A DNA stretch of 59,213 nucleotides, filler included, from Platydemus manokwari (taxonomy: Eukaryota), in assembly GCA_037951405.1 (NCBI GenBank). It is 5 parts of 5 records of this genome, joined end to end, with 100 filler letters (N's around TTAATTAATTAA, not from the genome) between each part and the next. Parts side by side here need not be neighbours in the genome. Positions count along the whole stretch, not along the records: positions 26,529 to 36,491 come from JBBMOY011184544.1; 4 more parts are not named here. One strand, written 5' to 3'. Below, in pieces: positions 1 through 59,213 of this stretch. The first letter of the stretch is position 1, and every line of letters starts with the position of its first letter. The position numbers were made by a program, and so were the translations under genes. The notes beneath the pieces are model-generated. The model was not told where the DNA came from. It searched no databases and saw only the letters and a program-made list of their open reading frames with translations.

Positions 1-74
1 TTTGTTTGAAAAAAAATTTGATAAAAACAATTAAATTATATTTCGATAAATATCAACAACATATCATTGATAAT

Positions 75-1157
75 ATGGATAAAGATGAAGTGATATCAAA
101 TGCTTTGGCACAAATGGATAATCAAATATTAAATACATGGAAATTATATTCTAAAGTTGGAAGCGGATCTTTCGGTGAAGTATATTTAGGAGTATGTAAT
201 GAAAGTAGAACAAGAGTTGCAGTGAAAATAGTTTTACTAAAATCTGATAAGAATCTTTATCATAAAGAACTTCGAGCTTATGATAGATTGAAGGTTTTTT
301 ATTTAATTCGCCTGTCATACATGTAACGAATATTATTTAGAACGGTGTTGGAATACCAGAATTGATCTGGCATGGATATGAATGTGAAGCCAAATTTATG
401 GGAATTTTAGTCATGCAACTTTTAGGACCAAGCTTACGTAATTTACTGGATCAATGTAACGGCCAGTTCACATTGAGAACAGTTTTGGCTTTGGCAGATC
501 AAATGATAACGAGATTGGAGTTCATTCATTCCAATGATATCATTCATCAAGATATCAAACCAGATAATTTTACCATAGGATTAGGTCCTCTACGTAACAC
601 AGTCTATCTTATTGATTTTGGATTGTCTAACATATACAGGTGGGAAAGAATTGTCGATGTTTGATTAATAAAATTGATTTAAACAAATAGAAATTCGGAA
701 ACCAGAGCACATATAACAGAAGAATCAAACCTGGGTTTGATAGGATCACTGAAATATTCCAGTGTAAATTCCCAAAATGGTAACAGACAATCACGACGTG
801 ATGATTTAGAATCACTCGGTTACACACTGATACTATTTCTCAAAGGTCGCTTGCCATGGAGTGAACTTAAGGTGATATAAAAATTGTCGTTAACTATAAG
901 ATTGAAATTTATAATTCTAGTCGGATGAAATCATGAGCAGAAGAGATAAAGTTATGAAAACCAAATCATCGATACCGATTCGAAAGTTATGTAAAAATTT
1001 ACCGGAAGAATTCAGAAAATACATGGACTATTGTCGGCGATTGAAATTTGAAGAAAAACCAGATTATGAATATTGTCGAGAGATTTTCAAGCATTTATAC
1101 ATAAAGTCGCGTTTTAATCCCAAATGTTCCTTCGATTGGGCTCATAGACGAAAATAA
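75..1157 (+). CDS. Casein kinase 1 family Ser/Thr kinase, divergent, 4 exons
   Basis: Exons 75-293, 341-639, 691-871, 921-1157 with GT-AG introns of 47-51 nt splice into one frame. Motifs: VGSGSFGEVY, VAVK, GVGIP, LVMQLLGPSL, HQDIKPDNF, LIDFGLS, QSRRDDLESLGY, LPW, L-x-FEEKPDY, FDW. Confidence 0.93.
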
Positions 1158-3720
1158 CATAAATCATCAATACCAAAAGATGTAGAGTTAAACACAGTTA
1201 TCACTAGAGAATGAGCGAATTTGTTACAGATTTTTATCAATGCATTTTTTTTACCGAAGATTTTTTTTAATTTATGCTTATTGTTTGAGATTTATCATTA
1301 AATATAATGCAGTTCAAATAACTTAAAATATGGCCGTACGGTTTCTATTTATTTACTTTTTAATGTTTCTCGCATTATTCCAGTTTTAAATTATCACTCT
1401 ATTCTTTCCTCAAATGGACCCAGATTATACATGTTATTGATTTCTATAGATTTTCATGTAAGATATACCTAATATCTGAATATTACGTCATACCATAATC
1501 AGGAAAATCTCATCATAATAAATTTATAAACTAGATCTATCAATAAGAGAAGATTACACACCTACGAATAATGCAACGTAACCTATAGTAACTCGAATCG
1601 AAGTTAGCTGTTATTTATCAGAATCATCTATTTTGAATGAGTTGGTTCGTTTCTCAGAACAATAACGACTGAATTATACATCGCATTGATTCGTTAATCA
1701 TTGGGGAGATGATAAATAAACAAAATGACTCGAAATAGATGATTAAAATTTCAATCGACATGGTCTTTATCAAATGACAAAGAGATGCATTAGCTAAAAT
1801 AATATGTAAAACGAAAGGCACCCTATCAATTCTTTCAAATCAGTAAACTTTAAAACTAAATATGATTATTAAATATTAAAAAGATTATACTTTGCATGAT
1901 ATAAAAATTGAACATATCGAATGGCGAAATCCTACAATAACTACTCATCTGTGCAAAAACCTGAGAAATGACTGAGGTCTGTTGGTTTGCGATTAAGCTG
2001 AAAATACGTCTAAGTACTAATATATAAAAGGCTGGTGTTTGATGGGACCATCTGTTGATGATAAATCGATTATGACCGGTCGTGAGTTTGACTTATTTGA
2101 CAATCAAAGAGTTGGGAATATCTATTTATCTTTCATATTGAGAAATATATGACTGAATTCAACTTGAAGGATTTCAAGTATTATATTTATAGATTGTCAT
2201 TACGCAAGAATCATGTACACTTCGTAGCATTCATGATTCATAGAATTGAGACCTCAGTTTCGTTCGTTTGTGTTTTTCTAACTATCTGATTTGTAGGTTA
2301 GATCGGACAAGTCGATTTCATTGCTATCTGTAAAGCCGGAAATCCAAAAGGTAATGAGAGTTAGCATTGCCTTCTGTAGTACGATGAGCATAAAGAATTT
2401 TATCAGTCGGTATGACCTTACGCTTTTAAAGAGACCTTAAATGTCTGATTAGAGTGTTATCATAGATTTCCGTATTGCCAGTGAAGAAAAGAGTAATATT
2501 CCGATATGAAAGTGATAATAATAATTATTCCTTTGAAGAATACTTTCGAAATATTGTTCTTATTAATAAGGTTTGCTGCTACTGTAAATAGTGGATTAAA
2601 TATCGATAATACATCCAAAGCAGGAATGTAAATTGAATCAAAAATAATTACTATTGGATAATAATAACAATTTTTGTGTAATTATTATTATTATTATTAT
2701 GTCGATATGCATATGTCGATCGGAGCTTTGTTGTCAAGGTTATGATTTCACGAATATCGTTAGAAACTTTTAATTTATTTTTAATAGTGAATTGAAAAAA
2801 ACAATCACAATTTTTCTTAATGTGACATACTTAAAATTAACCGATATTTTCTAATTATTATATTACTAATCTGAAAAAATGAAATATCTAATTCAATTAT
2901 CTTCATACAAGGCGTTTTCTTATTTTCTAACACATTGTAAACATTCAATTCAAAAAGTCCATCACTGGGCCAATAGGAACCAGCAGTGATCAAGTATCTC
3001 TACAAACCGCAAAACAACACACGCAGAGCCATTTTTCCTAACTGCTTCAGATTAAAAAAAATATACATTTGTTTATCTGCTTTGAATAAAGTCAAACTCA
3101 TTTCTTTAACGTTAATATTTATCACAAAATTTAGTTGATGAATCATGAAGGCTTTTTTTGATAAACATTTTCTCTGACTGTTTCGATTCGATCAGGTCGT
3201 TATTTTGATTGCAGGTCGAAAATATGATTATTTGAAACATAGATTTAAATCTGCGATTAAATTAGCTTTAGAATTTAACTTTCATTTGTTAATCACAATT
3301 TTCTCGTTTTTCCCAAAAATTTTTCAATTACGTCAAAAATAAAATACAAATAAATCATTTTTAAAAATATTTTATCGCAATGTAATGTTTTTATTTTTGA
3401 TTGGAAATTTGTTAAGGTTATTTTTTTAATTAAAAGCTCTAGTTAAACAAAACAAAATGTTCAGATAAAGTCGAGTTATTTTTATAGTCGTCACATTTTG
3501 TTCGAAAAGCTTTTGTAACATTAATCCCGTTGAATTTATCGAGCTATCGACTGAGTTTGCCTGTGTTTATTTTTTGAAAGGTCAAAATTTGGATACTTGA
3601 TACAGTTTCTAACTCAAAAAGTTGATATTTTGAGTCATTTTTTTTATAAAATGTTACATGTATTGTTGTAATAACCAATCTAGTGCCAAGCTACTAAAAA
3701 CTCTCTTTACTTTATTGTGG

Positions 3721-3747
3721 TATATATATATATATATATATATATAT
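3721..3747. repeat. (TA)n microsatellite
   Basis: Direct reading of an uninterrupted TA run. Confidence 0.95.
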
Positions 3748-6700
3748 TCGTGCGTACTGCGTGGGTGGATCACAATTTATCTTCAATACACCAGACAACT
3801 GATCTTGTACGACTTCTAGAAGCAGTAAAAAGATAAAACTAATTTTCCATCATATTTATAATAAAGAAAAGTTCATTATTGTTAGAAAATTTTATTTGAT
3901 AAAATATGGGCTAAAAATTTTGGAATTGCGTAAAAAATGGGTTATTGTGGATGTATAATACGACAATAAATTAATAATTGAATAACTTGAAAAATTTAAG
4001 ATAAGAATTGAAAAATAATGCTCGGTTATGGTCCGTTATTATTTTATGCAATAATTTTTCAGATCAATACTTTCATTCGACAGTATTTCACTCTAAATTT
4101 GATTTAGACCAAATACATATTTATAGACGGTGATCGGATTATTAATGTGACTGGAGAACAGGGGCCTCGAATTAAATTAGCAAATTCAATTTTAATTAAA
4201 CGATGTGATAACATGATTTAGAAGTTGGATCGTCACTAATAATGAGAACGGTTAAATCGATCTTTGAAGCTTGAAATACATAATAGCCTAATAATTTAAT
4301 CAATTTTCTGAACATTAGCAGATTAGTAAGTTTTGTTCTGTAAATATAAATACGGTAAAAAATCTGAAAGTATGCCATAAGATTTAATAAAGAGCAATAT
4401 GATACACTGAAAATAACTAAAATTAACAAGTATAGTATTATGTCGAGTATGTAAGATTCTCGTAGAAATAGCTTCAGCAGACACATTGGAACCTCTGTTT
4501 TGACATTTTATATACATGTACCTATACAGTCACACAAGCACAATAACTGATCAATCAAAAACATCATGGAATGATGATTTTAATTTGGTAAAAATTTTTG
4601 AATACATAACGACCAATGACTGTATATTAACCAATCCAATCATGGCGAATAAATGCACTCAATTGTAATTGACTCGTTGTCTTTGTATCGATTAATCCCC
4701 TTATGCTCATTATCAGGTTAACAGTGAAGTGAAATTTATTCAATATATTACGAAAACCACAAAAAAGGCCAAATAACACTCAAAGGGTTTGACACACGGA
4801 GATCATTTAATCAATTCGATTTTTTTCATATCTGAATTTGTTTTTTATTGTTTTAATAAACCGTCACCATATTACTGTTATTCTAATGAGTACAACCCAA
4901 TTTTTTTAAACCCATTTCATTTTAAAGTCTAAATTAATGTATCTAATCGATAAATGTACCATTATAACTCTTATATTACCATTGTAATATTTATAAGCTC
5001 AGATATCTACAGTAACGAGCTAACTATATGATTTATAATATTACACTTTTAGATTTTACGTGCTATAGTAGTCGTGCTGATCTAATGTTCATTTAATTTA
5101 TTATCACCCTATGCACCCATCACCACCACACATTATATATATAAACAAATAAAATCACATGAAATCGTCAAATTTAGAAATTTACAAAAGCAAAAATAAT
5201 GTACAGAAATAAATCAGCAGTTCATTAGAAAAGATGCCTATCACTGCTGATAATTTGCCATATATTAATCGCGATGGGTTTGTCATGGAGAATTAAGATT
5301 AAGATGTAGTTACATTACAGTTTCTAAGGCAACTGGGATTTTTCAACAGCTGGTGTCGGAGTTGTTACAGTAATAACCAACAATATTAGAATGACGAGCA
5401 AAATAGAAAGCCGAAGAGAAAAACAACTGTTCAAGAGTGTGATTAATCGATCATCACTCTTATTCAAAGCACGAAAAACACAAGCAATTGATACATTGTA
5501 ATTTGACTTACATAATTATATCCCGGAAGAACATTAAATCAATTAGATTGCTAAAGTAGAATAAATTCAAATATCGAAGCATCTGTTGACACCTGACAAT
5601 AATAGAAAGAATCTATTTAGAATGGTTATTTACCTTTTAAAATATAATATTTATAATAAATTTTAATGTGAATGAAACCATGTTACTTTTATTGTGCACC
5701 AAGCACAATCAATCTCTGTCGTGAACATATCATTTTTACACTCTATTTAGACATAGAGGTTTGGTCAATTTTTCACACGAGAGGCAATACAAATAAAATT
5801 AGTATTGCTTATTTGTCGATTAGAATGTATTATTATTATTGTATTAAGTTATCAGTCATCACTTCAGTATTGATAAAAGTCTTCACTTGATTGATTGTAT
5901 TCGTTTTATCGACATATTCAAATCGAAGCAATGGATAGTTATTAAAACCACGCGAAAGAATACAGATTCTTTTGATGAAATTTCGTCAAATCATTCATAC
6001 AAATTGTTCGTCAAGTACAATATTTGACTCCATTAATCGAATACTCATTGTTTCTACATATCGCTGATCAAGCACATTTTTTCAATATAATATTGGTGGC
6101 ATTGCTTTACGTATAATAGAGTAGCTATTATAGTAGCGGTCCGGTAGACAATTCGGAGACGATCAATTACAAAGGATAACGCAATAACTTCATAAACCAA
6201 TTAACAAAAAGTTGAAATGAGAAAAATTGCTAAAATTGTAACCTGCGTTACGTAATTACTAATCCGAGAAATAACAAAAAAATTAAAAATCAATAAAAGC
6301 TTAACAATAAAATCATGACAAGCTAATTATTTTAAAATATTTTTACAGTTTACAAACTCGTCATACCGTATTTTAATTAATCCACTAATTAGACATCGGG
6401 AAACTTCTAATTACATTCGTTCATTAATTAGATAATGAAATGGACACAATATTTTCAGAATAATATCGTTGCATTTCATTATTTCTAGTCCAATATTATA
6501 TATTAACAGATAATTTAAATTTAACATGTTAATGTGTGCAGGAGTATTGCAATGGTGATAATTTACTTACCTGCAAAGAATAACATAAACGCTTCTGGAT
6601 GACTGATAATCACAAATTAAATATCTTCTTCGATTCGAATGCGTTGATAGATAACAATTTAATTGTTTCTTTTTATAAATGCACGTTCAATGTCAGATAA

Positions 6701-9700
6701 CTTTGTCAGATTTGCTAAAATAGTGTTCAGTGTCTTCTGAATTTTCTTTATAAAATAAATTTTCAGCATTTTCTTTAAATTTTTGTGCGAATAATGAATG
6801 CGCTACTACTTATATGTGATCAGATGTTTCTTTGATAATTGCGTCAGTTACTAAATTTAGCAACATTTTACTGTCCGTTTATATCTTGATTAGCCTATTT
6901 TAGCAATAACAATTTTATAGATGAATTATAGATCAATTCATTTTCTAAAGTTAAAGAATTTGACCCATTAAAACAATTTTTTTAATTTCTTTTTTGTGCC
7001 TAGCATATTTCATTTTAAAATAATAATTGTTTTGTTTTAATAGTTATATTTTATAATATTTTTACTTATTCGTTTCTAGTACCGGATTTTTTATATTATA
7101 TTTTATGTAGAGTTTTGCTAGATTTAAATTTTTTAATTTAATATTTTAAATTTTTGATTAAACATAACGAGATAAAGTTACCTCCATGTTCATAATAATA
7201 CCTTCTATTGAGTTTTATTTATTGCATCTCACTGTGTCTTATAAAGACCTAATTTATCAGAAAGCCTAGGACTTCACAAACTCACCAAATGGAATTAATG
7301 GCATTTGACTGCATCCAAATATGTAAGTGTGTAAGACCAAAATTAGACAAACTTTAAAAGTAATTGAAAATAATGCAATACAAATTCATTAAATGAAATA
7401 ACTCTATATCATGAACCTTCAATTAATCGTTGAAAATAAAATTGAATCGTTGAATACTGAAAAGCTAATTTCTGGTTCATCTACGCTTATAAGTATTTTG
7501 ATAAGTTGTCATGATGCATGGAGTTTCTACTGGAAATTTATTGATCGTTTATTTTTATATAAAAACTGTGCTATCCACAATTCTGATTGATTAATTCCTA
7601 ATAAAGGGTCTTTTGTCTAAATCACGATGAAGTTATAAAACTTGAAGCATTGAATTCAGATTTCTAGTGTGAGTTCTTTGATTATTTATCATTTGTTTCC
7701 TTATTATGGTTATTTTTCAATTTTCCAACAACTGTTGCTCTGAGTCTGAATTAATTTTCTAAGTTTAATTTTGAACTTATCATGAATATTTACCAGATAG
7801 ACATTACAATATTTGTGGTTTATTTTAGCAGCGCTAATAATTATTAATTAAGTATTTACTATTTGTTCTTTGTGAACGTTTTTACAAACAATGCTGTGGG
7901 TGTTTATCATTCAAGTATATTATTAGACAAACTTAATTTCCATAATTAAACTAACTGAAGAACCCAACATATTTCCATCTTTTAAATTGTCAGTGGAAAC
8001 AGAAGGCCATCACAAATGTTAGTTAAGAAATCAAATAACTGAAGTCTTTTATCATCCTTCACTTAAAATAACAATAGTAAGTTTAATTTTATTAACAAAA
8101 TTGATTTTATAGATTTGTTATTTCGATTCAAGATGATTACTTTGAAATTATAAATTATTTTATCATTTATATATTTAAATTATTATATTTAACGAATGCA
8201 TGAAGTCAGATCACCGCTATCATATAGAAATCGCACGAAAACCTTAATATCCCGAGCTTAATACATAATAAATATGTCAAAGGATTAAAAATGTTAACAC
8301 ACTAGTATAAATAGGTTGAACATACCATTTATTGGATATTTATTTATAGCAACTGGTAATATTATCAAAATTCAAGTTAGTGAATCCTATCGCATGTCTA
8401 ATAAGTTCCATCATAGAAAGTATTGAACAGTCTGGGTCATTTTCCGAGTTAGTTAATTGGGCGTGCAAATCACAAATGAACCAAGTCGACAATTAATCTT
8501 TAGTTTTTGGATTCGAAAATTCAGAATTAACAATCAATGAAAAACTTCTTTGGGAACTTATAGTAAAAGTATGTAAGCATGGATTTATACTAACCCCTTA
8601 AATAATATTTAAATGAAATTAGATTTATCAAATAACAATAGAAACGTGTCATGTTACAAAAATTAATTTAAAATTTAAAAGTAACAAATCAAAAACGAAT
8701 AGAATTAATTAGAAGAATTTAACTTAATCAATGAAAAACTCAATTATCACCAAACAATTACTCAAATGTTGTAATCGATGTCTTATTCATCTGGAAAGTA
8801 TTGCAGAAATGTATGAAAAGACATGAATAAATTTAATTTTTTTTAATCAAGAAGTATAAACAATCATATGAACCTTGGAAAAAAGTCTATTTGAATTTTA
8901 TGATAGCGTTGAAATGCTAAGATTCCAAAAATTAATTTGGCAAAATCAGACACTAAGAATTTCCAAAGATTGTCCTAGCAATCACAATTTGCTTTTGTTT
9001 TCAATATTAGAACAAATGTTTTGGAAAAATAAGAGTTGTACAGAATTTGAGCTTAATATGCATAAACAATGCAGTATCAATATGAATTTTCAAAATACAT
9101 GGATAATAAATAATTTCCTTTGATATCAATCGAAGTTGGATTTTGAAGTTTTTTGAATTTTCTGAAAGTTCAATTAAATTTGAATGTAATTTTATTAATT
9201 AATAGTAACTATAGTTACGAATCTCAAAATATGCTAAAAATATATGATTTCGAACTTTCGAACATTACAGACAAATGAGTGTTGTGATCGATATATTTAG
9301 GAAAATGAAATGAAAGCAAAAGGGGCAATACCAAGTTTTACTCCGTACACGATACTCTTCGAAAATAGATAATCGAAAATCCAAAGCGGAAGGAATAGAT
9401 CAAGATGGCAATAATTCTAGCAATGGCGGTTATTTAAAACTTATAATTTTATTAAAACAATCAGTGAATTATTATAAGTTGCTATTATTTAATGAAGAAC
9501 TTATTGAAATCTAACAGAGAATCACGAAAAAAATTAATTTATACCACAATTACTTAAAGAAATTAACATTTTATTAAAATATAATTTTAAAATCTTTCAA
9601 ATATAATTCATTTTAAAATCCTCACAATTATTTTAAAAGAAAAAATAATGTCTGCGCTCAAAGGGGAAATTTCCGACCAAATATTTGAAACAAATTCGAA

Positions 9701-9744
9701 TATAATGATCACCTGTGTGAAAATAAGAATCTAAACCTTTTGAT

Positions 9745-9990
9745 TTCAAAACTATGGTGGTATTGACATATGCGATTCGGTATTTATACCCCTATTTATG
9801 GGATTACATTGACATGGTTCTTAATCACAAATTATTGATTGTCATAATGAGTTGAGCTGATTTGTGTGATCAGAATAAGGATTGCTACGGATTGATGATG
9901 GCTTGCATTTCGAATCTATGATTTTCCCACAAAACAAGAAATTAATGATGTATTTGATAATTTATGGGCTGTTTATCGACAGAACTGTCA
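9745..9990 (+). mobile_element. Possible piggyBac transposase C-terminal remnant
   Basis: Broken peptides GGIDICD and QIIDCHNE..DLCDQNKDCYG resemble the piggyBac YN..MGGVD..DQ...Y motif; heavily frameshifted. Confidence 0.3.
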
Positions 9991-10499
9991 TTTGAATGTT
10001 ATTCGAGTTGGGTCGGGCTCCAACAAAAGTATTAATCACCAAAGATTTTCACCTAATCACACTGTTTTCTTTGTTGAACTGAAAACAAAAATTATTTTTA
10101 ATAAATCTTTCTTGTGGTGACGGTGAGCTCTGTTTTATATTTGTTTCATATGTTTTCAGTCAGATTGGAACTTTTCAGTCATTCATTTCTTTATATTTAA
10201 CAGAGATGTGCATGACTTGAATATAATCACATAATCGAAGGACCATCAAAGAGCAGAAATATCATCTCAAACAATCTTTCAACTATTAAATGGCTATCTG
10301 CGAGACTTTTTCAATTGTCTTTGATAAAATTAATTATTTATTTATGTGACTGTCAAATTTATTGTGATACTAGTAAACATATTAATATACCGATATTGAT
10401 TTATGCACAGTTCTAGGAATTTCACAAATCATAATTTAATATTTTGAAGTAATGTTTTAATTTCTTTTTAATCTGAAAATTATTGTTGACTATATTCAT

Positions 10500-10823
10500 A
10501 TCATAATCAGGCCACAAGATGTCAATAAAGTCAACTTCACCCCGTGGATTCCTTTGAATGAAAAACGTCCAAAAATGTAATTGGAGATATTCCATGGTAC
10601 CCCATACGTACTTTCAAAAGTCAATAAAGTCAACAATATCAACACGTTGCAATGAAATCATATCAATTGCTAATTGCAGCCGACTTTGAAATTTCTTCTT
10701 TGATGTAAAGCCTGTTGCAGAATTACACAAGACACATCAGCTGAAGTAGAACACAGCTATTCTATTCTGAACAAATTGTCACTCAATGTGGTAGTTTTAC
10801 AATGCAAAGCTAGATGAGAAACA
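10500..10823 (+). mobile_element. hAT transposase C-terminal (dimerisation) remnant
   Basis: TSAEVEHSYSILNKL at about 10735-10780 matches the hAT TS..VERSFS motif; flanking frames are broken. Confidence 0.4.
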
Positions 10824-10825
10824 TA

Positions 10826-11049
10826 CATGATGACCGAAAAGTCGGTTTACAGTGATCACGTAGACTATTTATCTGATAATTCGTTACTAGGACAGCGGGA
10901 AATTCATCATACCTGTCAACATAAACAATTTAATCTCTCAGATGCTCAATATATCTTCCTTCAACATTGCAACATTCTTCAAGCCTCTCCAGGACATCCT
11001 GACAGACACACACCCTTAATTAACTGTAAACCTTCTTTTGGGCCACCTG
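10826..11049 (-). mobile_element. Non-autonomous Tc1/mariner deletion derivative (MITE-like, 224 nt)
   Basis: Imperfect terminal inverted repeats (CATGATGACCGAAAAGTCGGTTTACAGT versus CAGGTGGCCCAAAAGAAGGTTTACAGT read inward from the right end). TA on both flanks (10824-25, 11050-51). Minus-strand peptide QDVLERLEECCNVEGRYIEHL is typical of mariner transposase C-termini. Confidence 0.75.
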
Positions 11050-13151
11050 TATTTTGGATATTAGTAAAATTGTAAATTAAAAGAACTAACTCGGTCTATT
11101 AATAAAGGGGATAAAAATTTTGGAAAGTAGGCTATTTTTATTTAAACCTAATGTAGATAAAATGGTAGCGGTGAAGCAGTCTCATGTTTTGCATAAATAA
11201 ATTTGGTTTTTCAAAGTTTTTATTTATTAAAATTTTATACTGATTTTCGAGTTCTTGTGCAACTCTTGATATGGGCAAATCAATATTTATGATTACGACA
11301 CTGAAGTTATGATTTTATCGATCTATAATTTTATAATATTTTCAAAATTATGTGGCCCAGTGTGCAAACTACCAAGTTCATTAACGTTCAGATAATTAGT
11401 GGTCACCCACTTATGATTAACAAAATTGATCTCGAGAACTGAAGCATAATTCGACATTGGAAGAGTAACGGATGGTTTTTGGATGATTATTCAAAATTTT
11501 TTACAGTTTCAGAATTATTTTCAGATTTACCAAGATGGTGCTTTTGATGATTTTGTTCACAAAGCCTGCCTGAAATCAATATTTGAAATAATAACATCCG
11601 ATTTGTTTTATAAACTAATAGAAATATTCCTGACATGATTGAATAAAAATATTTTATCTTATTCATCAACAGTCGCTATAGTTAATGCGAACAGCTTTAT
11701 ATAAATTTAATTAAATAAGATTCAAACCGACAGAACATTTTTTCAATGATAAAACAAATTCCATAAATACTGAATCATATAGCATATCATCTGAAATGAT
11801 TATAGGATAAATGACGTCAGGATTCAGGATTAATTTCAAGAAAAATACAGGTGGTGTAAAATGTTTTGATAAAGGATTTGTTATCTTGATTTATTCCTGT
11901 CGACAAATATTTTCAACCGAATGACCTTATAATGTGGGTTTAAGCATTTTATATTTCATCTCTATATTTATTATGTAATAGCTACCTTGTTGAGATTTCA
12001 TAAAACGATTTTTTTTAATAGATTTCTTAAGTTCATCATCAAATCCATTTCTGTTTAAATTGATTTATTTCTCAACTACACTTAGCCGTATCAAAAATAA
12101 TTTAAAACCTTTTTAAAAATCTAATTAATTTTTGTTTTATTTTACATTTACTTGGAGGGCGAGTAAATTGATAAAAATTCGAAGAATTTAAGTTCAATAT
12201 ATTGGCTTGAAAGAAATTGGTACTGTCGGTTTTGAATGAATTGATTTCAAGTGCCTTTCACCTTTATAAATTTCCATTGAAAAAAAAATCGATATGTTCT
12301 CGATTAGTAATTATTTTTGTTTATTTTTGTTGAGGCTAAAAACAATATAAAATCACATGGTTTTGGAGGAGCAAGTGATATTAGAATTTTTCAATTAATT
12401 CGAACGAAATTTGTCAGTGTTATATTGTGAATAAAATTACATTTAATCTCGTCATATGATTTGATAAATAAATGATATATGCTGGTTTTCTGTTTTGATC
12501 TTGTGACATTTTCAAATCTTTATACTTCCGACAGACTGGTTTCGCAGTTCTCACTTATAAATCAAAATCTAATAGAACCACTAAACCGATATTTAATAAT
12601 TTGCTTAGGAGTAGATTCGAACCCAAGGTCACTTTATTGAACTTTATGATTATCTATCAAAATATATCAGTATTCACAGATCAATTATATTTTGATTTCT
12701 ATCTAGATATTCGCAAAATTATTTTTCTATGACAATTAATTTAAATATTCATTGAATTACAACAAAGATTGTCTTATTATTTCAATGAAAGGACGACTTA
12801 ATAGCTACAACTTTTGAGGGAATTTCATTTTTATTTGACTATCTTTATCATTTAAGTGGGACATGGATAGTTTCATGTTATCAAAAGTTTATGAGCATGA
12901 ATGTTTATCATATTCCTGTTCGAATGTCGTTGTGGAAACGCTTATTAACCACGAATTAACAGAATTATAAATGTTATTGGTTCTATAAGATAAATAATTC
13001 GAGTACATTATTTATCTTATCGAACCAATAACGTGTATAATCATGAATAAGTACATCCAGAATTAACTGACGTAGAAAACAAATTTTAATAAAAAAAACA
13101 ATATAACAGAGATATTAAAATAATTATTTACAGAAAATATTTATGCGACAG

Positions 13152-14548
13152 CTACACTTCACTACACATGCCAGTCTCGTTCGGTTCTATTGCAGCTTTT
13201 GATGACAAGGAACTACTGATCTGATCTAAACTGGATTCGGACAGAGATCTTGATAATGTCGATCGATTCAGATTGAGTATATCGGGTACTTTGAGAAAAT
13301 TCAATTTGTCCACATTGGTATTTGAAAATCCCTTTTCATATGAATTGAAAAATGCCATTTTCTCATCGTTTGGATCGTGAAATGTCACGAGTTTTCCAGA
13401 TTTTCTATTGTTGATCATTTGTAAACTTCTATAGGAATCGGAAATCTCATTAATCTTATTGATGCCATTGTCTGAAATTGAAGCAGAAGTTCGATACATT
13501 GCATCGAGTTCGGGATTTCGATTGTCAACCATGTTGATTGATGATGACTTACTGGTATTAGTATTATTTTCATCGTAATCTTCGGATATTGTTGGAATCT
13601 GAGCAATGGGGCTTTGTAAGTAGACATAATTTTGATAATTATTTCCATAGCAACCATTATCCCCAGAAGGACCATCATTGAGACGACCCGTTCCTCGTCC
13701 GGACGAATGAGATGAGGATGTACTAAGAGTAATATTGTTATGAAAACATCCATAAATGGTGTCCGGTGATCCACCATATTTATTTCCATGATCACTGATG
13801 CGAGTCGTACTTTGAATGACACCTTGGAAGTCAAAATGAAAAACCCATCTGTTCTTAATGGAAAACGTAAACCAAACAAGAAATTGTAAGACATTAGTCA
13901 CAATACCGAATATTATCGCCACTAGAAATATCGGTGTATGGAAGAGTTGAAAACTATTGTAAAAAGCTACAAATATCAGCGAATCAATGATCAGTGTGAT
14001 GAATAGCAATGTGAAACCAACAGCAATCACCGAAAAAACCCAAATATTCTTTTTCATATTGGTATAATTTATGCATCCATAGGTTTTAAAACCCCTTAAC
14101 CAACCAATTGCTGATTGTGTCTGGCCATAATCAAATACCGCGATGAATCCCAAAAACGCTAAAAGAAAATGGATGCCCACAAGACTCAACATGGTTGGAT
14201 ATTGAATCTGATTTGACATTTTCTTAACCACGTCTAACGAACCCGCATTTCCCGAGCTTTTAATGAAAATCGATCCGGCTTCGTATATAAGCAACCAAGT
14301 AAAACAATGAACGAAAATAATGATAGAATATAAAATGGAAAACCATTTATGAGAATACCAAAGCACGTTTGGCAATCTTATTAGAAACAGTAGAGCCGCA
14401 ACAGAAAAGTTGATAAATTCCAAGCTCAAGGCGCTTGTTTTCGTTACGTAATGGATGTTATTTAATAAATGACCCTTTGGTAACGAATCCGTAAACGACC
14501 AGCTGAAATGATCCGAAAAGAAGTCAAAATTTATGATCCAGATGGAAT
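13152..14548 (-). CDS. tinc: Tincar-like multipass membrane protein, terminal exon (5' exons not found in the window)
   Basis: Acceptor TATTTTAG at 14549-14556, then an open frame SIWIINFDFF...SLEFINFSVAALLFLIRLPNVLWYSHKWFSILYS resembling Tincar (SxEFxNxxxALxxxxxRYPxVFWxxxKxF). Several hydrophobic segments are followed by a Ser/Asn-rich tail. Confidence 0.75.
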
Positions 14549-15052
14549 CTAAAATAAATATTACAAATCAATATTATTATTGATTATATTCTAAAAATAA
14601 TAAAACATATTTTAAATAATAGATTAAGCAATAATTACGAAATCATTTGATTGCAGCAATGAACAGTTTGAGTATTATAGAGGTTTAATAGCAATTTCAA
14701 CAAATAATTCACCTATAGACTAACTATATAATGGTTTCCAATGACTCATCATTTCATAATTCGCTCATTGGTGGATTCGAAGCCATGATCGTATCACTCA
14801 CATTCACCATCACCTGGTAAAATTTGATTTTATTTTCATATCAACATGCACTTCACAATCAATTCAAATTGTCATTATTTTGTTTGAAATATGTGTGCCA
14901 CATTTAATTTACTACCGAAAACATATGTTTGGGACGATCACAAGTGATTGAGTAATTTTTCTGGTGGAATTGATTAATAGGAACTGAGGTTCATTTCAAA
15001 ATACCCATACCATTTTTTAAGTATTCCTTGTTTATCGAGAAGAGCTTGTATT

Positions 15053-15152
15053 NNNNNNNNNNNNNNNNNNNNNNNNNNNNNNNNNNNNNNNNNNNNTTAA
15101 TTAATTAANNNNNNNNNNNNNNNNNNNNNNNNNNNNNNNNNNNNNNNNNNNN
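15053..15152. other. Assembly spacer 1 (N44-TTAATTAATTAA-N44)
   Basis: 100-nt N block containing a six-frame stop linker; identical at all four gaps. Confidence 0.98.
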
Positions 15153-15874
15153 CTAATTTATTTATTTTATGTATTCTTATTTCGAATTTAATAATTTAAA
15201 TTTAAGATATCTGTATTTATATTTAGAAATGTCAGTACATTTAGACTGTATTTGGTTTTATTTTTAGAAAATGTATATCAATTTATAAAAGTTCATTAAT
15301 AAAAGCTTATCACTGACTTTTTATACAAGTTTATCATTATTACGAATTATCACAATTTAGGATTTTTTTTTGATCAAACAAAATTTCTTAGCTAAATAAT
15401 AAAAATAATGATTTTTAAAATTGATTAGATTAATAATACAAACTGTTAATATACAAAATGTCATTTCTCGATTTTATGGCCATCCTACTTTAAAATTCTT
15501 CTATGGGAATACAAACTGTTTAATTATATGGTAAAATTCCATTATTAAATATTTAATTATCAAATAAAATCACAAAAAAGTCATTTATTAAAATTAATAC
15601 ATATCATTTCATAACAGAAGAAATGCTAAAATTAATATTTTATTTAAATAAATCCAATAAATTCTAAATAAAATGTATTCATTTCTTTCTTATTATGTAA
15701 TTGAACCAATTAATATCTGGGATTTGAATCTAAGGATTTTAAAAATTCTATTTTGTACTTTTGATTGAACACAACCCGGTTTCTGAATCCATTTTCAAGA
15801 TACAGAAAATTGACTTCGACATTGTTATGAATTTTTCAAATAAAATATAATCTAAAATATAAACAAATATTTAG

Positions 15875-17509
15875 GAATATATACCGGAAACAATTCCAAT
15901 CTTCGAGTAAAGATAATTCAAGGAAACGTTGGATGTATAAGAGAAACAAGTGTTTTGGAATTTAATTTAAACGACAAAGAAAAATGTCAAATCAAATTCG
16001 ATGAAAGCAGGTCAAACAAGACACTGGAAATTGTGTTATTAAATTGCCCAATTATTCATGATGATGTGAAGATTAAGTTCTTCTCGTCCTTGGTAAATTA
16101 ATGAGTATATTAAAATAGTTGATTTCAGAATTGTTTTCAGAAAAATGTTCCAGTTTTATACGACAAATGTGCATTTTTTTTCTGGTTCCACGTGGGATTC
16201 ATCGAGAACAATATGTAAGTCATTCATATGTTTTTTGCCGAATGTCTTATTGTTGCAATAAATTATAAGCTCAGTATGTTACAGCAGAAATTTGCAATCT
16301 AAAAATATTTCAAATATTTTGAATGTCATTTTTGAATTTAATATATTCATTTCAAAAATACAAATACAACTTTGACAGGGATTTTTCAAATGAAAACAAT
16401 GATAACTTTAATACATCTAATATATGACATTTGGAATTAACGAGTGTAAGAAATCGTTATTTATTTCAGTGATCAGTTTTTTTATTCATTGATCAGTTTT
16501 GTATATTGGTATTAAAAAATTCAATTACGAATCTAGTATTATCTGGAAAATCTCAGTTTCTTTAATTTTGTTTATATTTCAATGAGCTGAAAGGTAAACA
16601 ATCAAATGGCATCATGTATTCTGATTATATCCCAGAAAACATTTTAAAAATCTCATTATTTTGATTTGGTGGAAACAGGCTTTGAGAACAAAAACCAAAG
16701 ATAATCACAATTTTTAAAACAGAATAAAGATATATTGATTTTGAAAATATCAACTTTTTGACAATATCCAATTAGCTATAATGAGTTTCTCACTCTCTGC
16801 CTGCATCAATATGTGTGTAAGGGTTTTAAAATGAATTACATTTGAAAGATTTTTTACCAAATTTTACTTTGTTTTACTATTTGTAGTTTTGATGTCATTT
16901 TATGTTGTGATTTTCAACTTGAATCCAATCCGTTCTTTATTAAATGGCAGCGGCTTACAGCTCTATTATTTTTTTATCTCAACAATTTTATTCGCACAAC
17001 TGAAATGTTTCTTGTTATAATAAAAAGAATTCTGTAATGCATAAATAAAATTACTAAAAATAAATTTATTATTGTATTTAAATGATATTTATTATTATAG
17101 AAAAGAGAATTTTGGAGTCAACTCTGAAATATATCCTAATTTTAAATATTTAATCAACCAATTTATCCATTCATATTGCCAAAGCATATTTATCAAAATT
17201 TTAACGATGTAAAAACATATATAGAAAATATTGATTGGAAATTTAATACTTAAATTCGAGTAGTGATGTGTTTTCCGAAGTCATTTTTTTACATTCATCA
17301 TACTGCTGACAAGATAAATACATAAAATTTCATGTTCATATATTTAATGAATCAATAAGTATATTTGAGAAAGAAATATATAATTCATTTTCAGGTTATC
17401 CTTAAGTCGCGAGCAGTTGGACAACCCCCATAAAAAATCGTATTGGCATATCTATAATTCTGATTTTAAATGTGAAGTTTTTTTCCAAACTGTTCAATCA
17501 ATGCTTTGA
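15875..17509 (+). CDS. TPTE: TPTE / voltage-sensing phosphatase (PTEN-family) C2 domain, last 3 exons
   Basis: Exons 15875-16092, 16141-16214, 17395-17509 splice in frame: CPIIHDDVKIKFFSS-KNVPVLYDKCAFFFWFHVGFIENNMLSLSREQLDNPHKKSYWHIYNSDFKCEVFF. The YD.C.FFFWF and LDNPHK...W.IY motifs, and the lack of a PTEN tail, point to TPTE/VSP. Absent from the ORF track because the exons are short. Confidence 0.85.
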
Positions 17510-20089
17510 ATTCGTTAATACTATGTTTATCAATGCCACCGTTTTATCAACGGATTTTCGATTTTAAATCATAAAATTTGATTCTGCACTTGTTATGATG
17601 TAATCTAATCTATTTTATTGAAAAATATAACAAAAATGTTTTATTTTTTATAAAATTAAAATTAAAATTTTACTTTAAAAGAGTTATTGTCGAAATATCT
17701 AAGTTCCGTTGATAATATTAATGGACATTTTGACAAGTACTATAATTAAAAATTAACAAAAAGTACTTCATCGCTTATTATTTACTTAAATCACTTAATA
17801 ATTTATCAATAAATAATACGTATATATATATGCACAAAGATCAATTCATATGCAAGCTTATCCAATAAGAACTGTTAATATCACACTTAGGGCCAAGTTC
17901 TTAATAAAAGTTCTATCCAATGAAAACGGATATTGTCTACCCACTAAATTGGGTTACTGGTCGAGAGGCTGTACTAGTACAAACGTAAGTTCAAGTGTGA
18001 TAACTTCGATGCACGTTGACAAATAAATGTAAAATATGAAGACAAGAAACATACCTGTTCTCATATTATTGTTTTGACTTATATCTTGTGACTATTAGAT
18101 TCTTCTTGGGTTGAATTTTGAATATTTATAATAATGTGTTTTTAGATTTTAGAGTTTCAACTGACAATCTTCATTTGACTGTTTCGATATTTACACTATT
18201 TTACAAGAATCACTGTACAGTAACGTTTATGTCAATTCTTGAAAATATTTTCACTGATTTCATTTAATTTCCATATTTGTTTATTTAATTGTGATTGGTT
18301 TGTTATTTGTATTTATATTTGTGTCCTTTATCTAACACAAACACACATACATGCATATAATTTCTATCAATTGTCTAAATTTATATGCCTAGCTGTTATG
18401 TTTGAACTTCGTGTAAATTTATATTTTAAATATTGTGGACTTAATTTATGCTCAGAAATTCTAATTATTATTTTTATTAGAGAATTGATAGGGTTAGATA
18501 GAATTATTGGAAATCAAATGTCCATTAAAATAATGGTGGGGTTCAAATTGGTCTTATTTCTCAAGTGTGTGATTATAATTACAATTATAATTCCCGCTAT
18601 CAATAATCTAATTATGATCAAATTATAATATATTATAATATAATTAATTAATTAATTAATTAATGTTAATAATTGTTATCTCTGTTTACTACACTGAATA
18701 CCCAAAAGTATAATTATCAATTACAATTTTACAAGCTAAATTAAATTGTCAACTAATCACGACTCAAAATCGCATTTTCAGTAGCAAATTATTTAATAGA
18801 TGTTTTGCTTTAGTTATGTTGCAGACTCAAAATAATAAAGGTTAAAAAATACAGACCATTTAAAAGTGAAATAATAATATCCAGCAAAAAACCTATCACC
18901 AAAAGCTAATAAACTAAGAAAAACGATTTAATTATAATTTATTTTGACAGAAATACAAAACATCAATGATTTAAAAAAGGAAAGAATAAATTATTTACAT
19001 TTATGCTTTCGGTGCACAGTGAAGCTACTTCCCACTTCTACGAATGGCTTCGTAAAGAAAGAACAAATGTAAATTTGGAAATATTGTCCTTATCTATGTC
19101 TGTACTAAGTCTTTGAGCCTTTTTGCTTATTTTTAAACTTTCATAATATCCAAACATTTTATGCTTGAGATGAACAAAAAATAATTCAACTACATTTACG
19201 TCACAATAATTGGTAAGCGTTATCAGTGATAAAATACAAAGTATCAGAGCGGCTAATTTAGTGAATTAATTGTTTACAAGCTAGAAGCAAAGTTTCAGTG
19301 TAGATTTTACGACTGTAAGATGAAAACATTTAGGAAATTGATACTGATACCATTTTTATTGTTTACTATTCAAAAGATAAATCTTTTTATTGTGGAATGT
19401 TGAAAAAACCTTCACAACTATTAGTAATAATAAAATCGTATTAGGAATCAACGATGTATGTGTTAGCTGCGTCCGCAAATGTTCACAAAATAAATTATTT
19501 TGATTTGAGTTAACCTCCATGAGTGTATTTCTATTATTAAATTGTGAAGATGTTGAATAACTAAGAGTTTTTGGTGTGGCTGAAGATAATACTTTGATCA
19601 ATTTTATAGTACAGGCTCCTGTAAGGTAACCAGATTCAGCTGAGTACTCAGTCACAGAATTCGTTAGAAGCTACGGAGAAACACACTCGGTCGAGTTCTG
19701 TGCTGCAATTGATTTAGAATTGATTTAGATTATGGCATTTATTGAACAAAATCACTGAAATAGTACAGTTTTAGTTAATTGTGTCCATAAGCTAGGTTTA
19801 AATATATAGATTAAAATGTCAATAAATAGTTACTATAAAAAGACCGGTACTAATAGAAAGTAATTATAATTAATCAAGCGTTAATTATTTAATTAATATG
19901 AATGCTTGGGCTTCGTATGATGGAGACGTGTATAATAAATTTAGATATAATTCGAAATTTTCTCTCACCAGAAAGAATATGATCGAGAGGCAGAAGCGGG
20001 TGAAGGGTATAATTAATAAAAGTGTGCAGGCCTCCATTTGTGAATAAACCCGTTTCAAAGCATTAAGTTTATCAACACCTATAGATGAT

Positions 20090-23000
20090 GGGAACTCAAA
20101 ATCTCATAATGATAATAGAAACACTTTGTTAGAACACGGTGACCGCATGCATCTAATTAATAATAATGCTAACAATAAGATTATGACTAGTGGTTCAATC
20201 GGTCATCACCCCAAAACAAATGGGCCTGATATTGATATAGAAGATGATAATGTTATAGAACCGATCACCGGAGATAAAGAATCAAGCACAAAACATGTTA
20301 AGGGCAAATTAAATGAAGCTAAAAAGAAAAAGAGAGCTAGTAACGATGTTGTAGATCTGAATTGTGCCAGAGTTGAGGGAGATATTGTGTTAAGCTGTAG
20401 CTGTAGTCACTTTATGGATTAACTGATTCCAGAGTCCAGGAAAGGGACTCAGATGAGTTCCTCAAGCTCCCATGGAGTAGGGGAAGAATCCAATGAAACC
20501 GTTACCAAAAACGTTACTAGTTCTGTGCCCGAACAATCCTTAATTAATTGTGACCAATCTAAAAAAAATGATAGTAAGACTGGTGATTGTGTTAGTCTTA
20601 GTGATCTTCTTTGGTTCCGTGATAGGTGGTTATGCTACTGTGGAATTTGTAAGGCCAGTGTGGAAAAATATTAATAATCAGCCTGTAAATGCCGAGTGTT
20701 CTAGAGTAAATTTAAGTAAGAAGAGTAAGAGATTTGAGATTAGATGAATGATCAGTTATCTTAACTGCCGTTATACTCAGTTTTTACGGAAATATTCTAA
20801 GAAATTCTCCACATTATTCGATAGAACAGAGTTGAAGAAAAGGTTTGAAAGTTTTGCATTTAATTTTGCTTCCATTGCTGTGCAGATTTCTTTCACTCCA
20901 ATTTGACTTTTGAGGAAAGACAGGCGAACAATTTACTTGAAGCAAGTGCTTGCGGATGTTTATATTGCTTCGATAGGTTATCTAAGATTTGTAGAGAGAT
21001 GTATGATGCGTCTATAGGTGCAAGTGCATTGCGAAGATATAATTGTGAGGCACTCTCTCTTGAACAAATGTTTTTTCGTAGGAAATGTGTAAGACAGATC
21101 GAAACTTGCGATGAATGCAATTTGAGCAAGTTGAGATCAATCATAATATATTTATTGTGCAATTGCAGGGGTTGCTGCAAGTATATTTTTGAGGATGATT
21201 ATTCGATAGATAAGGTTATAGGTGAGGTGGTTGATTTTTCGTTCGACACAATGTTTAATAGTTTGTTTGATACTGTTCTCACAAATGATAATAATTGTTC
21301 TGCTATTGTACCTTATGTTGGTAATATAGAAATGATACAAAGTTCAACTAATCAATTTGGTGATAGTTTCCTTGATTGCTTACTCGATAGTGATATTGAT
21401 GACATTTATCTCTCCAGCACTTCTGATTTTGAACATTCTGGTCATGAACATTTCTGCAGATCATGAGGGATTATGACTCTTTCATCTCACCACTCTCAAC
21501 TGTTGATTACCAGGACCTAAAATTAGATATGAGTGTTTTAAGATATTTTGGTGCAACTGGTAACTCGATTTCAGTTTCTGATATAGAAATAACTGATCTT
21601 TCTACTATTTCTGAGATACCAGTAATGAATATTTTCATAGCTTGCTCTAACTCAAAGATTTGGTATTGTTTGTGTCAAAACAAAAAGAAGCTATATTACA
21701 ACGGTACGAAAAGACTTTGCTACAATTCATAATCTGACAGATATTAATGATCTTGGAATAACTTGTCATTGTGGCTTTGTGGGAAATGTTATTAATTTCA
21801 AGTCGCATTATAATTCACATAATGCTAATACCCAGGTAGAATCTTGTGAATCTTTGGCTTTGAATGACGAAATATTAATGTCATTACAGTTAGTAGAAGA
21901 CGATTTTACTTCAGAATAACCAAGTGAGCCAGCGATTGAAGGTTATATCCGTTCTCAATTGTCTGGTAGGAAGGCATAGTTTTCATTCCGCCTCTTCCTG
22001 TTATACCTATTTCTAGCTCTATGGCACATTTATTCTAAGATTCTTTCCCGTTTCGTAATATAGAAACTTCATGGATAGTACATTGGCTGATACATTGAAA
22101 TTACGATCATTGGCTTACCTTCATTGCCAATGTTAGTAAACAAAAATCTTTCCTAATAGATCTTGCAAGGCTTGAGTTATCAGAAAAACAAATATTTCTA
22201 TGGGGCAAACTTAATTGGATCTTAGAGCACCTCTTTGCTCTAAGACTTGTTATATCTTTCTCAAAAAATATTTATTGACAATGTGATGAGACAACTCGCT
22301 TTATTTGATTGGGGTCTCTTTGTTATTAGATATATAAACTATTCTGAAAATTGTAGTTTCTCATTTCCAATTTCGAACTTTAGATCTCAGATAAACTCTT
22401 TTCTGAGATACTTGAAAGCCGCTACTATTTTATAAAAAAACGAATCGAATACGAACTAAAAAGACTCGACATTCAATTCCATTCAAAGACAATTATTTAA
22501 ACAAAATAAATAAAATTTAATATCAAATAAAATTTAATATCAAATTAAATTCAATATAAATTCAAATTCAATATAAATTCAAATTCAATTTGATATTCTC
22601 ACAATACTTATTAAATATGATATGTGGACTTGTCGTCGTGTGGTCGACACCCTTTCCTTTCTGAGGCGATGATGTTGATTGATGTCATTGATATGAATTT
22701 GACTAAGGTACTTGACTTTAGTAGAAAGACTTTATTTCGTGTATATCTTAATATGTTTCGATCCAATATTAGATATATGTCAGGAAAGTAGAACCTTCTA
22801 AATCTATTTTTGAATTAAGGAAATAATATATAGTGATGCCGAAGAAAGTAATAAAGAGGTTATTATCTTCTTCTACTTCATCATCTCCACAATTTGTTAA
22901 AGATATTATCTCTCATTTTATGCACCAATCTCCAGCGCCTCTTCCTACTTTGAATAACTACGTTCCGTATTCAGGAGACCTTTTCACAAATGAGCCAATT

Positions 23001-24210
23001 TCTGTTGAAGAAATTGCCTTTGCTTTCGAAACTTCCAAGAACTCTGCTCCTGGTAATGATAGCTTGTTGTTCAAGGATTGGTGTTTTTGCATAATTTCTT
23101 TAATTTAGTGTTAAGTCCAGAGCGTATGCCTGGTCAGTGGAATCAATTTAAGACTTCTTTGATATTAAAACCACTAAAGTTGGTCAAACACACTTAGTGT
23201 CATCTTGGCTAAAAATTCCGTTAATGAACACTTCCTATAAATTGTTTTGTAACATTATTAACGTTTCTATGCTTCGTTGGATTACCAGTAGAAATTGAAT
23301 CTTTGGAAATCAAAAATCACTGTTGTCTGAGGATGATTGTGTTCAGCAGAATGCAGGGCTTCAATCCATTCACGAATCTTGAAAAATTTCAAGGATAAAT
23401 TGCCATTTCGTTTGATTAGATCTTAAGGAAGCATTTCTTGGTTTGCATCATTAGTTAATTTGGTTGACTCTGGAAAATATGGGTTGTGCATCCAACACAA
23501 TCAAACTTCCAAAGAATTTGTATAAGGGCTTGAATACTACATGCCACTGTAAGAACATAATCACTCCATCTATTGATTTGGTGAAATGTATCAAACAAGG
23601 TTGCCCCTTGGTGATGTAATTGCTCTGTTTATCGATAGGCTTCCTTGTTAAGTCTTGCAATAATTTGCCGAGACCTCTCACATTGTCTAATTTGGAAAAT
23701 TCCATATTGACTTATGCTGACGACTTGGTAGTTGTTTCTAGTGATGCAGCAGGGATTTCTGATAAGTTAAATAGAATTGTGTATTTGGCTAGTAAGGTTT
23801 ATCTTACCTTTAATCTAAGTAAATGTGGATATTTCTGTAATGATCTCGTGAAAGGAACAGTTCTCAGAATATAAGATATTGATATTCCAGTAGTTGATGA
23901 AAAGAACCAATATACGCATCTTGGGATTCCGTTTGTTTTCCCAAAGAGGAAAGATATTGATGAGGCAAATGGGTGATAAGCCAAGAGAACTCAAGTTCAA
24001 AGAAAAGATCATAGAGTTAGCTTTTTTCCATCAGCCAATAATGATTTTGAAATTGTGTTCTATTCTTCATAATGGGTTTGGTTTCTTGGTTTTATCGCTT
24101 GAACTGAGAAAAAGTGCCGGAGAATGTTAGTTAAGACTTTTGCGATATCTAAGGTTTCAATGGAAGTCTTGGATCCAATTGTGTTGTCAACACATGTTTG
24201 GCACTTCCTG
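20090..24210 (+). mobile_element. Decayed non-LTR retrotransposon, probably of a restriction-like-endonuclease clade (R2/NeSL/Utopia type)
   Basis: RT motifs in order: KNSAPGNDSL (about 23040), W..IPLMNTSYKLF, LDLKEAF, IKQGCPL, ILTYADDLVV, LTFNLSKC, YTHLG. The N-terminal region has Cys clusters and a C2H2-like CHCGFVGNVINFKSHYNSH; no APE domain seen. Many stops and frameshifts; boundaries approximate. Confidence 0.8.
22507..22591. repeat. Imperfect 17-18 nt AT-rich tandem repeat
   Basis: Repeated AAATAAAATTTAATATC / AAATTCAAATTCAATAT units inside the non-LTR element. Confidence 0.7.
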
Positions 24211-24214
24211 GTCT

Positions 24215-26232
24215 TGTTATCAATAAGTACATTTATCATCTTTATATTTTTTATTACATTCTTCATACATATAATATTTATAAAAAGTAAGCATAAATGT
24301 AACTTCATAACATATTACACATCCTCCAGAATTTTCTGATTTTTTAAGAAATCGTTTTCCATTTTCTTCAATAAATTTTAATTTATTTGTCTCCATTTTT
24401 TAGGAATTATTTTTTATATTTAAAAATGACCACATTTAGAGGACGATATTTATGTCAGATTTGTAATAAAGAAATTTCTAAATCTAATAAAGCTAAACAT
24501 GAAAAAACCAAATCTCATATGAAATAGACTAATACAAATGGTACGAATATGAATACGATCATGAATAAAAATAAGAAATTAAGAGGTTTTAAATTTATTG
24601 GAGAAGGTGGTAACCGGTGGTGATATACAAGAAGAAATTACAAATAATAATCTTTTAAATAAATATACTACTGGCTGTAATCCTGGAGAATTTCATTTAA
24701 AAAGTATGAATTCTTTTAATAAAAAATTCTGTTCATAATTATACGGGTCAGAAATGAGCTCGAACGTTGATGCAAAGTCAATGCTAGTTGTACAATCCGA
24801 CACTTTCAAATTGTGGGAAACTCCTAAAATCATCATCTACTACTTCAACTGAGAAATCTTTTGAAGGATCTCAGGTAATAACTGATCTCTAGTAAAAACG
24901 TTGGAAAATATATGAACAATCCGCAGCAAGTTTCCTAATTTCGTTATGATAAGAATATGGAAACTGTTCAGAGACTAAAAGTTGATAGGCTTGAAGAGTT
25001 TGATCACCTCTAATGATTACTTAAGGTATAGCCCAAACTAATATTGAAAGATATGAGAATTTTCCAGGAACAAATCTTCCAGAACATTTAGCAAGTTATG
25101 ATCAAATTATTGATTATTATAATGAAACTGAAAAAATACATGATTTATCACGAAATCCAATTATTCCCCCAATTCCCAAAAAAGAATATCAACTTATATA
25201 TGAAATATATGAAAATTCATTGCCACATGATGTTCGTAATATTTCAAAAGGTTTGCAAGAGAGATGCTAGAATGATACATCAAATGGATAATGTTCCTAA
25301 TCCAACATTCAAAGAACAATTAGAAAGATTTTTAATTAAGTATTATGAAGGAGAAAATTATTCTTGAACAGGGTTTATCACGTTTATCACGTTTAGCAAA
25401 AGATTTAGCAATTAAGAAAATATATGGAAATTCTGATGATGGGGATGTAGAAATTAAATATATAAAATTACATGATAAAGATTTACTAGCTCAAGAATTA
25501 TATCATGAACATAAAAAATCTAAGAAAGTTTTGAAAGTTAAAAAATTTTCTAATGACAATACTGAAGGTGCTGATTTAGTTATAATTCCAAAAAATCTAC
25601 AGGAGTATATATATATATATATATATGCTAGTTGTTATTGATTTATACACAAGATATGATTAGTGTATTCTCTCGAAGGATAAAAAACAAGAAAGTTCAG
25701 TTGAGGCCTTTGGAAATTATTATGTGAAATTCAAGAGAATTCCAATATATATATATAGTTTGATAAAGAATCTCGAATTAAAAGTAAAAATTTTGAAAAT
25801 TTTTGTACTTAAATTAAGGTAAAAATTTATTAGAACTTTGAAAAATATTATAGAGAAACATTTTGAAGCTGCTGGAAGTTATAAATGGGATAATAATTTA
25901 TTGAAGAGTTGTTAGTAAACATAATAATAAGGTTTATTCAAAAATTGGTGTTAGCCACATTGAAGCAAGTAAAAACCCTGAAATTATTCAAAAAGAATTG
26001 AGGAATGGAAAAATTTAAATAACAATTTAGTTAACCAAAATTAAAAGTTCTAGATCGAGTGAGAATTTTCAAATATAAAAATAAATTTGAAAAAGGCTCT
26101 ACCACAAAATAGTCAAAAGAAATATTTATTATTAAAGAGGTCTGTAAAATCAAACCAATAGATTATAGATTAATTGATGAAAAGATTTTGAGAAGTTTTT
26201 ATAGTAAAGAGTGAATTTAAACAAAATTTTAG
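24215..26232 (+). mobile_element. Polinton/Maverick (adintovirus)-like fragment, copy 1: C2H2 finger - PLA2 - retroviral-type integrase pseudogene
   Basis: From ATG 24425: YLCQICNKEISKSNKAKHEKTKSH, GDIQE, GEFHL, HNYTG|PG (split by a roughly 310-nt insertion at about 24750-25061), LAQELYH, ADLV, MLVVIDLYTRY, and KLKVLDRVRIFKYKNKFEKGSTTK*SKEIF...FYSKE, which matches the Polinton integrase C-terminus. A decayed RING ORF lies on the minus strand at about 24220-24397. Confidence 0.85.
25606..25626. repeat. (TA)n microsatellite inside the integrase pseudogene
   Basis: Direct reading. Confidence 0.9.
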
Positions 26233-26428
26233 AATTGTGTTTAAAATAAGAACTCAATTGATGTATCTTTATAGTTTCTTTGTTATTATTGCTAACAATA
26301 AATATTATTCATAATGAAAATATATTATTGGGTCTATAACTTAATAACCGAAATTTGACACCAGATGTAAACACTTGTGTGTGTGCTGTAGCAAATCATT
26401 AACATACACGTCATTTTGAAGCTCTATT

Positions 26429-26528
26429 NNNNNNNNNNNNNNNNNNNNNNNNNNNNNNNNNNNNNNNNNNNNTTAATTAATTAANNNNNNNNNNNNNNNN
26501 NNNNNNNNNNNNNNNNNNNNNNNNNNNN
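26429..26528. other. Assembly spacer 2
   Basis: N44-TTAATTAATTAA-N44. Confidence 0.98.
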
Positions 26529-26690
26529 TTTGATATCTGGAAACATATCTTCAATATACTTTATATGGAAATTCTCTAATAAATGATTGGGAATGTTATT
26601 GATGTGCTGAAAAAGCTTCTCAATCTACATTATCTGGAAATTCTCTAATAAATTCAGAAAGCTTTTGATTTATGCAATCTAATATAAGGA
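26529..26690 (-). pseudogene. Tryptophan-repeat protein remnant (23-aa repeat)
   Basis: Translation QKLSEFIREFPDNVD*EAFSAHQ*HSQSFIREFPYKVY*RYVSRYQ. The two TGA codons (26620-22, 26551-53) are 69 nt apart and sit where Trp occurs in the LSExFIREFxDKVxWxxISxYQ repeat of entomopoxvirus and phage proteins. Runs into the gap. Confidence 0.65.
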
Positions 26691-26706
26691 TATTTTCATG
26701 TAAACT

Positions 26707-26880
26707 TTATCTGCAATAAGGACATTTATATTTTTTATTACATTCTTCACACATATGGAGTTTACAAAAAGTAAGCATAAATTTTTCATCATAACATATT
26801 ATACATTCTCCAGAATTTTCTGATTTTTTAAGTAATCGTTTTCCATTTCGCTCAATAAATTTTAAATTATTCGTCCCCAT
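26707..26880 (-). CDS. Small RING-finger-like protein (57 aa)
   Basis: Intact ORF MGTNNLKFIERNGKRLLKKSENSGECIICYDEKFMLTFCKLHMCEECNKKYKCPYCR* with a C-x2-C...C-x2-H-x-C-x2-C...C-x2-C pattern. Below the ORF-track length cutoff; a decayed paralog is present in copy 1. Confidence 0.7.
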   Translation of the reverse strand: MGTNNLKFIERNGKRLLKKSENSGECIICYDEKFMLTFCKLHMCEECNKKYKCPYCR

Positions 26881-26909
26881 TTCATAGGGATTATTTTTAA
26901 TATTATAAA

Positions 26910-27800
26910 ATGAGTAAAAATTATTTTTTTCAGATTTGTAATAAGGAAAATTCTAAATATAATAAATCAAAACATGAAAAATCCAAATTTCATTTGAATG
27001 CTATGAGCAGTACGAATGGTATGAATAGTACAAATAATACGATTAAAAGTAAGAAATTAAGAGGTTTTGAAATTATTGGAGGTGATTCAAATAAATTGGT
27101 AGCCGGAGGCGATATACAAAAAGCAATTACAAATAATCAGTTTTAAATAAATTTAGTACGGGTTGCCATCTGGGGGAATTTCATTGAAAAAGTTTGAATC
27201 CATTAAACAAAAGTAATCCTGTTCATAATTATAAGGGTCCGGGAAAAATCTTCAAGAACATTTAGAAAATTATAATGAAATTATTAATAATTATAATGAG
27301 ACTGGAAAATTAGATATATCACCAGTTTCAAAGGAAAATCATCAGCCTGTGAATAGAATAGATGCAAGAGCAATGCAACATGATGTTGATTATACTTCAA
27401 AAAAACTACAAGATAGACATGTTGGTGATGTTAAAATGATACATCAAATGGATAATATTCCAAATCCAACATTCAGAGAAAAATTAGAAAGATTTTTAAT
27501 TAAAAATATTATGAAAGGGAAAATAATGCTTGGACAGGGCTTATTAAAGATAGGGGGACAAAATTCACGTTACCTCTTCTGGCAAAAGATTTGGCAATTA
27601 AGAAATTATATGAATATCCGGATTATATTGAAGAAACTAAGAATGATTTTCCTTCACAAGATGAAAATTGACTAGCTCAAGAATTATATCATGCTTATAA
27701 GAAAGTTAAGAAATTTTTAAAAGTTAAAATATTTTCTAATGACAATACTCATGGTGCTGATTTAGTAATAATGCCTAAAAAATCTACAGAAGGATTTATA
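26910..27800 (+). mobile_element. Polinton/adintovirus-like fragment, copy 2: zinc finger - PLA2 - integrase N-terminus
   Basis: GGDIQKAI, GEFH, HNYKGPG, VNRIDARAMQHDVDY (parvovirus-type PLA2 YxGPG and HDxxY motifs), KGKIMLGQGL, LAQELYH, ADLV. Alignable by eye to 24425-25605; cut at about 27800 by an LTR element. Confidence 0.85.
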
Positions 27801-27801
27801 C

Positions 27802-28992
27802 AGTAACGTCATTAAATAAATAAACACGTGGTGTTTGTCTAAATAATTAATTGGCGTTTTATTGTAGTTTTTCAAATAAATATTATGACGGAATGTGCTT
27901 ATAACTTAACTGGCGACCACGCCATACCAATCAACGCAATAACAAGGAACCAGCAGAAGAACCAGTTATTAGAGAGTTTCCCGAATCAGAGAAATGTACG
28001 CTTACCAAAGATGAAGTAGGATTTTTAGACCACACAGTCAGTGTTAAGGGCATTCAGACAATTTACGACAAAATCTAACAGATACGAGATGCCTCAGTAC
28101 CACATTGTACCAGGAAACATGCGATCATTTTTAGGACGGACAAGCTATAACAGGTGATTCATCAAGGATTATGCTTTAATAGCGGCTCCACTATACACCG
28201 TAATGGCAGTAGGAGATAAGGAATTACAATGGTCAGAATCGCGTCAAACAATTGTTTTTGAGCTAAAGTCGGCACTCTGTGAAGCACCAATTTTGATTAC
28301 CCAAGAGAAAATCGTATATTTGTTCTCGATACCGACGCAAGTTTTGGTCTAATCTGGGCCATTCTAAGCCAAGTTATTGAAGAAAGAAAAGAAGTAGTTA
28401 TAGCCTACGGGTCTCGATTACTGTCTAGTCACGAGAAAGGGTAATGTGTTAGCAGAAAGGAACTGCTGGCTATCCACGAGTATGTTATTTACTTTAGACA
28501 ATACTTGTTTGGGAACAAATTCATCGCGAGAACCGATCACAAAGCCTTGGTATTCTTGAACTCGAAACGAAAACCGATTAGCCCTCAATTTCAAAAATGG
28601 ATGGCGGCGCTGTCAGAATACGATTTCGATTTAAGATACAGAAAAGGAGAGAATCATAGCAACGCAGATGGATTGTCTAGGATCAACGAGACACTATGTT
28701 CCCAGTGCAAGACTAGACACGATGGATCAAAGACGAAAAAGCCGAAAACCAAAAATTTAGCTCAAATACAAATAAAGTCGGAGATGATGCAGAAAATACA
28801 GCAAGCACAGCACAACGATGTAGAAATAGTGGAGACATTCAGATTTCTAAATGTTGAAATAACTCTTACTAGCGCGGAGTACTGGAATAAACATTCACTT
28901 CGACAATACGCTGGTGCTTGAGAAAGAGAACGGTTTAGCTGCTATAATACCGAAAGATTTTGCCGCTCAATTTGTCAAGACAATTCACAATC
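27802..28992 (+). mobile_element. Internally deleted Ty3/Gypsy element (short LTR candidate, PBS, RT 3' part, RNase H, integrase start)
   Basis: About 110-nt candidate LTR with AATAAA, followed by TGGCGACCACG. Peptides: MRSFLG, VLDTDASFG, VIAYGSR, KELLAI, YFRQYLFGNKFIARTDHKAL, YRKGENHSNADGLSR. Confidence 0.85.
27911..27921 (+). promoter_or_regulatory. Primer-binding site, tRNA-Arg type
   Basis: TGGCGACCACG is complementary to the CGTGGTCG-CCA 3' end of metazoan tRNA-Arg(TCG), recalled from known sequences. Confidence 0.65.
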
Positions 28993-30239
28993 TATAGAAA
29001 AGAATCTCAAATTTTACATAAAAATGGTTTTATCAATGAGAAATATAAAACGAAAATTTTAAAGATTAATATAAATTTGAAAAACATTTAAATGTTCAAA
29101 AAGTTTGTGAGGGATGTGTAGAAATCTTGTCCGATAGAAAATAATATTTATTTAACCGATAAAGTCAATATGTAAATTAGAAATATAAACAAAACATCAA
29201 TCGTCTGTAAATCTAAAATGTTTTCTGAAGAAATGATTAGTTTAAATGTATTATTAAATCCTTTTTTAAATGTAAAATTTCTCCTGTGTGATGTATGTCC
29301 CAGGACTTCAGCCAATCAAGTAAACAATGAACAGGGTCACAAACCCTCCGAGCAAGCATTTGTAGCACATGGGCAAGCGGTCTATGATACATGGATTCGC
29401 TTACAACAATTAGAGTACGAATATACTAAAGAGAGAAATTGCGTTGAATGTCTACGAGCACTCAACAAACGATGTTTAATGACAATAGGAACTCCAGCTA
29501 CCTATCCGGTCAGCAACAACGTAGATAACCAGGCCACAGCACGGCCAATCACTAAACGAATGTGCATTGACGCACCTACAACGGAAACTTTTGTATTTAC
29601 GGTACCAGATACGGCTGGTTTACCTCGTCACACTAAGCCTATGCAGCAGGCAAACACGACGGTCAAAAGCACCGATCTGGTTTGCCAACATTCTAATAAT
29701 AAATATGAACCAAGGTCCTCTAGGCCTTTACGCAATAGGAATATTATACATGAACCGAAGTTTGCAGGCCTTTATACCTGTAACCAAGGTCGCGCATCGA
29801 TATGCAATGAATCACAAAAAAGAGACTGACACAGTTTCCTACGGAACTCTATGACCAATTACAGAAACTGACATTGATGACGAAAAGATTAAGAGCCTTT
29901 TATGCTCTCACATTTATGTAACCATACCTAGGGACACTTTAGCCAGAGTGGCGCCTTTACTTGCTCCATTATTGGAACGAACGCCCATTTATCGGAGCTA
30001 GGTACAGCTCCTACTACAAAGATACGGTTATTACAAGGGACGGTATTACCGATGCCCGAGCCAATCTTGGTCTCTGTCTGTATCAAGGACAAATAAGAAC
30101 CAATTCCTAGAGACTCTAAAACGGATGACCAATGTCGCAAATCAGGCATTGAGTACATGGATGAAAATTCAAGGCGGTTGGGATCAATGCGGTCATAATC
30201 AACCCACCCTAACTGACGGTTTAGAAGGGCTGAATGGAG

Positions 30240-32060
30240 AATTTCTTAATACGCTCATTAAAGTCATTTTAATATGTAATCTTGTGGGAAAGACGTCTAT
30301 GCTAACTGCATATCACTGTGCTAAATCCAAACTCTCTACGGTATTTTCATTAGTGGATTTAATGAAATGCCTCGCCTTGCGATTACACAAAGTGCAAAGA
30401 GGACCACCGGAATTTTGCTACATATATCAAGAAATGGAATTTTATCGCACCAAGGTCAAGGAGTGCCGAGTCACAAAAGAGATTTTCGAATACTATTGTG
30501 GAGCGTTCATCCGAGCCTCGTACTTGACGCCAAACTGACACCCAAGAGTATAAACATCTCACCTGAAGCATGCGATGATGCTTTTGTACACGGGAAACTC
30601 AGAGTCGATAGTGGATTAACTTTCACAGCAGAGAGGAAAAATCTTAGTAGAAACTGTTACACGCGCGGAAAAATTCGAGCTGATGGAACATTTTTCTCAC
30701 GTAGTCGAATTAGAAGACTATACTGTGGAATTACGGCAATACGAAGGAACATAGACACTGGAAAAAAGACGCAATACCCCACTTGTAGCTCAACGAACAA
30801 TAGCTGCAAAGTGGATGGAGCAGTTTTAGCATACCGAGCCAAACAAAGTTACTGCGGATTAGCATTTTTAAAGCGAACCAGCTTTACATCTATAAACGGA
30901 ACCGCGTGGGAAGACAAGCCGAACAAACGCCACAAAATCACCAAAGCACGATTAGATGGAAAGCTCGAGGAAGAAACTAGTAAGGAGAGATCTACTCCAA
31001 TCGTATTAATGTCGATACAGCGATCTGATGCAATCAAGTTAATCAGGAGAGCATCTAGAGATAAATTTTGAGTGCTAATGTATAAAACGAACTATTAAGG
31101 CATCTATCTGAGTCAAAAAATGGCTAGGGATGCTTCCAGCATTCATCAAGGCGATATCAAAATTTCGAGCAACTTAAATAACAAGATAGATTATCTCTAC
31201 CATAACCTCCAGTTACAACTCACAGAAATCTATCAGGAAATGATACACAACAACTGTAAAAAGGACAAGGAAATTATTCGAAATAGGATGGCAATTGCTT
31301 TAACAAATCCCGATTTGGTAACGCCAGTCATCATGGAAAACGGTAGATATGGTAGAATAAGTGGCGAAGCTCTATACACATATGAATGCGATGCTATTCA
31401 AGTAACAGTCGCGCAAAGCACCGAATGCACAAGAAAACTAGCAGTTCATTACAAAAATAAAAAGAGGTATATGCAACCGATCACACACGTATTATTGAGA
31501 GAGGGGATGCCACCGCACCCAGCTGAGTGTAATCCACTCATATCCCTACTATACAAAATTAAAAATAAATGGGTAACCATACCTGACCGACGTCCTCCAA
31601 GAGACCCAGTTCAGACTCTGGACTTAAACATTATCGAAGGCAATATCAAATTTCACTCAATTAAGGGCATGGAGCAACGTGGTATATACACACCACAGGA
31701 CATTGAAGATGGGAGGCGAGTCCTCGTGTTCCCACAATTACGTGATCGCGGGATCACAGAAATCATTCGAACTATTTATGTAAATGGAGAAACAGTACCG
31801 AACTACGACTACTTATTCACAGTAGATCATTTTAAAAAGGCAGCTCAGCACATAGCATATTAAATATGGGGACATTTTGCAGCTTTCGGAACATTTGTTG
31901 CCGGCTGTACAGGAATCTATGTCATTGAAATAATTATCAAAGTAGTAATTCATCAACTGATAGCTATCTTTCAATTATATCAAGTTTATGAAGTGTCACT
32001 AAAACTATTATTTGGATTATGCCCAATGTGTGCAAATCATGTATTACATAAACATAATAG
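30240..32060 (+). pseudogene. Chuvirus/Monjiviricetes-type class III fusion glycoprotein (env-like) in element A
   Basis: Signal-like TLIKVILICNLV, then AYHC..FSLVDLMKC, YIYQE...VKECRV...YYCG, NNKIDYLY...LTEIYQEMIHNNC, NPD...GEALYTYEC, EC..LAV.Y...YMQP..VL, ECNPL..LYKIKNKW, GIYTPQDIE...FP, and membrane-proximal/TM IWGHFAAFGTFVAGCTGIYVIEIIIKVV. The motif series parallels chuvirus glycoproteins. One frameshift near 30505 and several stops. Confidence 0.82.
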
Positions 32061-32258
32061 AGAAGAGATTCAACTCGTTCTAAAGCTCATGACTCTGAAG
32101 CATCAACCAGTAAGGGAAACACCACCCGAATGGTTACAAGGTTACTTTCCTCCTAGGTGTAGTACGCCGAAAGCTCACCGTATAATTCCGATAATGAATC
32201 CGGATTTAACTCTGACGCAAGAGTAGTTTACAAACTAATTCAAACACAGGCACAGCAA

Positions 32259-35200
32259 TTGAGGCGAACTAGAAGAATGTATAAGTTATTGGACCAAATG
32301 GACAAAGCTGCGACATCCAAATCAGAATCGAATACAACCACAGCGCTGACTACTTATCCACTCGAGGAATTAAAAAAATATCAAGAAAAAACCGAACAAA
32401 TTGATACCATGATGCAACGACAGAATCAAAGCGGTTACACCGAACGACATTATATGGTGAATGACGAAAATGCATCTGAGAAATTAATTCAAATACGAGT
32501 CAATCGACATATTGCTTTAGCATTAGTGGACACTGGCGCTGCTTCCACTATAATACATTCGAGTATTCTTAACATATACGAACTACAAGGAATCGAAGAA
32601 ACGAATATAACAATCACAAGCATCAATGGAAGTGCCTTACCACTAATGGGAACGTTAAATTGTAAACTCCATTTATATGGCGAAACAGTACCAGTCTCTG
32701 TTAAAGTTTCTAAACACTGTCCATGTGACTGCGTAATCAGAAAAGATGTATTACGACAATTGAAAGGAATTATGTATGAATGTACCACAGTAGCACTCGC
32801 GAAAATAACCGCATTCATGGAACAAACCAGCATGCCACTCAGTGCATGCATTGCAACAGTTAAAAAAGGACAAATACCCATACGCATCGCTAATTTAACA
32901 AAAGAACAAAATATATGTAGATTAGGACAATTATCTGAGTATGTTCTCGAGTCTCAAGAAAAAACTTCTCCAAAATTATACGGGCCATTACAAACACAAA
33001 GCGCGGACATTCTCCCGCAACAATGCCAACAATTGACATAACTATTGAATAGATACGCCGAAGTCTTTGCCAAACATGAACATGATTTGGGCAAATGCAA
33101 TCTCATACAACATCGGATCGAGTTAAATGATCCTCACCCTATTTGTCAACGGACATATCGTACACCCATAGCAATGGAAGCCGAAATACCACGACAGATA
33201 AACGAATTACTCGATCAAAGACGAATCAGGCCTAGTAATTTACCATGGAGATCCCCAATAGTCATGGTCAAGAAAAAGAAAGGCAAAATGCGCATGTGCA
33301 TAGATTACCAAAAGGTCAATGAACAGACCCACTACCACTCATTTACAAAATGGTGAATCGAGTGAGGGGAGCAAATCTATTTACCACACTGGATCTCCAA
33401 ACAGGTTATAACAATATTGAAATGCATGAGGACTCGATACCAATTACCGCTTTCACTGACCGGAAAGGGTTGTACGAATATATGGTTATGCCATTCGAAC
33501 TCACCGGAGCCCCGGCAACTTTTCAACGTGCTACGAATCTTATGTTAATAGATACACACCACGCCATGGTGTACATTGATGATGTTATCATTTTCTCTAA
33601 TGGTTTTGATGAACAAATTGGAGATATAGAAGAAGTGCTGAAGAAAGTTATCGCTACTTGTGTCAAATTGAAGCCTACAAAATGCGAATGGGCAAAAAAG
33701 GAAGTTAAATATTTAGGCCACATAATATCCGGACAAAGAGTCAAATCGGACAGAGCATATATTGCCATAGTCGAATTGTATCCCAGGCACAAAGCTAGCA
33801 AACACATCCAAGAGTTTCTCGGATTAGTTAATTATTACAGAAGATTTATACGCAATTGTGCGGCCATAGCTAGGCAATTGAACGAATTATTACAGAAAAA
33901 CAAACCATTTCGATGGGGGCCTGAACAGGAACAAGCATTTATAGCATTAAAGAAAAGCCTCATTGCAGAACCCATTCTCAGACACCCGAACATGAGTATA
34001 TACTTTATCATTATGACGGATACAAGTGGTTATGCCATCGGGGGAGTTCTAGGTCAAGTGGACAACAATGGGAACGAATATGTCATAGCATATGTGAGCA
34101 GGGGCCTGAAGAGTCAAGAAAAGAACTATGCTGTTATTGAATTATAGGCGTTAGCAATAGTCTACGCAGTAGAACGGTTTCGAACCTTTATCTACGGTCA
34201 CGAGGTACATGTGTTAACCGAACATAGACCACTCCAGTGGCTCTTACAAGATCGCGATACAGCGTTTCGTTTAATTAGATACAATACAATATAAAAATTT
34301 GCCACAGACGAGGCAAAACAAATGGGAATGCAGACGCCTTATACTGAGCAAATCCCGGTAATTATGAAATAGATAATGATAATGTTTTTACTGCTGTCCA
34401 TTCATTAGGACAGGATGCAGATATTAGCCGATTACAAAAAGAAGATGAGGAAATAAGGAAATATTTGATGCACATAGATGATCTCCCTTCGAACTGGAGA
34501 AATTTCCAAGTGATTGATAACCAAATTCCGAATCCTTCGTGGACAAAATTTATTAAAAAAATATAGGGAGCAAATTGTATTTGAAGGCGATATTTTGAAA
34601 ATACAAGAGGCGGACGGGCACACTATTATCGTACCACAATCGCTACAAGATGCCATGCTACTTCATTATCATGATAGCCTTTTAGGGGGCCACTTATCTG
34701 AAGGGAAAATGCATTCACGACTACGACAGAAATACCTCTGGAGAAATATGAAGGTAGATGTAAATAATTGGTGTGCATCTTGGTGTGCCAAACCCGGAGA
34801 AATACGGGACAAAAATGTAAAGTTCCACTATGGCCAATGCCAGTGCCAAAATCACCAATGGAAACCGTAGCAATGGATTTAATCAGTCCATTACCTCTAA
34901 CGAAAAATGGTAATAAATATATTTTGGTCTTCTGCGACTACCTCACCAGGTAGCCAGAAGCATATGCAATTCCGGATTGAATGGCCAACACAGTAGCCCG
35001 GACATTTGTCGAAGAAATAGTATACCGTTATGGTGCTTCAAAGAAATTACTCACGGACAGAGGTGGAGAATTTCTTAATAATACATTGGATGAAATCAAT
35101 CGTATTTTTAAAATAACAAAGCTCAATACTTCACCATACCACCCTCAAACCGACGGGTTGGTCGAGAGATTCAACGGTACTCTCACTAATATGTTAGCAT

Positions 35201-35700
35201 CACATAAAAGCACAAGCCAGACAGATTGGAATGTTCACATCTCATCTTGTCTATTCGCATATCGAACTTCTGAACAATCCAGCACCAGCTATACTCTATT
35301 TTATTTAATGTATTTTTGGCATAGTTGCATGCCTGTAGACATCACAATTGACTCACAATTATCACAATACATGGATGAGGAAGACTATGTAGTAGTCATG
35401 AAGAAACGATTAGCCATCGCATGGCATAAGGCAAATCTAAACGTTCGTTATCGACAAGAACAAATGAAAGACACATACGATAAAAATAAAAAGGATCACA
35501 CACTACAAATAGGCGATAAAGTCATGCTTGAAAGCAAGGGGAGTGCAAAAAGGAAATCTCGCTCAAATTAAGTCTACCTTTCAAGGGCCGTTACATTATC
35601 GAGCGAGCTACTGACACTAACTTTGTAATTAGACCAGTTGGCAAAACATCTACAGAGCCAATATGGGTACATGCAAATCTCTGTAAACGCTACGAAGAAA
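32259..35700 (+). pseudogene. pol (protease, RT, RNase H, integrase with GPY/F-like tail) of element A
   Basis: ORF-track fragments 32259-33041, 33045-33356, 33350-34147, 34514-34870, 34768-34953, 34981-35571, plus LPFKGRYII...VHAN after a frameshift. Confidence 0.93.
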
Positions 35701-36491
35701 CTACAACACAATCAATGGACTCGACCACAGATACTGCAATTAATACGACAAGGAAATTCTCGGACAAAGCAAAGAAGAAAACAATGACTGGCAGCTATAG
35801 GGGACATCGATACCCTTTAGGTTCACAAATGTTTTCACTAACACGTCCACCAATTATCCGACCTATTTAGACATACAATTTGGGAAACTTTTGGGTAAGC
35901 ATAATTGCTCATAAAGACCCCTCACAATTTTACAGTGCAACTTTAATACGAAATTACCATAGCAAAGAGACAGTACAATTTACTCATCAACAACATGTAT
36001 TCGGAAATTTATGGCCAAATGAAACAATTACTCGTATATTGACATGTTAAATATCCGAAACTCGACAGTTACATCAGTTGCATGATAATATTAGTGTTGG
36101 GATAGTATGGAACGTCTTGTGCTCTATTCAGATAGTGAAGAGAGCGAAGACGAGAAAATCCCATATTCCATAAAAACATATAGTGAATGGAGACAGCAAC
36201 AACAGCTGTCCCAACACCAAAAACAGCCGCTGCAAAACAAACCTTTAGAATTCAAAAGACCAAAAACACCCCCAAAACAGAGACCCGGAACACCAACAGT
36301 TAAACCCGCAGCAGTAATAAAATCAAGGGAAAATTGGACTACCCAGAGCTGGAGCGTGGACTTAGACGCTTGATGTCAGTGGAAATTCCCATCTACGAAC
36401 TCGAGGAGTCAAATCCCAGAAATCAAGACAGTCAGCCCAGTCTCAAATAATGATATTGATTTTATATTCAACTGTTTAACAGTGTCTTTGA

Positions 36492-36591
36492 NNNNNNNNN
36501 NNNNNNNNNNNNNNNNNNNNNNNNNNNNNNNNNNNTTAATTAATTAANNNNNNNNNNNNNNNNNNNNNNNNNNNNNNNNNNNNNNNNNNNN
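36492..36591. other. Assembly spacer 3
   Basis: N44-TTAATTAATTAA-N44. Confidence 0.98.
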
Positions 36592-38689
36592 CCAAATGAA
36601 AAATGTCCTTTACGAAATTAAACATTTTATCCGATATAACAGATTAAATTTTTATATAATTTAGAATCAATTGTTTAACCGGATCATGTAATAGCAATTA
36701 TATTTTATTGATTTATCGATCTATTTATTCTATTGTTTATATATGCATTTCAAATATTTATATGCGGCCATAATTGTAACAAACATCTACTGAAGTCAGA
36801 TTTATAAAATAAATAAATAATAATAAATTGCTCACAATTTGGAAACAAGCTTATCAACTCTTAGAGCTCCTTTAGATTCATGAATATATCGTATAAAACC
36901 ATCTTTTGTAAACTTTAACGATTTATATGCAATATTTTTCGTAAAAATAAAATATCATATTAAAGGGAAACAATAATTGAAAATACTTTCTTAAATATTC
37001 TCCAGGCAACTGCTAATATTTTCATGAAAAAATCTAAAATTTATATGATATATTCATGTATCGAATTGCAGTTATCCGTACACAATTAATGAGATTATTT
37101 AAATATTTTCATTGAATTGGTATTTGTTTTCGACTGGGATAAATTGAAACTTTGAAAAATGACATATGAAAACTCAGATATGCATTTATAATAATATATT
37201 TAAGCCTAGTCTTTTCTACTGAAATTAAGGAACTCATCATGATACATCATTGCATCGTTTAACTACTTGTAGACATTGGGGCTGTTTATGGATGATTACG
37301 TTTAATGTAGAGAGAAAACGAATTTATATTAAATTAATTATCATAGACTACTAATCGTGACTTTTAGAATCACGCACTTCCCTAATAACCTACTAATCCG
37401 GACAGTTATGAATACCTTCTGTCTTAATTCGATTTTTCTTTACGAGAATAGTTTTATATTCAGGCCAATATTTTCTTAGTCTGGTGCAGTATCAGGAAAA
37501 CCTTTTCATTTATACACGTCATATTGATATATGTTATTTTTAAAAAATGCAGAAAATTCTCTTCATGTGAATTTTAAAATAAATGCGATTACATTTTTTT
37601 GTTTTTTTAATGTGGCTTAAAAATTACCTGAAAAACTATTTGTTGGAAAATTAAGGTCTTAATTTAATTAAGAACGTTCATTCATTGAAATACTGCCTGT
37701 CGAAAATCATATATTTAATCAGAGTTTTCAGAAACTATAGGAGACAATAATGTTTTTGTTTGAATTTTGTCCCAACCAATATCTATAATATGTAGATATG
37801 AAAATGAACTCTAAAAATGATGTATAAAAGCATTCTAATGAACAAACTAATATTGTCTTAGACAAGACGTAAAATTCGTAAAAATAAAATCTTTATTTTA
37901 TACCTCTCTTTATCCGTACCATGCATTTTTAGATAAAGAGGAAGAAGGCTTTTTATTTAAGACATTTTTTCCACGAATTGTCTAATGTAAGTTTATTTAG
38001 CCTTTGTAAACCTTATTGGTTACTAATCTATCTTCAAAATCATTCTAGTCGTACCACCTCAGATGGGTAGACCACGTGATTCCATTGAATTTTTTCATTT
38101 TTTTAAATCTCTAAAATTGATTTCCATCGATTAATTTATTGTTGGTCATTGGTAATTCTGAGCTGCATAGGTTTTATAAAATTTAATATAGGTATGTATA
38201 AATTCCGAATTATTAATTTGGTAATCTAGGACATAGCGAATAGGACAAAGTTGAATAAATATTTTGATTGTACACATTTAGCTGCACTTGTAAGTAAAGT
38301 GTTAGTATCTGTCTTCATACTATACTAGAACCATGTTTGAATGTACTAATCATCATAATGCTTTTAACTTATCCATCACAAGAGTGAATAAAAGTAAACC
38401 TTGGATTTTGAAACACATCTCAAATGAAAATTCCGACAATTGGTAAGAAATAATTCTTCTACGGCACTATAAAAAATAGATAACAAGTGTTCAATGAAAA
38501 TCGTGCAGTAAAATTATAATGAATAAAAATATCAATTATTAGATTCGGTTTTGGCTGTCCATGGAAATTAAGAAGTACTTGATGTGGGCTTAAAAATTTC
38601 GAAATTCTGTGATGACCTTCATAACGATATCCGTTCTTCTTTGTCTTGTGTGGTTCTATCTTCACTAAAACTTCGTCTTCAACCTCGAA

Positions 38690-38825
38690 AATTCTACAAC
38701 CTTCTTTTTAGCATCAAATTTCCTTAGTTTTTAGTAGTAGTTTCGAACGACTGAATATAGTGTAATAAGTATTTGTATCCACCCAAACGTTTATTTTCTA
38801 CAGGCTGGAATTCGATTACTGGATT
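38690..38825 (-). mobile_element. Possible Copia-type integrase remnant
   Basis: PVENKRLGGYKYLLHYI and LLLKTKE resemble Copia GP....S.GG..Y.L.F.D...LK.K; very short. Confidence 0.3.
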
Positions 38826-39379
38826 ATAGTGCCGATCTCAATGTCATTTATTAGAATTCCTTAATTTTTCATAAAATTCTCCCCAGTTTCTATGGAGATG
38901 AGAAATTGAAAAATATTATAATTCACTAAGTTGTTGATTTAAATTAGAAATAGAAATATAGACCCGGATGGAAGCTAGGCTGCCACAGGTTTTAATGGTT
39001 GGCTCTATATAGGATGATATTGCGAAGTGAGGAGTGGAACTTAGACGGAATCAAACCAGATCAACCCAATGCAGCAATTCAAGTCAAGCCAAATATAAAC
39101 TTATTATGAATATACACATCACCGTGAATATCTAACATTGTATCCTTTATCATTATCATTTTAGACCCTCAATTTTTAAACCATTTTTAATGCATGAGTG
39201 ATACATATGTAATATAACCTTAAAAGGATTATTAACCAAATTTCTTTATCAGTCGACTTTTTTTTACTTTATACAATTTTTAATTAAATAATTAATCAAT
39301 ATTTAGTGATATATTGATTTATAGTGCTTTCGATGAAAATAGAAATATTTAGCTTGTAGATAAAAATGATAAAATTCGA

Positions 39380-40090
39380 TTTCGTTTGAATCATCAGCTA
39401 TTCTGGACATAATACAAGCAACATGGATGACATGGCATTCCTCAAAAACGTTTCATCTCAATTATTCATTTTTATTATTATTACCATCTATTGGATTTTT
39501 AATGTTTCTATCGATATTTCCAGTCGAATAGGTCCTTTTCAAAAAATCTTCGCACCATTAACAGACTTCAAAACTCTTGAATCAAAGGAATTTCTTTTGA
39601 TAAATTATTAAATGTTTTCGTCGCATTATTGAACAACAACTTTTGATTGTATTCTCTGAATAATAGCCATATTTCAGATTATTATTCTTTTCTCCTGTTC
39701 CTTTTTGTTTTCAAAGTGAATAATGCATATCGTATTAAACAGATATTGTTGGGAGATATTATTATTGTTTTGATTAATCTAACATTACAATGCGTGAGAA
39801 TGAATTTTTAGAAAGTTTTTCTTTGAAAAGACTTGTGTTGACATGAATTGAAAAGATTTTCCAGTTGCTATGGTTACCGATTATGAAAAGTCTTTACAAC
39901 TGCTCTGTTTTCTGTTTGAGAACTCATTTGCTGCATATGAATTATGAAATATGATGAAATAAATTTCACTGATAATTTATTAGCATTGTTATTAATGTAC
40001 GTATATTCTCTATTCCCCATTCGAAATTGCTTTTTCACTCACTTATCTCTAAATGCCTCACTTGTCCGATGAGAAATTCCCAGGACATTA
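39380..40090 (-). mobile_element. Possible hAT transposase core remnant
   Basis: Broken peptides AISEWGIENIRTL..NANK and LTHCNVR* resemble hAT ..W.I...V.DNA.N and ..TRW motifs. Confidence 0.35.
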
Positions 40091-42836
40091 TAATATATTC
40101 ATACAGAAAAAACACAAATACAATATTAATATTAGATTTTCAGTTTTAAATAATAGATAAGCGATTAGCCACGAATTCAATGAGCACTTGTTTTTTTTAC
40201 TAAATCGAATTGGTTCTTTCTGTTAAAAATTGGCCACTTTCACCGGGAAGCACCATGCTTAAATAATGAAAAGGATGAATGAGAGAATGAATAAATGAAA
40301 TTTGTATGATATAAAATTTATAAAAACCAAGAATAGATTGTATAGCAATGATACAGAGAAGATATCAGAGAAGTAGCAGTTATTGTGAAAACCGGACTCG
40401 TATAGCGAGAATCATAAATTCAGAAACAAGGGACTTTGGTAGCTTATTAAATAAATGATTTTTATGAATTGAGATTTTGTTGTGAACGAATAAACATTGT
40501 ATTAATATGTTTTCTCTTTGCCATTTATGGATTTAGATAAATCAACAGAATTATTACATGGATAAAATTTATTAACCAAAACCCATAAATAATTTACCAA
40601 ATTCCATTTCGTATTCACTATTTATCGTTTCACTCGATATATTTCTGAAATGAATTCCTCAAATGTTAATTGATTTTCCATTATCGTCCAGATTGATTTT
40701 GTTCCTTTTCAAATCATTTCCCATCGATGGCAAATAAATTCATTGTGTGTGAGTAATGATTATTTGATTATCGATTTCGGGACACGGTGGCTTAGATTAA
40801 TTTCTATTTTTACTTCATTTAAATTTATATTGGAAATAAATTGTAGAAATATATCGTTCGTACACTCTTATACGAAACATGATTCAGCAAATAATTCTAA
40901 TATTTTCATTTTTCTAGAGACTAAACATAATAATTAATCTTAATAATGTTTTACTTAATCTAATGACTCTATGTCCGCATTTGGATCGGCAATATGGTAC
41001 TGTGAGAACCCCAGTATTCGCGATGATAATTTTAAAAATTAACAATCTTACAAATTTCAACGAAAATTTGGCCGATTGTTTAAACTGTGGAATTATGGGT
41101 TTGACAAAATTAATTTTTAGTGAATTTTAAATGACTCTAGATGACTGAACGAATAAATTATCATATATTAAGAAATAATATCTTATAACTTTTTTTTTAT
41201 TTTCATAAATTTTCATGAATAACTTTACTTGTTGTGATTTTTACACTAAAGATTTTCATTAATATTTAAAATTATAGAATCTAAATTAAAATAGAAAATG
41301 TTAATATTTTGCTAATGTGAAAATAGACGTTCTCACTATAATTTGAAAATATGTTATTGAGCCAAATAGAAATTCATATGGGAAGAAATTATATTTGAAT
41401 GTTTTGAATTTTAATGATGGTTAATTTTGATTTCAATTAAGTAAACTTGCTAAAGTTAAGAAAAGTGATCCGAAAATAAAATTTTTAATTTGCTGAATGT
41501 ATTGCAAAAATCTATATAGTTTATGAATTTTAGTTGCTTAAATCAAATATTAAATGCACTAGAGTTTCAAAATCTCCTAAATTTTGATTATTTGAAAGTA
41601 GGTCGAATTGCAATTTATTGAAAACCGGCGAAGACTTTTTAGGCATTAAAAGCAAATAGAGATACTTTAAATTTATACAATTATTTGATAAAAACAAGTA
41701 ATATTAGACTGTTAAATTTGTCATGAGTTTCCTAATTTCATTTATAATTAAATAAATTTAAATTTATAAAATCAAAAAATTATGTAAAGGTGTTGTGATT
41801 AGAATGGAAAATTGGCTTTAAAGCTATGTTTTGTCGCCATTCGTCATCTTAAAAAATCAAGTACTAACTGAATTATAGAAATAAATTAAACATAGAAATT
41901 ATAAATAAAATTCAGTTATAAAATTATCAGATGCGCGAAAATTCATTATAACGAAAGTAGGTCAAAAGACCCTTTTTCTAATCCTAAGCCCAATTTAGTA
42001 TTTTAAAATGTAATTGTTTTGATTTATTGTTAAATTTAAAAATATTTTGTCCTTTTATTAATTAATTTCAATAACCTAAAATGTAAGGTTCACGTTTTAC
42101 AGTCTGACTCCATACAATATGAAAAGTTTTCACCGATAATAGAGTGCAATACATTTTCTAAAATATATATTACGCACAATAATATAAACAGGCTCACTCT
42201 GCTGCAACCCTAATTAAATACATTTAAAATAGAGCTACGTTATTTATGTTTTTGATTGACTACCAAGGAAACTCATTATGATTGTATAACAAATTCTCAA
42301 TAGCTGATACGGTTAGTGCTATTACCAGATACTGACAAATTCAGATACTATACTAAATAATATAATAATATATACTTGTGTTTTATGAACTACGTTAGCG
42401 GCATGAGAATATATAAAGTTATTACATATATTTTCACTTTATTTTGTTTTATTTAAAAATTTTATTATAAAATTAAATTATTAAATTTTATTATAAATTT
42501 TATTAAAAATCCAAACTTCTTTATCCGGAACCTCCAGTTCCCCATAAATCAATTTCATTAGAACAACTTAAATTGTGAATATCTGTTCTGAAATTATTAA
42601 TTAATCAGTGAGATCGATGTTTCATGCAAGGTTAACATGTTTTCATTATGTGAGTTCGAGTATCCCAATTCAAGTCCTCGATAAGTATTTAAATTTTTAT
42701 ATGTATCGGGCACAGATTCCAGTTGATGATAATCAAACTTTTGATGGAAAATCAATTCACTATTTTCATTGAATGCCAAGTTATTTTAAATGTTTTTGTT
42801 TTAAAAATTCATAATTTTATCATTAATTTTTGTAAA

Positions 42837-42905
<69 letters not shown>
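42837..42905. repeat. (AAT)n microsatellite
   Basis: Perfect AAT run of about 23 units abutting element B. Confidence 0.97.
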
Positions 42906-42906
<1 letters not shown>

Positions 42907-43039
42907 TTAGGTCTACAGTGTGTAGAGCGCAACAATTCTTGTATTGACCTGACTCCAAATTCTAAACAAAGATGCACACTTTCCATTTCCTTTTCTTCTC
43001 GGAAATTACTGGGTTTCTTGGAAGTTCCTGGAATTACTA

Positions 43040-44666
43040 ATGCTCCTCTGCGTTCCAACTCCTCAATTCTCTCATCGAGGGATTGTACCCTCTCTCGGGT
43101 TTTAATTTGTTAGGTTTCTGGGATTTCTTTTGTTGGCATCTCCTCGTCCTCCGGGGTGAAGTACTTTTCCTCTTCCATCTCCGCGCGAGTGTGCCATCCG
43201 TATTTAACCTTAGACTCTGGGTTGTACACGTCAAGACCTTTGGTATATATCCATAGCTCATTCTCATCCAGAATCTCTACAGAGTCTGGAGTATCCCATA
43301 ACAATTCTTCTTTTGTATCTATTTCCTCCAACTTGATCCTTTTACTGGTGGAAGGTTGACATTCTCCTGTGGTTCTACTTGTGGATGGTCTGGGCTCCTC
43401 TTGATTCGTTCGATATATCCTTGGATAACGATGTCTGAATCTTCCCAGTCTCCTTTTTCTTCGTTTCGTTGCTCTATTTTCTTGGATTGCTCTGTTTTCT
43501 TGGACGGGATTCTCAACTTGGTTTCCTCCTAGTCCTTTCTTTCTTCGCTTGTTTCCTTGAGTTCGAAAAGATTATGATCTGTCCACCTGGAATATACAGT
43601 GAGGTAGATTTTCTTTATTATTTCTACAATATGACTTTTTTATATTTCATAAACTTCCTTGGGAACTCATATTTGACATAATGACTCGATAGTCTTTGGA
43701 GGGCGAATCTTCCATTACTCCTCTTCACGCCATCATCTCCAAATACTGGCGTATTTGGTAATTCTCTCACTCCACATAGGTCACCGAGAGTGATTCTCAG
43801 AGCTAAGAGTCCTTCCAATACTCTATGACCGATAACAACTGTTCCCCTCAATAATTTATTTACTTCCTCTTTGGCCAACAGTTCATCTCTCCTTCCTTGA
43901 ACGGTTTCTTCGATTAGGCCATATTGAGGTGTTCGGTAGTCCAAGATTCAGGCTCTTTTGGTAATTACATTTGAATACGTCAATTTTCCTTGATAGTCTA
44001 GTATATTGACGGCTATCGGAACAAGCTCGTTGGCAAATTCCAGTTGTGCTAATGCCATATGAACAAATCTCACTATTCGTTTTATATCCTGCTCCGTCAT
44101 TTTCATTCGTAAAAAGGATCTGTGATTTTCGATTTGGAGGCAGTCGTTGTTCAACTCCCCAAATGTTTTTTTAGATTGACGGGGTGCCTTTCCCCAATTG
44201 GGTTGATCCTTAGCGAATATGGTTAGTGACCACATTTCTCTTTCTTCGTGTATATTTCTCATTACAATCTTTTTGAGGTTCTCACTGGATCCTTCAATAG
44301 TCTTTGTTGCATAGGGTATCACTATAGTTTTCAAACCCATTTCCGGGATGGCAACTTCAATTGCTGTGAGGACGTTATCGATCTCGATCTCTTTTTGGTC
44401 CTCTATCAGTCCTTTTATAGGCAATTCACCTTCTTAGAAACATTAGAAACTCTTAGAAACATTCTTCTGTTTTCCACCGCTTTCTCATTGAGGCAATTGG
44501 GTATATCTTGTACCCTTGTAATATTGATCTGCCTCCAATGATTAATATTCATGAAGACCTCTACTCAAGCATAAAGGATTCGGGCTTTTATCGTCTTCTT
44601 TACTGACATCGCTTTTCTTTTTGACATTGTGGTTGCTTCTGTTTCTGTTGTGGGTTTATTGCTCAT
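43040..44666 (-). pseudogene. Accessory ORF containing a REX4/ISG20-like (DEDDh-fold) exonuclease domain and an acidic tail
   Basis: AVNILDYQGKLTY, DYRTPQYGL, KEEVNKLLRGTVVIGH, LALRI, ALQRLS, IYL....W follow the REX4 pattern RVSIVN..G...YD / DYRT.VSGI / V.KLL.G.ILVGH...DL / SLK.LA. Interrupted by stops and frameshifts. Confidence 0.62.
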
Positions 44667-44696
44667 TCTAAAATATAAATAATCATTAATATCAGT

Positions 44697-45545
44697 TTAT
44701 ACTCTTTTCATAAAAGAACCTAAACAATTTACTTTATACATTAGATACACTATGTACTGTACTTTATAATTTAATTTATACAGTAGATTCACAATGTACT
44801 GTAATTTTAACATCGAGTATCCTGGATTCCTCTTTTTTGAATATATATAATACTGTCGGTAGCTGACTACCAATCTCGTTTTTACTGTTACTATGACTAT
44901 CAGGATCGCAATGGTTATCATTACAAATCTTATTGTCATTAACTGTTCTACGGATCTTAAAGATTCTTTGTCCTGATTTGATTCGTTTCCTCTTTCTGGT
45001 CCGATAACTATTCTCTTCAAATGAGTACCGGGAAGCCGGAAAACCGACTCCGTAGTCAATTTATTCCTCATTTTCCTCCGGTTTCTTTTAGCAATCATGG
45101 CTTTGATCCATATCCGGATTGACTGCCAGTCTCTGGTTGTCGTAGGTTTCATTGTCGTAGTCATAGGTAATGGCAGCCGTTTGAAACTATATTCTGGGAC
45201 TGTTATATCTACTTCCTCGTATTGTTCAATCCAAAATTTAGCTGACTCTTTATTCAACCGATTATACCTTATATGAGGTTTTATAGGCCTCCTTTCTTCC
45301 AATGTCATGTCATATCTCCTATTTTTCTCATCTAAAATCAGTACCGTATTCTCCATTTGAATCTGCACTGTATAATTTCTCTCTGGCTTCCAAATCCAAA
45401 TTACCTTTTCTTTTGACACATGTATTTTTACTGTTGCACATATCCACCTCGTCTTCACTCTGTATTTCTGTCTAGTTTTCCGGCTACGGTCACTTTAGCT
45501 TGAAACCACTGCTAGAAAAACCAGTAAACTCGTGACGATCTCAAA
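44697..45545 (-). pseudogene. Putative type-I membrane protein ORF in the 3' region of element B
   Basis: Hydrophobic IVTSLLVFLAVVSS (then one in-frame stop at 45495-97), a Thr-rich stretch, basic KRNRRKMR, TM FVMITIAILIVIVTV and a short tail. Confidence 0.45.
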
Positions 45546-47129
45546 TTATTTAATGAAACCTTATTCCTATGTTTTCCTAAATAAACTTCGGCTCTATTTC
45601 CTTCGCTTAATAATAAGGCCATTGACACCAGCGGGTCACTGTCGCAATCACAAATGGAACAAAGGGAAGGTATCTTTTCTTGTCAATTCGTTGACCTTCC
45701 TATAATCTATACAAATTCTTTGAGTTCCATCTTTCTTCTTTACCAATATAAAAGGTGACCCCCATGGTGATGAACTCTCTCTTATAGTTTCATTACTTAA
45801 CATTTCTTGGACCTGTTTATTCACTTCTCCTTCCAAGGTGTATGGCACTCGATATGGTCACTGTCTGATGGACGTTGGTTCTGTTAATATAATATTGTGT
45901 TTCTGTATAGTACATTTTCCTAAATCGTACTCGTTTTTAACAAACACATCGTGGTACTTCTTAAATTTATTTAGTAACCTTTTCTTCAGGTTTTCATTCA
46001 AAATCTGGCTTTCAATTGTAATGGGCTTATAACTCACAACATCGTTTATGTTTCCAATGACCGTTTCTGGTTCTAGGGCTGATAATTTCCACATCCTCAT
46101 GTCTGGCATGAGTCTTCTCGTTCTCGCTACTTGTTCCTGAGCATTGAATTCCTTGGCCATTAGTTTGTTTGGTTCGAACAACATTGGCTCAGATCCTTGT
46201 ATGTCTGTCTGCGCAAAGCATACTACTTCTGATCGCTCTGCTATTATCACTGTTTCTGTTACATAAGCTTCATCTTGTTTTCTCTTCCCTCGTTTCCTTT
46301 TCATTGCGATTAAGTTTCCGGAGGCCAAATCAAACACCGCTCCGTCCATTTGTGCTAAGATATCCACTCCAATTAATACTTCATAAGGACAGTTTTTCAT
46401 AACCCTTAATTCATGGGTGAACTTGTATTCACCGATTTGTACTTTGCATGAGTTTTTGCCTTCAAATGCGATTTTCTCTCCTGTAACAGTTCTAGACAAG
46501 CCTACTCCCTTGAGTGGCTTTAATTCTTCCTTGGTTAACATTTTATGTGAGATAATTGATACATTTGCTCCTGAATCTATTAATGCTAACATCTCGTAGT
46601 CATTATCTTTTACTTTTCTGACTGTCCGGTTCTATTTACTTTTTCTTTCAATTTACTTATTGATGTGTGATGCTTTGCCAGTAAGACAAAATTAGCAATG
46701 AAAGGTACACATACCATCAATCCTTTCCAAGTACATTCTAGTACTCTTATTAGTGCATATGTCGAAATACACTGATTCAACACCACCCTTATTAGAACTA
46801 TTACAAACCAGATTCCTAAAAATGCTGATACCACATTTCCTATGGCTACAAATCTTCCCCAAGGAAAGTCATTGCTGCTCTATTAAAGTGGTCTGATGCT
46901 AGCAAGTTCTCGAAGTGCGGCTGCTCTCCGCCTCCTTGCATTACTAAATCTACCATTTGTCTGATCACTCTTTCTTGCCTCAATGGAAACATTAAGTTTC
47001 TTCTTGCTTCTTCTATGTCTTCCAGGGTATAAATTCCCATTTTTGCAATATCATTTTACCAGGTTGAGTCAAAAGTTATTCATGTTTTTATGCAGGTATT
47101 TTATTAACACAAATTGTTATAACGCTGAA

Positions 47130-47229
47130 NNNNNNNNNNNNNNNNNNNNNNNNNNNNNNNNNNNNNNNNNNNNTTAATTAATTAANNNNNNNNNNNNNNN
47201 NNNNNNNNNNNNNNNNNNNNNNNNNNNNN
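47130..47229. other. Assembly spacer 4
   Basis: N44-TTAATTAATTAA-N44. Confidence 0.98.
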
Positions 47230-49022
47230 GCGCTAATTAATTGTCAAAATATTTCATTCCATAATACACAAATATTTTTTAATTCTTTAACATGCAAATC
47301 CCTTAACATCTCCAAATAAGAAATATATAATTTATACTACTTTCATAATCAAGGGCACATTTATAAATCATTGCAAATAAAATACAATAAATTTTTGATA
47401 GCTATAGAATGTCTTTGAAAATATCTGTTGATAATTTGAAAGCTCCAATATTAAAAATAGGCATTTTCTCATTTATCATGTGTGAAAATTGGTTTTGATC
47501 AGACAAAATTAATAATTTGGGATCTTAAGGAAAATGTATTCATATTGTTAGTGTTATTGTTAAGTTCCTATTTTGAATTCTATATTACTGGTTGAAGCAC
47601 GATGTCAATCCGATAAGGCGAGTGTTTTCAAATAACCAATCAAACCTTACTTAAAATTACAAGTATACTCAGACAATCAGATTCAGACGAGAGTAATTTA
47701 GAGATGGAACTGATGACGAACATCTTCTGTTTAAAAGGATTTAATGATTTCTTATATTATATATTTTAAAATATAGAGCCTTTTTTATTATTATTGTTAT
47801 TCAAAGTCGAACTCGATAAGATTCTTTAAGTAATAATTTTTTTATCTATTTACAGTTTCATTTTTCAGAAATTTTATCGTTAAAAGTTAATAATTTCCCT
47901 ACTGTTTATATAGTGCTTTCCATTACGGCTTGCGAATAATTATTTTTTTAAATTTTTTTTATTCTTTTATTTCAATTTTTTCGCCCACGTTATTAATTTT
48001 GATTTTCTTTCTTGTCCTCAGTATTTAATTTTGATTTCATCAACAACAATTAAATTAAGCGCATATATAAATTGATTGATTTTTCTCCAATGTTTTTGAC
48101 CTACATTTATAAAGTTTATTATTACTTTCATTTATTATAATAATTTTTATTTTAAGACGATGTCACTTATGGATTTAGTTTTTATATTTGATAAGCGTGA
48201 TTTCATATTGCTAAACTATAATTCATATTTTATCATTTATGCATAAACATGATGTATTTATGATTGCGAATGTGTATGGTTGTTGGAGTATTGTTAATGT
48301 TGTAAGAAGACTTAAATAATTATTTGAATCTGAATTTGTAAGTTATTTACTTTATCTTTTGATGTCTTTATTTAAAAATTTTAAAAAATAAGGATTGAAA
48401 CCAATAAATTGATGAAAACATAACAGAATAACAACAAAAAGATAATAAATAAAATATTTAATTAAAAATATTATTTAATACAAAAAATAGATATAAGTAA
48501 TCTAAAACAAAACTGCAATTGAGAGCTGGTTTGTTGTATATGTCTGAATACTAGACGAAGTAGTTTGTAATTTTTCATTTTTCTCTCTAGAAAATAAAGA
48601 TTAAATATTTAATTAAATATACTCGATACAATGTATGTTATATGAGGAATAATAATAGAGATTTTGCTTAATATTTGCCCACAACCTGGTTATTTGCATT
48701 ATTAATTAAAGATAAGAAGACAAATCAATAGTTCATACACCAATATGAATCAAAGTATTTAATCATATTTATCTCTAATGACATTGCTTTTAATCAGATG
48801 TTGCTGAGGATCTCTTTCTTCTTTCTCTTGTTAGTTACAGGCCTAGATATTATTCATCTATGCCATCCTCACAAGTATATTAAGTGGCTGTGATATGCCA
48901 TTTTTTTGTTGTCAACTACTAATGTTCTCAGAATATGGTGAGGCAAATATGATGGCTAATCGCCTGAATTGAATGTTTCTTTTCATTGTACTATGCAATG
49001 TACTATGGATTTGTTATATCGG

Positions 49023-52007
49023 TTAGTCTCTGCAATCCTGTGGTTGAGATATACTTGGTTTTTTTGTGATTGATTTATGCTTGTAGTCCTCCTTTTTACT
49101 TATCTTGAGTAATGGTTCATTTATGCCACTTCCGATTTCTATTTCTACTACGTCAGCATCTAAATCGATGGACTCGTTATTAAGTATAGGATGTTTTGGT
49201 ATGGCCCATTTAATATCGATAAGATTCTGGACTGTTTGAATTTGCTCAACTTGATCATTGGTCGCTAATTCGTGACGTGTACAGCATTCCTGTATGCATG
49301 TAAGCATGATGTAATGTGCTCGTCCCAGTTATTTTGAGCTTCGTTTACGTATGATGACAGCATATTTAGTAAAGTTTCATTAAACCTTTTAACCAATCCG
49401 CGAAGCTGCGGATGGTATGGTAAGGTGTGTAACTTGATTATTTGGGGATGATCATTTATTTCAGTCAATGTGTTATTGAGGAATTTGGTTTCCCTATCGG
49501 TAAATAACCGGTTTGGTACCGTATCTGAGTATGATCTGTTCAATTAGATTCGTCTTATGATCCGGAATTAGATGTGGCTCTGGCCACAAAGGGCTATTAA
49601 GTATTTGTTACCATTTGGTGTCAATGGTAATGTCCCAACCATATCAATAATCATCGTTTTCATGGGTGCGTAAGGTGCTGACTTGGATTTTAATGGTATC
49701 TCGTATTTCTTATCAGTATTCTTTCTTGTCTGACATATTTGAATTGTTTGGCTTCATTTCGATTTTCTTATTTCATAGTTCTCCAATGTCATTTCTGTTT
49801 TAGGCGTGAGAGCGTTTTTCTAGTAGGGTACTTCCTATGATCCCATCATGACATTGCAATCGTAAAATATTTTTTAACTTTCAGACCTGATTATCAGTTT
49901 TTTGTCTGCTTCTTCATATTTTAATATATCCCTGTGTTTCTTAAGATAAGAAGGAGATTCGTCCCATGTTTCCCACGAATATTGGATCCCCAATTGTTAG
50001 TAGTAATAATCACCAGTCTTTTACACCAGCATTCTCAAATACTCAATAGCTCTCACTCGTTCATATTTAAGAATTACTGCGATAACAAACCGGTATATAT
50101 TACAACTATTGCTATACCGTATATTTCATTATCTTGCCTATGAAGTCTACTAAGTTCAATTTTATTTTGGAATTCCTGTACGGTTTATACAATGCTTGAG
50201 GTATCGATTTTATAGGCTTCATGTATGGGTCGAAATAATGCGTCTACATTTTCGCTATTTTTACCTTTACGATATTTTGATATTTTATTGTTGAAGATTT
50301 AATGCCCATCGGATAAGCTGTGATGCTACGTCCCTGTGCTGTAACAGCCATTTTAAAGGTCTCTGATCTATTAATTCGTGGATTTCTTGTTCTGAACTTT
50401 TCGACTGCATAGACTATTACTAATGCTTTGATTTCGATTAGAGCGTAGTTTTTCTCGTGGTTTTTAAATCCTCCACTGACGTTTGATTTGCATATTCATT
50501 TCCATTTTCATCGATTTGACCCAGTACTGATCCTATCGAGCAGCTACTGGCGTCGGTTATAATATAAATGATTTGTTAGGAACTGAAAGCCTCAATATAG
50601 AGTTCTTCTATAGGTTTTTCCTTGAGAGCCTGAAAAACTTTTTCCTCTCTTCATTCCAGACAATTGGTTTGTTTTTCTGTAGTAATATTGCAGAGATGGC
50701 TGCACAATTTCTAATGAATTTTTGGCAGTAATTTACTAGCCCGGTAAATTTTTGTACTTGTATCATGTTTATTAGTTCTGGAAAATTTTCTACTTTTTCT
50801 ACATATGCCTTATCCGGTTTCGCCCTTCTCCTAAGATGACATGTCAAAGACACTTTAACTCTTTCATTTCCCATACATGTTTTGTGGGTTTAAATTTAAC
50901 GTTAGTGGAGATCATTCGCTCAAATATTTGTTCTAGATCTTTCAGGTGTTCATCGAACTTGGTTGTAAAGCTGATGACATCGTCAATGTATATGATTTCA
51001 TGTGATCATCCCATGAGTACAAGGTAAATTGCAAACTGGAAGTTTTGTGGTCCGCATTTTAATCCAAAGGGCATGACTGTCCGCTTAAGTATTTTCTTCA
51101 CATCTGTAAATGAAGTGATGGGTTTGGATTCTTCGTTTATAAGGATATTATTATATCTGTTTGCAAATCTAGGGTTGAAAAGATGGTTGATAGTTTAGGC
51201 TTAGCACAATCGTATGCAGTGACCATAAATGTTTTATTAATTAACTAGAAAGTTAGTACGAGTTTTATTAATGTCCCCATAAATCCTTCATTTAGCCCTT
51301 CGAATACTCGCTATTCTCCTATGAGATTGGAGTTATTTGGTATGAAATTTCCCAACAGCTGATGAGTTGAAACCACCCATTGAGTGATTGGTGTGCTTAT
51401 CATAGTCATTCTATTGACTGTATCATTTAATTGGTTATCAGTAAGCCTGGTGGCTTGTAAGATTTTATTAGCTAGATAGGTGAATGATACTTTCGTACAA
51501 AATTCAGCTAATTCATATTGGACTACTTCCGATATAAGTGTTTATGGATCATTGATCCTATTATTTATCAGAGCTTGTTTGATTCTTGGAAGATATCTTT
51601 TAATCTTCTTTATTAATTCTTGATGGGAGTTTGTGGTAGTTTTGTGTTTTGAGGATCGACTTTTTCAATAATTTTAGCTTTTGACGGAAAGAGTAGCTTC
51701 GTCAGCAATACCTCGTAGTATAAATAATCCTTATTAATAAATTTATTCTTTGGTTTAAGGAACGAAACTAAAGATGGTTTCTCAATTTTGGACATCTTGA
51801 TTTATTCCGTATCTATTGCAAAATTTGTGCCTTGTGTGTCGACTCGCAACGCTTTTAGTAAGCTGTAATAGGTTAAGCTCAGTGCTGCATCAATATGGTT
51901 ACGAACTCCGTTTAAAATTGGTCATCAATCAATTAAATTTTTTTATGTTGGCAAATCTAACATTGGACCGAAAGTCGTCTCAATATTGTTTGAACCATGA
52001 CATGTGA
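49023..52007 (-). mobile_element. Element C: decayed, internally deleted Gypsy element related to A (N-terminal domain - glycoprotein start fused to RT - RH - IN)
   Basis: FEGLNEGFMGTLIKLVLTF*LINKTFMVTAYDCAKPKLSTIFS (51176-51315) matches element A LEGLNGEFLNTLIKVILICNLVGKTSMLTAYHCAKSKLSTVFS. Then TLDLQT, MPFGL, IYIDD, FTGLVNY, TDASS, NYALIE, PYHPQ..GLVKRFN. Confidence 0.88.
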
Positions 52008-52195
52008 AGAACATATAAGGAGAATTTTGAATTTTATTTGTACATTTTATCAAAATAGGCCTGGAATTTATTAATTTATTTACCTGTGATTTATGCGGAA
52101 TAGCCCTCATTACGCAATACTGAATGTCAATGATGTAGATTAATATATTTGTTTCAATATGGTCACAATTTTATAAGAATCACTGAACAAAGATT

Positions 52196-54047
52196 ATGGA
52201 TATGGTAGAGAATTTATGAATTATTATGCCATTTAATTATCTTTCATGTTTAGAATCAATACGCTCAATCGGGATTCTATAATTCCGAATATCCTACCAA
52301 TGAACGAGATCTAACCGTTAATGCCGTGAAGAATCCAGTAGAAAATGATAACATACATAAACTACTCAACTTCAAGCCATCCGGAAAACAAATGGAATGT
52401 ATAGTAATTATGCTTGATGGATCTGAAAAGATTTTCTCTCTTGATGTAAGCGATTATTTGACAATTGATAAAAGGAAAACTTTCAATATTTTTATAGAGA
52501 TCTTCATATGGACAACAATTATTTGAAATTATTCTGGAATATCTAGGAATTAATGAACGAGAATATTTCGGAATCACTTACAAAGATGGCAATAAAGATA
52601 AAGTAATTTAGACGATTATTTCTAATAATTGAAATGATATTCATGTTTTTCTAGCATTGGTTGGAATGCGCAATAAAAATCTCGAATCAAATGAAAAGTA
52701 AGTTCTCGTTTTGAAACATTTAAATACACCCCCATTAGGAGAAATTATAATCGGGAAAATTTGAAACTATCAATTTTTCTGCCCTACTTATTATTTTATA
52801 AATTTGGTCGCACATGTATTTCCGTAAATTTATAATAAAATCGATTTAAATTAATCAATTATCGTACAAATAATTTAAATTATAAAATCCGGAATATTTA
52901 ATCGATTTTCTTTATTTAGATAAACAAATGGTATTCGAATTTCAAGTAAAATATTATCCACCGGAAATTGGAATGGTAAAGACAAACATTACCAAATATT
53001 ATCTCGCTCTACAAATCAGACAAGACATTTGTTGTGGAAAGTATGTTCATGTTTTATAAATGAAATCTATGCTTGATTATTATTTCACAGGTTGCCGTGT
53101 TCATATTACGTTTACTTGACTCTAGCTGCTTATTTTATTCAATCTGATGTCGGAGATTACTACTATGAAATTCATAACGATATCGATTATATTAAAGCTT
53201 GTTCCGTTGCTCCATTTAAAATACAAACACCAACATTTATGGAAGAGTTGATGGAATGGCACAAATTGCATCAGTAAGTCATTAACAGTGAAATGTAATT
53301 TTCATTGATAAATTAATTGCAGAGGCTTAACGGCAGAAGAAGCGGACGAATGTTTACTGGAAAATGCAACCAAAATGGCATTGTATGGATTTGATTTTCA
53401 TCAAATGAAGGTAAAATGATATTGATTTACATAATGATATCAATAATTGAATCGAATAATTCTAGAACACGGATGCAGAAGACGTTGTAATGGGAGTCAA
53501 TCATGCCGGTATCGTGATTTTCAATCAGAAATGTCGAATGTTCAAATTCGCTTGGTATCGACTGATAAGAGTGAAGTACAGAGAAAAGAAATTAATTATC
53601 ACAATTCGAGGACTGAATGAATTCGATCCAAACAAAAAATTAAAATTTAAATGTGTATCGGTAAATCTTGCAGAAAGAGCATATAAAGCTGTTATTGATC
53701 ATCATTTTTTCTTCCGACGAACCGGGTTTAACAATCGTTTAAAAGAATTCAAAGAGAGAAAATTACAAGAAATCGATTATCGAAAGAAAAAACAATTATT
53801 AAAAAGGAATACATCCAGCGGAAATGATTCGAAAGCAATTTCTGCTATGACATCATTGGAAATAAGAGATAAACTATTGGATACAGTTAGAAAAGATTCA
53901 ACGAAACAGATTGTTAATCAAAACAATCATATCGATAAATCGCCAACATTGAAAGAACCCAAACCAAATCAAATAAACAACAGCGAACACAAAGTTTCAA
54001 GATTATTACAGTCGATAGAAAACTCCAGAAATCATTTAGCCAAATAA
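52196..54047 (+). CDS. Band 4.1 / coracle-like FERM-domain protein, 8 exons
   Basis: Exons 52196-52204 (tentative), 52254-52445, 52498-52602, 52655-52697, 52920-53040, 53091-53273, 53323-53410, 53466-54047 splice in frame. Motifs: CIVIMLDG, GQQLF, EREYFGI, HWLE, FQVKYYPP, TKYYLALQIRQDI..GKLPCS, IQSDVGDY, LENA.KMALYG, GVNHAGI, FAW, DHHFFFR. Poly(A) signal near 54102. Confidence 0.92.
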
Positions 54048-57000
54048 TTTTTTACCATTAAATTTCAATCTAACTTGTTATAGATGAAGATGCATTTGTT
54101 GAATAAAAATTAGCACAATTTTATTTATAAATTAAAATGATTTAAAAAATTATTGAAATAAAAATTTAATTGTGTTACACTTCGAAAAATCGTTTATATT
54201 TCAATTCTGGTTATGTTTACTTTTAATAATTAAAACAACAATCCAATAGTGTGGTTTCAATTTCGATTTGAATGACTATATTCAACAATCTTTCCAATTT
54301 ATTTTTCCTTCCAGTAGATTTTGTATTAATAAAATGAAAATCATACAATTAACTATGTTTTACTCGAGCCCAATATTCCAGGTTTCCAGTTCTATTGGAT
54401 AATAATCTGTAACTATAAATAATCCCAAAAAATGAATCTCTTTAGAATTTTAATTCAAGTATACTCGAACTATCATACACATCTATATAAAAATAAATGG
54501 GAAACGAGATGATTTTCAAATAATCTAGTTCAGCGGCCATACCAGCATCTTATTGATAGACACATACCAACATTTAATATTCAAATTTATAATAATGAAT
54601 CTCAGTTTCAAATTAAGTCGTCAATGTTTACGCATAAAAAGCAAAGTTTATTAACAATTCATATCGGAATCAGCACTCGAAAGATAAGACAACGACAGAA
54701 ATTAACGACTGTAAAAGACTGGTCGTCGGAATAATTACTTAAAGAATTATGATAGTTATCGATTATTTACGACTAGCGGCTGCTCTCAAGTGTGTTTACC
54801 TGCTGCCTTGTAGACTTGCTTTTTAATCCCTTAGATCCATTACAAACTAGTTAACTACCAAATTTTCTTTTATCTATCATGTCATTGGTGTTAGTCGGTG
54901 TTATGTTCTTCATTATGCTTAATATGTTTTGTTTTGAGATCAATTCTTATTCTTAATTAAAGCCATAGATTGAGTTTTCATAAAAATTCTTGTTTAAACT
55001 TTGCTTTTACAAGGTATTGATTTTTTCTATCTTTCAAGTCTCATTTGCAAAGGATTTTTGCAAAGCCAACTTGCACATTAAACAAAAAACCAAATTTTTA
55101 ATTTATTATCTTAACATTTAATTTTATCTTGAAGTTTCATATTAACAAACATTTCTTCATCTTTGCAGATTGAGTCAAATGAACTGAGAGAAACATATTA
55201 CCAATGTGCTGAAGAACAGCTTTTAAACAATTCTTAAAAGAATTTATAAATAATCGTCGCTGTTCAGTTCGATATCCACGATTAAAAAATTTTATAACAG
55301 ATTCAAAGTAATCAAATGGAAAGTATTTTATAAAATCCTCAAATCTACTTCAATAGATCAAGAGAACATATGCATCTTTTTAAGCAGATTCCATTCTTTT
55401 AACTATACTCCATTAGTTTTTACTACTTCATAATTTTCAATTCTCATTGAGATTATTTTCTAAACTTAATTATAGCTCTAAAAAATGAAACCACTCCATT
55501 GAAATTCGAATTATCCAACTATTTCAATTCTTTGTCGTTATCTTTGTCGTCCAGTATTGCAATATTGAATTGATAGATTGAAGTGACAGCTGTCATCTCA
55601 AGGCTGATGTCAGATTTCGATTTCACGGTGTAGTCCATAATTGTTTCTAATTCAAAAATAGCAGCCAACAGCATAATCTTTTGGCTATTTTCCCATCTTG
55701 AAAACTGTAAAAATACATGTGCAAAGGATGAGCTTATCATCCAGTGAGTGGTCGGAAACATATTGCATATTAAAAGTAAGGACTCCAAGTTTTGTCTTGA
55801 TCTTCAATTATGCATTCAAATCACGATTCATAGTACTTCTTATTCAACAAATTAGTTAGCGCGTTTTCCAATAGAATTAATTAAAAGTAATTTTTTCACT
55901 TGTTTGAATATTCGTGGTCTTAACATAAATGTTTGCTAACATAAAAGTTTTTGTTTTTTATATTATAAATCTTTTAACATTTTAAAATCACAATTACTTT
56001 GTACTTTGATCAGAATCGAAGGATGATAATCACAGTATCAGCTTATAAGCCTTGTTCATGATCTATGGTACACATTGGTTGGCTCTGGATTTTCACGGTG
56101 GCTTTCACTCAGATCTATCATAGCGTTTGCTTATTTTTATTAGTATATTTTATTTATATTTCGTATACCAGTTGTTGCATATTTTTTGTTGAAATTTCTT
56201 CAGAGGTGCCCATATATTGTAAAAATTATAACAAAATTTGTTGCCGTAACACACACGTACACATACATATATACCACATCGAAATTTAATAAATTATGCA
56301 TTAAATAAAATATCATTATCAAGTTTAAAATCCATCATTAATGCAAGCAAAATTAAAATTTTTCAGCTTCAATATCACTTTGAAAAATAATTTATTAATT
56401 ATAATATACAAATATTTGTTTTAATAAAATTAATTTTACTGGTTATTAAATTTAATGGGAAAGTAAATTAATAATTATTTTTAAAAAGCTAATTGAATAA
56501 ACAGATGTTTTAATTAACAATAAAAACCAATCATATTTATTCTTAAAAACTTCATAAATTAAAGAAAAAACTACTTTTAAACAAAAAAATTAATAAATAC
56601 TATCTGAATTTTTGATGAAAATTATCCATTTCTTTCAAAACGTGATGTTGCCATTTGATTGAGTTTATGCGATTATCATTTGTAGTTAATGATGATAAGG
56701 ATGTTTATTCGGATAAGATCAAAGCATCTGAATAATTTTCAAATAATATTTATTTTAAAAAATGCATGAATGATAATAAAATAAACGCATAAGTAAATTT
56801 ACACACAATATTTATTTTAAATATTTATAGTTTGATATTCAAGTCCAATCAATCAAGCTTTACCCGTTCAGCACAATTCAAATTTATGTAAAAATAAATG
56901 AAAATATGAAAGTAATAAAATTATATATTATACATCAGGATATTTTCCGATTATTATTGATTTTAGTCAACAGTTTCAAACAACAGATGATTATTTCTTT

Positions 57001-59213
57001 GATAGAATTATGAAAGTGATTCGTCTTGTTTGCAATCTTTGAATGCGTTACGAAAGTCTTGAATCATGGCCCAAAGAAATGTAAATATTCCGAAAATTAA
57101 TAATGATAAAAATCAGATCTCTCAGACTAATGAGCAATAATAAAAAATTAAACCTTGTGAGTCTGATTTCTTGATTCATAATTATTATAATTAGAGATTC
57201 CATTAGCAAAAAATATTTCTTTAATTTTAATTAGTAAGGCCTACCGATTATATCAACTATAATAACTACACTGGTCAATAAATTCAACAATCGCTACATT
57301 TCATATAAACATCTTATTTATTTATACATTGACGTTCTCATTTCTATTTCAAAACAAAAAGTATCAGCGTGGAAAATCTATATTCATTAATGACATTCAA
57401 AATTATTCGTGTGATATCAATATCGCACAAAACTGCAATTAAGAAGTCATTTCTGTAATTGGAAAATATGGCTGGTCTAGTAGAAAACAATAAATTATGT
57501 TTACTATCGTTATTTTATCTTCTTCGTTATTTGTTTCTCTAAATAACAGGTAATTATTGATCTCTTATTTACATATAGAAATTCTGCATCTTTCAATACA
57601 TTTCCATTCTAAATCACTGGATATGAATAAATAATTTTCAAATATAAATAAAATTATTTTATATTTATATTATTATCTGCAAGCAAAATGAATTTAATAA
57701 AGTTACTAAAGAGTCTGACAATAGATTAATAAGAAATCTAATTCCCTTCATATCATTACAATGTTAAATACAAAAACTTGTTCTATCTAGCATTTAAAGG
57801 CATTATATATTACTTGAAATTAGTTTTCACTGTTACTTTCTGCTCCTGTCAGATTTTTCCAAAGGGAATTGAATCACAGACAGAAAACAAAAAATTACGA
57901 AAATATTTTGTGACTCTTGTTATTAGATTAAAACCTTTTATTTATTATATAGATAATAGTTTATCATTTGAAACTCAAGGGCCACAGTTACTGAGTAAAT
58001 GAATAACAAAAAAATTTATTTGTGATTGATTGACGTAAGTGGGGATAATTATAAAAAATTATTGTTTTAATATCCATTATGTTTTGATCGCTTTGAAAAT
58101 GTTATCTCTGAATATAATTTCTATTCCACAGTTTCGCTAATGAGTAAGTGCTGCAGTCTAAGGATCTTGTAAATATAGTAAATTTCGATAGTTAAGTTGT
58201 GTGTGTTTCCGTTTTTAATAATTTATATTTCAAATTTCGGTTACACTTTACCTAAAATTATTTATTTATTGATAATAATAATGAAATAACAACTTGGTTA
58301 AATAGTAGAATAAATAAATAAAACAAATGACTCAAAATAATCAATACAACACGAAAAGACAGAATATTTAATTATTTGTTTATCCTTATTCGCATTATAT
58401 GAAAAACAGAATAGATGAAATATGGAATACCTAACCGATAGGAGATAGTTCACAGAGCGCGATTAAGCGTGAATTAAGCAATTAAATTTCCATTGTTCGG
58501 AATTTGAAATACAATGCCAATTTCGATTTCAGATGAGTGTTTATTCTATGCGAATTACTTCTGTCGTTTGATTGTGGTCTTGGAATATTTTAATACTAAA
58601 ATCATAATTGAAAATCACAAAAATTTACAGAAAACCAAATCACCAAACAGTCATGGTTTAAAGTAGTCTCAATAGTCAAATGAATTATCAGTACAAGACG
58701 GGATCAGCATCCGAAGGTTAGATAGTGACAAAGATAACAATCATAAAGACTACTTTGTAGAACAAATAAAAGCCACACAGATAAAAGTTATAGAATAAAA
58801 AAGACTGTCAGGTACTGATGAGATCCAACTTCTCTTTTTTGCTCATCATGCGTATTCACTCTATCCCTCAGTGCTTTACTTTTTATCAGATTTGTGAATC
58901 TTATCTATCTTGATTTTTAAATTCATTTAAAGAACATGAACTTCTTCCTGAATGGTTTGTGTGAAATCTTAACAAAATGTTTCATTGTATATATTACTCT
59001 CATTGTGGTCAATATGTATAAATTTTTTCAATTTATTTTCATTTCCTTTAAGTAATTAAATTTAAGCATTAAATTATTTATTTTTATTTGGATTGTAACC
59101 TTAGTCATCTTTTAAATAATTCATAACATTTTATGCCTTAAGTTAAGAAAAAGGGTCCTTTGACCCAATTTTAAAGTAATGACTTTTCGTGAGTTTTTTT
59201 ATATTAAAATTTA

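Follow-up and report, generated by a model that had tools for sequence, protein, structure and literature searches.

A decayed Ty3/gypsy retroelement of Platydemus manokwari with a putative gB-like envelope gene upstream of protease and reverse transcriptase

INTRODUCTION

Burro/GYPSM1 elements are planarian gypsy-like LTR retroelements in which gag, a ubiquitin-like unit, BCL2, env, protease and reverse transcriptase (RT) lie in frame (Arkhipova and Yushenova 2019, PMC6431247, where Jurka 2007 and Grohme et al. 2018 are cited for these elements). In the sections of PMC6431247 covered here, the Burro env is reported to match mononegavirus fusion glycoproteins, a dUTPase-like region is placed between protease and RT, and the internal region reaches up to 25 kb with an ORF of ~4,900–5,100 aa that includes MATH, BIR and ankyrin motifs. 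According to the same sections, one planarian genome contains decaying Burro fragments with stops and frameshifts.

A GAG-ENV-POL order together with an ENV of the HSV/gB type has been described for 'ancient errantiviruses' of Nematoda, Bryozoa and Platyhelminthes (Chary and Hayashi 2026, PMC13524379). The parts of that survey covered here report an RNase H and a 'mini' domain in the bridge region of these GAG-ENV-POL errantiviruses, link the gB-type glycoprotein of errantiviruses to Chuviridae and to mosquito BEL/Pao elements, and describe an ENV-GAG-POL order in two mites. They also refer to nematode non-canonical endogenous retroviruses (Sacco et al. 2022, J Gen Virol), among which env and pol stand in flipped order in a metavirus. 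Mosquito BEL/Pao elements with a chuvirus-like glycoprotein are described in the part of Dezordi et al. (2020) covered here.

We analysed a stretch of Platydemus manokwari DNA of 59,213 nucleotides, filler included, which as a whole is referred to as the window. A first-pass annotation had placed in it a Ty3/gypsy element whose class III fusogen lies upstream of protease and RT. This assignment was upheld by the order of the Pfam domains, by a match of the glycoprotein to PF24664 and by the fold matches listed, all of which were to herpesvirus glycoprotein B (gB). The layout, which that annotation did not recognise, is in print as a gag-env-pol order in the covered parts of PMC6431247 and PMC13524379. 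We consider it very probable that the locus is a decayed Ty3/gypsy element in which a gB-like glycoprotein (G) precedes protease, RT, RNase H and integrase. It is likely related to the Burro-like elements of the gag-(Bcl-2-like)-env-pol type, as a compact form.

RESULTS

Layout and state of the main element

The main element sits on the + strand of the contig at window positions 26529–36491 and reaches the contig end. Position 36491, where the span annotated in the first pass closes, is the end of the contig and not that of the element. The following features were assigned:

29290..30079, + strand: leader region without recognised gag, zinc knuckle or LTR
30080..30208, + strand: likely Bcl-2-like remnant covering the second half of the domain, BH2-like motif included, directly 5' of the envelope signal (relatives' profile)
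30236..30310, + strand: hydrophobic, signal-like stretch with the beginning of mature G (alignable to the relatives' signal region)
about 30240..32070, + strand: gene for a putative class III fusion glycoprotein, gB-like and of the Monjiviricetes type, with stops and frame changes (PF24664, fold)
31867..32060, + strand: membrane-proximal and transmembrane segment of G
32163..33041, + strand: spacer, then aspartic protease with its DTGA motif at 32529, then the region behind the protease
33042..33900, + strand: reverse transcriptase (YIDD at 33572), broken
33900..34290, + strand: RNase H, broken
34560..35750, + strand: integrase with zinc finger, core and C-terminal part, broken
35750..36491, + strand: 3' region without assignment, ended by the contig edge

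The Pfam matches in pol followed the order PF13975, PF00078, PF17917, PF17919, PF17921 and PF00665, which is of the Ty3/gypsy (Metaviridae) type, and no peptidase family of the BEL/Pao type was among them. With gypsy-type domains and G located 5' of the protease, the element differed from BEL/Pao elements with a chuvirus-like env, in which env is expected behind the integrase. The annotated succession of RT, RNase H and integrase after the protease held with respect to order, but pol was found to be interrupted many times. The DTGA motif was located, as annotated, ~470 nt past the end of the membrane segment. The span from G to integrase was ~5.5 kb and contained one protease. Stops and frame breaks were present in all genes, and the reading frames of G and protease differed. 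The main copy is inactive, since it lacks gag and none of its genes is intact.

When the gag regions of five relatives were used in tblastn, neither gag nor a zinc knuckle was detected anywhere in the window. No LTR pair was detected on contig 26529–36491, whose 3' edge cuts the element. The 5' part of the copy abuts the remnant of another element, which suggests that this part was truncated. Since the contig carries neither gag nor an LTR pair, we inferred the full element from relatives.

The envelope glycoprotein

Three stop-free pieces of G matched the Monjiviricetes_fusion profile PF24664 in collinear order, namely 30002–30535 (profile positions 6–88, E = 7.6e-5), 31099–31860 (positions 296–507, E = 9.8e-40) and 31864–32223 (positions 540–609, E = 4.9e-11). 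The stop-free piece 30325–31068 alone gave no Pfam match. A single frame read from 30766 with stops as X matched PF24664 with E = 3e-57. This frame contained three internal stops, and frame changes were found in the 5' third of G. The glycoprotein annotated as near-complete at ~30240–32060 is thus near full length, but it is broken. The hydrophobicity profile showed a signal-like stretch beginning at ~30251 and a transmembrane peak at ~31915, and seven of the eight cysteines conserved in relatives were retained within the stretch of G that was read, in agreement with the signal, Cys-rich ectodomain and transmembrane segment proposed for this product.

A search of the PDB with a profile of 99 G sequences resulted in 24 matches, all of which were herpesvirus gB (E = 0.03–0.33). 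The AlphaFold2 model of G from 30766 on had a mean pLDDT of 84.4; it contained beta-rich domains together with a central helix of 48 residues and, C-terminally, long helices. Foldseek with this model gave gB in 40/40 of the matches listed; the best E-value was 8.9e-4, with one row below 0.001, and the TM-score against gB was at most 0.31 over the query. For relative P0007, the clusters listed by the ESM Atlas were those of Monjiviricetes, of rhabdovirus G and of gB (0.91–0.95). The scores are modest yet agree, and they point to G being a gB-like class III fusogen, the identity for which the first-pass annotation had proposed profile and structure comparison as a check. Its wording 'chuvirus-type' applies only in a broad sense; the G proteins closest to that of the window belong to other env-pol retroelements. 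The G of the window was also located within the env-pol clade in a quick tree (19 rows, SH-aLRT 86, no bootstrap).

The order of G and pol in relatives

HMMER with the window G against 1.84 billion proteins resulted in 797 matches at E 0.001. The ten best relatives were 31–35% identical to the window G, and in nine of them G was followed by an aspartic protease on one chain; the tenth, P0007, stops just past G. The same order was present in 13 of 18 relatives scanned, picked by rank and length (the five without it were P0007, P0012, P0030, P0075 and P0087), and in 3 of 13 further proteins scanned. Three metagenome loci (L001, L002 and L003) were included among the relatives. The chain continued into RT, RNase H and integrase in P0002, P0004, P0016, P0027, P0153, P0155, L001 and L003, and gag markers were detected 5' of G in P0005, P0011, P0027, L002 and L003. 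Locus L001 consists of one frame of 3426 aa, and the single frame of L003 (2693 aa) runs from gag through G to integrase. Locus L002 contains gag, a zinc knuckle, a ubiquitin-like unit and an in-frame stop 5' of G, and ends within G. The nematode non-canonical elements reportedly have a continuous gag-env-pro-pol frame. The G gene, which had been annotated at or just after the position of gag, lies after gag in the relatives and does not take its place.

The polyproteins of relatives were collinear in tblastn with window positions 30090–35780. The distance from the membrane-proximal motif of G to the first protease motif was ~220 codons in the window element and 132–215 residues in 11 of the 12 relatives having both motifs (15 examined). 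The RT of the six relatives nearest by G was 47–51% identical to that of the window element, and the RT of the other three 40–41%; the rank correlation between G and RT did not reach significance over nine related rows (rho 0.64, p 0.07). In sequencing run X1, possibly the source of the window itself, 75 of 99 contigs over the junction were <99% alike, indicating that several diverged copies exist. Diverged contigs of this run (records 4 and 6) covered the tail of G and bridged the spacer into the protease, and none of the 99 spanned the whole G–protease junction. Judging from these sequence comparisons, G is natively located upstream of protease and RT in this Ty3/gypsy element.

Other env-pol remnants in the window

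Two more remnants were located on other contigs of the window:

45660..47129, − strand: second, diverged element, end of G and membrane segment with protease and the beginning of RT immediately behind (PF24664, E = 3.2e-8)
49277..51616, − strand: third remnant, in which an internal deletion has brought RT, RNase H and integrase next to the start of G

The second element showed no detectable DNA similarity to the main element. It repeats the G–protease junction, and G and protease are out of frame there too. With G and protease out of frame in both the main and the second element, a single polyprotein is no more than predicted for this family. These two remnants, like the Bcl-2-like remnant described below, were absent from the first-pass annotation.

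Alternative explanations

The apparent order could have arisen as a chimera, with G being the 3' env of an upstream pol remnant (~27980–29000) and an unrelated pol nested in behind it. A gypsy RT–RNase H remnant is indeed present just upstream on the same strand, giving an apparent pol-env order. However, this remnant ends near the start of integrase, and its RNase H is 36% identical to the downstream one, with no match at the DNA level, which marks it as a different element. The summed contig depth was 10^4–10^5 upstream and ~10^2 over the element, which is a rough contrast and not a copy number. Moreover, relatives have the protease directly behind G at equal spacing, the junction is repeated in the second element of the window, and the diverged contigs (records 4 and 6) extend over the G tail and spacer into the protease, the whole junction being unspanned. 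A nested insertion had been named in the first pass as the finding that would overturn its reading; the relatives with G and pol on one chain argue against it, and we regard a chimera as highly improbable. Even less credit can be given to the explanation that G replaced gag, so that an env-pol element would have no gag of its own and depend on the capsids of other elements. The lack of gag and zinc knuckle in the window (tblastn with the five gag regions) and the ~800 nt without assignment before G are consistent with such a replacement, but five relatives have gag markers 5' of G, and the other element's remnant adjoining the 5' part of the copy suggests truncation.

A different question is how pol would be expressed. 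The frames of G and protease overlap by ~60 nt, the second element has an equal frame relation, one slippery-type heptamer lies in phase within the overlap, and P0012 stops right after G; all this would fit programmed ribosomal frameshifting where G ends, with Gag-Env made in excess over Gag-Env-Pol. On the other hand, the chance expectation for the heptamer is p ~0.14, and the 80 nt located 3' of it are less stable than shuffles (−7.0 vs −9.3 ± 2.7 kcal/mol). Many decay frameshifts are found elsewhere in the copy, and the junction is continuous in 9 of the 10 best relatives, though the protein search favours continuous chains. We consider a programmed frameshift unlikely.

A Bcl-2-like remnant before the envelope

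Of the 18 relatives whose G start could be recognised, 4 have a helical domain 5' of the signal. With a Bcl-2-like profile built from these four, the window being left out, positions 30080–30208 were the top tile among 1974 six-frame tiles of the window (E = 8.4e-7). The next place was taken by the third remnant, with a weak score at the expected position (E = 0.43). The front half of the domain did not score in any window frame. The held-out loci L001 and L002 matched the profile with E = 1.6e-18 and 7.5e-21, respectively, and L003 gave no match.

The Pfam Bcl-2 family was detected below the cut-off in 4 of 6 segments from relatives (P0007, P0003, P0012 and L002, with E-values from 2.5e-5 to 0.052), whereas P0030, L001 and the window pieces gave no such match. 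When an alignment of the four relatives and the window piece (A1) was used against the PDB, the best 60 of 119 matches were Bcl-xL or Bcl-2 (best E = 3.8e-4, ~34 positions). The model of the P0003 domain was of low confidence (pLDDT 55.6), and 47/47 of the Foldseek matches listed for it belonged to the Bcl-2 family, none with an E-value better than 0.15. A Bcl-2-like identity was not supported by the ESM Atlas. A BH2-like match was favoured, because two of the four profile seeds were chosen by a BH2-like pattern. The remnant before the envelope is likely Bcl-2-like. Each single test is weak, and the call was made because the weak tests agree and the same motif is found at the same place in the literature (PMC6431247, sections covered). 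In relative L002 a ubiquitin-like unit was found 5' of the Bcl-2-like domain (PF00240, E = 3.4e-4); the leader region of the window, which lacks a recognised gag, gave no match to such a unit.

DISCUSSION

Publications already cover the layout as well as the type of fusogen and the Bcl-2-like cargo, and the window copy is a decayed further member. Within the sections of PMC6431247 covered, Burro is similar in having a BCL2-like motif directly 5' of env, a weak likeness of which the second half only scores in the window, and in having env 5' of protease, RT, RNase H and integrase. Similarity extends to the relatives, where env is located between gag and protease and, in L002, a ubiquitin-like unit precedes the Bcl-2-like domain. 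In contrast to Burro, the window element spans ~5.5 kb from G to integrase with one protease, and gag and LTRs are missing. Env is in frame in Burro and in 9 of the 10 best relatives, and out of frame in the decayed window copy. MATH, BIR and ankyrin motifs gave no Pfam match in the remaining part of the element, the 5' part of which is lost, and no Pfam match to a dUTPase-like region was found between protease and RT. Because its size is not that of Burro, we filed the element as Burro-like GAG-ENV-POL, a placement made against the named elements by description only.

By description, the Ty3/gypsy pol and the gB-type env before pol also resemble those of GAG-ENV-POL errantiviruses (PMC13524379, parts covered). 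The gag that errantiviruses carry upstream of env is absent from the window copy and present in five relatives. The survey kept intact elements only, whereas the window copy is decayed, and the covered parts of PMC13524379 make no mention of a Bcl-2-like domain for these errantiviruses. The broad glycoprotein family PF24664 is common to the window element and the mosquito BEL/Pao elements, but the pol of the window is of the gypsy type. The only relative with a BEL/Pao-type C-terminal domain (DUF5641) was P0087, with 23% identity and G behind that domain.

The observations comprise the domain order, the hydrophobic segments, the breaks and relatives that have gag in front within a single frame; from these, general knowledge of membrane polyproteins allows a working to be proposed for an intact member. 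Intact members of the Burro-like elements are predicted to make one long polyprotein threaded through the ER membrane. Gag, the ubiquitin-like unit and the Bcl-2-like domain would be made first and remain in the cytosol. The envelope signal would act as an internal signal and, after the signal peptidase cut, would be left as the tail anchor of the Bcl-2-like domain. The G ectodomain would fold in the ER lumen and trimerise, and the membrane segment would serve as stop-transfer, so that protease, RT, RNase H and integrase would be cytosolic on the tail of G, from which the element's own protease would release them. Particles with G on the surface could then bud and enter other cells via class III fusion, and apoptosis of the cell that makes them would be curbed by the Bcl-2-like domain. 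At least two protease-like units follow G in several relatives; we speculate that the extra units could aid dimerisation of the tethered protease.

The elements may further constitute a compact Bcl-2-bearing gag-env-pol branch whose intact members would obtain an entry apparatus of two proteins out of a single chain: the gB-like fusogen 5' of the protease, and a fast-evolving type I membrane protein encoded after integrase, which would act as the receptor-binding partner that gB normally needs; we consider this extension doubtful. A signal-like and a membrane segment were found after integrase in 5/5 relatives scanned, and likewise by eye in L001 and L003. The main contig ends before any such module, and the second element has a weak candidate at 44877–45146 (E = 0.055). 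The module is not mentioned in the covered sections of PMC6431247 and PMC13524379, which came from a literature search aimed elsewhere.

Through the window, a further genome is seen to carry diverged remnants in which env precedes pol, at least three in number, and the relatives show that the Bcl-2-like-env-pol design is also found in elements far smaller than Burro. The window consists of five small AT-rich contigs joined by N spacers, with a GC content of 19–42% per kilobase that is raised over the retroelements. Host-type pieces, a protein kinase and a FERM-domain gene, were observed elsewhere in the window by their Pfam matches.

Additional domains in the related polyproteins

Between two and seven protease-type motifs, some of them located 3′ of the integrase, were found in each of the polyproteins P0002, P0005, P0153 and P0155, which came from the protein database search with the glycoprotein G, and in that of the related metagenome locus L001. 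The P0155 polyprotein additionally contains ankyrin repeats and a C2H2 finger, and the L001 polyprotein an additional signal-plus-membrane module sited between its proteases. For the env-pol polyprotein P0004 from the same search, the NCBI entry reads hypothetical protein and gives a Flavobacteriaceae MAG as the origin; its source is likely animal DNA within a bacterial bin. In L002, another related metagenome locus, one in-frame TGA (3058-3060) lies between the gag-ubiquitin-like-Bcl-2-like part and the envelope signal, and could represent either a read-through site or decay.

Sequences next to the second env-pol element

Two features were located on the contig carrying the second, diverged env-pol element:

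44700-45560, -, ORF with type I membrane protein shape (signal-like start, Thr-rich stalk, membrane segment)
43630-44100, -, ISG20/ISG20L2-like exonuclease remnant (PDB match, E 1.5e-4 over 71 aa)

The ORF is positioned after the deleted pol of this element and showed weak similarity (E 0.055) to the modules that follow integrase in the relatives. The exonuclease remnant, also downstream of the element, gave no match in a Pfam scan. DEDDy exonucleases are known among the extra ORFs of rotifer LTR elements (PMC5408684).

Other features of the window

The remaining features comprised a repeat, a retroelement remnant and pieces of host genes:

24212-25595 and 26696-27781, diverged repeat, two copies on two contigs (79-92% in blocks)
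27980-29000, +, remnant of a separate gypsy pol (end of RT, RNase H, integrase start)
3-661, protein kinase piece, host gene
13155-14567, -, multi-pass membrane ORF of 471 aa, host gene piece
52254-54047, FERM-domain gene, host gene piece

A weak phospholipase A2-like match (PF08398, E 5e-4) of the ORF at 27235-27672 in the repeat suggests a parvovirus- or Polinton-like element. The gypsy pol remnant belongs to a family far commoner than that of the main env-bearing element. Among the host sequences, a Pfam scan of the multi-pass membrane ORF returned no match, and the kinase piece was judged by eye to be casein kinase 1-like.
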